64,000 nt of DNA from Tubulanus polymorphus (taxonomy: Eukaryota > Animalia > Nemertea), in NCBI RefSeq assembly GCF_964204645.1, contig NC_134026.1, positions 11,741,950 through 11,805,949 on the forward strand, read 5' to 3'. Under the pieces are notes generated by a model. The model saw nothing but the letters and a program-made list of their open reading frames with translations. It ran no database searches and was not told the DNA's origin. Shown here in pieces: positions 1-64,000 of this stretch. The translations under genes were made by a program, and so were the position numbers. Position 1 is the stretch's first letter, and every line of letters starts with the position of its first letter.

Positions 1-657
1 ATCGTAAGCAATTGGCCAGGTTCTACGAATGATGCGCACATATTCAACAACTCTGCACTTGGCAGGTAGGCCATCGAAGTGATCCATGGTTGATGTCATC
101 TATGCCTGAAGGCTAATTCAATTTTATAGGGACATGCTAGTCTTATGAGAAATTAAATTTTAGACACCTTGAAATGAATCATCGTGGATTTGTTAGAGAT
201 GGTGTGCTTTTAGGAGACAGTGGTTATGGTTGTAAACCGTAACTAGTCACACCCTACCTTGCGCCTTCAACGAGAGGACAAGAAAGGTTGGTTTTGAGAT
301 CCAACATTTTAGAGTATATACGATTAAATGTATATTTATAATGGTTTGTTTTCCTATCTTGATGGTCAAGGTATAATGTTACGCACAAGAAGACTAGGTG
401 TCTCATTGAAAGGACATTTGGAGTTTGGAAGAGGCGATTCCATATTCTACATGGTGAAATTCGATTAGCGCCGAGGAAAGCCTGCACTGTTATTACAGCA
501 TGTGCAATTCTTCATAACATTGCTATAACGATGGGAGAACCCGACTTAGATGTGGGTTTTAATTTTTGATGACGAAGTTGGTGAAAATGATGTAATTGAT
601 GCCGCAAACGCACGACAGACGGTCAGAGAATTTATCGTCAGCAAATACTTCGACTGA
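1..657 (+). pseudogene. Harbinger (HARBI1-like) DDE transposase, 3' part, disrupted
   Basis: Exons 1-65, 164-286, 371-657 give WPGSTNDAHIF, LLGDSGYGC and [18 protein letters not shown]...ACAILHN. In-frame TAA at 240-242 and a frameshift near 565. Confidence 0.9.
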
Positions 658-793
658 GAGAAATGAAAAGCAGAATTTCTTGCAATAAATGACTAAAAAC
701 TATTTAAATATATTTAAACATATGAATTAAATCTTCAAACAATATTTCAAAACGTAAACGTTTATAAGTTAATTCAATTAATTAAATTCCTGT

Positions 794-2020
794 TTACTCT
801 TCCTGAATTACAATTTCCACCCCGGTTTCTTTCTGCAATTTAGCGATCTCTAGCTGCAACTTTATGTTTTCGAGGTTCAACTTCTGACACGCTAACTTGA
901 TTCTCTTGTTATCTTCGATTAGATTCAACCATTGCTGATGATTAATGTCAGCTGCAGTTTTACGTTTGGTGTTGTCGACTGCTGTAGTGCTGGTGTCTGT
1001 ATGAGTCGAACTTGGTACCGGTAAAACTGCTTTCAGCGGATGATTTTGGTGACCGTCAGTCTCTTCGATCTCATTCTGATCAAACCCTAAAAATTGTAAA
1101 TTACAGCACCGGTGTTAAAGTGCATAGAATGAATTAATAAATATATGTAATCAATGGGATTCGAACATCAAATTGCCGAGCAATAACGCCTACGATTAAG
1201 CGTTAAGCAAGCTCAAGCACACGCTCTCTGAAGAATTGGACTGGCCCAACGCTCAATCTGAACAAGTTTACCGCAGAATTTCGGAATGAATATATGGATA
1301 CTGAAGGATGATATACTATATGCTAGACATAAAACATTTTGTTCAAAGTGATAGTGCACAAATCGAGGTGAGTCATTTAAAAAATAACAAATTTTCGACG
1401 TGAACTAAAGACATGATTTGAAGAAGGCGATAGGTTGCATCTAAAAGCCACGGAACCTATCACACCCATCCGCGAAATAATAGAATGCTCAAATATTCCT
1501 GGAAGTTAGCAGACGTAAACAAACAAAACGCGAATCGAAAAATAAAAATTATAACAAAATAAATAAAGTTCCAAGGTCGGATATATGAATTGAAGCTATT
1601 GTCTTAACGTGTTGACCTACCTTTACTTTCGATTGGGTTGACAGCTGATATCCCATCCCAATTTCGCGCTCCATCAAAAAATTCGACTATCGCCGAAGTT
1701 GCCTCGTCCAACGATTTTGGAGGTGGCCCACCACCGGTTTTTGCGGCTACGTTTTTCATGGTCATCTTCTCTTGTTTCGCCTTTTTCTGATAGTTCTTCC
1801 AACAAATTTTTACTTCAGGGCCACTTCTCGTGGCGACTCCTAAACTAGAGACGGATCTTGCAATTTCGCTCCATTTCTTTTGTTTACTTATGTTCGTAAT
1901 TCCTTTCGCGTAGTCTAACTGACCATACAACACATCGTAATTGTTTTTGACTAGGTCTACTATCATGTTCTTCTCCTCTCGAGTGAAATTTTGCTTATGT
2001 TTGAGATCCGCGCTCTCCAT
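794..2020 (-). CDS. Harbinger Myb/SANT-like DNA-binding protein (MSANTD/NAIF1-like), 2 exons, ~230 aa
   Basis: Exons 2020-1621 and 1086-794 splice GT-AG in frame. NFTREEK...W..IA...RSGPEVKICWKN...KTGGGPPP motif, then a C-terminal coiled coil. Confidence 0.85.
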
Positions 2021-2229
2021 TTTTCGACAATGTATTACTATGAATGATGCATTATGGGTAGCTAATTCTGAATTAACTTCGAAGATAATTCGAATTAGTT
2101 AATTTTTCGCTAATTCGTGTTTGTGAAACAGATTTATTCATCGAATTAACTAATTCGAATTAAGCATTTTTGATTCGAATTATCACCTAATTCGAATCAA
2201 ATGTTAATCCCCGTTAGTGAAACCTGGCC

Positions 2230-2589
2230 CTGGGGGCGTTGAATAGTACAATAACTTAGTATTTCCATATTATATTGGTACCTAGGCATATTTTGTTACA
2301 TAACATATTCTATGATTGTTGTAAGTTTCAAGGTATTTGTTTTTGCATATGGTCACCAGGGGCGTTGAATAGTAGGATCACAGTGTTTCCATATATATAA
2401 TACCTATGCATATTATTTTGTTTCCATGATCAATTGCAAAGTTGTAGCTGTTGACATATTCTATCATTGTGGTGAGTTTCAAGGTCATTTTGTATATGGT
2501 CACCAGAGGGCCTTGAATACTGAAACTGTTAGAATGTTGAGCATTTGAAACCACTTTCCAAGTGGGCATGGTGTCCCTGGACCCCCAGT
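2230..2589 (+). mobile_element. 3' part of Helentron-like family A element, interrupted by the Harbinger
   Basis: 154-bp unit sequence plus family terminus CCAAGTGGGCATGGTGTCCCTGGACCCC. Confidence 0.85.
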
Positions 2590-2807
2590 TGCATTTAATG
2601 CCTGTACAAAGGTAGTTTGTTTTGATTGGCTTAGAAGTGCAAGCGAGAGTTCACTTTACGCTTCAAGCGCGAAAGTTCTAACCAATAGACTGTATTACAC
2701 ACGCACGCACACACACACACATACATGTACCTGGTTAGAGTTGCATGGGACTTGTACTCCATTTAAGAATTTTTAATAGTTCTATTGAAGTTATATTTTT
2801 GTTTCAG

Positions 2808-2893
2808 CTACAGACATTTTCTGTCGAAAGGAAATTTCAAGAAATTGATGAACTATCGGATGGGATTGTGATGTCTCAAGTCTTACACCAGAT
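2808..2893 (+). CDS. HOOK3: HOOK exon ([28 protein letters not shown])
   Basis: tttcag acceptor, gtaggc donor; Hook N-terminal CH-like domain. Confidence 0.9.
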
Positions 2894-5800
2894 GTAGGCT
2901 AAGTATCAGTTAGAAAATAAGCTCAATCCTGTTGAAGAAATGGTTGATCTGTGATTACAAGTTCATGTATCTTATACATTGTAGTTCTTCTGAGTTTTTT
3001 GATGCAGCATGGCTTTCCAAAATAAAAGCTGATGCCCGCATGAATTGGCGACTGAAAGTCAGTAATTTGAAGAAGATACTAAAGGGGATCCTTGACTATT
3101 ATGCTGAGGTAAAATGTTTTTTGATTATTTGAAGTCCATAGATATCAGTGGAAACAGCAATTGATTAGTCATAAGCTTTCAAGTGGGATGTAGTTTTGAA
3201 AATATCATTCATAAGCTTGAAAATCTTCCACCTAGATTATATATAGGTGGAATATCCAGAATTACCACTTTGAACCTGGGTTCAACCATTTTTAGCCCAC
3301 TTGGGACTTACGTCCCAGCAGGCTATTGTGTTAACTTTTCAATCGTTGTCCATCAGTTCTTCATTAGCTCATCTTCATATTTGCTATCTTCCCTAGACAC
3401 ATCCGCAGCCCAAAAACTGGCCCAGTCTGTTAGTCAGAATCATTATGACTGACTGGTGTCCGTTGTTGTTCGCCAAAGTCAGCACTTTATAGTCTGATTC
3501 ACAAAAGGGCATTTGGGCTTATTGCCCTGGGTCCCTAAGTCAGATGTGAATGCTGCACGTTTGTAAACTGCTTGTACGTGACTTATACCTACACATACCC
3601 TGTAAGTTCATATGTGGCGCTAAATATCACGTGAGAGGCATTTGAGGCATTTGCCTCATTCTAGTGATGTATGGTCACTAGGGGGCATTAAATAGCGGAT
3701 TAACTAAGTGCTTCCTTATTATATAATACTAGGCATTACCTGTTACCAGAAGCAATAAAAAAATAATATTTCGTGACATGTTTTATGATGTGAGTGTCAT
3801 GGTCGTTGGTTTGGAGTCAGTACATGTTCTTCAAGGGGCATTGAATTTTGAAATCGTCTGATTTTTGGTTTACCTTTGTCAGCGATATAAAGTTGGCATT
3901 GAGCCAATTCATGTAAAATCGCGGTACGTTTTTTATGTGAACATTTGTTTCATTGGTTCTCGGCTTAAACGACGTATAATCGATGCGATTGAAGACATGG
4001 CGAACCTCCGTCGATGACATGGTCAACTGAGTTCAAATTCTACGAAAAACTGTTTTTGGCGGGAAAATTCTTAACTCTCGCGTATAAAATTGCAATGACC
4101 TCGATTGGGAGGCGTTGTCTCTACGAGCGAATGTGATTGGCAGTTTTTGGGATTTACGGGGAATTCCGGCGCTACTAAAATAATTATGGGAAAGCCGTAG
4201 AATGGTGAACGTTTCATTGGACTAGGTGCCGTATATGTGCGAATTTCAAATGCTCATTGCAGGTGATAATGTAATTATTATCCGCCATAGGTATTGTTTC
4301 TTTTTAATACCCATTGATTGATTTGATTGACATTGAAGTGTAAGCGTACATACACTAACACAAGGCCTCTACGTGCGCGCGGAAATCATTAGATCAGACT
4401 GTTGCACACACAAACACACGCGCGTACAGTATACGCTACTATAGTGATACTGTAACGCTGCTTGCTGGCGCATTTGACATTTAATCAGCAGAAGATGAGC
4501 GCTGTGTTTTCTGTTTGATAGAATTTGTAATAAATTGTAATTTCTTGTGACCTGAAAATACTAAGCAGCAAACTATAGGTATAGGTCGAGGTCTGAATAT
4601 TGTAGTGGTAAATTCCAGGATTTAAAACGATCTAATACGCCGATTTCTTACTGCACCAGAATTTTTGCTTCCGCGGCCATACATTCAGCCACCCTCTGAT
4701 ATGTGACATCATATGATTTTTATTTGAATATTTTTTCATATTATGAAAAACATTTCTTTAAAATATAAAATAGTTTCCATGCCGCGCCTACCTGTACCCT
4801 ACGAAATTTTTGATGTGGACCGTAAACAAATGTATGTCTTTGGTCTTTTGACTACAAAATAATCCTTTAAGAAAGATATAATAGATTATTTAAACTTGTA
4901 GAACTTTGAAGTCACGAATTAAATAGATTTTTCAAGCAATGCCCTTACCCCAAACAACCTCTAGCTTTCAAGGTAAACCACACTTTGCCCATGGGCAATT
5001 TATTAAGCATTTCAAACCACTTCTCAGGTCGGCATGGTGTCCTTCGACCCCTAGTTATTTGAGCCACTCGTATCAACTTGCTTAATTCTACTTATGAGCA
5101 ATCATCTCTTGTGAGATGTTTGCTGCAAAGTATTATCACGTGGCACAAATCAAATCACCTTGAATAAATGGCCCAAATTTAAGGTATATAATATGGTAGA
5201 CCAAGGTGAAAATTAGCGTCAACCGCCATTTTACTAATCTTTGTGTTGGGAACTCGCGTTGGCACTTGATAAAATAAATGGACAATGTGAGCCAATCCTA
5301 TGCAGCAGTCAATGACAATCCTGTAACCCCCCCCCCCCTGTCAGACATCGACGCCTATTCGACATCATATCCGTGACGAAAGTAATCTTTAAAAATTCGT
5401 GTCAAAGAGTAGATTGATAAGACGTCTTTGCGTGTCGTTATGATTTCCGATGTCTGTCGTATTGAAATCTCTGAAACATCATTTAATAAATTCAAATTCA
5501 AATAATAAAGAATGTTCTGCGGTTCGAGACAGAGAAACGTTCTGCGGATGATAGCTACGATGTTTTCTTAACCCGTAAATATGGCGACGCGCACCTCGAA
5601 CTCGGCAATGCTACAGCAGCAGGATTCTTCGTCAAAGTAAGTTATTATGAGATGATAAAAACTCCCAAAAAATAAAAAGTGCTAATTGCAATAATCTTTA
5701 ACGCACAATATACATGTTTGATGAATCAGTATATAAGCATTTCGGCTGGAAAACAGCAGATGAAAGAGTTGCGCAATTCCATGAACTTCGTTGACGTTGT

Positions 5801-8800
5801 CAAGGTTGTGTGGAGTAGGAAGTAAATACGGAATTCCATCTAATTTTTGATGTTTTTTCTGAGTCCTCGGGCCACAAATCTAAATTGGGTTTGATTTTTA
5901 CTTAATTTTCTTTAGTTGAAGTAGGTCTAGGCCTATCAATGGGGCTATTTACAATCTCTGATGACTATTTTATCTATCGGAGTGTCGGCACATGACATGA
6001 AAAGCCTACTGCTGTTTCTCAGAACAATTTCTGCTCACTCCTTTCACCAGAAAAGAAACAGATTTCTCACCTCCATGACAGGAGATCTTACCATTTTGAT
6101 CAGTTCAGTCATATCCATCAATCAGTGAAAGTAGGAACTACATAAGTGATATTTCGTCGACATCTGGAATGTTTTATTGATTATCTGATTAAACATTAAT
6201 TTTTGATTTCAGTACCAGTAGGCCTATGTCTAAACCAAAAAGTCGTCCTTACAGTGTGCAATTGCCTGATAAGAGGCATGTGGGATTAGTTGGAAGCTCT
6301 TTTGAAGAACTTTTACAAAAAGGTAAGAACTCATTTTTCTGCAAAAAGCATACATTTGTCTAGATAAGCCTAGTTCAGAAGGTAGGGTTGTGTTTTTCTG
6401 TCTTATGTCAAAGATTATTGACATAATGCAGTGGAGGTTATATCCCCCATCAGGTTTTTCTTCTCGGTAGATTATATTTGAGCTCAATATATGGATATAT
6501 TAAGGATCCACTATGATCTCCATATCTTAAGTTATTGGTATTTTATTCTACTTTTCAGCTTGCGAGAGGGCTGGTATAAATAACGGGACTTTGAAGGCAG
6601 ATATTGGTGGAACGTTGATAGAGGTGGATGAAGAATTTTTTCAGCATTTACCTGCAATGAGCAATATGAAACTCATAGATGAGAGTCAGGCTTCTGATGT
6701 TGAGACTGGGTCTAACACTGTGGATGATAGTACCAGCAGTAATAGAACTTTGGATCTATGTGTCTGAGGCTAAAATTGCTATTCAACTCTGGCTCTGGAG
6801 TGCATCCTGGTGGAATTATATGCCAGAAACGCAGTGGAGCTATTTAACAACCAATAGGCTTATGTCTGTCGGGAACTATATATGAAACACTTAATATCTA
6901 TATTTTATCTAATTATTGCTTTCAAGATTAAGATTTTATATGCCTTTAAACAGGCTTCATCCTCCACTAGCACTGGGTCTGAATCGAGTACGACTAAACG
7001 TAAACGTATATCTGCTGATGTCCGAAAACAAAGAGATCTACAAATTGACGCTGAATTGAATGAACTGAAACTGTCGAACGAATTATTATTAAATGACCGA
7101 ATTGAACTTAATCTAATCAATCAGGCAGATTTCATACGAGAAGAAATAAAGAGTAACAGGGACGAAATTAATATGCTTCGTGAAGAGAAAAGGAACCTGG
7201 AAAAAAGAATTTGAAAGCTGTTAGGGATAAGAGACACCTAACGAAAAAGAAAACGGTATTAGAACGAGAAATGGTTCTAGGCGAAAGGGACGATGCCCAA
7301 GTACCAAGTTATTCGGGAAGTCGATCGTGGAAACCCCTCTTCTGTTGCAAGTGAAAAGTTGGTAAAGTCTCCCATTTCTGAACTAAATAAAAAGTACCTA
7401 AATGACCGAATGAGTGATGAACCAAAGTATACGCAGCATGGGTCACATGTTAAAGTTTTACGGTTTAATTCGATCTCTCTTGAAGAATATATTAAATGTC
7501 AAGAATATGCTTGTAGATTATTAGCCCATAAGTCAGAGTCTTGTACATGTATGAGAAATATAGGCATTGCAAAGTTCATTTTAGCAAATGAGCCTGTTAC
7601 ATTACGGGATATATACAATCATTGCTACCCTCGGTCAAAATATTATCAGAAAACGTATTATAATATGGTCCTTGAGATGCCAACGGTCGTACTCGAAATG
7701 GGATGGTTTGCTGGCTTTTTTTATTTTTTATGGAACGTGTGGATTCATCACCTGCCATCAGGTTGGAACCTCTGCTTTTGCTCCATATATGGCGACTGGT
7801 TCTAAGTGACTGAACTGCTGGCGAGTGGCGACGCATCTGTAGAATTTTGCCATTATTCCCTCCCCCTTCTATCTGACTGGGGACAGACATGCTTTTTGCT
7901 CTTGGCTTTTTAGCCCACTTCTGGTTCTAAGTGACTGAACTGCTGGCGAGTGGCGACGCATCTGTAGAATTTTGCCATTATTCCCTCCCCCTTCTATCTG
8001 ACTGGGGACAGACATGCTTTTTGCTCTTGGCTTTTTAGCCCACTTGGGACTTTAGTCCCAGCGGGCTATTGCGTTCACTTTTCGTCCGTCGTCCATCCGT
8101 CCGTAGACGGAATCCAGTTATTTTGGGAAGTTTTGAAGACGCTTTATGGTAATGTCTTGATATTTGGGTTACACATGTATCTACCCTAGACACATCTTCA
8201 GCCCAAAAACTGGCCCTGTCAGATTCAAGATGGCCGACTGGCAGCCATTGTTGTTCGCCAAAATCAGCGCTTTTCACACATTTTTGAACTTTATGAGGGA
8301 AATTTTAAAGACGCTTTGATCAATTACCTTGATCTTTCGGTTATATGTGAATCCCTCCAGGGCCCATCAGCATATCAAAAATTGGGTCGATCGGACTCAA
8401 GATGGCCGTCCTATGACCTTTTTAGTGCCCAAAAATGTTAATTTTGGCCCAAATTCTGAGTCCTGTAGCTTCCTACTGGTTTACCATTTCTCATTGCAAT
8501 TTGTGATGGGTATTCTTTGGAAAGGGATGTTTTATACCTGAGACAGGTATTTTTCATCAGCCAATTATGACGCAATTGGCGGCCATCTTGGTGTCACCAG
8601 TACTCATTCGTAAGTGGGAAAAAGTTTTTTCACATTATATTGATACCTAAGCGTATTTTGTTACCACAATCATTAAGAAAGTTGTAGCTCATAACGTGTT
8701 CTATGATTGTGGTGAGTTTCAAGGTCATTGGATTTTATATATGGCCACCAGGGGGCGTTGAATTATGCAATATCTTAGCATTTCTATATTATATTCGTAC

Positions 8801-11800
8801 CTATGCATATTTTGTAACCACAATCAATTGGAAAGTTGTAGCTCATGACATAATCTATGATTGTTGCGAGTTTTAAGGTCATTATATATTCTATATGGTC
8901 ACCAGGGGGCGTTGAATAGTAGAATAACTTAATATTTCCTTATTATATTGGTACCTAGGCATATCTTGTTACCATGATCAATTACAAAGTTGTAGTTCAT
9001 GACATGTTCTATGATTGTCGTAAGTTTCGAGGTAATTGGGTTTTGAATATGGTCACCAGTTAAATAGTAGAATAACTTAGTATTTCCATATTAAATTGGT
9101 AACGAGGCATATTTTGTTATCACAATCAATTACAAAATCGTAGCTGCTGACATGTTCTATGATTGTGGTGAGTTTCAAGTTCATTGGTTTTTGTATATGG
9201 TCACCAGGGGGCGTTCAATATTGATATTGTTAGATTGTTGAGTATTTGGAACCACTTCCCAAGTGGGCATGGTGTCCCTGGACCCCTAGTTAGAATTTGA
9301 AGCAGAAAGGATGAGGCTGGTTGTTAATAACATGGATCTCAATTGTTTTCATGCATAAAAAGTCAACATCTATTTTACAGAAAAAGCAAAGCAAAAGGCA
9401 TGGTGGGGTTAAATAATGGCAAAAGAAAGGCAGCACACTACACAAACTTTAACACCAAGGTGTTTTTAGAATTTGAAATTAAACTTATTGTGATAAGGCG
9501 TCGTTACCCGATATTGGATGGGTGATACTCCGTCGAATAATGTTTAAAATAGTGGTGTTCTGATGTCGATTCCAGACATCAAGGAAATAAAAATAGTGTT
9601 GATGTAGTGTCGATGTCCTGACTAGAGGGCGGCGGTACAGGATTGTCATTGCCCGCTGCACTAGTAGGAAGTAAATGATAGATTGGTTCCGTGTTGATAC
9701 TAACTTCTACTAATTAAAGCGCCTAAGGCATTGGAGCGAGTAAAATTTTCTTCTTATAAGAATTTTAAAAATTTGTTGCCTTAACATCTGCCTGTAGTTG
9801 AATAGGCCAACCGCCCTGTGAAAGATTTTACCTGTAGAGAACACTGAATAAACATTATCAATAGAAGTAGCATACTCGCAAATTGACCATTAGGCATTGT
9901 TTTATCTTATATTTTCATGCTGTTTGTAGGTATTAGGTCAACAAATCAATGACTTTCATATGCCAGACATCAATGCTATTGGTACGTACATGGGTTACAA
10001 CATCTGTCAACATTTCAGAGCTACCAAATGATGTGGACATTCATCTTAACCTCTTCCCTACCACTAGTGATGTATATTTACGTCGCAAATAATGACCTTC
10101 TCTCACATGCATGACGTATTATTTACATCACAAATATATTCATTTACTTCAAATGCTGGTGTGGTGAGTCATTACGCTGCTGGTGTGTAGCGATACTAAA
10201 CGACCTTGCGCTTCAATTTAGTTTCACTATTTACTCATAGATGGCGAATTAGTGCCTCAAATGCCGAACTAAATCGAATTGAATTTTCGCTTGAGTGACA
10301 ACATGCACCATTTTGAGCGGAAAACAAAAGGGCATGCCTTTTTCTATCTGTATTTTTTAACTGTATCTTTTATAAAACGTCATCCTGGTCCAGATTCGGT
10401 GTGGCTCATGCATTATCAATTATTGGGCTATGTTTCAGAACAATTTCCCTTGGTTCAGATTGGTGAGTTGAGGTTAACCAATGTCAGCCATCTTGGATTC
10501 GAAATTGCTATGGTATTTTTGGAATCGGTGCCTGGAAAAATAGTTATCCTCCAAATAGAGCCAATTTTCATACTGAAATAGACCACTACACTTCTTTTTG
10601 TTGATATGATGACCAAAGAAATTTAATTGAACAAAATATTTCTTAGAAATATGGTACTGAAATAATTAAGAACTCAACATTGAAGCTTATTGTACTGTAT
10701 GGCTAATGTTTGATCTGAGTGACTCCTGGGCACCTCAGACTGCACAGATAATGATGAAAACTGTTGTTTGTATTCTCCAATCAGTCTATGATAAGATTAA
10801 GAAACAATTTCTGCATAATTTATTTGAAATTAAATCCTAAATGCTAATCCTATATGTATCTAGGCCACTAGGCACCCCTTGACCTACTAAATCAAAAGAA
10901 TATTGCCAAAATGATAACTAATGTTGTGAATTTTGGCATTTCTTTTTTAATTAGGTTAAATATACTTCATCAAAACTCACATCGTAATGATAATTTTTGA
11001 GTATATTATTTATCGTCAAGAACAAAAAGCAATACATATGTTATTTTTCAACAAACTTTCATGTTAGTTTTCTAACTAGTTTAGCTCCTGTTTTAGTAGG
11101 AGTTGATTTGTTTGCAAAATTTGAGGGCCCTGGGCTGGGCGGACTCACTGTAGCCAACCAATCTTCCTTTATTGATGTAAAATATTAGCAGGCACCCAAA
11201 CATGAAAACAGTATGCACACATGCAATTTTGTATTTTTTAATCCAAAAAATACCAATTCAATAGAATAATGCTTACCCAATTGGCTGTGTGAAGAAAAAA
11301 CCCCAGAAATAAGCTAATACCTTTTCAAATCATCAGCAGAGCAAGTTTCAAGAAAAATGTACAGTTTCACAGTTTTCTTTTCTATTGTTAGGTGAAGAAG
11401 GAAGTAGGCCTGAACTGGGCAGGTTATTGCAGCTTATTTTAGGCTGTGCAGTAAACTGTAATCACAAACAAGAATATATTGAAAAGATAATGGCTATGGA
11501 AGAAACTGTCCAGCAGAGTGTTATGCATGCCATACAAGAGGTAAACCAGTTGCATTAGTTTCATTTCTTGCACCCTTGTCTCAAATTTGTTTTTTATCAA
11601 TGATTGTTATTTCTTCTGGTCATTTTTAAAGTTGATGACAAAAGAAGCACCCGCAAACATTTCAGAAAATTTCTCAGAACTCGGAGAACAGGTACTGTAA
11701 AACCTGTTGGAAATAAACTGACATGTAGAGTAAATGTACAAAAAATGTAGCTAGCTGCAAAGCCATAACTGATAACGAAACTTCTCCTACTCATTGCGGT

Positions 11801-14800
11801 ATATCCTTTTATCGTGAGGGTCTTAAGATTGAGAACCTTAGTCTCGAAAAAAAGTTTTTTCACCCACCTTCCATAATGATTCCTTCCTTTGCCATACGTG
11901 CAAGCTTCTAGAAGCATTAAATCATGGACATACTTAATTTTTAAACAACATATACATGTATTTGAGAAATCAGATGCTCGAACTGCGGAACATAGCCAGT
12001 TGTTGCCTAGTACCACACATCCCAGACACATTTTTCAAGTTGGTAAATGTTGCCACGCAGTGCTGAGGGTAACTGACAATTTTTCAATGAAGGTTTTACT
12101 TTTTACACCTAATGATGGGTAAAAGTATACATTAAGGCTAGGTGATTTCACACTTGGAAAAATCTTTTGAATCTAGTAGAATTGATGATTTAGATGTTCG
12201 CACACCTGTTTTAATGTTTACATTGCTCCTGCTGAACGCGTAGTACTGTGTCTTTTAAAAGAACTATGTCATGACAGTGATGGCTTAGATATATTGTCAA
12301 TAGCTATGAATAGGAAATCAGTTATAAGAACAATTCAACTTAATTTGATACCTGTTTGGCATTCAAATTCAGACAAAATGTCTCTTGATTTTGAAAGTCT
12401 ACATATTAGTGATTATAATTAGCGGTTGAACAGACCGCATCTGTTCAAGCTAAGCACAAAAAATAGGATTTGAATAGTAATCCATGGCATTCTCTGGTAG
12501 ACAGCAAGGAGCAACTAAGTATAAATCATCATTTTGGATTATCATTTAGTGATAGTAAGTAAGATCATGGTTTGATATCAAGGATATTTTGACTTATGAA
12601 CTGATGACAATTAGCTGCAGGAATAATTTCAATTTTTTGCTTGAAATATACTGCGTATTGGTAGCAGCTTTGATCACGATATTAGAATATTTCCTCATCG
12701 ATCCCTATTTCAAAATTTAAAGATAATATTTGTAAAAGATTTGTGATGTGCTGTTCTATCAAAACTCATCTGCAGCTTGAGACTAAAGATAGTTGGGTAT
12801 GAATCGTTGAAACATTATTCCTTTGAATATTTGTCGTAAAAGGGCTGTAGAAATTTATTGTAAGTTTTTGTGGAGTTTTCAAGCATAAGTTTTCAAACTA
12901 CTTGAATGCTAGTGAGATCAAAATCTGTGAATGCTTATAACAAGCTTTTGAATCCGGTCAATCGTCCTCGACCAGTCAGATGCCCGTATTTGCCGTTTCT
13001 ATTTCATGTAGAAACTTCTATGAGCTCTGCCAGTTAGAAATTGATCACTTGGCCAACCCCTTCTCTGAAAACGAAACGTGGAAGTGTGGGATTCAAATCA
13101 ACCGACATCGTCTTAAAAACCTGAGCCTTAACCACCTGAGCCACAAAGGCTTGATAAGAATGATTAGCATTTCATAAGCTATGATCTATGTGAGTATTCG
13201 CCTAAACATAGAGTATCACAATGTCTTCCTTTTAATTACTCTTATGATTGATAAATTAATTAATCTTTTTATTTGGTAGTTCATTTATTTCTTGTCTATT
13301 CAAAATTTATATTGTTATATTTCGAAAGAAAAAAAATGTCAGTTACCCTTAAATATTCACCTGTGCTTGCAAAATTTTATGAAAATTGTTCATTATACAT
13401 CATCGTTATAGCAGATTTCTGAAAGAAAAAATGATTGTGAATGAAGCCTGTCAATGCCTTGTGTTTTAATGCAAACGCTATACAGTGTTGTCGTCGAATG
13501 TAACACTCTAATCCGTGTATATTGTAGATAAATTGAAGAAATCCAACAATTCAAATTTTATATGAGATAATTTATTAAAATGAAACCACAACGTTTTGGC
13601 TGTTGACTAACAGCCATCATCAGGTGGAATGACCAGCAAACTGAAGTAAACAGGACGAACAAAAGCGATGTGTAAGAATGAGTTTAACAGAACAAGTGAC
13701 AAATGAAAACAACCATAAAATCTACAAACAGTTAGGATTAATACTAAGTGGAGTAGAAGTGGACACATAGTGACATTAACCTTGGAGTAATCATTTGACA
13801 AATGATTACTCCAAGCATTAACCAAAATCTAGTAGAGAGTTGATATGTCTGGATAATAATTGATTATTAGGAGAAAAACCAGTATTTATATTAGTAGATA
13901 AGTTGGATTTCGAAAGTTTGTACTTGCTGCCCTTAAGGTTTTCAGTGGCTGACCAGTATTTTAACAATAGAAACTTGTATGTGTTACTTGAACCTGACTA
14001 TATAAACCCTGTATACAATGTCACCTCACTTCACTATTTTGGTAGCAATACATAATGTTAGATGTACATCAGAAGTTGGTTGTTTTTGCTGATGTTTTTC
14101 CTGGCTGATGTTTATCATCGTAATTCACTTGTTCGTTGTCTACAAATGCTGAAGTGTGGCTTTACTGCCGACATTTATTGGTCCCTCGAGCCGGTTGTCC
14201 GTAACTAGTGATTTCAACCGAAGGCAGCAACAACCAGCCTTGAAACAAGAGCGAGGATCCCACAAATCTGTTTTCACGAGAAGATGCAACACTGCTGATG
14301 ATATCATTGATGTGAAAGGAAGCCGACGTGAGCTGCGTCAGTAACTGTCGCAGATCGATAAGACCGTAGAAGAAATCCACGCAATCAACGAGAGATATGT
14401 CGCGATGTTGACTAGTGACCAGGAGGTTGCTGATGCACATAGTTATGTGGCTGAAGTAGAAACCCGTCATCGCCTTGTTTCTAAAACCATACGGGAAAAT
14501 CTAACTTCAAGACTGAATGATGGTACATCAGGTATCTCAAAGGCAAGCTCTACAACCTCCACGTGCTCTAAGACCGCTGATGTTAAAACCAAGCTGCAAG
14601 TTGTGCAGCTTACTCAACTGAAAAACAGATTGGAACAGGAGAAAAAAGAGCAAGAACCCCGTCGTCGTCGCCTCCTCCAAGAAGCCGAAGATGCAGCTGT
14701 AGTTGCAGCACTTGAAGCAAGTTTGATCAGAAGTGGAATTAATCCGCTAAATTCTATCCCAGTGGATATGATCGCGGCATTTCACTCTCAAAGAGCCAGT

Positions 14801-17800
14801 ATCAACAACAATTTAATTGATTCTAACAGCTGTAAGTGGTCAAACTCACCATGAGCATCGCTAACTCGCTGGACCCCAGCTGATTGTTACTATAGTAACA
14901 GTTAAGAGTGAATAAAGGGCAAAACTTTTCCAAACTTACCCAAAGAAAATGAAGACATTAGCTATGAAAATCAGTTTTGAAGTCTTGTTGCATTCAAGAG
15001 TGAATATTTTCAAAGGGTACCGAAGTAGATATTTACATTACAAAGTGTCAGAACTAATATCCAAGTTGAAACATGATATTTAGACAGATTTGCAGGCAAA
15101 ATAACAGCACACGACTCATGAGATAATTCCAGAAGATAAATAAATCCACTAAGTCATTTGAAAAATATTTCCACAGACTCTGACGAGCTGTTAGGTCAGT
15201 GAAAATAATCTTAGATATTGTAGATGTCATTGTACAAATATGTGAATCTAATAGATGAAGAGATATTTATTCGCAGGTCAAATCTTTGTTTGACCAGGTA
15301 GGTGGAAGTGAAACTCCCACCTCCCTGTTTTGACACATGATTATTCTTAAAATGGGACTAAAATTCAAGAATGGCTATTTAGTAAAATAAGATGATATTG
15401 GTTTGTTTTAATATGGTCTTGGATGAGGATGGCTTTATCCTTATGAATGACGATGCAGTTGATGGGTTATTATGCACTCTTAAATTCCGTAGTCGCCTGA
15501 CCGCAGTAACACATAGAGTTGAGTAGTAGGAACCACAGGGATCCAGAAATGTTGTGATAACAACTCTTTGATACACTGCGATCATTTCCACTGGGATAGA
15601 CTTTAGAGGAGCAGCGTGTGCATGACTTTGATGATGTTGAAGAAGCTGATTCCACTCATGACCAGCCGCTAGCTACTGAAACTATGATACTGCTCCAGCC
15701 TCTAGATGTTGGAACCAGCTCCAGAGGTCGCCATGGAACCGACCAAAACTTTGACGATGCCCGAAATCATCATGGAAATGACCGAAACGTTGATGATATC
15801 CGAAATCGCCATGGAGACGACTGAGACTTTGAGGCCAACCGACACCATCATGACCGAAATGACACCCGCTTCCGCCAACTAGACGACCGAGATGATGACG
15901 GTGCCTGCCGTTTTGCTCGACGAAATCCGCCGCAGAGAGCAATACAAACATTGTGATTTTTTATGAATCCACTCCCGACCAATGGTCCCATGTTCCGGGT
16001 GTACTGCCGCAGAGAGCAATACAAACATTGTGATTTTCAATGAATCCACTCCCGACCAATGGTCCCATGTTCCGGGTGTACTGAACGCTGCTGATATCTG
16101 CTCTCGGGGTGCGTCAACCTCTGAACTGGCTGCCGATAAAAGATGGCTGAACAGTCCAGAGTTTTTGTTGGATCCAAAGCATTGGCCACACCAAGACAAA
16201 GATACGACTCCGCTGCAAGATGACGACCCGGACGTAAGAAGAGTATCTTATAATACCAAAGCTGTGTTGATCCAAGTTTTACCCGATGCAACCAGGTTCA
16301 CGTCATGGATTCGTTATGTGTGTATTGTTGTTTGGGCCATTCGCTATGTCCAGAATCTGATCCGAATTGTGAAGAAAATACCCGCCGAACTTGGTCCATT
16401 AACTACGCCGGAGTTGAAGAAAGCAGAACTATTACTTCTACGAGATGTTCAAGCCAGAATTTCCGCGTCAGAGGTTGAAGCCCTGTGAGAAAAGAAGCCA
16501 TTACGAAAAAGCTGTGTCCTCCAATTAACGCTGATGCTTGATGATAAGGGTCTGCTGCGTGCTTGTTTGCTGATACCCTTGATGCTGACAATTTTCTGCT
16601 AGCGCTTAGACATTTTATTGCAAGAAGAGGAAATCCGATTACCATCTGCTCAGACAATGGTACGAACCCTAAGGGAGGTGAACGAGAGCTTCGGGATTCC
16701 TTAACCGAATGGAACCAAGAACAGATCACTGACGAGCTTGCTCAACATGGTGTCCAGTGCTGCTAAAAACTGCTCTTAGAAAATTGGCTTACCCAGTAAA
16801 GATTTTGAACAAAGCATATTTTAAAGCCAGGACTTCTCTCACTTTGGATGTAAAGATTTGACCACAAAATGCAGAGCTCAAAGGAGTATTGTAATCCCGT
16901 ATCTACCCACTTTGGAACGGTTCACCGCGTGTATTTATCAGTAGTAAGCACCATTGACTCTAGATTAGTCTTCCAATATCATTATACACTCAACAATGTT
17001 TTAAGTAAAAACAAACCGAATGGTGAGCTCATTGAGTCTGGGGTCTATAAGATACCCTGAAAGGATTGGAAACGTGATGTACATCGGGGAAACGGGTCGC
17101 AATCTTAGTCAACGTGTTAAGGAACATAGGGTAGACATCCGTAATCAAAAGCCTGAAAGTGGGATAGGAAACCATGTTTTTACAACCAACCACCAATTTT
17201 ACTTTCAAAATTGTAAACTCATTTATCCTTGTAAAGACATCCATAAGAGACACATATTGGAATAAGCCCTTATTTGTAAACTTTCGAAATCCAACTTGTC
17301 TACTAATCTAAATACTGGTTTTTCTCATAATCAATTATTATTCAGACATATCAACTCTCTACTAGATTTTGGTTAATGTCACTGTGTCACACTGCTATCC
17401 CCATCCACTTCTACTCCACTTAGTTACATAATTTGTATTCATCCTAACTGTTTATAGATTTTATGGTTTCTGTGGTACCCCTTTGTTGTTTTCATTTGTC
17501 ACTTGTTCTGTGAAACTAATTCTTACACATCGCTTTCATATGTCCTGTAAGTTTGTACGCTATGTTACTTCTTTTTTCTGGTCATTCCACCTGATGATGG
17601 CTGTTAGTCAACAGCCAAAACAATGTGGTTTCATTCTAATAAATTATCTCATATAAAATTTGAATTGTGGGATTTCTTCAATTGTTATACAGTGTGTCCC
17701 AATAACACTGATACAATGTTTCATCAACTGCAGTAGTGCATGTAACTAGCTTAAGCCTTCCTAATCTGTTCTGTTTGATAAATGGAATATGAAAATATGA

Positions 17801-20800
17801 AGGCTTCTATCAGGCGCGGATCCAGAGGGGGTTTTGGGGGTTCGAACCCCCCTTTTCTGACCAAGTGCCCTTTTGAAAATCATATATGAAAAAAATTCCA
17901 CCCGACATTGATCAATGACAGAAGTCCATAGTACTTGTATAAAAATGTATGAAAATGTACCTTAATTTTCAAAATTTTCTGGAGGAGGTCCCCCAGACCA
18001 CCCTACAGGTCTATCGCGCTTTTGGCACGCGCTGAGACTCCCTCCATACTTAATAAAGTACCCTTTTCATATGAGGTTAACCCCCTTTCTTTCAGCCTGG
18101 ATCCACCCCTGTTTATGAACATTAGACCTGTTATGAGCTAAGTTATTTCTAGGCTGTACCGTTCAGTAATCAGCATACAATCAACCTCGTTTCACTTGTC
18201 AGCGTATAATTTGTCATTTTGGATCGTCATCTATCCTTGAAATTGAATTACGCTTCCCGATTTTCTTTGGTTTCTGTGGTTAATTTGTTATTCAACGGTT
18301 GTCATTTTACTTGAGTTGTCACTGTTTTGCAAGTCCCTTCTTATTTTTTTTTGTATAAAATGTGGAATTCACCTAGGTATCAGCACAGGCACTCGCCGAT
18401 GGGCTTGGGATACAGTTGCTGGGGTTTTTGATAGTGTATCTGTGTTTTGAGTGGTTATTCTGCAATAAATCCGAGAAAAAAACGTCTTGGACCTTGGTAC
18501 TGATACGTTTAGAAAGATAATGGCCGCTGGCTCCACACACGGCGACCTCACAAAATACTGAACAAACTTCGTTTTTCAATCTAAAATCAAAACTTTTATT
18601 TTATATGACACTTACTAGTGATATGACAGTTATATATCCTATTATTCCATCCAATTGTGAGACACTGTCAATTTGTGAAACGTCTTTAGTAATATAAAAG
18701 AAAAGGTAGTTGACGAAGCGTGAGCGTATAGGAAAAACTTTACAGGCGTTGAGACGGCAACACTAGGTCACCGAACGTCGTTCAACCGCTGAGTGACGTC
18801 ATAACGAAATCCTGCTTTATTTGAATATAGAAGGGGAATACTTGTAGCAGGTGCCCGTGTGACCTAGTGTTGCCGTCTCAAACGAAGTTTGTTAGTGTTT
18901 TGTGAGGTTGCCGTGTGTGGAGCCAGCGGCCATTATCTTTTAAACGTATCAGTACCAAGACATTTTTTCTCGGATTTATTGCAGAATAACCACTCAAAAC
19001 ACAGATACACTATCAAAAACCCCAGCAACTGTATCCCAAGCCCATCGGCGAGTGCCTGTGGTATCAGCCCATGATTCAAGTATCCCATAAACATGACTAG
19101 TAATTTGAGTATAAAGCGGAAATGTACTGAAGTTATCAATCTGATGAATCAACATTTTTGAGCCTGTCCTTAAAGTGACAATTACAGCGAGGTTGACTGC
19201 TGTTGTTAATGACAATCTTTTTCGGACAAATTGTACAATGAACCAATTTTTTAGTTGAAACGCACCACTGAAGAACTACAATCAGTTATACAACAGAGAG
19301 ATGAAATAGCCACTCGTTGTCGAGAATTAGACTTGCAAGTACGTAATCAATTATTCGTCTTATTTAAACATATGTTTTGGTATGCTAGATAATTCTCATA
19401 ATGAATCAATTATCTTCCACTCAATGGTACTTGCAAAGTGAATAAATAGCCTTTAGTTATAATGTGCTTAGAATAATTGGGTCAAAATTTTGCGGGATAA
19501 TAATTGTTATGAAAGTTAATTCTTTAATTTGAACTTTGAAAGGTTGCTGCCTTACAAGATGAACGAGCCACTCTATCATCAGAATATGAAAAACTTCAAG
19601 AGCGAATGAATCAATCGGATAGTTTAGATGACCCAACGTAAGTGATGATTCCATTTCATTCAACCTTACATGCAGCCTTTAGTGAAATTCCTAACATAAT
19701 ATCAAGCATGTGCAAAATGTTGTATGTGTGATTTTAAAACAATCTTCATAAAACAACAACCTTGTATAGCGAGCGTATATCAAATAACATATACTCTATT
19801 TTCTGGTGTATAAGTCAAGTTTTTAGCCCACTTGGGACTTAAGTCCCAGCGGGCTATTGCGTTCACTTTTCGTCCGTCGTCCGTCCGTCCGTCCGTAGAC
19901 GGAATCCAGTTATTTTGGGAAGTTTTGAAGACGCTTCAAGGTAATGTCTTGATATTTGGTTTATACATGTATCTACCCTAGACGCATCTTCAGCCCAAAA
20001 ACTGGCCCTATCAGAATCAAGATGGCCAACTGGCAGCCATTGTTGTTCGCCAAAATCAGCACTTTTTACACATTTTCGAAGTTTACGAGGGAAATTTTGA
20101 AGACGATATGATCAATTACCTTGATCTTTCGAATATATTTGAATCTACCAAGGGCCCATCAGCATAAGAAAAATTGGGTCCATCTGACTCAAGATGGCCG
20201 TCCTATGACCTTTTTAGTGCCCAAAAATGTCAATTTTGGCCAGAATTCTAGGTCCTGTAGCTTCCTACTGGTTTGCCATTTCTCATTGCAATTTGCGATG
20301 GGTATTCTTTGTAAAGGGATGGATGTTTTATACCTGAGATAGGTATTTTTGATCCGCCAATTATGACGCAATTGGCGGCCATCTTGGTGTCATTAGTACT
20401 CATTCGTAGGTGGGAAAAAGTTTTTCGACATTATATTGTTACCTAAGCATATTTTGTTACAACAATGAATTAGAAAATTGTAGCGTATAACGTGTTCTAT
20501 GATTGGGGTGAGTTTCAAGTTCATTGTTTTTTGTATATGGCCACCAGGGGGCGTTGAATAATACAATATCTTAGTATTTCTATATTATATTTGTACCAAT
20601 ACATATTTTGTTACCGCAATCAATTGCAAAGTTGTAGCTCATGACATCATCTATGATTGTGGTGAGTTTTAAGGAAATTAGTTATTCTATATGGTCACCA
20701 GGGGGCGTTGAATAGTAGAATAACCTGGTATTTCCTTATTATATTGGTACCTAGGCATATTTTGTTACCATGATCAATTGCAAAGTTGTAGTTCATGACA

Positions 20801-23800
20801 TGTTCTATGGTGAGTTACAAGGTTATTGGGTTTTGAATATGGTCACCAGGGGGCGTTGAATAGTAGATTAACTTAGTATTTCCATATTAAATTAGTAACG
20901 AGGCATTTTTTGTTATCACAATCAATTACAAAATCGTAGCTGCTGACATGTTTTATGATTGTATTGAGTTTCAAGGTCATTGGTTTTTGTATATGGTCAC
21001 CAGAGGGCGTTGAATATTGAAATTGTTAGATTGTTGAGCATTTGAAACCACTTCCCAAGTGGGCATGGTGTCCCTGGACCCCTAGTTGAGACAAAAAATC
21101 ATGTCAAAAAACGTAGGTCGACTTATACACCGACTACACTTTCAATATCGTTTAAACTGATGATGTTTAAGAGTTCAAGGTTGCCATTATGAAATGGAAT
21201 ATTAATTTATGTTAGGCTACACTCGTATACCAATTATGTATCTTGTGTATATAATAGAAGGAATGAGTCGAATTGGTCAAAATTTTAAAAACATCTTTCA
21301 GAACAACCACTGGGAGACGATACCAAACATTACAGCATCAGGTCGAAAAGCTACAGGATGAAGTGTATAGGCTAGAAGCAGGTGAGAAATATTGTATCCT
21401 TTTGCCACATGTATTTTCGGAATGAACTTAATCGCCCATGCTACTGGTAACATATAAACTAGAGTCCATAGCATGGCTAATTCATGATGAAAACGTTCAT
21501 TTGCGAATATTCTGTTGAAATTGTTTAAAAATGTGGAACTTTACTTAAAAGGCCCAGAAAAGAATAGAGCTAATCTAATTGATAGAAATGAAGGCTTAGA
21601 TATCCAATAAAGGATATTTGTACATCCATCCATGCAAGTTCAAAAGGAACTCATTCTACTTAAAATATTTAGGGTTAAAAGGGTTAAAAAATCGATTTAT
21701 TTGAGCACATTTTTTTATGCAGCATCTTAAACTGTCCAAAATTACACATGTAGAAATTCAATGATATTTGTGCGGGAAGATCTTTATCTTGTCAAAATCT
21801 TACGCTTTGTTCAGTAGTTATGGGCTTTTAAAGACAAAACCCATCAAATTCTTGGTTATATTTAATTTGTGTTGACCCGGTTTGAGCTCCCTCATGATGT
21901 CATAGCCAGGTGCGCATTAAACGTAACATTGTATCAAGATATGTGGTGAAAATGTGGGTTCAAAATGAGGAAATTTTACTTCCTTGTTTTCCACACGGCC
22001 GATCATTGATAGCATCAAATTTTTAGTGATAGTCTGATATTAGCATGACTGGAATACTTGTTTTATCGTCATTAATTGAAGTCAATATCATTTCATTCTT
22101 TTCTTGGTTGGTTTTCAAAGAAGCATTTTTGCATACTGATAGGCCTACAGCGTGACAGATTTTAACTTCACTTGTTAGCTCTACAGTTGTCGAGCCACTG
22201 GACCATTTGTCCTTTATCTGCTCATTCTTACAAAAACCTTCTTACCATTCCCATGATGACTATGGTTTTCTGATGCTTCGTACAAACCCTTTGTTATTTT
22301 GTGGGATGCTATAAGAGTTATCGGACGTTGGTCATTGATTCTTTCTATGACTACCTTCATTTTGAAAATGCATGTGGCAGCATTACTGAAAGCTAGTTAT
22401 CCTTTTTCAGATAAATTCTTAAATATTGATTTGCCATTTCAGCTCGCGATGATTACAGAGTAAAAGTAGAACTTCTTGAAAGAGAAGTGATAGAATTACA
22501 GCAAAAGGTACAAGTAAAACCTAATCATGGAACCCTAATACTTCTATGATACAGCCTCTAAAATATACTAAATTCACGCAGTCAAGGGGTTAGGAGAAAA
22601 AATTAATATGAGACTATGTTAAATCCACTAGAACTTTTGAAAAGAATAGCATTTTTATTAGCACATAGTTCATTCTCAATTTCAATGTCATTCATATTAT
22701 TGTCTGTGAGTACCGTAAAAACCGGCGTATAAGTCTACGCGGCGTATAAGTCGAGGTCGATTTTTAGACCTACATTTCATGATTTTAACATATATCTGGC
22801 TTATAAGTCGAGTCCCTTCTCTTAGAAGAATAATTACTAGTATCATTGTATTGAATAGTTTGTTTTGATAACGATGTGTGCTGCTGTGTGTTTAATCAAT
22901 AGACTGTTACACACACTCAGGTATAATACACTACCATACAGTGATACAGTAGTGTGAGTCACACGCTATATATAGCCTAATGTATTAAGCGCTGCTATGA
23001 GCGCGCATATATGAATACATCGTTTTAAATGAAGCTGTGTCAAAATGAAAGAAGTTTTTTTCATTAAATAACTTTATTTATCATGAATAATTATTCAAAC
23101 TGTTATAGCAGTAAGAAGATGAACACTGTCTTTTTTGTCTGGCAGAATCAATATTTCTTGTGACCTGAAAATACTTCGTAGAAAACTGTACTCGGCGTAT
23201 AAGTCGAGGTCAATAATTTAGTGGTAAAATCAAGGGTTAAAAACTCGACTTATACGCCGGTTTTTACGGTATGTATATTGTGCTACATGATTGTATTACT
23301 GTTCTTATGTATAATTTCTGTATTTATCCACAAAAATTTAATCTTATGATGGTAATTGTCTCCTGTTTTATTTTTCAATCCATAGAATGACGATATGACA
23401 TCGTTAGCCGAAGAAGCTCGTTCGTTGAAAGATGAGATTGATTTCCTGAAACATAATTCTGACAAAGTTGCAAAATATGAATTAACTATCGAAACATACA
23501 AAAAGAAAATGGGTAAGAACAGCTCAATGTGACAGTGTGACCAATTCCTTCCGGAATGACTTGTGCCAATAGTTTAGTCAATGTGGGACCTTTTCAGCCC
23601 ACTTGGGACTTCGGTCCCAGCTGGCTATTTGCGTTCACTTATCGTTTGTCGTCCGTTCGTCCGTCTGTAGACAAAATCCAGTTATTTTAGGAAGTTTTGA
23701 AGACGCTTCAATGTAATGTTTTGATGTTTGGGTTACACATGTACCCTAGACACATCTTCGGTCCAAAAATTGACCCTGTCAGATTCAAGATGGCCGACTG

Positions 23801-26800
23801 GCAGCCATAGATGTTCACCAAAATCAGTACTTTTTACATTTTTTTGAACTTTTTGTGGGAAATTTGAAAACCCTTTGATCAATTACCTTGATTTTTCGTA
23901 TATATTTGAATCCCCAAGGGCCCATCACCATAAGAAAAATTGGGTTGATCGGACTCCAGATGGCCATCCTATGACCTTTTTAGTGCCCAAAAATGTCAAT
24001 TTTGGCCCAAATTCTGAGTCCTGTAGCTTCCTTCTGGTTTGCCATTTCTCATTGCAATTTGTGAAGGGTATTCTTTGGAAAGGGATGTTTTAAACCTGAG
24101 CCAGGTATTTTTGATCGGCCAATAATGACGCAATTGCCGGCCATCTTGGTATCATCACTACTCATTCGTAGGTGGGAAGTTTTTCCACATTATATTTTTA
24201 CCTAAGCATATTTTGATACCACAATCAATTGCAAAGTTGTAGCTCATGTCATTGTCTATGATTGTGGTGAGTTTTAAGGACATTAGTTATTCTATATGGT
24301 CACCAGGGGGCGTTGAATATTAGAATGACTTAGTATTTCCATATTAGATTGGTACCTAGGCATATTTTGTTACCTTGATCAATTGCAAAGTTGTAGTTTA
24401 TGACATGTTCTATTATTGTGGTGAGTTTCAAGCTCATTGGGTTTTGCATATGGTCACCAGGGGGCATTGAATAGTAGAATTACTTAGTATTTCCATATCA
24501 AATTGGTAACGAGGCATATTTTGTTACCAAAATCGATTGCCAAATTGTAGCTCATGACATTGATTTGGGTGAGTTTGAAGGTCATTAGTTTTCGTATATT
24601 TTCACCAGGAGGCATTGAATATTGAAATTGTCAGCACTTTAAAACATTTCGCAAATGGGCATTGTGTCCCTCGACGGCTGGTTGGAGGAAAATATTCCAT
24701 ATTAACTCATCATATTTGTATTTGATAATTGTAAGCATTGTTATAGGACACATCTCCGCCCATGGAATTGAGGTCACCCAATTGTTTGGTTTTCCCTTTG
24801 TTAGCGATAATGGAGTTGGCATTAAACCAATTATGTAAAATTTTAGTAGTACAATCCGGACTCTGGACATAGATCATTAAGAAATGTATGTTTTTGGCTT
24901 TATTTGGCTACAAAATAATTTGTGAAAAAGATAAAATGCAATGTGAAATAAAACTTTGAATGCTTAAAACTCAAGAGGCCATGCCCTTGGAAAAAAAGCA
25001 CCTGTTTTCAAAAGTTGAAGCCCATGACATATTCTCGGATTGTACTGAGTTTTAACCCTTTCAATACCACATAGTGTCTCCGCTGCTGTACCGGAGGGAA
25101 TTTAGGGGTTTATAGGTGTATATTTGAAACTTCATAGAATAGTTCCAAGATATCTGACACAGAAAATTTATATAGCATGTTGTTGATAACTTTTGGGCCA
25201 ACAATGTAGACATAAATAATTTGGATATAAGTGAACTTGAGGTCAAGGTCACATACTCCAAGATGGCCGCCATGAAAAAAATTCACGATAAAGTTTCAGA
25301 TAAACTGCTCTGTCTCCCAGCAAAATGCACTGATCTATTCAATTCCAACTGAAATTGTATGCCATATATCCTTACTTTATGTAGTAAAAATTTCAAAGCA
25401 ATAGAACAACTAAAATTTTTTATTTTTCCACTCATTTACCATGATATGTCGGAAGGCCAGATGTAAGGGGTTTCATTGGGGTATAATTTCAGGCCTCAGA
25501 AAATTGTTACCTATGTATTTGACACTGATACATTGTATACCATGGTGTTGATAACCATTGGGCTTACAAATAAGACAAATTATTTGGATATATGTGACAT
25601 TGAGGATGGACGGTTTCTGGTTCTTCATTATTGTTATTGGTGTCCATTGCCATGACAACCGTATCAACAGGGTCTAAAAAAGTTGTCACTGATATCATTT
25701 TCATCATCAAAATCATAGCCGGCACTATAAACCTATTTTCTGACTAAGTCTCATCATCTGAACTGCTGCTGTCATATTCGTTGTCACTCTCAATTTGTTC
25801 ACTACCAAATTCCACGTCACCTGCATCACTGTCAGCATCATATACAAGCTGCTGAACCGTTTCATCCAGCCAAATTGTTTCAAAATCAGCAAAATCAGCA
25901 CCGGCTGATACTGATAGATATGCCCTTCTAGAAGAAGGGTTAAGTGATACCGTATCACATACGGTACGGGTATGCTAGCTTGTCAATTTGTACCGTATGC
26001 CAAACGGTAGTGGTATTGTAAGGGTTAATGTCATTGGTTCCTGTATATGTTTATGAGGGATTGATGAGGGAACATTGCATATTGAAATTGTCAGATTGTT
26101 AGCAATTCAGCAACAGTTACTAAATTTGCATTATGCCCCCTACATATTAACTAAGAACATTTTGTGATCTTTCAGAGGAAATGGGTGACTTGAAAAGGCA
26201 GTTAAAGATCTTAGAGGAAAAAAATACCAGTTACATGCAACAGAATATGGAATTAGAAGAGGTATGCATATTGAATTCCATAAGTGTTGTCTCTTCATTC
26301 TGTTGCTGATGCTGCCATACCTAAATATTAACATTGAATATCAGTTTAATTTCTTGAAGCCATATGGCTTATATATATTTCTATATTAAGAAATATATAT
26401 AAGCCATCAGTCATGATTTTGGTATTCATTCTCAGAATTAAATGACAGCCAAAAGTAGTTGTGTCAGTCGGTGGAATGGCTAGGCTACTTGAAGCAGAAA
26501 GCAGCAAAACCTGAGGGGAATTTCCCAACATAGAAATTTGTGAAAAATTGGGCATTAGCCTAAATGCAATTTTAAAGCATCTACAAACACAATATGAATG
26601 TTTGATCAAATGCTATAAACTTCTGAAGACAATGTTCAAGCCACGCACGCAGGGGTTCTAACAAACACTAACTCACTTGAAAGATAAATGTCTTACCTTC
26701 AAACGGGAATTGATATGTCCACAAATCACGATTTTTAATGGAACCGAGGACAGCGTAATTTCGTTATACTTTTTTGTGGGACAGCTGTATATGTCTGCTT

Positions 26801-29800
26801 GATGGACTTTTAACCGAAGAAGAATGGTTATGAGATATGGATGCACATAAACAATTTCTAAAAAATTGTGTTGTAGCTGTAGCAGCATAACCCTTTCAGT
26901 ACTGACCATATACCCACCTGAGAGAGTAATCGAAGTTTTTGGTGATTTTACTAAAACCCTTGGTATAAAGATACAGCAAGTTTTATAAAAGGGATACTGT
27001 GCCCCATGGAGGGCAACATAGTGGCCAAATATTTTGGTGATAAAAAGATTAATTTTTATACAAATTATGTGCGTCACGTAACCTAATTAGCATAATTTAT
27101 ATAGTTTTTCAGAAAAATCTCAAATTAAATTTGGATATCCTACCAATTGCTAAAGCTTGCTTTTCTATTCTGCAGTATGTTCGGATGATTATCTGAGATT
27201 TGATGGTAAAGTTCCCTGTGATTAAAAGATTATGGCCATTTTAGTGTAGAAAGGTAGTTCACACAATTAGAGAAATAATTAATTAATATTGATCCACTAA
27301 ATATATTTCAAAACTACTGTTTGTACAAAGTAGCTGAACTACTTCAGAGGTTTTTCGATAGATGGCTCATGGGTAATATGACAATTGTACCCAAAAATGT
27401 GAATTTTTGCCCGAATTCCGAGTCCTATAGCTCCTGGTTTGCCATTTTTCATTGCAATTTGTGATGGGTATTCTATGGAAAGGGATCTTTAATACCTGAG
27501 ATAGGTATTTTTGATCAGCCAATTATCACGCGATTGGCGGCCATCTTGGTGCCATCAGTACTCATTTGTAGGTGGAACAATGTTTCTCCACATTATATTG
27601 ATACCTGAGCATATTTTGCTCCCACAATCAATTGGAAAGTTGTAGGTTATATCATGTTCTATGATTGTGGTGAGTTTCAAGGTCATTAGTTGTTCCATAT
27701 GGTCACCAGGGGGCATTGAATAGTAGAATAACTTAGTATTTCCTTATTATATTGGTACCTTGGTATATTTTGTTATCACACTCAATCACAAAATCGTATA
27801 TGCTGACATATTCTATGACTGTGGTGAGTTTCAAGGTCATATGTTTTGTTGTTTGGTCACCAGGGGTGATGAATTTTGAATTTGTTTGCCTATATGCACC
27901 AAAAAAATGCCTTCCATTTTTTTCCTTGGTGATCAGTGAAGATCACCAGGGATCAGAGATCACTTTCAGCTAATCACTGCTCTTCAGTGGTTCAGGCCAT
28001 GGCCTACATAATCGCACTTTTTGAAGTCATTATGAGAAAGCTGCGCTCTTATTGGTTGTTTAGGGAATACCCTCAGCGGCTGAGATTCCAGCATTAGAAA
28101 GCATCACGAAAAAACACTGCCTGGCATTGAAGGGACATTTTGCCTGATTGTGTGTTAAAACTTTTTCGAAGGTGGTTTCCGATTCCAGTTGATCAGGATT
28201 TCAGGATGTATTGACAGTGCAAAAATGTATTGTTACATATAAATATTGTATAAGAAACTAAATTGTTATATGTTGTTATTGATGGTGATATTTCATTGAA
28301 AATTTCACTAAAGGCCCACTGGCAGTATAAAAGCCCAGACATATGTGTTAATGTGCAATATATTCATTTCTGCAGTCAAAATTATGTTTTAGACCCTCCT
28401 CTTTGAGTAATTAAGCAATTTCGTTGGTATTTTCTTCAAAATTTGAATCTTTGAATGACGTAAAGGGAGGAGTTATCCAGTGAATCAGCATAGCTTGCAT
28501 GGCACGGTAACGGTAACATGATACCCTAGGTCATCACTACACATAAACAAAAATATAGGCTAATTCATAGTACCTGAATCTCACTACAAAAAAACTTTTT
28601 TCCCGATCAAGGAATCAGTCTGAAAATTCATACACTTGTTAAGCTATCTACCTTCAGCGTTATGCCCAAATTTCATCAAAATCAGATGTAAATTGATAAT
28701 TTTTAAAAATCTCAAAATTTCGTCAAATTCTTTAATCTTGGTCCTTTTCTTACAGAAAATGATCACAAGCTTCAGATTTTCATCCCCAATAAAACTGCAC
28801 CATTTAAAATTACCTCAAAACTTTATATGAAAATTTATGCATTTGTCAGATATTACAGTGTGTGACCTCTACAGTTACAGTTGTGAGCCTCCCTTACTCA
28901 CTGTAAATATCATCAATATGTTACTGTAGCTAGTGGGACTGCCCATCTCAAGTGCTTACCACCCTGTTATCTACTGCTCATACCAATGGGCCTTTAAGAT
29001 CAACAAATTATCAAAGGAGTTTAATGAATGATTATGTCATTCCAGTTATATCTAATTATAGTACTCAATCAGTTTGTTTATTATCACATATATAAGAGCT
29101 TTTGCTAGTGTACTGATGACGCAGCTTCATTTATGAAGATAGCTCCTATATGCCAATGATACGATTCAAAACTGAGAGGGAAATTCAAAATCTTTAAGAT
29201 ATTGTTCGTAATAGGCTGGATCTTGGTGTAAATTGATGATGGCTTTTGCATTGGAATATATTCATTCGTTAAGTTATATGACAATTGGGAGGGCTCAATT
29301 TGGCCGAATTCCTGAGAAAACAAAATAAATGTGTGTGAATCCATTGAGGCTCTAAACTCAACAGTAGTACCACATGATCTGGTACCAGTGACAACTGATT
29401 AGCCTTTTATACTGCAAGTTGGCTTTAACAGATGCTCATGATTGGTAGCATCGTTCAGTTAGTAATTTGAAATGATATGTTCATATTTCTTATCTTGGTT
29501 TGAGATATGAAATATTTTATATTTCCAATGAAATGTAAACTGAAAAAATGTATCCAAGTCCGCCTGTTGTAAGTTGTCTGATTCATATATTTTGTATTGT
29601 CATATTCCTAAATGCCCTGTGACTTGAATTAACATGCCAAGTTAAGCCTCTGTTGTATTATGTAGAATTCCTAATGTTTATAATAATCTCCTCTTAAGGA
29701 TGTTCGGAAGTCAAGTACATTGAAGTCTCAATTGGAAATGTACAAACGTCAAGTACAAGAATTGCAAGGGAAATCTTCAGAGGAAACAAAACGTGCTGAT

Positions 29801-32800
29801 AAGCTAGACTTTGAAAATAAAAGACTTCAGGAAAAAATCTCATCTTTACTGAAGGAAAAAGAGGTAAGAGGTAACTGTAGAAGTCGGACACGTATGAGAT
29901 GTTGGTGTCCTTTCGTGTCAAGAAAAATTCTGGAGTTGCTTAACGCTTAGGCTGGTTTTAGTTACACATCATGTTACATGTTACATGTTACATGTTTAAT
30001 TAGTAACATGACTTAGTTACATGTTTGACAACCAAGTAAACTTTAGTTTGTTTCCAATATTTAAATCGAAAGTCCAATTCGAACTCAAGGGTTTTCTTTT
30101 GGTGAGGCCTAATTTGTAGTCGGTGTGGAACCTTTCATTTTGGAACAATAATGAGTGGGGGTAGGTAGTCATTCAAGTCATGATTTACCACATGTTACTT
30201 CATATTGTTGAAATCTCGCGAGAATGGCGCAACATTGAAACTGGCAATAAATTGCAAATATCATTCAAATTTTTTGTACATAATCATAATCTATCCGATA
30301 AAGTGCCGATAAACAATTGCATGTTTACGATCAGTGTGTTTGGCCGCGATGGTTGCCTGGGAAACAATTTTTTTTCACAAGAGAGTTTCCGCCATCTTAT
30401 TGGCAGTGCGCATATTGATTTTTTGCCACGTATGTCATTCATATATTTCATCTCATAAACTTTTGGAGGATTTCATTAAAGAAATAGTCGTAAAGCCTTC
30501 AAATGATCGCACATGCGATAGGCCGCCCCGCTCGTGCTTGAAATGGAAAATCAGTTAGTATCTCTTATGATGATGAGTGATTGAAAAATAAAAGATGAAA
30601 TCTAAATCATTCGATTCTTTTAAAGAAATGCATTGGAAAATGTGGTTTCGATATAAACTGAATTTTTTATTATCTCATTTCACATGTTGCCTCTCCCTGG
30701 ACATATTAACTACACTTACTACGATCGTTGTGATCTGTTTGCTGGCAACAAATGCACACATATCACATTACACTACCAATTCAACACCCAACTACCCACA
30801 GCTTTTATATAACCATCCTATTATCTAGTTTGTTTCTCCCTGTGTTCCAATAGATACCATTGTAACCATGCAGTTCCAATCATCTCACCTGATAACTTTA
30901 ACAATGTGTTCAGCAACTGTTCCTATCGAACTTTCAATTGCAAGTTGATCCACATGCTGCAATGAGTTCCAAATGATGCCACCAGGGGGCTGTGCTAAAA
31001 ACTGATGTTAGCACAGTAGAGCTTTCAATTATAAGCAGACTTTTAGCTCACTCGAGACGTCATTCTGTAATTTTGGGAGGTTTTAAGACACTTCAATGGA
31101 TTGTCTTGATATTCGGTTTGTTCATGTATCTACCCTAGCCACATCGGTACCTCAAAATCTGACCAGATCAGATTCAAGATGGCTGACCGGTGGCCTTGTG
31201 GTTCACCAAAATTAACACTATTTTCTACGCATTTTTTAGTTTTCAAGTGTTATTTGGAGACACTTGAGAATATTTTCTCAATATTTCATATTAATATGTT
31301 CAGGCTACAGTTTCTGTCATTGTTATTTTGTAAAAATACATTATACCTTAGATCTAAAAAATCAAAAGGCCACACCTGACCTTCCAAAATTGGTCTGTCT
31401 AGGACTAATTATAAGTAAAATGTGCAGTGTGTGACCCCTTTTAATTTTTAGCCCACTTGGGACTTTAGTCCCAGCGGGCTATTGCGTTCACTTTTCGTCC
31501 GTCGTCCGTCCGTCCGTTCGTTCGTCCGTAGACGGAATCCAGTTATTTTGGGAAGTTTTGAAGACGCTTCAAGGTAACGTCTTGATATTTGGGTTACACG
31601 TGTATCTACCCTAGACACATCTTCAGCCCAAAAACTGGCCCTGTCAGAATCAAGATGGCTGACTGGCAGCCATTGTTGTTCACCAAAATCAGCACTTTTT
31701 ACACATTTTTGAACTTTTTGAGGGAAATTTTGAAGACGCTTCGATCAATTACCTTGATCTTTCGGATATATATGAATCCTCCCAGGGCCCATCAACGAAA
31801 CAAAAATTGGGTCGGTCGCACTCAAGATGGTCGTCCTATGACCTTTTTAGTGCCCAAAAATGTTAATTTTTGCCCGAATTCTCAGTCCTGTAGCTTCCTA
31901 CTGGTTTACCATTTCTCATTGCAATTTGTGATGGGTATTCTTTGGAAAGGGATGTTTTATACCTCAGACAGGTATTTTTCATCAGCCAATTATGACGCAA
32001 TTGGCGGCCATCTTGGTGTCACCAGTACTCATTCGTAAGTGGGAAAAAGTTTTTCCAGATTATATTGATAGCTAAGCGTATTTTGCTACCACAATCAATT
32101 AGAAAGTTGTAGCTCATAACGTGTTCTATGATTGTGGTGAGTTTCAAGGTAATTGGATTTCGTATATGGCCACCAGGGGGCGTTGAATAATACAATATCT
32201 TAGCATTTCTTTATTATATTCGTACCTATGCATATTTTGTAACCACAATCAATTGGAAAGTTGTAGCTCATGACATCATCTATGATTGTTGTGAGTTTTA
32301 AGGACATTAGTTTTTCTATATGGTCACCAGGGGGCGTTGAATAGTAGAATAACTTAGTATTTCCTTATTATATTGGTACCTAGGCATATTTTGTTACCAT
32401 GATCAATTGCAAAGTTGTAGTTCATGACATGTTCTATGATTGTGGTGAGTGTCGAGGTCATTGGGTTTTGAATATGGTCACCAGGGGGCGTTGAATAGTA
32501 GAATGACTTAGTATTTCCATATTAAATTGGTAACGAGGCATATTTTGTTATCACAATCAATTACAAAATCGTAGCTGCTGACATGTTCTATGATTTTGGT
32601 GAGTTTCAAGGTCGTTGGTTTTTGTAAATGGTCACCAGGGGGCGTTGAATATTGAAATTGTTAGATTGTTGAGCATTTGAAACCATTTCCCAAGTGGGCA
32701 TGGTGTCCCTGGACCCCTAGTTTTCTGGTGCCCTTAAATGAATGTATCATCAAAAATATTGTCCACTACACCACCTGCACACATTTTGATGTTGTCTGTG

Positions 32801-35800
32801 AATTCCATGTTGTAGTGTTGTCATAAAATACGGCATCTGTGCACTAGCCAGCGTTTGGAGTGTATTTAAAATTTTTATCTTGTTAGGCCAGCCATAGGCT
32901 GAGCCTATTACTATACAAATGGAGGGATTAAATGACATGGTTTCCAGAGCTAAAGCCCTTTGACTGCGCAACTGAGCATTTATTCATACAAATCATTCAT
33001 TAAAGCATTTTCATTCTCCAAATCCTAGGGAGCTGAATTTTGAAAAAGGGCCTCGTTAAATTTATATGACCTTTTTCGTGAAAATCTGAACGCAAAATAT
33101 CAGTTTTGAAAAGCCATTCTGAAAGCAAAGACACCTCTATGATTGGCTTAGCCACAAAAATCAGCAGCTGTTCATGTGGCCCCGTGGTATCATCTGCTGT
33201 TTTACTTCTGGGTTTTATTTAAAGGAATTAAAATTGTATTTTTTTTGTATTTGTTTGGTTTTTGGGTGGAATTTTTTATTTGCACTACAGAAATCATTGG
33301 CAATGGATGTGCAAAACGTCACAGGTCTATGTGTACACATACAAGCTATTTGGCAAAATATCATTGACAAAGATGTAGAATGGCTCCCTGTGATTATATA
33401 ATGAGCTCTATTCGAACGACGAAATGTTATATTGCATTGAATATCATTAGAAGAAGTATTGTTTGATTATATCGGAGGCGGCAGGTATAAATAAAAATGA
33501 TAAGTAAATCGGATTATTCGGTCAAAATGGCGGATGTATACACGATTTGGAAGTCTGATATAAAAGCAAGACCCTGACATGGGTACATGAGGTCAATATG
33601 AAAATGTGTAAACATATAATTTCAATATTCAAAAATTTGTTCGATATAAGGGGTATGCAGGATTGATGAAATTAGCAATTTATAATAGCATAGCTGTCAT
33701 ATACGGCTCCAGTTCCTCTGATGGCATGTGTATTAGGTGACAATTCAATTCTTTATTGATCCTTATTGCCTATAAAATTCCGGGACAAAATTCCCAAATT
33801 CAATAAAGTTAAAAATCTCAAAATAAGAAAATACAACATACAAGACACACGCAGAATTCACACAGAATAACATAAACAAAATATTTTAAATGACAATGTC
33901 TACTTCAACCCACTCAAGAGGAATGTATGATGTAATGATGAACCAGACATTAGAAGAGCTCTTCCCTCAACCATGGAGGCAATGAAGTTGCAGACCAGTT
34001 TAGAAGCAAAAGTGAATGAAGTCGGTCGCAAATTATCAATTATCGACAATTTTCAATAAATAAATCAAATGAAACCACTACAACAGTCGAAGACCTGTAT
34101 CATCTACCCAATGGCCAAATCTCATAATTCCCCAAATTTCTTAAAACTTCGATTTCAAATTTGCGATTCCACATAAGCTTATCCCAAAAATTCTATATTT
34201 TCGCAGGTGTCAAATACTTTATTAAAATTATTTTTCTTGTTCTCAAATTGCATTTGCTCAAACTGAGAAAATTTCAGAAAATCCAGTTCAATTCTATTCC
34301 GCATTCAAATCAATAAGACCAAGGGAAAAGATTGATCTGAAGTATTTGTTCCTGCCAGCTCCCTGTCTGCTACTTATGAAAACACGGTTGTACTGTATGA
34401 ATTATAGGTATTGACTATGAGGGAGTGAATCTGACTGATATAACCCTCAGAATGCATTATTTGCCATTTATAGAAAGCTGACATGCTGGGCCACCTTCTG
34501 TTATCTAAGTTACTCGACTATAAGTCGAACTAAATGAAACCGAATGTCCGTTAGTCGGGACTAAATTCCGGAAATAGTTCGAAAATCAAGCGCATTTGGT
34601 TATTAGTTCCGACCACTAGTCAACTGGATATGAAAACCGAATTTGGCCCTGGCTATAGTGCCGCTTATTTTAATAGGGACCTGTAGTCTGACGTTTTTGA
34701 AAAAAGGCAGGTCATTTGTTTTAAAATCACTATAAATAATCACTGGAAATGATCCATATTTTCAAAATTTTCTTGGGCAACCCCCAAACCCCCTGCATTC
34801 TCATTCTGCATGTTCATATAGGGCCTACCATTATACAATGCCGCCTATGATGTTTCGCAACTTGTCTTCTATATTTCTCGCCATTGGTCTTGTTAACAGT
34901 TCATATGCCCATGGGTTAAATGTAAAGGCTACTGTCAGGCAAAATTCCATTACATTGAAACTTGGATCAAGACCTTTCCTAATACATGTTCAGGCTATTT
35001 TACCCCTTCGATTAAAGTGCTTTTGGCTCCCGGTCTAATAATCACAGCGTCTTCTTATAATTGTTATATTTCACCACTTTGATTGATTATACTAGTTGAT
35101 TTGGTTTTGGTACTTGTATTTTAGAGGTTAATGATAGAACGAGATTCATTGAAGGAAACAAATGAAGAATTGACGTGTTCACAACTATCTGGTGGTAAGT
35201 TTCTGGAAACGGCTTGTCACGTTTCATGCAGTCTCGAAGCTTCAGCATCTTACTAGAGCAAATGTTAGGATACTTTTGGGTCCCGCTTTATGCAGCAATT
35301 AGTCGAAATCCTGACCAACCCCCCATGGTTTGATGGACAATCAATGTGGTTTGTCTGACTTAAAGAGTCAAACATTCTATAGAACCATAGCAAAATTGCA
35401 CCAAGAAAAAAATTCATCCTTGAAAAAAGTTAGTACATTTCAGCTCTAAATTGATTTGGCTGATGTTAATTCAGCCTCATCAGGTATGATATACGATATG
35501 AACTATGTACACTGACTCTGACTCTGGCTCTGACTCTGATCGATTTGTCCCATATAGTCATTTGTTTGACAATATCTATTCATCTGAAATTGCATGATAT
35601 ACTTTCAATCTATAAAGAACAACATTGTGGGTGTAATGGTGTCCCTGGACCCCTAGTTGGTTTACCTATGCCATCACTTTTGAGCAGGTGCGTCCGCTTT
35701 TTGGTGGTATGGTTTTTTATGCTAGTAGTAGTGCCGATTTGTATGTGCGCAAACTGTCCATGACATGAGCGCCTAGCCACATGCAAAGAAGCGGGATCAC

Positions 35801-38800
35801 GGCTATCGATTCCTCAGAGATTTCTGCCGAAAATGATATTTTTGACGGCGGATTTTTCCTATCCTCGGTTTTAAGGCATAAACATCCCATGACCTTCATG
35901 TATGATGTTTTGACAGAGATTCCTCATTAACGGGGTTCCCTATACATCGCAACAACAAATCAGAGCTACGCGCACCTGCTACGGAGTCCCGTCGAAAGAC
36001 TGTTTAGTAACACATTTTCCTTGCCAAACTTGTATTCTAAATCTATAATGTATGAAAATTGGTGCACCAGTGCTTATTTTGGTGAATAAAATGTGTGTAT
36101 GAAGATGCCCATGAATTTTACGCAATATTTATTTGCATATAGAAAACACCGAACAGGTGAACTAGTATTGTTTAGGATATAAATAATCGTCATTTGAGGT
36201 ATCATCATAGCTTGGCTGCAGCAATCCCGTCCTCGAACGGGCATCGTGTGGGAATTACATGAGCGGCTTACATGCAAATCGTCATGACGCTCGGTTCCCT
36301 CACCGTACTGGCGCGGCTGCGGTGCGACGAAGTCGGCTGTAGCTTACTGATGAATTTATCAGTGAAGTTGCGTTACTGCGGCTCTGCTGTGGTTTTGTGA
36401 ATCGGATCATATTTCTGACTGGGATCAAATATACTCATATCCCTACAAAGTAGGGGCACACAATTCAATCGCCTAGTTTGCCCCATCCTCCCCCGGCAGG
36501 GATCCGAACCAATCCCTACTGTGAGAGGATGAGTTTGCCTGCAAGTTTGCTCGTCTGCCTGCACTCGACGGCTTCCGCCGAGCGATCTGCTTTTATCAAC
36601 TCAAGGCCGTTGGAAGCAATTGTTGATTGACTGCAACTGAGTTGAACTGATAGCATGTAGTGTGAATTTCACGCAATTTACAACGTACGCTGTCAGAATT
36701 TCGCTCTTATCGGGCGTATAAATTCGTCAGCGAATTTAATCATCGCAATCAGGCGAAAAAATACGCTCGTGTGCCCTTGGCTTTTTCTGATATATGTTGA
36801 ATTATGTCGAGCATTTCATAAGGCTGTGGTAAACCTTTTGGCCCATGGGCAATTATTTTCTATAAGGCTGATCCCAGGTTGTCATTTATATACATGTTCT
36901 TAAGTATCATTTGGAAAGTTTATCTCAAAAAGTAGGAATTAGAGGGAATTTGACATTCAACCCATTAGCACTCAAGCCACCCGAATCCACCCCGACACTT
37001 TTTTTGTATGCTGCACAGAAACATTTATAGTGGGATTATAACCCAATAGCTTATGATAAACAAAACACCCAAGTCCTCGAAATACCGTATAGAAATCAAC
37101 ATCCTCCTATTTAGGGAGGAAAATTTTCCGGATTGATCCGGAATTCGGGATTTTTCAAGTCCGAGGTCATTTTTCTGAAAAGCCTAAAAACGATGAGAAA
37201 ATGTGAGGGGGTATGGTTTATTCGAAAGTTTGTTGGTACCGGTGGCCGTCAAAGCGCCGCAGACCGGACATTTATTTCGTTATGCGTTTAGATTCTAATA
37301 CTGACGTTTAACAAGTGTATTAATTTCCTTCTGTTTCAATTATCGATCTTTCGGCGATAGCCGTGCACCTGTGTGACGTGACCTCATTTGTACACGTAGG
37401 CTATTTATAGCCGCCAGTAGTAGTATGTGTGGTGAGAAAACATACTGTGTGTCTCGAGTGTCTATACTCAACACAGTCATTTGGGTAGCGCAGTGTGCAG
37501 CGCACTGTTCACTTATTTAGGGGTTCGACCTCTACTGCTTGAGATGCTGATTGTTAGTGAAATGTGGATGTGGCGCATTGGAAATAGACATTACATTGCA
37601 AAATATGGTGATCGTTCATGATGGGCTCAAGTTCACGCTAAGTGCTCGGAAAACACTTTATATTTCAAAAGATTTTCTTGGGGGAGGGCTTCCAAACCGC
37701 CTGGGGTTGGTTCGCGCCTTCGGTGTTCGCCAGGTAGTGCAGGTGTGTAACTTTTATTTTTCCGGATTTTTCTTCTCTGGTGACTTTCCTCCCTGCCTAT
37801 TTCAATCGCTAGAGTATTTAGAGTATGAACATGACCGATATGTGCTTACTTCAAATCCAAGTAAGTTCGAATGAATTTCGGGGGGCTAAAGGACACAATT
37901 TTGGTGGCCCACCTCATCAAATCTAATATCATACGAAAGCCTTGACTAATTACTACAAAATAATACGAACTTGTAATACATGGAAATAAACAGTTAAATG
38001 AGCTATTCTGTGCTATTTGAGTGCTAATGGGTTATGCCTCTTAGTGCCCTAATGAAATATGTAGTATTTTCCAATGTTGTTAACTAAAATGCCATAGTGA
38101 CGTTTGGTGTACATCCCAAAAACATGTATTTACTTTGCCAGGGTTTAATCATTGCTTCACTTATTTGGGCATTCTACATACGTCCATAAGGCACAGCAGT
38201 AATTTGGAAATATAGTAAGGGTAAAAAACTAAATTATTCTTGGTGTCTAGATAAATTTCTAGTGTACAACATCATTTGGTGATATCGTTTTTTCATGTAC
38301 AACATGATCATTTTTAGCATTGGTTGACGTCTATGACGTCATGCCAATGCTAGAAAAATGGATCGAAAGTCGTAGTCGAAAAAAAACACAGACTCTTCTC
38401 ATTTTCCTAGTAACTTCAAATTGTTCTTGTTCAAATTGTTCACTCTGTTCTTGTAAAACATTAGACACAGCTGAAAATGACTCAAAATAATGTTTCGATT
38501 ATTCTCAGATTTCTGATTAATTGGCCAAAAAAGTAATTCTATCGCATTTTTAGGCCAGCCATAGGCTTAGCCTATTACTACACAAATGGAGTGAATTTAA
38601 ATGACATGGTTTCCAGAGTAAAGGCTCTTTGACTGCGCAACTGAGCATATATTCATACAAATCATTCATTAGAGCATTATCCATTCTCCAACCCCTATAA
38701 AGCTGAATTTTGAAAGAGGGCCTCGTTAAAATTTAGTAAGTCAGTCGAGATTACCTTACAGTTGTACGTTGAATACGAATCTTCTGTAAGCGAAAGTGCC

Positions 38801-41800
38801 GAATGGGTTTTAGTATACAAATCTTTATTTGAATCTCTTGGCTGGGACATGATGGAAAACATCAGAATAAACTAGTTTCGTCTTTAACAGAATCGCGTCA
38901 ATGAGGTTTAACAATACAAATAGCGTAGGCTAAATCGTTCGGCAGAAAAACGAAATTCATTCAATTCTTAAGTCTATGGTCCTCCCAATCAACATCGTCA
39001 TGGAACATTTTCCGGCAGATGTAAAACATTAACCAACAACTTAATACCTTACTACAGTATAATCGACCAATGCCTCAAGGCCCATGGGCCTCTTGTGTTT
39101 TCTCTTAAACGTTTTTGGCAAACAGATTTTATCTACCTACCAACCCACCTTGAAAACTTACTCGGTCGGTGTTACTGCAAACAAACATATATTTTGAGAT
39201 TGCCCAACTAAACCCTTTTATTGTGAAATAGTTTTACATTTGATTTCTGTGTTCCCATTGTCCCGCCATTCATTCCTAGGATCCAGCATTGATATTTTTC
39301 ATTGTTTCTTCTGAATGTAAGAAATGGTGAAATTTTCGAATTTTTTAAAATGGCCTGAAATTTGCCTACCAAATTGTCTGGAATGGCATGATATTCAGAC
39401 TGACCTGGAGGCTGAGCTGTGAGTTCATAAAAGTTAAGATAGAAATATGTGATGAGATGATGTTACCCTAACGACATTTTCCTTAGTGACCCTCCTTTGA
39501 AATGGCAATTACTGGGGTGATACCTGAATGATCAAATTTAAGAATGTGAGTCAGGTTAGTATTACAATTCCTTTCTGCATTGATTACCCAACAATAGCCA
39601 CCTTCAAGTACTTCATTTCTGTTGAATCTGCAAGCCTCTTCAGGCTCTGCAAGCCGATTCCCTCTGCAAGCCTCTGGGATATTGAAATGTTCTATTTTTA
39701 CACATAGTTGATATTCAAGATCCTGTTGAATCTGGTCGATCACCGATAACTCCAAATTTTGAACTCATGAATATACCTCCGGAAGTAAGGTAATGATCAT
39801 TTACTGGTTGAAATATTAGCTGAAGGACACAGGAACTGTTGTTCTCATCATGAAGTATCCAAATTATATGTTACAGGGAAAAATTAATTCGTTTGCAACA
39901 CGAAAACCAGATGTTGAAACTATCAAAATCAACAGCGGATGAAGAAGATGTGCAATTAGTAAAATCCATGCTGGAAGATGTGCAATCAAGAAATAGTGAA
40001 ATAGAATCAGAAAATAGGTAAATAACAATCTACAGTTGTTAGCCCTTTATGGACAATGTTGAGTTAAATCTTTCCTTTTCAGAATTGCAAATCAAAGAAT
40101 TATCGAGTTAGAAGCACAGATACAAGATATACAAGAGCAGAGTTGCAGTACATCTATTGACCATAGTCAGTTCAAAAAACAATTGAAAGATCAATTGCAA
40201 AAGAACAAGCAAACTGAACAAGAACTGCAAAAACAGCACACGTACATCGAGGAGTTAGAATCTAAGGAATCGATGAGTAAAGATACAGAGGAAGAACTGA
40301 GAAGTCTTCTCATTAAAAAAGATGATGAAATGAAAGTAATGGAAGAAAGATATAAGAAATATCTAGAGAAAGCAAAGAGTGTAAGTTAAAGCACCCAAGT
40401 ATTTGAAGTGTTCTACAATCTAAAAGAGTAGTGCCATGATGTTGAATTTTCATTGCTGGAAACTATTTACAAGGAATGAAAATTAGGCAATCAAGCTCAA
40501 AAAGATACCTTGTTTCTCATAAGCTCTGCTGTGACCAAAGGTCAGCGGATAAGGGGGTGAGCCGTCGTCGTTGTTCGTTCATTTATGCGTCTGTAAACTT
40601 TTTCTTCCACTAAGCCCCTGGGGTGGAGTTTCTATTTCTTTAAATTGCTACTTGATCTACAGTTTTAATCAGATCAATTCCAAATTTGGTATGAATGTTC
40701 TATGGACCGAGGCCTATAAAGTTACAAAGCCATTTTTTGGATTTTTCCCCCAGGGGTGGAGTTTCTATTTCTTCATATTGCTACTAGTCATATAGTTTTA
40801 ATCAGATCAATTCCAAATTTGGTATGAATGTTCTATGGACCGAGGCCTATAAAGTTACAAAGCCATTTTTTGGATTTTTCCCCCAGGGGTGGAGTTTCTA
40901 TTTCTTCATATTGCTACTAGTCATATAGTTTTAATCAGATCAATTCCAAATTTGGTATGAATGTTCTATGGACCATGGCCTATAAAGTTGCAGAGCCATT
41001 TTTTGTATTTGTCCACCAGGGGGTGCCTCTGGGGGGAGTTTCTATTTCTTCAAGTTGCTTTATTAGTCCTATTAGTCCTATAGTGTTAATCAGATCAAGT
41101 CCAAATTTGGTATGAATCTTCTAAATCTATGGACCTAATACCTACAAAAAACTGAGCCCTTTTTGGATTTGGCTTCAAGGGGGCATTCCTAGGTATGCAG
41201 CTTCTATTTCTTCAAATCACACAGCGGAGCTATATAAGCCAATAGGCTCCTTGTTTTGATGGGTTGTGTTGATCGTTGGTTTGTTCCTTTGACACATTTA
41301 CAGCACAAAATCTAACCCAATTGTTGTTTGCTGAGATCAATACTTTTCAGCCCACTTGGGGCTGGTCCCAGAGGGCTATTGTGTTCACTTTTCATCCTTC
41401 ATCCATCTGTTCACCTGGAATCCAGTTACTTTTCGAAATTTTAAAAATTTTGAAGGATAGTAATGATATTTATATTTAGATTTGTACAACTGAAATATGC
41501 ATTTGAAGTTTGATTTCAGTAAAGTCTTGAATGAATTCAGTTTATGGAAGGACTTTTTCAAATGCACAACAGAAAATCTATCTTTAACAATTGTGCAAGG
41601 TTTGGGAAAAATAGCATTTTCTGAAGTGGCTGCTGTAGGCGTGAATGTTCTGATATGCTAAATAGCCATTTTGCTTGCAAGTTCAATTATATTTTACTCA
41701 ACTTGAAGCATCAAACAATTCAATTTTATTCAGATTAAAATCTGATTTACTTATATTCAGCATAACCATCAAATCTAATTTAAGTTTTGTTCAGTATAGA

Positions 41801-44800
41801 TTGATTGATCGCAAATGATTGAGAAGAAAAGAATAATTAATTTAAAGCATTGATGTGATGTGATGTGTGTCACAATTGTACCGTGTTCATTAAAACATCT
41901 GCTCGAGAGCACTGGACCTCTGGTCCTCTAGTCTTAAGGCGAATTTGTCATGTCACCAAATTTGATTTTAAGTAAAATCTTTTCTATCCTGGCATAATCA
42001 AATTTGATTTGGTCAAATTTTTTAATTTAACACGGCATCAAATTCAAATCGATTCATCAAATCACCAGTGGGATTTGATACGATTTGATTTGATTTAAAG
42101 ATGGCAGACTCTAAATTTCTTTTTCAAAAGAGTGCCATTCAGTAAAAATGCCCTTAGCTGTTTTTGAAATCTCGATGCACGTGTCACATCAACTCATGGT
42201 TTTAGAATCCACGATAAGTATTATCAAATGGAAAATATCAAAGCTGCCCCAAATGTTCAAAAACTCAGTGAAACTGAAACTCATGTGTTGTAGAAAATGA
42301 TACTCAATAACCAGGGGCAGCATATTTCCATCGAGTACTGTACCCTTTCCTATGGTTTTTGCCAATATTTTCTAAATTTGGATTGATCGCCGATGGTTTT
42401 TCTATACGACCCGGCCCTCCGGTATTGCATTTAGCCACCTGCGAAATCCGCCATCTTTTTTCTTGGCGTTCTAGCAGTAGAACGCGTTGGATTTTTTCGC
42501 CGTAAAAATCTGGGAATAAGATATTAAGGAGTTTTCACTCTCATAACGGTGAGTCCGTTTGGTTTGGGGGTTATCCCTGGTTTCTATTTTTCGGTAAGAA
42601 TTTTATTTACAAATATAATTTGATTGAATTGAATTGAATTTATTATTGTGACAGAATGATTATGCCGCCCCCTCCTAGGGGTCAACATCGTGGCGGGGAG
42701 GGATTGTTTGGCGCCAGGGACAATCACGATTCGTGTGCGTCTCGTGCAGGCGCAAATCCGGTCAAATATGTGCAAGGAGCAATCCTTGCAAGATTTGCGA
42801 GGTGTGGTCCGAGGACCTTTGGCTTCGGGCCGATAAGGCTCTTAAACTAAGAGATCGTCGTCAAGTTAATAGCAGGGATTCGTCGGTTTCGTGCCAACCG
42901 ACGTCTCTAATTCTATTTCTAATCGTATAGCGGAGCGGTCGCCGGTCGTTCTGATAATTGGCTTCCCAACTCCGTTCACCGGGGAGGAACGCTGGTTCAC
43001 CGGCACCGGTCTCCAGTCATTCACCGGTCACTGGTTGTTCAGCCGGTTCGGCCGGTTCAGACTACATGTTCTGAACCGAGCGCGCGCCGCGGTAGTCGGG
43101 AACGGCCCGTACCGGTTCGGTCGGTACCGGTCCGGTCCGGGTCGGGCATCGGTCCGGTCCAGACGTCATCCGGTTCAAAACATTGGGTTCGTTCATCGTC
43201 TGATTCTGATCGTCGCTCCGGGGATAGAGCTCGCTCTCCCACTAGACGTCGTGAGCGTAATAAACGCGCAAGATCTCCTCGCAGATCAACGTTTGATCGC
43301 GAGAGGGATTACGATCGTTATTGTAGGAAGTTTCGCCGTCGGTCTTCTCATCGTTCGTCGACGTCGGTTAGCGATGAAGGCGATTCTTCTAGTAGGTCTC
43401 GATCCCGTTCGAGGGACCCACACCGAAGTCAGCATGATCGTCGGGATACTGGAAAATTCCTGACTCAGAAGGATTTCCATGTATTTGAAGAGAAAATTTT
43501 AAACTCGTTATCATCGTCGCAACAAGTCGCTGCAACCTCTACAACAGGTAAGCCTATTCCTGATTGTCCGGTTAGAAGTTCGCCAGCCCACTCAGTTCTT
43601 CGGAATTCTTACTCTGAAATCCTGGATGCTGCGGTAGGGTCTGAGTTCAATGAGGATCCGGTCCCAGAAGCGGCAATTCCTTCTGGGGTCGTTCCTGTCG
43701 CGAGCAATTGTGGGTTGCCCCAGACGATGGGGACTTCCCTGGCTCGCAATGTATCTCCGTCCCGTTCAGTTTTATCCGAACCAGCGGGGGACATGCCATT
43801 TAGAGCGATGATAAGTGAGTTCTTTGTCAAGCACGGGGCAACTCCCGCTAAGCCCACAGCAGCTCCTCTGGTCGGTGAGTCAATGGAAGCTTATTGCCCT
43901 CCAGACTCCGATCTTAACGTTTTACGGGAATCGTCGGCGGTTTCGAGAGAATGGGCTCGATTGGATACGCAATTATGGGGTGAATATCGGCCTGGAACAT
44001 TTTCATTTCCCCCTCCAGAATGGGGTATGAAATCTGGGAAATATTTTAGTTCAACCGATCCACCTATAGGCGCATTTCGCTCAGCCTATTACGCAACTCC
44101 AGGTGCTGTGGATCACAGTCATAACTGCCTGGATGCTGATTATACTTTGATCAGCCCGGATACTGTTACAGCACAGTCCGGTATTCGTTTGCCTAATGCC
44201 GGTTTGGTGGCCATGACGTCAATCCTGGACAATCTTACCAGGGTTGGTTCGTTTCAGGATATGGCACTTAAGGTGTTGACGGGTGAGCTTCGCGAGACTC
44301 ACGCTGCCGAGTCAGTTGCCCTAAAACTGGAGGGAATGGATCGGATTATCCAATCTTTGGCTCGGTCTGTTTCGCATGTAATTCCGTCGTCGGTTCGGGG
44401 TCAGGCTAATCTTTTGTTAGCCTCCCGTCAGTCAGTGATGGACTCCAGTTCCAAAACTCGTCTACCGGATATGGTGTCCAATGCTTTGCTGAGAACTCCA
44501 TTGGGGACGTCTTCACGTCTCTTCTCCGGTTGGTGCGCTCCGGTTTCCGCAGAGCTGAGGAAGATTCGGGAGGTCCAGGCCAAGTCCTACCCCCGAACTC
44601 CGTGGAAAAAGCGTTCTGGTCCGACGCCGGCGGCGCTAGGTTCGGCACGGACGCAAACAGGACCATCTCAAACTTCAGTGCTTTCTCAGGCGGCTTCGGA
44701 TGCCGGTTGGAGAACTAGCGCGCAACTTCAACAATCGTGTCAAGCCTCGTCCAGTCGTAACAGTTCCGGTTCGTATCGAGGCAAGGGGACGGCTCCAAAA

Positions 44801-47800
44801 AGGGGCTCTTCCTTTCGGAAAAACTCGAAATGAATTCTTGGGACCAGTGGGAGGTTGTCTGCAGCAGGCAGCAACCCACTGGTCCGACCTTTTCGGAGAC
44901 GGTTGGCCCTCCCGGGTCGTCTCTCGTGGCTACCGTCTCCGTTTCCTAAGGCGACCGCGCCTGACGAGGTCACTTCCCGACATGCGGCCAAAACCAGGTC
45001 AGGAGGCCTTAATCTCTCCGGCTCTCAAGGAATTGGCCGAGAAGGGAGCGATAGAACCAGTTTGCAACGAAACTTCTCCCGGCTGGTTTTCTCGAATATT
45101 CATGGTACCAATGGCCACAGGGGGTCACTGGACAGTGATAGATCTGTCATCCCTCAATCGGCACCTAGACATTCCAAGGTTCCGGATGACCAAACCCAAG
45201 GACGTGATTCAAGGGCTCCGTCCGGGTCAATGGGCGGCTTCGTTGGGCCTGAAAGATGCTTACTTTCAGGTTCCAATTCACCCAAAATCTCGGCGATTTC
45301 TCAGGATAAAGTGGAAAGGCCGCCAGTTCCAATTCAGGTCTCATCCATTTGGCCTACGGCCCCGTGGGTTTTCACCAAGTTGGTCAAGTCAGTTCAGAAG
45401 GTACTCAGTCGCGAATTCAGCTCAGGAATGTCGGGAGGCAATGACCTCAGTCTTGGACTTAGTCCATCACCTAGGGTTCCGCGTAAACAGGGAAAAATCT
45501 CAGTTGACGCCGGCCCAACAGTTCACTTATCTCGGCATGGACTTCGATCTCCAAATCGGCAAAGTCTTTCCGTCAATGGCTCGAGTAGCCAAACTTCAAG
45601 AAGCTGTAGTGGGAGTGTCCACAACCCCGAGAACAGCTCGTTACTGGTCACGGCTTCTAGGCTCCATCAGCTCCATGGGTCTGGTGGTGCCCTTAGGCCG
45701 CCTCAGAAGCAGGCGCTTGCAACAATATTGGAAAGTCTTCTGGTCTCGGTCGAAGGACAACTGGGAGACCTTGATTCCCGTACCTCCAACCGATCTAAGT
45801 CCGGATCTTCAGTGGTGGGCGGCAACTACGAATCTTCGGCGCGGAGTGTCACTAGCCCCGTTAGAGGCTCCAGTTCGTGTATTCACAGATGCCAGTCACC
45901 AAGGATGGGGGCACATCTGGAGAACCGAGTCAAAGCCGGGAGATGGTCTCGCTACGAGGCCACCAACCACATAAATTTCCTAGAAATGCTGGCCGTGTGG
46001 AAGGCCCTGAAGTTCTTTCACAGGAGAGTGGAGGGCCACGTTTGGTTAGCCACAGGCAATTCAACAGTGAGGGCTTACCTTCAGAACCAAGGGGGCACTC
46101 ACTCAGAAACCCTCACGGGTCTGTCGGCCAAAATTCTTCTTTGGTGCCACACAAAGGGCATGTCCCTGACTGTGGCACATTTAGCAGGGAAAAGGAACGT
46201 GATGGCCGATGCTCTATCTCGTCGAGGTCAGGCTATTGCGACAGAATGGGTTCTCCACCAAGAAGTAGCCAATCTGGTTTGGGGCATGTTTGGCAATCCG
46301 CTGTTGGATCTGTTTGCCACCCGGTTCAATCGGAGGTGTCCTCTGTTTGTGTCCCCGTTTCCAAACGCGGAAGCGTGGGGGGGTCGATGCCTTCTCTCTG
46401 GACTGGTCGGGGATGCATGCATATGCGTTCCCTCCCACAACAGTCCTGCCGCGCTTGCTGGTTCGAGATCAGTCAATTGCAACATATTTCTGGTAGCACC
46501 ATGTTGGCCGGCTCAGAAATGGTTTCTACCACTTCTCAACCTACTGTGCGACATCCCCAGGATTCTTCCGAATTTCCCATCGCTTCTGTCTCAGGGGAAC
46601 TCTCGGCATCATCCAAACAGCCAGTGGTTAAATCTACTCACCTGGCCATTGTCCAGCGATCCTTGTCAGCTTCAGGCTTTTCAGAACAGGCTGCCTCCTT
46701 TATCGCAGGATCTAAGCAGCCATCAACAAGTACCATTTACGATGCCAAATGGGGTCATTTTGCGGATTGGTGTGCTGCAGGGGAAATTGATCCATGCTCA
46801 CCCTCTGTAGCTCAATTGGCAGATTTTTTACTGCACCTATTTGTAGTAAAAGGTTTGCAGGTTATAACTATTAACCCTTTCAGTGCGTCTACACCGCAGT
46901 GCGGTGTATAAATCAGTGATGGATTTTGCTAGTACACCGCACTGCGGTGTATTGATGTAATTAGTAATTTGTAATTATCTCTATTGAAAAATGGCAGCAA
47001 GTGTCAAACATAGTGAAATACTAGTAACTAACGATACACCGCACTATAGTGGTATTCCCATTGTTCAACACACTAGGGTGGAATTTTTTAGAATTTTCAA
47101 ATTTTCTCCAGCACTATAGGGTATTAATTAGTCAGCACTGAAAGGGTTAAAGGTTACCACTCCGCGATTTCTCATACATTGCGTGCTTCTGGACGGCCAA
47201 ATGTAACAGGGGATCATCGGATATCCCAGCTTGTTGCAGGGTTTTCTATTTCCCGGCCTCGAGTACCAAGGATAGTTCCACCATGGGATCTGTCTGTAAT
47301 TTGAAGAAGTTAATGGAGGCTCCTTTTGAACCTCTTTCGGCAGCGTCATTTGCGAATTTGTCAAAAAAGACTGTATTTCTGCTGTTCTTGGTTTGCTCGG
47401 CCCGTCGCTCTGAGATTCATGCGTTTTCAGTCCGACGAGGTCGTATTGTCTTCGGGCCAGCGGCCTGCTTTGGAGTTTTTGGCAAAGAACCAACGACCAG
47501 GCTCGTTTGGGCGTCAATGGCGAATGGTGAAGCCCTAAAACATCGAGTGGAAACGGGTCTTCCGGACAGGACATTATGCCCTGTGCGGGCGTTGTGTTTC
47601 TATTTAGATCGCTCTGCTCCACGGAGGGGTTCGCGGGAGCGGTTATTTATTCCGCTGCTGGATCACCTGAAGGGTGATATTTCTCGGGACACAGGGGCCC
47701 GATGGGTCTCTTCACTGATCAAGGACATTTTATTGAAGGAGAATCTTTCCTCGGAGGGAGTGGTTTCTCATCAAGTGAGGTCTATGGCTACTTCCTGCGC

Positions 47801-49614
47801 AGCCTTTTCAGTCGGAAGTCTGTCGGGCCGCCTTTTGGAATTCTCCATCGACATTCACGTCATTTTATTTACGGGATGTTTCAGGCCAGTTAGGCACATT
47901 AGCTTCACTCGGTCCTGTTGTTATGGCTCAAGGTGTCCGTTCTTTCCGATCGGACCCTTTAGCGTTGAATATTTATGTTGCATTATCAGGATCACAGGGG
48001 GTGTATCCATGTACATAGTTTGGGTTCATATTCGCAAGTATTAATTTCACAAAATTCAGGGGGGCCCTGAGCTGGACGGACTCACTGTGGCCAACCGTTC
48101 TTCCCTGCCCTACAGTGCTCCATTCCGTGCTTGGGTAAGTGCTCTCTTTTTTCCCGTTTGAGCGGTGGTTTTTCTATCTACCTTTCCCACCATCCTTGTG
48201 CTAGGCTAGTCTAGCAAAAACCATAGGAAAGGGTACAGTACTTGACGGAAATATTACAATTTTTGGAACTAAAATTAGTATTTCCGAGTAGTACTTACCC
48301 TTTCCTATGGTGGGAATCCCGCCGACCTGCCCTGCATAGCTGCTTTTTTTGGGTCTGCTATGACGTAAAAAGATGGCGGATTTCGCCGGTGGCTAAATGT
48401 AATACCGCAGGGCCGGGTCGTATAGAAAAACCATTGGCGATCAATCCAAATTTAGAAAATATTGGCAAAAACCATAGGAAAGGGTAAGTACTACTCGGAA
48501 ATACAAATTTTAGTTCCAAAAATTGTAATTTTCTTGTCAGCGGTTTGAACAAATAGTCAAATTTATCCTGTTGTGCAAATCTGCTTCGATTAGATGACAC
48601 GTGACTAGCAAATTATGATTAGAAGAATCAAATTTGATTTGACGTGATATATATACCTTTAGTTTTACATGAATACAGACATGGTAGGGTGCAATATGGT
48701 AGGGTGCAATCAATATACAGTTGAATTAGTACAGCTGTAGCATTTCGTGTAAATAATTTACAGCCTAAGTTTGTCCAATATAAAGTAAGAATTTAGTTAG
48801 CCTTGACCACTAAGTCAATATATGGACAAAATATGGACAGCCTGTAATGGAATCAAACAATATGATAACCATTAGAAATGCATAATACCTTAGGGCCCAC
48901 AGATTTCATACATATAACCATAATTCACCCCCTATCCTATTTGTCGAACTGTGGCAATCTTTATGGGGGACCTCTTTTTCATTACAGGTACTTTTTTGGT
49001 TCTGTCTTATGCCTCCAATGACATGTTGGTTGCCTCAGATTATCCTGTTCCTGGAATAAAGTGTTTAGAATTTTACCTACTTAAATTCATGTTATGACAA
49101 CCCATCATATCCTCCCCTGGCATGAATTTTAACTTTATGCCATCGTAAGACTCTGTCATGACAAGAAACCCTACCTTATCACTGTGAATGCGCGGGTTAG
49201 CTGCATGAAAACATTCAGTGCCTGTTTACTGATGCAAAGTCACAGTGAGGTAAATAGAGGATAAGAAAACCCAGGCTGAAATGAAACATTATTTCTGATT
49301 GGCTTATGTGACATTTTGTGCATTCAAGCTTATCAGACTGGGTTTGATGCCGTGGCCGAGTCTCAGCCTTTGCGCCTCAAGAGGAATATTTCTAGCATTC
49401 ATTATTTTTAGATATTGCAAATTACATGAGCAGAACACAATTGTAGTTATATTTCTGCACATATGAGTTATCCAGGTTTTTACTCTGGCATATTTATTTT
49501 TGTTTATAGGTGATACGTACATTAGATCCAAAATTTAATCCATCTGCGACACCAGAGGTGCAAGCATTGAGAAATCAGCTGCAGGAAAAAGATCGTCTTA
49601 TTGAACATTTAGAG
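2808..49614 (+). CDS. HOOK3: HOOK family microtubule-tethering/dynein adaptor (HOOK3-like), 17 internal exons; 5' and 3' exons outside window
   Basis: Exon phases are all compatible (1869 nt, 623 codons, no stop). Hook-domain motifs [20 protein letters not shown] and [16 protein letters not shown], coiled coil, [22 protein letters not shown]. Paralog naming is approximate (invertebrate Hook homolog). Confidence 0.93.
2985..3108 (+). CDS. HOOK3: HOOK exon ([14 protein letters not shown]...ILDYYAE)
   Basis: AG/GT bounded; conserved [13 protein letters not shown]. Confidence 0.93.
3291..5055 (+). mobile_element. Degenerate Helentron-like family A copy containing a nested family B element
   Basis: 5' TTTAGCCCACTTGGGACTTACGTCCC and 3' GGCATGGTGTCCTTCGACCCCTAGT. 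Confidence 0.7.
3865..5004 (+). mobile_element. Helentron-like non-autonomous family B
   Basis: 5' TTGGTTTACCTT, 3' subterminal inverted AAGGTAAACCA, then hairpin TTGCCCATGGGCAA and TT. Similar ends recur at 35657-36857. Confidence 0.6.
6226..6767 (+). CDS. CIDE-N (CAD)-like domain, 2 exons (6226-6322, 6559-6767)
   Basis: Spliced [64 protein letters not shown] resembles the CIDE-N pattern RPfrV...GL.a.s..ELl.Ka...DGT.Vd.EdFFq.Lp. Confidence 0.6.
6954..7805 (+). pseudogene. Degenerate ORF of the TIR element (coiled coil then Cys/His-containing region)
   Basis: ORFs 6882-7214 and 7293-7805 share one frame, separated by stops. aaacag acceptor ends at 6953. Confidence 0.45.
7796..8045 (+). repeat. 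125-bp direct tandem duplication spanning a Helentron 5' junction
   Basis: 7796-7920 and 7921-8045 appear identical; both end in TTTTTAGCCCACTT. Confidence 0.9.
8035..9290 (+). mobile_element. Helentron-like non-autonomous (HINE/DINE-1-type) family A, full length
   Basis: Inserted in T-run. 5' GCCCACTTGGG and 3' CCCAAGTGGGC subTIRs, 5' hairpin GGGACTTTAGTCCC, (TCCG)n microsatellite, internal 154-bp tandem units, 3' hairpin + CTAGT. Confidence 0.9.
9930..9981 (+). CDS. HOOK3: HOOK exon ([17 protein letters not shown])
   Basis: tgtag/gtacgt; matches Hook [10 protein letters not shown]. Confidence 0.9.
11392..11540 (+). CDS. HOOK3: HOOK exon ([23 protein letters not shown]...MHAIQE)
   Basis: AG/GT bounded; signature Hook motif. 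Confidence 0.95.
11632..11691 (+). CDS. HOOK3: HOOK exon ([20 protein letters not shown])
   Basis: AG/GT bounded, phase 0-0. Confidence 0.85.
13531..13922 (-). mobile_element. Penelope-like 3' end/pLTR, inverted copy
   Basis: Reverse complement of ~17274-17683. Confidence 0.85.
13586..13627 (-). ncRNA. Minimal hammerhead ribozyme-like motif (mutated) in Penelope pLTR
   Basis: CTGATGA-TGGCTGTTAGTCAACAGCC-AAAAC; canonical GAAAC changed to AAAAC. Confidence 0.5.
14179..14194 (+). other. Primer binding site (tRNA-Tyr 3' complement-like)
   Basis: TGGTCCCTCGAGCCGG, one mismatch from TGGTCCTTCGAGCCGG typical of BEL/Pao. Confidence 0.65.
15982..16766 (+). pseudogene. BEL/Pao pol remnants (RNase H C-terminal region and integrase core)
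   Basis: ORFs 15982-16488 and 16563-16766, preceded by a ~77-bp tandem duplication at ~15930-16083. Confidence 0.85.
16767..17683 (+). mobile_element. Penelope-like retroelement 3' part: GIY-YIG endonuclease remnant + pLTR
   Basis: GVYKIP...[16 protein letters not shown]...NHVFTTNH...ILE..LI...N.NTG with frameshift and stops. Confidence 0.9.
17587..17628 (+). ncRNA. Minimal hammerhead ribozyme-like motif (mutated)
   Basis: CCAC-CTGATGA-stem II GGCTGTT/AACAGCC-AAAAC...GTGG. Confidence 0.5.
17811..18111. mobile_element. MITE with CAGG...GGATCCAG / CTGGATCC...CCTG termini (hAT-like)
   Basis: Imperfect 15-bp TIRs; no clear TSD. Confidence 0.6.
18384..19060. mobile_element. Foldback MITE, ~190-bp TIRs, 7-bp TSD GTATCAG (P-element-like ends CA...TG)
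   Basis: CACAGGCACTCGCCGATGGG... / ...CCCATCGGCGAGTGCCTGTG; GTATCAG at 18377-18383 and 19061-19067. Confidence 0.85.
19255..19338 (+). CDS. HOOK3: HOOK exon ([28 protein letters not shown])
   Basis: AG/GT bounded. Confidence 0.92.
19543..19637 (+). CDS. HOOK3: HOOK exon ([14 protein letters not shown]...SDSLDDP)
   Basis: AG/GTAAGT bounded. Confidence 0.92.
19823..21086 (+). mobile_element. Helentron-like family A, full length
   Basis: Same termini and 154-bp units as 8035-9290. Interrupts a GTATAAGTC/GACTTATAC-type MITE remnant. Confidence 0.9.
21302..21381 (+). CDS. HOOK3: HOOK exon ([26 protein letters not shown])
   Basis: AG/GT bounded. Confidence 0.9.
22443..22507 (+). CDS. HOOK3: HOOK exon ([22 protein letters not shown])
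   Basis: AG/GT bounded. Confidence 0.9.
22713..23269. mobile_element. Tc1/mariner (pogo/Tc2-like) MITE, TA TSD
   Basis: TA|CCGTAAAAACCGGCGTATAAGTC ... GACTTATACGCCGGTTTTTACGG|TA perfect TIR. Confidence 0.9.
23386..23512 (+). CDS. HOOK3: HOOK exon ([23 protein letters not shown]...YKKKM)
   Basis: AG/GTAAG bounded. Confidence 0.93.
23591..24683 (+). mobile_element. Helentron-like family A, diverged copy
   Basis: Family termini and three 154-bp-type units. Confidence 0.85.
25056..26024. mobile_element. piggyBac-like non-autonomous element
   Basis: TTAA|CCCTTTCAATACCAC ... GTGGTATTGTAAGGG|TTAA. Confidence 0.85.
26176..26261 (+). CDS. HOOK3: HOOK exon ([29 protein letters not shown])
   Basis: AG/GT bounded. 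Confidence 0.93.
27360..27880 (+). mobile_element. Helentron-like family A internal fragment
   Basis: Matches central part and units of family A. Confidence 0.75.
29699..29863 (+). CDS. HOOK3: HOOK exon ([19 protein letters not shown]...KRADKLDFE...KEKE)
   Basis: AG/GTAAG bounded. Confidence 0.93.
31448..32721 (+). mobile_element. Helentron-like family A, full length
   Basis: Family termini; four CCAGGGGGCG motifs spaced ~154 bp. Confidence 0.9.
32883..33290 (+). repeat. Interspersed repeat (partial copies at ~38550-38730 and ~56850-57150)
   Basis: Shared TTAGGCCAGCCATAGGCT... and GCAACTGAGCAT...CATTCATTA...GCTGAATT blocks. Confidence 0.65.
34489..34648. mobile_element. Harbinger-type MITE with CTG TSD
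   Basis: CTG|GGCCA ... TGGCC|CTG with extended imperfect inverted symmetry. Confidence 0.65.
35125..35194 (+). CDS. HOOK3: HOOK exon ([23 protein letters not shown])
   Basis: AG/GTAAGT; conserved [13 protein letters not shown]. Confidence 0.93.
35657..36857 (+). mobile_element. Helentron-like family B-type element
   Basis: 5' TTGGTTTACC, 3' GGTAAACC + GCCCATGGGC hairpin. Inserted at the CTAGTT end of a family A fragment. Confidence 0.55.
36961..38031. mobile_element. piggyBac-like MITE with nested insertion
   Basis: AA|CCCATTAGCACTCAA ... TTGAGTGCTAATGGG|TT; TTAA sites degenerate (TCAA/TTAT). Confidence 0.7.
37112..37795. mobile_element. hAT-like MITE with 6-bp TSD CCTATT
   Basis: CCTATT|TAGGGAGGAAA ... 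TTTCCTCCCTG|CCTATT. Confidence 0.7.
39708..39789 (+). CDS. HOOK3: HOOK exon ([10 protein letters not shown]...MNIPPEV)
   Basis: AG/GT bounded; phases 1/2 fit neighbouring exons. Confidence 0.8.
39877..40017 (+). CDS. HOOK3: HOOK exon ([15 protein letters not shown]...ESEN)
   Basis: Conserved [13 protein letters not shown]. Confidence 0.93.
40083..40380 (+). CDS. HOOK3: HOOK exon ([10 protein letters not shown]...[14 protein letters not shown])
   Basis: AG/GTAAGT; conserved C-terminal motif. Confidence 0.95.
40520..41256 (+). mobile_element. Helentron-like family C with 133-bp tandem array
   Basis: subTIRs AGCTCTGCTGTG / CACAGCGGAGCT, 3' hairpin AGCCAATAGGCT, GTC/GTT microsatellite, ~4 units of 133 bp. 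Confidence 0.75.
42662..44833 (+). pseudogene. DIRS gag-like ORF (N-terminal Cys/His finger, SR-rich linker), frameshifted
   Basis: DNHDSC..C...[10 protein letters not shown] spread across frames; ORF 43715-44833. Confidence 0.75.
44834..46810 (+). pseudogene. DIRS pol: reverse transcriptase, RNase H and DNA N6-adenine methyltransferase-like domain
   Basis: [68 protein letters not shown]...DAFSLDW...YAFPP; several frameshifts. Confidence 0.9.
46660..47950 (+). pseudogene. DIRS tyrosine recombinase, split by MITE and frameshifts
   Basis: [15 protein letters not shown]; [10 protein letters not shown] after MITE removal; [20 protein letters not shown]. Confidence 0.9.
46875..47146. mobile_element. 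piggyBac-like MITE inserted in DIRS YR
   Basis: TTAA|CCCTTTCAGTGC ... GCACTGAAAGGG|TTAA; precise removal restores the YR frame. Confidence 0.92.
49510..49614 (+). CDS. HOOK3: HOOK exon ([35 protein letters not shown])
   Basis: AG/GT bounded; conserved VIRTLDPK.N...[11 protein letters not shown]. Confidence 0.93.
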
Positions 49615-49650
49615 GTAATCGTACAGAATTTTTGAAATTATGTGAAAGTA

Positions 49651-50070
49651 CGGTACAGCCTAGAAGAAACTTAACTCCGTTTTCATTTGCGTTTAGTTTT
49701 ATGTCGTTTAAACCGCGTTCTGTAATTCGTTTTCGTTTAGTTCCGAACGCGTTCGAAACTCGTTAGGGATGAATATCCGTTTCTAAATAACGCATTTTGT
49801 TGCATGCTTATGGGTGCAACAAAACTTCGAACGCTCCTATTGAGCGTTTATAATGTTACTGCATGTATTTTACCATGTAGTCATCCAAATACAAGAAGTT
49901 GCTCTCAAAAAGAAGGGAGCTGCATTCGATGAGTGATACATTTGAACCGCGGTAGTAACTAGATTGATTCGCGTTTCTATTTCGTTTTATCAAAAAGGAA
50001 AAATGAAAACGCAACGATCTCTGACGAACGCCGGATGCGTTATGAGTTATGTTACTTCTAGGCTGTACCG
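49651..50070. mobile_element. MITE with TA TSD
   Basis: TA|CGGTACAGCCTAGAAG ... CTTCTAGGCTGTACCG|TA; a lone end also at ~18135-18160. Confidence 0.85.
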
Positions 50071-50425
50071 TAGGTGGGCTGAATGATTGAATATTGGTTA
50101 ATGATAAAACCCTTTCTGAAATATCTCCCTTGTGATGGTGCACAACCGGTGTCTTGCATCAACATACAACTGTTCTGTTACTATGTTAAGTTGCACATGT
50201 GTATTCTGGAGTCAGGTTGTCCAGCATCCGATGTCCATCCGTGGACATATCCTGCTAGGGCAAACATCTTGATTTGTCTTGGTATACAGCCTACAACTCT
50301 TAAAGGGTTTACATGTAACTTGGTGTGATGATTGGGGCAGGTAAGATGTTCACTATTTTTGAAAATGGATTTCATCAGCCATCAAATATGGCCGCCAGGG
50401 TAGCCATCTTGAATTTCTTGTTAGC

Positions 50426-50685
50426 TGTTGTATTAGACTAGAGAGACGACCAGAAAACAGAACTCAGTACGAGGATCAGTTTGATCTTACAAATGCCTCA
50501 TGATTTATTCATACACAGATATTTATATGCTGCAAATATGATGGTCACAGACCGTCAATAACAAATGGTATTGAATTCAGAAATATAGAAATGTACAGTT
50601 CATTGGACAGTTCAGTCACACTCATAATAACGACAGTTGACATAGTTGAGTCACTCCATAGGACCGACATTAGGACAATACAGCA
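50426..50685 (-). mobile_element. Possible solo LTR
   Basis: TGTTGTATT...AATACAGCA inverted termini; TATA-like and AATAAA on minus strand; no TSD found. Confidence 0.35.
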
Positions 50686-51899
50686 GGGAATATCTGGTGG
50701 ATATCTATGAAACTTGATGTGAGAGTTAAGACAGGTTTATCTGCGTTCGACTTCAAGTCTTACAATGTGGGGGGATTGCGTGGGGTATTTGAGGCCGCAA
50801 GGTGTAACTATAGTTTGGATTCAGATAATTCTCTCTGACTTGAAAAGATGTCAGACTGTGATGTTTCTAATCATTCAATTTGAACTTCTGTATTAAAAAA
50901 GAGTTCTACTATGTGAAAGAAATTTATTTGAAAAAACAGAAAATCTTCTCTAGACTAAAGTGTTTATCCCACTTACATGGATCTGATAGTTTACTGTATA
51001 TCTGAAATTGATTTATTTGTTTGCTCTTAGAGGGACCAAGACCGCATAAGGAGCTCACGGGAACAAGAAGAAAAGTTGCTGGTATCTGCATTTTATAATC
51101 TGGTGAGTAAAGGAGACAATGTTGTCCAGTACTATGAATCCATTTTCTTCTGAACATCTTTATACAAGGATATACATTGATAGAAATTCATCTATCCAGA
51201 TTTCACAATAGATTTTACTTCAACTTATCGACTGAGATAATGTGACTTAACTGTATCAATGACAATGTTTTATTCAAGACTATGCTACGAGGTACCACCA
51301 GGCAAAACCCCAAATACACATTTAGGTGGCAGCACTGTACACATGTAGTATATGTAACAGAGATAAGAATTCCACGGCAAACCGTAGTTTTTGTACCAAA
51401 AAACATTTTTTTCAAAATAGTTTTAAAATAATGTAATAGTTTAAGGGGGATGATGGTGTCACTGACCCTGTCTGGTGCGACTGGTAATTGGGCTTGTCTG
51501 TTGCAATTTGTAGTCGGGCGACCCTAAAAGCGTTCAGTGCCTGTTTTACAAATCATCACGCATGTTGCTTTTTATTTCACATTTACCGACCTATTTCAAC
51601 ACTGATTTAAAGGGGTCATGAAGAGGTTTTGAAAACAAATTTTAAATCAATTTTTTTGGGTAAAACATTTACCGTATGCATCTTTAGTAGTCTCACGAAA
51701 AAAATTTTTAATTTCATTATCCAAACTCGAGAGAAGCCCGCAGCAACCGGACGCTCGCGTTTGCGCGGTGATGTTGATGGCTTTCCCTAGTGACCCACAT
51801 CGCTGTAGTGTGTACAACATACTGGCTGGCTACGTATGTATGCAGCACACATTACTACTACACGGGACGGTGCAGGCTGGGATACTACTGGGAATCAAT

Positions 51900-53155
51900 A
51901 TAACAAATTGGAGAACAAAAAGTTGTGAGGGGAGAAACCGTTATTCAAATTAACACTATTTCCCGAGTTTTCAATAATCAGAGCTGATTCCATAATGTGT
52001 CGTTTAATTTTTCCGGACAGTGGAAAATTATGGAGGCATTTTCAAAATCAAAATTGTTGCTGGTTTCGTATACGTGATTGGCAACACCACTTACAGGCTT
52101 AAAATTCTTTACATCATTTCTATGTTCACGCATGCGCTTGTGTAAATCGCGCCCGGTTTCACCAATATATATTTTATTACAAACTTTACAGGGAATTTTA
52201 TATACACCAATCTTCAGGAGTTCAATTTTGGGGGAGTTACGAGTAAGATTATGACTAAGTTTGTTGTTATGAGTAAAAATGAGTGAGTAAAAATGAGTTG
52301 TTTATTTAAGAGATGGAGGGGTTTTAGATTTTTCCAGAAAAGGAACAAAAGGTACAACAACAGGCTGTTTACGCGCGCGGGTCACTTGAGAATGACAGAA
52401 ATGTGAACGATGGACTCTCAAGAGAGCTTTATCCAAAATGTCGTCGGGGGGGGGGGGGGGGGGTTGAATATGCTATTTTATTAATAGAAGTCTTGATCTG
52501 GGTTCATTCATCATCCAAGAAAAGAGGGGCACAAATCCTAAGCGCACGAAGGAATAAGCCTTGCGCAACACTAAGTTTAATGTTGAAGGAGAAATAATGC
52601 AGGTATGATCCAGAGCGGGTAGGTTTCCTATAAACTGATAATTTTAAACAAGACAAACAATTGTGAATACAAACATCAAGGAAAGGGATTATCCCATCAA
52701 CTTTCAATTCAAATGTGAAGTTCAAGGAGGGATAAAAAGAGTTAATAAATGTGAGAAATAGATCAATCTCAAAGTTAAAAGGTAGAAGCACAAGAATATC
52801 ATCAACGTATCGTAACCAAAGTTTAGGGGGAGTATCCGTGTCAAGAGGTAGTAATTCAGTTTCAACATGTTCAAGGAATAGATTCACTAGAATGGGACTA
52901 AGCGGGTTCCCCATAGCCATGCCAAAAACCTGTTCGAAATATGAATTGTTGAAACTAAAGAAGGAGTTCTGAGTGCAAAGTTCAATTGATTCGATGATAC
53001 AATCAGTGGGAATGTCAAAATTAAAATCCAACGAAGGAAGTTTACGTTTAAGAAAATCCAGGGTAGGCCTAAGAGAAACATTGGTGAAAAGAGAACTAGC
53101 ATCAAACGAAATGAATCTATCGTTACCAGGAATAATGTGTTTTAACCGTTCTACT
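51900..53155 (-). mobile_element. Penelope-like retroelement, RT + GIY-YIG remnant
   Basis: SFDASSLFTNV, QVFGMAMGNPLSP, WLRYVDDIL, IPFLDV, VYRKPT; GVYKIPCKVCNKIYIGETGRDLHKRMREH. Confidence 0.92.
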
Positions 53156-53581
53156 TAATCTTGGTTGTGTCGTAAATGCGAGGGGGAGAAAGAACAGGTT
53201 TGGAATGGGCTCTGATTATCGAAAACTCGGGAATTATGTTTATTTGAATAACGGTTTCTCCCCCCACAACTTTTTGATATCCAAATTTCTCGCGTTTCTT
53301 GTACCCCCGTTATATTGACTCCCTCCATTAGGTGCCTTGAATATCGCTTGCTTGTTTCCACTCACTCCCTGATTATCGCCTTTCATGTTCCTTCTCTTTG
53401 TTTTCATCTGATTACCCCTTAGCTTGTCCTCACGTTTTAATCACTTTAGTTTGTGTCTTTTGTTTTTAAATTACTTTAATCTATATTGCCCTTAGTTTGC
53501 CTTTGCTTACTTTACTATTGTTTTCCAGCTGTTCTGTCCATGCTTTAATCTATTCCCCTTTCGACATTTTAATCACTCACT

Positions 53582-54625
53582 CAGACCTGCCAATTGTTAT
53601 GATTTTCCCGTAATCGTTACGGATTGACAGCACAAATTATGGTGTTACGAGTGGGTGCTCAAAAATACGATTTTAGTCTATTTTCATTACGTTTTACGAA
53701 AAACTCAAGCAATGTTACGTTTCTTAAAAAATATGTCGCGAATGAAGTTTAAACAGGTTGATTTTATTATCGGAAACTAAAATAGGAGTTCTTAGCACAG
53801 GCCACTTGTTCTGCTAGTTGATGTACACGCCAAGCTTCCAATCAATATCGCTGAGTTACACAGGCCGCTGGCATATACGTGGTTTCCTGCACGCACTCAA
53901 TACAGTACATCTATCAGCTGGCTGTCAACGGGGCAACCTGCTACTATTGATCTATTGTATATACTCTCTGCTGTAAAAATAATGACAATTGCTTGCAGGC
54001 GTTGAATCATTTTTTGGAAGTAACCTGACTAAGTTAATTTATTTGTATATCAATCGATGATTCTGCGTTATTTATTTGGTCAAAATGAAAAATAAATTAG
54101 AAAAAGAATATTTCTTAACAACGACCTCTCACCGCCAACCAGACGCATCGGTTCTCTGCTGTAATCAGTGTGTCTGTACATGGCGGGTACCGCGACCAGG
54201 ATTGCAATGATTTAATAGATTTAGACGTCATTTTAAGTGATGAACCTAATCAATAAGGAACCGGCAACAAAGAGAAGGAAGCCCACCATTTTGAAGATAA
54301 TGCACTGTTAAGTTTCCTTGCATGAATGTTTTGTAGAGGCTCACACTCACACTTTTTTTGTACTGACTAGTGACGAGTTAAGTATTAGTAGCGTTAGGAG
54401 TTGACAATAATAATCTACACGTCTCATGCCGGTATTACAAACGTACAATATCATATCGACAATTGAAATGAAAAAACACAACGCAAAATCAAGTAAAATT
54501 AACCGTTTTTTTGTTCAATCCAGCGCCATATTATACAGTACACGCTTGTTACTGAAAAGCTTCAGATATTACTGAAAATTTATGATATTGTTCTGATTTA
54601 GTCAGACACGGGGTTGGCAGGTCTG
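53582..54625. mobile_element. hAT-like non-autonomous element with 6-bp TSD CTCACT
   Basis: CTCACT|CAGACCTGCCAA ... TTGGCAGGTCTG|CTCACT. Confidence 0.85.
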
Positions 54626-54684
54626 CTCACTCTGTTACTATTGTTTTGGTATTGTATAAAAATCTTGTAATATTCTCCTGTTCT

Positions 54685-54724
54685 CACCTGATGATGGCTA
54701 ATAGTCTTTAGCCGAAGCGTTGCG
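54685..54724 (+). ncRNA. Minimal hammerhead ribozyme-like motif (mutated)
   Basis: CTGATGA-TGGCTAATAGTCTTTAGCC-GAAGCGTTG. Confidence 0.5.
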
Positions 54725-54794
54725 CAAATATATATATACTCTTCTATTCAAGTTTCTTGTTTTGGCTGAATTTATTGTGGGATTTCTCTCGTTA

Positions 54795-55537
54795 GGTGAG
54801 ACAGGTATTTTTGATCAGCCAATTATCAAGCAATTGGTGGCCATCTTGGTTTCATCAGTATTCATTCGTAGGTGGAAATAAGTTTTTCCACATTATATTG
54901 ATACCTTAGCATATTCTGTTACCACAACCAATTGGAAAGTTGATTGGTTTTTGTATGTGGCCACCAAGGGGCGTTGAATAAAATAATAACTTAGTATTTT
55001 GATATTACATTGGTACCTATGCATATTTTGTTACCACAATCAATTGCAAAGATATCGCTCATGACATGGTACATGGTTGTGGTGAGTTTCAAGGTCATTA
55101 GTTGTTCTATATGGTCACCAGGGGGTGTTGAATAGTAGAATAACTTATATTGGTACCTAGGCATAATATGCCTATATATATATATATATGGTGACAGAAT
55201 ATTATTTTGTCACCATAATTGATTGCAAAATTGTAGCTTATGACACATTCTATGTTTGTGGTGAGTTTCAAGGTCATTGGGTTTTGTATTGGTCATCAGG
55301 GGCATCGAATAGTAGAATAACTTAGTATATCCATACCATATTTGTGCCGAGGCATATTTTGCTATCACAATCAATTGCAAAATTGTAGCTGCTGATATTT
55401 CTAAGATTGTGGTGAGTTTCAAGGTCATTGGTTTGTGTATATGGTCACCAGGGGACGTTGAATATTGAAATTTTTTGGTGATTGTTGTCAATTTGAAACC
55501 ACTTTCCAAGTGGGCATGGCGTCCCTGGACCCCTAGT
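54795..55537 (+). mobile_element. Helentron-like family A, 5'-truncated
   Basis: 154-bp-type units and intact 3' terminus ...CCAAGTGGGCATGGCGTCCCTGGACCCCTAGT. Confidence 0.85.
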
Positions 55538-57502
55538 TTGTCAATAGAATTCATGTACATGCCCACAAATAACTGAATACTCTTTGAGCTGTGGTAGGAA
55601 GGAAAATAACATCAAATCTAATTCAACTCTATTCTGCATGGAGTTTAATGAGATGAGGAAAAATTGATCCTAGGTATTTTTTCCAGACTGTTACTTTAAA
55701 AAACATGATAATGCTGTGTGAATTGTATTGAAGCAGAAAGTGTATTTTGTCACATATAATCCACAAATTGCAACATGCATGAAAATCAAATATCACTGAC
55801 TGGCCGTTGTCCACCTGCTCTTGTTTCAAACTTAATACAGAAGTATGCCAACAGTGAGTTGTATCGAAAAATGATGTGAGCGTGATAGAGCCTCCAATTC
55901 TCCACACATTTTTGGCGGACCATACGTTTGCCTATGCAAACAGTCTGGTGAAGCAGTTTTCATTGAAAATGAATTGAGTGTGTCAACAAGGCACAAACAT
56001 TGACTATTGTACCAATAGTGTTGATTTTTGGTTTTATGGTTTGACTTAATGAGTTCTCGAGCCCACAAAAATTTCATAGTGATCGAGTTATTTTTAGGGG
56101 ACTTATTCTTGAAAAACATGTAAAAACCCTGCTTTTTAACACTATATAATGACACGTTTTTACATATGACAATTTGCATACTTGGAATTGAAATATGTAA
56201 AAATTCAATCCCTCCTGGAAGTGTTGTTGTTTTTTGTTCGACTGATCTTCATGTACTTTTCGACCTACAGGCCCTCACTTTATAAAGCCCCTTAATTTTC
56301 TCGCTTCTATTTATTTGAGTTGACCTTTTAACCTGAGCTACAATGAATGTGATTGGCTGTTTGTGGGATATATGGGAAATTCTGGAAATTTCGGCGCTTC
56401 TGCTGTAATTGGGAAAGCCTATTGGAACCCAAAACAAAATAGAGCATTTCATTCGGCTAGGTATCGTCTGTTCGCTTATAATTTGTTCGTTGTTACGAAT
56501 ATAAGCAAGTAGGCTATTTAATTCAGTATATGAACTAGCAAGTATGATGATACCAATGGCAGGGTTCGTAGCGGGTTTTCCAAGTGGGTATTTATTTGTA
56601 TATTTATGGAAAAAATCGTAGCCAGTATTTGCTTTGATTTCCATGAAAAAAACAAACAAAAAGTCTGCATATGTTTGTATTTTTTCACATTTTGTGGATG
56701 GATGGATTCTGACTTGTGAAATTGCAGTCAATCTATTAATACTGCGTTGCTAATACATTTGTAGGCCTACAGTATATGGCTGTGTGTTGGAAATTACCTG
56801 AGCGAGTCTATAGATAGGCAATGATAGTATACACAGCACTCTCACTAACTGTGCAACTGAGCATATACTCATACTAATCATTCATTAAAGTGTTACCCAT
56901 TCTCCAAATCCTAGCGAGCTGAATTGTGAAAAGATTAATATGAGTTTTTTTCCCGCAAAAATCTGAACACAAAAATATTGGTTTTAAAAAGCCAATCAGA
57001 AGGCAAAGACTCCCTTAGCCGCAGAAATCAGCAGGTGTTCACGTGAACACATGTTTTACTTCCAGGTTTTATTTTAAGATTTAAAGTTGTCTTTCAAGAT
57101 TGATTTCTGTGAAATCGTAAGTTGATTTGGTTTTTGGGTGGAATATTTTTATTTGTAAAATAGCATTATCTCAAATCGCATGGATGACCTTGATATGGTT
57201 ATTGGCCATGTGCTCAAACTGCAAATTCAATCAAATTTTATATTGCAAAAATATTCAATTTCACTTTATTGAACAAATAAAACATCAAATCCAATTCAAT
57301 TTTGTTTTATTGATCAAATTTCTGAAAAATTGGTTTTCTTCCCAATTCAAATAAATAAGACCAAGGGAAAAGATTGATCTGAGGTATTTTTTCCTGCCAG
57401 CTCCTTGTCTGTGCTACTTATGAAAACACAATTGCACTGTGTAAATTATAGGCATTGACCAGGTATAGAATACATGCAATATGAGCTCTTGCGCGAACTG
57501 TT

Positions 57503-57735
57503 ACTCGCGCGAGCATTCTACGAATTCAGCGCTTTGCGCGAGGTGAAACTATCGACGGGAGCCGTTCGAGTACGCGAGCTTTAAACTCGCGCGAGCATTC
57601 TACGAATTCAGCGCTTTGCGGGAGGTGAAACTATCAACGGGAGCCGTTCGAGTACGCGAGCTTTAAACCACCACTCCGCCCCGTTCGAGTGCGCGAGCTT
57701 TAAACCACCACTCCGCCCCGTTCTAGTACGCAAGA
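57503..57735 (+). repeat. Subterminal tandem repeats (2 x 82 bp, then ~2 x 37 bp) rich in (G/A)CGCGAG
   Basis: 57503-57584 ~ 57585-57666; 57667-57703 repeated. Confidence 0.9.
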
Positions 57736-58538
57736 TTTTTTGAGAACATTTTTATACGCAAATACGATATTCAGATATTTTATGAACATGTTTGATGAAC
57801 ATTTTACGCCTAAGTTGCACGGATTTAGGAAAACCCACAACCACGTATATTCATGATGAATCATCATAGGCCTACGACGGTACTACAAGTAATGCTGAGA
57901 TCGTCTCAATTGATTGACGGATTGCCATAAAAACAGCAATTTTTATTTCCCGATCTTACTTTTCTGCAAGAAGTCATAAAAATTATCTTTGTGCATATAT
58001 ATATATATTTGAAATTTTGAATAATGCGTTATATAGAAAAATGGTTTTCATTTAAAAGATAAAAAATAAAAAACCACCGTCCTCGACGTTTCCAACTAAG
58101 CCGCGAGTTTTCAGTATTTTTAACTTACACAGCTCGTAGAATCGTATATTTGTTAATCGTGGAATCAAGATGCAAATTGTGGTGAATTTTAGTGGGAACT
58201 AGACGCCATGATGAATCATTTAACCCTCTAACTTGATTAGTTATTTTTGTATTTGGCTCGGCGAACTAATTTAACAAATTAATCCTAAACAAAAAGACAT
58301 ATTTTGCAAATGTAGTGGGAACTACTAATTTTTAGTAGCCGCCGCCGCAAATTGTGACTGAATGATTATGCCCCTAAATGCGTAATTAGATTAAACCATA
58401 CATTGTCATCTCTCCCTGATTTTCAATATAAATTCTTAAGCCTTGAATTATAAACCTTAATATACATTCAACCTTCCAAACGAAAAGACTACATTTTATA
58501 GCTCCTTGAAATACATTCCGATACGTACACGTGTGATA

Positions 58539-60282
58539 ATGAATGCTGCGGCGCGTAAGGCATGGCAACAGGTCGAAAAAGCAGTTAAAAGATACGCGGA
58601 GGTGACCAAAAACGAAGTTGCAGCTTTGTGTTTTTTTGAAAACCGATCCCAAAAGATTGAGAGTGTTTTGACTGGGACTAGCGATTTAATGCAGGAATTA
58701 ACCGAAAAAAGTGGCGAAATCTTGGAGAATATGAATAAAAGAAAAGGTGATGACCGTGATGGAGTGATATTGTCATGTGAAAAACTTTGCCTGCCGGATG
58801 TGAAGAAAATTTATGGAAGATCATTATGCGATTTGAACAGCAATGAAGTTCGAGGACTTTGCGCTAATTTAGTATTCACGAGCAGAAAACTCTTAGGAAG
58901 GATAGGTAACAATCCGAAATGGGGTGACGAATCGCAACGTTTACCCTGGTGGCCTGAAACACTGGAATGGAAAAATCCCCGGTGTGATTTCAGACCAAAA
59001 AATCAGCGTGATATAACATTTGCAGAAGCTATACGCAAAGTTTGTGGAGCTGCATATCAGTTCCATGAAGTATCTCAACTAGCCGGTAAGTTTTTTATGT
59101 AATAATATTTAATGACATTATTTTTTTCATGAGGCCTTTCATATAGTTCGAACAATTAGAATACATATAATTAGTATCTTCAAGAAGTGATATAAAAGCG
59201 GTGGATAAATTTAATATCATAAACTTATTTACCTGTGAACCTAATTTAGCAAACTAAGGGAGCAGTGAGATATGACCATCGTAAATTTAACTAAATGCAT
59301 TTAATTTTAGACTGCCTTTTTCATGATTAAAAAAGTTGGTCTCAATATACATGTAACAATGTTGAAATATATGTCCACTTCTCAACAGGCGATGACATTC
59401 TGGCAGAACTGACACGGCTTTCAGAAAATTCGTCATTCGTTTCTGTATTACCAGCACCAGTTGAATTCGCCGATGTACCAGAGACTGAATTCGCAGATGT
59501 ACTAGAGACAAGTAAGTAACACAGGAGACTTGTTTGACATTAGTTGGGCTATTTATCCTAATGTTTTGGATGTTCAAATAATAACTAAAAATTCTAACAT
59601 TTTTCCAAACTGCAGCAAGATATTCTTTACAGTATATACAAATACATTTTTCTGAGTTAACCTTCAAAAATCTAAAGTTCTGATCTATATACATGTCGAT
59701 ATTCTAAAAATTATAAAAATGTATGAATTCTATTACGAAAATAATGTAAATTATTTCTTTGTCTACGTATTTTAGCCGAGAGCTCGTCATGTAACCCAAG
59801 TGCTGTCAATCATCTGCCTCCATCATTTCAACTCGGCGAGTCCATGATTATGGAAACAATTGAAAATGGCAACATCAGTGACATCTTGAAGCTGAACGTA
59901 ACAGAAATATCAGGTAAATAAATACATTAATGCCTAATAACATTTTTCTTCAAAAATCTAAAGTTCAGATCTATATACATGTCGATATTTTAAAAATTAT
60001 AAAAATGTATGAAATAATAAAATTCAACTTATGAATGAAATTATCAATTAAATAATTGTATGAGTTCATGAAATAATAATTTTCTAAATAGCCAGGATGA
60101 ACGAATATGATGGACCTGAAATCCTAAGCAGCACAACAGATGATGTTTATGAAGACAGTAGCTCGAAAGGTGATAAAGCCGTCAGCAAAACATCAATAAC
60201 AACAGAAACTAAACGCCCTAACAGGAAGAGGAAACCAACAGAGAAAATGTCTGAGTACTTGAAGAAGCGCAAAGTTCTGTAA
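58539..60282 (+). CDS. NRF1/Erect wing/P3A2-like DNA-binding protein, 4 exons, 332 aa
   Basis: Exons 58539-59085, 59389-59511, 59776-59913, 60092-60282 (999 nt, in frame, GT-AG). PKWGDESQRLPWWPETLEWKNPRCDFR...FAEAIRKV...YQFH parallels NRF1 PGWGKESCKPIWWPEDIPWANVRSDVR...WTQALRTIV...YKQH. Basic NLS-like C-terminus; AATAAA at 60294. Confidence 0.8.
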
Positions 60283-60364
60283 ATACATGTATCAATAAAA
60301 CAATTAAAATATTCATATTTCCTTGATGTTATAGAATCAATATTTGAGGAAAGGTACTTTATCA

Positions 60365-63288
60365 CTACGATGCATTAATCTTCTGTTTCTTATCCCTATT
60401 CTTTATTGTTAAAAACAAAGCAATGTTACGAACAAAGTTTTCAGGTTTCATGTATGCAAGCTGAGCTTTTAACCTTACAATGCCAGCATTAGCTTGTTCA
60501 TTGATTTGAGTATTAATGCTGTGCAGGTCAACATTGGACTTGTATGTATCTAACTTGTAACCTTCACAGCATCCAACATGATTCTTCCAATGCATACGGT
60601 CAACACAGAACATAGTATCTTGAAAAAACTGTGGTTCCCTAAAAATCATATAAAAGAAAGTAAATACTTTAAGAAATAGAATTATTTCTAAATAAGGTCA
60701 CGTGCAATGAGATATTTTACTATTGCGATTACAATTATTTGTTTTAAAAAAACATACCGGTTCAAGCTATACTGATGTAGGCGACAGGCATTGTCATATA
60801 CAATAACTTTCGGAGCTTTTGCAAATCTTGTTTTGAAGATGCTAAAAGGGTGCCTGGGAGATTCGTGACTCTGCATAACCTAATTAATAAAAGTGGATAG
60901 TTTATTTCATACATGAGTGTAGTTAAAAATTACACTGATCAATTAAGTTAGGCATTAATAACTTTAAAACACACTGTATACATAATTTAAGATGCAATAA
61001 TAAAAATAAATTAAATAATAATTTGTTTTTAATCTTAAATCCTGTATGTAGTAGGTTTGAAACTTATTATCTGTTCTCCACATTGAGTGGTAATTCTACT
61101 ATTAAGTTAGACACATACCTGGAAACCATAGTTAACACCATGCGAACAGAAAACTGTGAAGATGCCCGGAGTTAACACCCAGTGAGTTTTTGCATACTTG
61201 TTACAACTATCACCTCTTCTATATTTAACACGGTCATTCTTTGCATCCATTTCGTAGTTTCCGTCTCTAAAATAATGAAGGGTCAAATAAATCAGGTATA
61301 TTTACAATACAATTTTACTTGTTGCATAATTACTGTTTCACTAATTATTACCTGTGTAGTTTTGGGAGACAGGGAAAAAACTTAATGTATTGAACAGATC
61401 TTCATTTGTTGATTCCTGCAGCACATGCTTGGGATAATCAGATACCTGCAAGAAAAAGTAAAGTTCATGCTATCATGGAGTTAACTAGTTTTTCAATTTA
61501 TAATTTTTAATTTATTATCACATAATGTACCTGGAAGCAGACTTTGGCACGTTGAATAAGATCCCTCAGGAAACCAATACAATACTCATCTAATCTACCA
61601 GTAGACTGTCTGATATTCTGAATGTAGTTGTGTATAATAGGTGCACATCTTATGAGCTCGCCTATTTCAGCATGGTTTTCGCTTTTAAAAAAATCAGTTT
61701 CAGCAGAAAGACATCTTTCGACTAGAGCAGCATTTGTATGAAGTTCGTTGACTGCACAACTGCACAAGCTGGTCCATTGCATGATGAACACTCTATCATC
61801 ATGTTTACTCCCAGAAGTCACAGGACTATCTGCAGATATTATAGGCTGAACATCTTGCAATGAATGGAACAAATCCTTACGAAAACCGAGATCTACACCA
61901 TCGCTTATTACCACGCTTGGGTAATCTTTACAAAGTGGACAATGAAACTCTGATGTCCAGTTGAAATCGAGAAGTCGCATGAATGCACTCCAACTCTTTT
62001 GCAATGTGTGCCGCGGTATTACTGATGATCTTAGTGAAATATTTGCGGATCTCTCCAAGCTTCTGGAATAAATACACAATCAGAATGCAAATGTCTGGTT
62101 ACTTTCTCCATTAGTTGTTGTATATTATTGAAAGTTACTAAATAAACAAACCCCAACTACCTTTGATATGATGACAGGGGATTTCTAGCCTCAGGCATGC
62201 CATGCAGATATTTGAACAACAGTCTGTAATCTACCAGTTGACAGTTATTAACATTCAACAGTAATTCCCTCTGTCCATCAAAGAAGAACTGACAATTACA
62301 ATCACCGATTGATGGTCGATTATTCACTGCAAAATAAATATCATTACTTGAATATTAAAATAAATTTCATGGGATAAAGTTTAAAAATGTGTCAATACTT
62401 TAAATATATGTACATACAGGCTCGTACATACCATTTATTCTTTTCAAAACACCACCAAGCAATGTGAACTCCTGGCTGCCTGTTTCATTAAATACAGTGG
62501 CCTTTTTATCGAAACGCCCATTCATCAGAACAGGATCGCGACAATCCCACGAAAAATTATGAGTACATCTTGACTCTGCATCAAAAATAGGCACAAAATT
62601 CTCTGGGTATGGCATGCCATACATTCGGTTCTGTAAGACCATCTGCAGTTCAGTGGGTAGCGGATAAGAAATAAGATGACGTGACACTACCGACATGCTT
62701 GTGTGAATATGTGAAACATTTGATAACGGAGGCTGAGGTTGTATGCCCTTTTCATCACACCAGTCTTTATACATGTTAACATCAACACAATTTGAATTGT
62801 ATTTGCATGTTTCACAAATAAAATGCGCCATGCGACCGCTCCACTTAACAATGTTCACTGACTGTTGACAGGTAGCAGAAATTAATATAGGCGCTTGCGA
62901 CAGAATATGGATATCTGTTCCATCAGCTGGCCACACACACATTTCTATATCCCTGTATAACATAGTTATGGCAAAGCAATGCTTGCAATAATTTGCTTCA
63001 CACCGGACCTTAAACTGAGAGATTGCTTCCGTTAAATTTTTGTCCAATGACGATAATTCTTTCATGCGCCCGTATCCAACGGGACAGTTACAATTTAATA
63101 TCGAGCACTCTCCATCCGCCGAAAAGTATCGCAATTGCTTCTTTACAATGAAATGTTCGTTGCCATCTGCCAGTACAAAGACTCCAGGAAATAAATCCCA
63201 GTATTCTTTGTTCTTTCTTAAAGTCATCAAATATATCTTATTTTCATCCAACGGACATTCTATGTGTACGGTTGTGACACTTGGATTA
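60365..63288 (-). pseudogene. KDZ/Zisupton-type (HMGXB3 C-terminal-like) transposase with SWIM and CxC-type Cys clusters, multi-exon
   Basis: Exons 63288-62432, 62326-62161, 62062-61531, 61445-61352, 61266-61119, 60879-60758, 60638-60365. Motifs CNC...CKH, FHCPLC...VISDG..LG, CNK...LTPGIFTVFCSHG, ESP, YDNACRL, VDRMHWKNH, NTQINEQAN. One apparent 1-nt frameshift near 61372; upstream exon(s) degenerate or outside window. Confidence 0.85.
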
Positions 63289-64000
63289 CTGAAATAAAAA
63301 AATATAAATATATATATATATATATAAATTACTAAATATTAAAAATAAATAAATAAAACATTTTTAAGTTTAAAATCAATCATCCTGGTTTCCACATGTT
63401 TTACTCAGGATCAAACATAAAAAATGAAAAAAGAAATACATGCGTGAAAACAATGTCATCACAGAGGTCATTATTTCGGATAATCCCTTCGAGCTGAGCG
63501 AGCGAGCGCTCGAACTACGACGACAACGCCCCCAATCGGCCTCTTTCTGTTTATCATTTGATTTCTATAAGTCACAGAGGAAAGCTAAAACAATCCTATT
63601 CTGGATACAGTTAAATTTCTGGTAAGTTGATTCAATATAGCTACAAACCTGGTTTTATTTTGTTGCGAGCGCGATTTCAATGACATTGACAATTATTGGC
63701 TTTCTACTCGACCGTCACCGGTCGTTGTCGTTGTTGTTGCATCATCGCCACCTTGCTGACGATTTTCAAATAATCCTCTTCGACGACGTTTCTTGCACGG
63801 CTGCTTTTTCTCCTCTAATTTTTGTTTTTTTTTAACAATCCACGTGGCTTAATCGAGGCATAATTATTCATATAAATATCTAAAGTATGCACACGGAGAC
63901 GTGACGTTCACGCCGCTTTCTTAGCTTGTGATTGTTAAGAGTGCCATAAACTGGCACGGCAGGCTTGTGTTGCCCTGTTAGCACGCGGACTAGGCCAAAT

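Follow-up and report, generated by a model that had tools for sequence, protein, structure and literature searches.

Kyakuja-Dileera-Zisupton (KDZ) transposons are, to our knowledge, little understood, and the mode by which they recognise their ends is unsettled. The locus considered here, a window of 64,000 nucleotides from the nemertean Tubulanus polymorphus (the whole stretch of DNA analysed), raises the question of why a KDZ-type transposase gene should be accompanied by a gene resembling NRF1, and what the second protein might do for the element. The features on which the answer rests are collected in Table 1.

Table 1. Features of the element and its left flank, in window coordinates
Feature	Position	Strand	Basis
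Older repeat, broken by the insertion	57316..57459	+	84% identity, 149 columns, to 34269-34415
Predicted target-site duplication, left 8 bp	57452..57459	.	Inferred from 7-8 bp duplications in related elements
Element end, inward reading CAGGTATAG	57460..57468	+	Repeat break coincides; first 7 bases as in the ends of L086 and one G002 copy
Subterminal repeats (82-bp, 37-bp units), YGCGCGA motifs, palindrome CTCGCGCGAG; candidate partner sites	57490..57738	.
NRF1-like exon 1: MADS-like dimer domain and NRF1-type DNA-binding domain	58539..59085	+	Profile, structure and residue comparison
NRF1-like exon 2, acidic	59389..59511	+	Predicted splice sites
NRF1-like exon 3	59776..59913	+	Predicted splice sites
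NRF1-like exon 4: basic NLS-like tail and stop	60092..60282	+	Splice prediction; NLS putative, from sequence
KDZ last exon: DxxH, NEQAN, stop	60365..60638	-	49% identity to P0052, a protein that itself passes the Pfam KDZ cut-off
KDZ exon, YDNAC	60758..60879	-	Sequence comparison
KDZ exon, GIFTVFCSHG	61119..61266	-	Sequence comparison
KDZ exon with one-base frame break (~61368-61380, homopolymer run)	61352..61445	-	Plain splice sites
KDZ exon: CxxC and likely first catalytic Asp (ISDG)	61531..62062	-	Asp role putative
KDZ exon, CxC4-like cluster	62161..62326	-	Pfam CxC4 E 0.012, below cut-off
KDZ long Cys/His-rich exon	62432..63288	-	Weak tblastn to L086/L088 N-terminal region
Probable first exon, ATG, 38 nt	63686-63649	-	Phase fits next exon, GT donor; prediction

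An NRF1-type gene beside a KDZ-type transposase gene

The plus-strand gene is intact, as a first-pass annotation had described it, with four predicted exons encoding 332 aa, GT-AG boundaries at all introns and no internal stop. Its first exon, likened in that annotation to the NRF1 DNA-binding domain, matches Pfam Nrf1_DNA-bind (PF10491) with 43.6 bits, where the family cut-off is 23.5 (E 3.6e-11), and the human NRF1 chains 8k3d and 8k4l at E 1.9e-7 and 7.4e-7, and the predicted splice model scores 2.8e-16 against a profile built from 22 canonical NRF1 proteins only. Neither exon 1 nor the long exon of the transposase had a match in word-index protein searches, and scans with NRF1-like or exon queries gave no confirmed relative among metagenome or viral contigs. 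Matches in the ESM Atlas are in agreement and serve as leads only.

A predicted model of the protein reaches a pLDDT of 91 from an alignment rich in true NRF1, and 39.5, with no usable fold, from the single sequence alone. The former superposes on the NRF1 DNA-binding domain (8k3d) with an rmsd of 1.8 over 100 columns, gives Z scores of 14.0 and 13.3 to NRF1 and 7.0 to the SRF MADS domain, and finds 8k4l by Foldseek at E 4.7e-8. The proposed NRF1 fold is in this predicted form borne out, with both a dimer domain and a DNA-binding domain, and the profile match to the family is present. Human NRF1 reads bases through R206, N242 and R244 (in the available text of PMC10810270), which correspond to R105, N146 and R148 of the window protein; the base-reading triad is retained. 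Dimerisation through the MADS-like domain would be expected from the model.

Sequence comparison identifies the minus-strand gene as a KDZ transposase, probably of CxC4 type, with eight predicted exons, the first of them probable, and one frame break. The seven GT-AG exons and named motifs of the first-pass annotation stand, as do the 82 bp separating the stop codons of the two genes; the exon count is amended by the probable eighth. Over 263 aa the transposase shares 39% identity (E 3e-51) with P0052, which itself exceeds the Pfam cut-off, and through this comparison the KDZ-type PF18758 core with its D, DxxH and E motifs is recognised; single window exons gave no match to PF18758. In the transposase alignment DxxH is kept in 38 of 40 rows and E in 36 of 38. 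The CxC4 cluster of relatives L065 (2.6e-5) and L073 (5e-4) likewise falls under the Pfam cut-off, and no Pfam family matched the long Cys/His-rich exon. An alternative acceptor two bases on, which would leave the transposase frame open, was considered; the spacing FP..P.......Y.MD of P0052 favours the frame break by eye, and the two readings are not separated by BLAST (169 vs 168 bits). As written, the window copy of the transposase is probably inactive because of its one-base frame break, which could instead reflect misassembly of the homopolymer run.

Element ends, mobility and insertion site

Two related families could be traced to both ends, revealing inverted repeats, target duplications of 7-8 bp and ends of the form GAGCTAT...ATACCTG. 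The L086 element measures 5,442 bp, with inverted repeats of about 620 nt and an 8-bp duplication, and three G002 copies, of 41-45 kb with satellite arrays, are dispersed in their genome with differing flanks and duplications of 8, 7 and 7 bp. The window junction at 57460 opens with CAGGTAT, identical to the end of these traced relatives, and either end motif begins at 14 of the 64,000 window positions. TATGAG, six bases shared with the old repeat and located 20 nt inward of the junction, was weighed as an alternative element end and discarded because CAGGTAT turned out to be the family end.

That the insertion breaks an older repeat is upheld, the alignment with the second copy of this repeat elsewhere in the 64-kb window ending at 57459; the element start, previously put at 57461, is corrected to 57460. 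One element copy is present in the window, its far end beyond the window, and the second copy of the predicted duplication would lie outside it as well. HOOK exons span 11313-51150, with Pfam coverage up to position 476 of 514, and, because a motif search of 51150-64000 gave no last HOOK exon, the element is presumed to lie in the last HOOK intron.

Linkage with transposases in other KDZ families

From 89 loci collected by transposase motif alone, 82 matched the window transposase and formed 44 families, the seven without a transposase match being left out of the count. An NRF1-type gene adjoins the transposase in four of the 44, and in three of the seven families with long flanks on both sides. 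Raw matches were E 5.5e-8 (L031), 2.9e-4 (L004), 2.8e-8 (L086) and 0.06 (L079), with best reversed-decoy scores of 0.034 in the L031/L004 search and 1.1 in the L086/L079 search; the canonical-only profile of 22 proteins, applied to predicted splice models, returned 7.2e-10 for L086, 1.3e-4 for L031, 6.5e-3 for L004 and 0.038 for L079, the matches of L079 and L004 being weak and under Pfam cut-offs. Matches at L015/L073 (E 0.69) and L083 (E 0.085) were rejected as noise. In 16 Mb of G001 the divergent profile matches just the two element copies, and the L079 partner in G002 escaped the A3 search. No NRF1-type gene was found in the other four of the seven well-flanked families, so that many KDZ elements may move without a partner, or with one too divergent or too split to be detected.

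The linkage anticipated by the first-pass annotation thus recurs at loci of other genomes, and neither of the two outcomes which that annotation named as refuting it, a protein lacking any profile or structural match to the NRF1 domain and a single-copy, syntenic gene never paired with a KDZ transposase elsewhere, was observed; the tail-to-tail arrangement holds in four of five families, the remaining one being head-to-head. A single clade for the transposases of the five NRF1-bearing families is rejected (p-AU 0.021) in a MAFFT-based tree from which six of the 40 rows, being short or broken, were excluded, leaving 34. Identity among partners is 17-27%, and among transposases up to 58%. The NRF1-type domain of L079 seemingly heads a gene with OTU, PHD and SET domains. 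Because the NRF1-type linkage recurs, two families are traced to both ends and the window end CAGGTAT is identical to theirs, the window element belongs to a two-gene KDZ cut-and-paste lineage.

Relation to canonical NRF1

The window protein shares 18-20% identity with canonical NRF1, compared with 53-75% among canonical proteins themselves, and shows neither the high conservation nor the clade placement of a canonical NRF1 ortholog. The first-pass annotation had entertained both capture of NRF1 by a transposon and a transposon origin of the NRF1 domain, and the tree with true orthologs bears on the former: in an unrooted topology with long branches the canonical group of 22 rows excludes the transposon-borne domains (95/97), and nesting with P0014 is rejected, likewise unrooted (p-AU 5e-5). 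Since they fall outside that group, recent capture of NRF1 appears unlikely from these sequences. The converse, that NRF1/Erect wing is a tamed KDZ end-binding partner, retained early in animals from an ancient and varied family of MADS-like plus WWP DNA-binding proteins and reading GCGC promoters, is conceivable and in our judgement unlikely.

Candidate binding sites and the role of the partner

Canonical NRF1 binds GCGCATGCGC as a homodimer, and this full palindrome is absent from the 64-kb window. All seven window matches to YGCGCGA fall within 57490-57738, in numbers that do not exceed dinucleotide shuffles of that region; GCGC occurs seven times in 300 nt at the element end, the window maximum, a count reached in 230 of 1000 dinucleotide shuffles of the end region. 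In L086 the partner carries K/H/K at the reading residues and the ends contain no GCGC and 10-11 TTCCA each, a residue-to-motif correspondence based on two or three families. The window partner may accordingly be a ligand of the GCGC-type repeats at the element end.

On balance we favour a two-gene KDZ transposon in which the NRF1-fold partner would dimerise through its MADS-like domain, the dimer would grip repeated motifs just inside the element ends, and the end-bound partner would help the transposase to assemble there. A role of the element-encoded partner in transcription or chromatin, by binding the element promoter region and sustaining expression in the manner of TET/JBP genes carried by KDZ elements in fungi (as described in the available text of PMC12730594), is possible, if clearly less probable; NRF1 is itself a transcription factor (per the accessible part of PMC10810270), exons 2-3 are acidic, the distance from the GCGC repeats to the partner ATG downstream is 0.8-1.1 kb, and tails homologous to the OTU-PHD-SET tail of the L079 partner adjoin KDZ genes in L050, L039, L010 and L047. 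Against such a role, the repeats sit 30-280 nt from the end, and L086 has repeat arrays at both ends, only one of which could be promoter-proximal. Binding of ends and a transcriptional or chromatin role are compatible and not mutually exclusive.

A reading of the NRF1-like gene as neutral cargo or as an accidental neighbour would fit its absence from four of seven well-flanked families and the tendency of big KDZ elements to gather much DNA, as in the G002 copies, and is nevertheless improbable: the partner is retained, in two orientations, by five families that are not monophyletic in the transposase tree, its WWP core is conserved at about 20% overall identity, its frame is open beside the broken transposase of the window copy, and no stray copies occur in the 16 Mb of G001. 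Least probable is a partner that directs insertion to host DNA, such as GC-rich promoter sites, instead of binding the element, for which a sequence-reading dimer would be capable in principle and with which the initial G of all four traced 8-mers and the predicted window one would agree; the window copy lies in an AT-rich intronic repeat, its junction lacks a GCGC site, and the motifs sit inside the element. With the end-binding reading, KDZ end recognition becomes directly testable through the end repeats and a distinct NRF1-fold protein whose reading residues are specific to the element.

Comparison with known systems

No publication on a KDZ/NRF1-type pairing was found in a literature search that did not extend to Repbase or two founding papers. 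The fold of one conserved animal regulator also occurs, it appears, as a fast-evolving transposon family, which raises the question of whether NRF1 derived from a transposon or was taken by one; if the partner grips element ends, a core regulator of animals would be tied to mobile DNA. Because the NRF1 fold also exists in transposons, 'Ewg-like' database proteins such as XP_070541359.1 may be transposon genes.

With KDZ transposons the window element and its relatives have in common the KDZ core, a CxC4-like cluster scoring below the Pfam cut-off, many exons and, in the traced relatives, 7-8 bp duplications; the ends GAGCTAT...ATACCTG of the traced relatives are slightly asymmetric, unlike those of the KDZ systems compared. 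KDZx1 of Cryptococcus deneoformans, a CxC4-type element, likewise packs two ORFs into 6.4 kb and shows target duplications of 8 bp, its second protein being labelled unknown in the available text of PMC11343200, whereas the partner here is of NRF1 type; fungal KDZ cargo, as described in PMC12730594, is TET/JBP rather than NRF1-type. NRF1/EWG/P3A2 proteins (PF10491; 8K4L, 8K3D; accessible sections of PMC10810270) share with the window protein the MADS-like dimer domain, the linker and the WG..P.WWP..W.N.R DNA-binding domain; the window protein differs in being transposon-borne and in having neither the basic N-terminal stretch nor the activation-site Pfam domain. PIF/Harbinger elements, as presented in the available text of PMC9179366, similarly combine in one element a transposase and a separate fast-diverging DNA-binding protein, a Myb-like protein that binds both the ends and the transposase and diverges far more than the latter; they differ in transposase family, in their 3-bp duplications and in the Myb/SANT fold, and end binding has been shown there, whereas for the NRF1-type partner it is inferred.

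An NRF1-type gene beside the KDZ transposase

The gene that converges on the window's KDZ transposase was proposed in the first-pass annotation to be intact and to begin with an NRF1-like exon; on predicted splicing it has four plus-strand exons and encodes 332 residues with no internal stop, and its exon 1 hits human NRF1 among PDB chains and the Pfam family Nrf1_DNA-bind (profile positions 54–208, E 3.6e-11, above the cut-off). With phmmer, 39 proteins were recovered from 1.84 billion representatives; all are PF10491, and the top ones are short divergent proteins rather than true NRF1, including XP_070541359.1 (Ptychodera flava) and XP_074659467.1 (Tubulanus polymorphus). The structure predicted from a 37-row alignment (pLDDT 91) resembles the NRF1 dimer (E 4.7e-8, Z 14.0), the modelled fit to the NRF1 DNA-binding domain being 1.8 rmsd over 100 columns, and modelled residues 1–67 resemble the SRF MADS box (Z 7.0), a likeness described for NRF1 itself in the available text of PMC10810270. 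In the columns of the human NRF1 base readers R206, N242 and R244 (same text), the window partner carries R105, N146 and R148; its identity to canonical NRF1 is 18–20%, and six canonical proteins share 53–75%.

The modelled DNA-binding domain (58539–59084, residues 89–178) also matches GTF2I repeats (Z 5.2) and plant EIN3 (Z 4.7) weakly, and Atlas and Pfam leads point to fungal YDR124W-like proteins: three lines that, although within chance range, hint at a broader fold family. The database proteins P0008 and P0012 (Macrostomum lignano and unnamed records) carry NRF1-type DNA-binding domains in tandem, two or three per protein.

The transposase has the seven minus-strand exons and motifs first ascribed to it, the two stop codons lying 82 bp apart. 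Its last exon as query matched one protein, P0052, which passes Pfam KDZ and is 39% identical to the spliced transposase over 263 residues; a CxC4 match is weak and comes from one exon. Plain splice sites leave a one-base frame shift, so the gene is broken or mis-assembled at that point.

Linkage across KDZ loci

Loci collected by the transposase pattern YDNxCxLHx[YF]xLN alone comprised 77 from metagenomes, 1 viral and 11 on genome contigs, the last being eukaryote-like contigs with introns binned into bacterial genomes; 82 of the 89 (44 families) matched the window transposase. When these loci were searched in six frames with an NRF1-type profile, repeated linkage emerged in four other families: tail-to-tail at L031/L018/L023 (E 5.5e-8) and, exon-split, at L004/L006 (E 2.9e-4; sharing 38% identity with the L031 partner), head-to-head at L086/L088 (E 2–3e-8), and weakly, tail-to-tail, at L079/L080/L082 (E 0.016–0.06), with reversed decoys scoring 0.034 at best. 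A second profile, built from 22 canonical NRF1 proteins without transposon sequence and run on spliced gene models, gave 2.8e-16 for the window and 7.2e-10, 1.3e-4, 6.5e-3 and 0.038 for the other partner models. Where both flanks are long, a partner is present in 3 of 7 families, most contigs being too short, and 81 selected frames from other loci held no NRF1 match. Divergent-profile matches in genome G001 (16 Mb) are confined to the two element copies; in G002–G004 this profile matched nothing, and thus missed the L079 partner of G002 too.

No paper pairing KDZ/Zisupton with NRF1/Ewg was among the matches listed, and Repbase, Iyer 2014, Bohne 2012 or supplements may mention it; the available portions of PMC12730594, PMC12062965, PMC10810270, PMC11343200, PMC9297572 and PMC9179366 do not describe it. 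A two-ORF CxC4-KDZ element whose second protein is unknown is already on record from Cryptococcus (PMC11343200, available text).

Mobility and insertion

The partnered relatives are transposons. L086 spans 5,442 bp, with imperfect inverted repeats of ~620 nt and an 8-bp duplication, its two copies counting once because their flanks are common to both. Three G002 copies (41,080, 44,930 and 44,941 bp) have differing flanks; their duplications measure 8, 7 and 7 bp, and taking one base off the end would turn both 7-bp duplications into 8-bp ones. Both families start GAGCTAT and finish ATACCTG. According to the available text of PMC12730594, duplications are 8 bp in Zisupton and Dileera and 7 bp in Kyakuja.

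The giant 41–45 kb copies (G002:C89 and C64; L079, L080, L082, L112–L117) contain, between their ends, 180-bp units arrayed over 11.5 kb along with other repeats, and two share a 7-kb extra insert. L083 and L085 carry a KDZ remnant (~7500–11700), which sits in an AT-rich stretch surrounded by GC-rich, gene-dense DNA that is near-identical between two different binned genomes, with flanks that are not bacterial-looking.

In the window, the older repeat thought to be interrupted does break off at the insertion, where the junction reads CAGGTAT, the ATACCTG end of these relatives on the opposite strand; either end motif starts at 14 of 64,000 window positions. The partner gene is very probably part of the element.

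Coordinates of features in the window
Feature	Position (strand)	Remarks
Partner gene exons	58539-59085, 59389-59511, 59776-59913, 60092-60282 (+)	GT-AG introns of 303, 264 and 178 nt
Duplication in partner introns 2 and 3	59662-59727, 59948-60013	66 nt, 97% identity
Transposase exons	60365-63288 (-)	
Probable first transposase exon	63686-63649 (-)	38 nt, carries ATG; predicted
Transposase frame shift	near 61368-61380	
Element junction	57460	exact
Interrupted older repeat	breaks off at 57459	other copy 34269-34415
HOOK exons	reach 51150	cover the Pfam profile except its final part
DIRS-like retroelement	42322-48539	in HOOK intron; reverse transcriptase frames, recombinase-like frame, split inverted repeats
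Myb/SANT-like frame	1604-2098 (-)	Pfam E 4.7e-15; possibly partner gene of a Harbinger-type element
~1.2-kb dispersed repeat	8032-9296, 19820-21092, 23592-24688, 27483-27947, 31445-32727, 54797-55543	at least 6 copies in HOOK introns; 3-4 internal 154-bp units
Inverted-repeat elements (0.6-4.2 kb)	13499-17715	frames inside, presumably BEL/Pao-like
	18384-19060, 22711-23271	
	51905-53287	reverse transcriptase frame inside

Age of the pairing

In unrooted trees with long branches, a single clade of the five partnered transposases is rejected (p-AU 0.021; 34 of 40 rows), the nearest to that of the window being L086 (58%); the partner domains fall outside the canonical NRF1 group, which includes a sponge protein, and the data reject a constraint that joins the window group to a single canonical protein (p-AU 5e-5). 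From these sequences the pairing looks old and a recent capture of NRF1 by a transposon is unlikely; either direction in the initial proposal, capture of NRF1 at an earlier time or a transposon origin of the domain, may account for it.

Proposed role of the partner

All seven window matches to YGCGCGA lie less than 300 nt from the element end, where the window's GCGC count is also maximal and includes the palindrome CTCGCGCGAG, although that count does not exceed what shuffling this CpG-rich stretch produces. The window holds no copy of the NRF1 palindrome. Both L086 ends have a GCGC count of 0 and TTCCA repeat arrays instead, and the L086 partner carries K/H/K at the reading columns. Comparison of end repeats with reading residues between window and L086, two or three families being compared, fits a partner that would read the ends of its own element, and binding to those ends is, on sequence grounds, somewhat favoured. 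A regulatory role in chromatin or transcription seems rather unlikely for the partner; towards it point the L079 partner, which runs on into OTU, PHD and SET exons apparently behind its NRF1-like domain, and homologs of these exons adjoining four further KDZ loci. The L079 protein apparently would combine a DNA reader with deubiquitinase-like and histone-methyltransferase-like domains.

A convergent OTU-PHD-SET partner gene characterises a KDZ subgroup (L079:10686-14983 in G002, L050, L039, L010 and L047).

End-reading by the partner would have a counterpart in Harbinger, where, in the available text of PMC9179366, a Myb-like protein reads the ends of its element; by analogy, the NRF1-type partner is a candidate for the same task.
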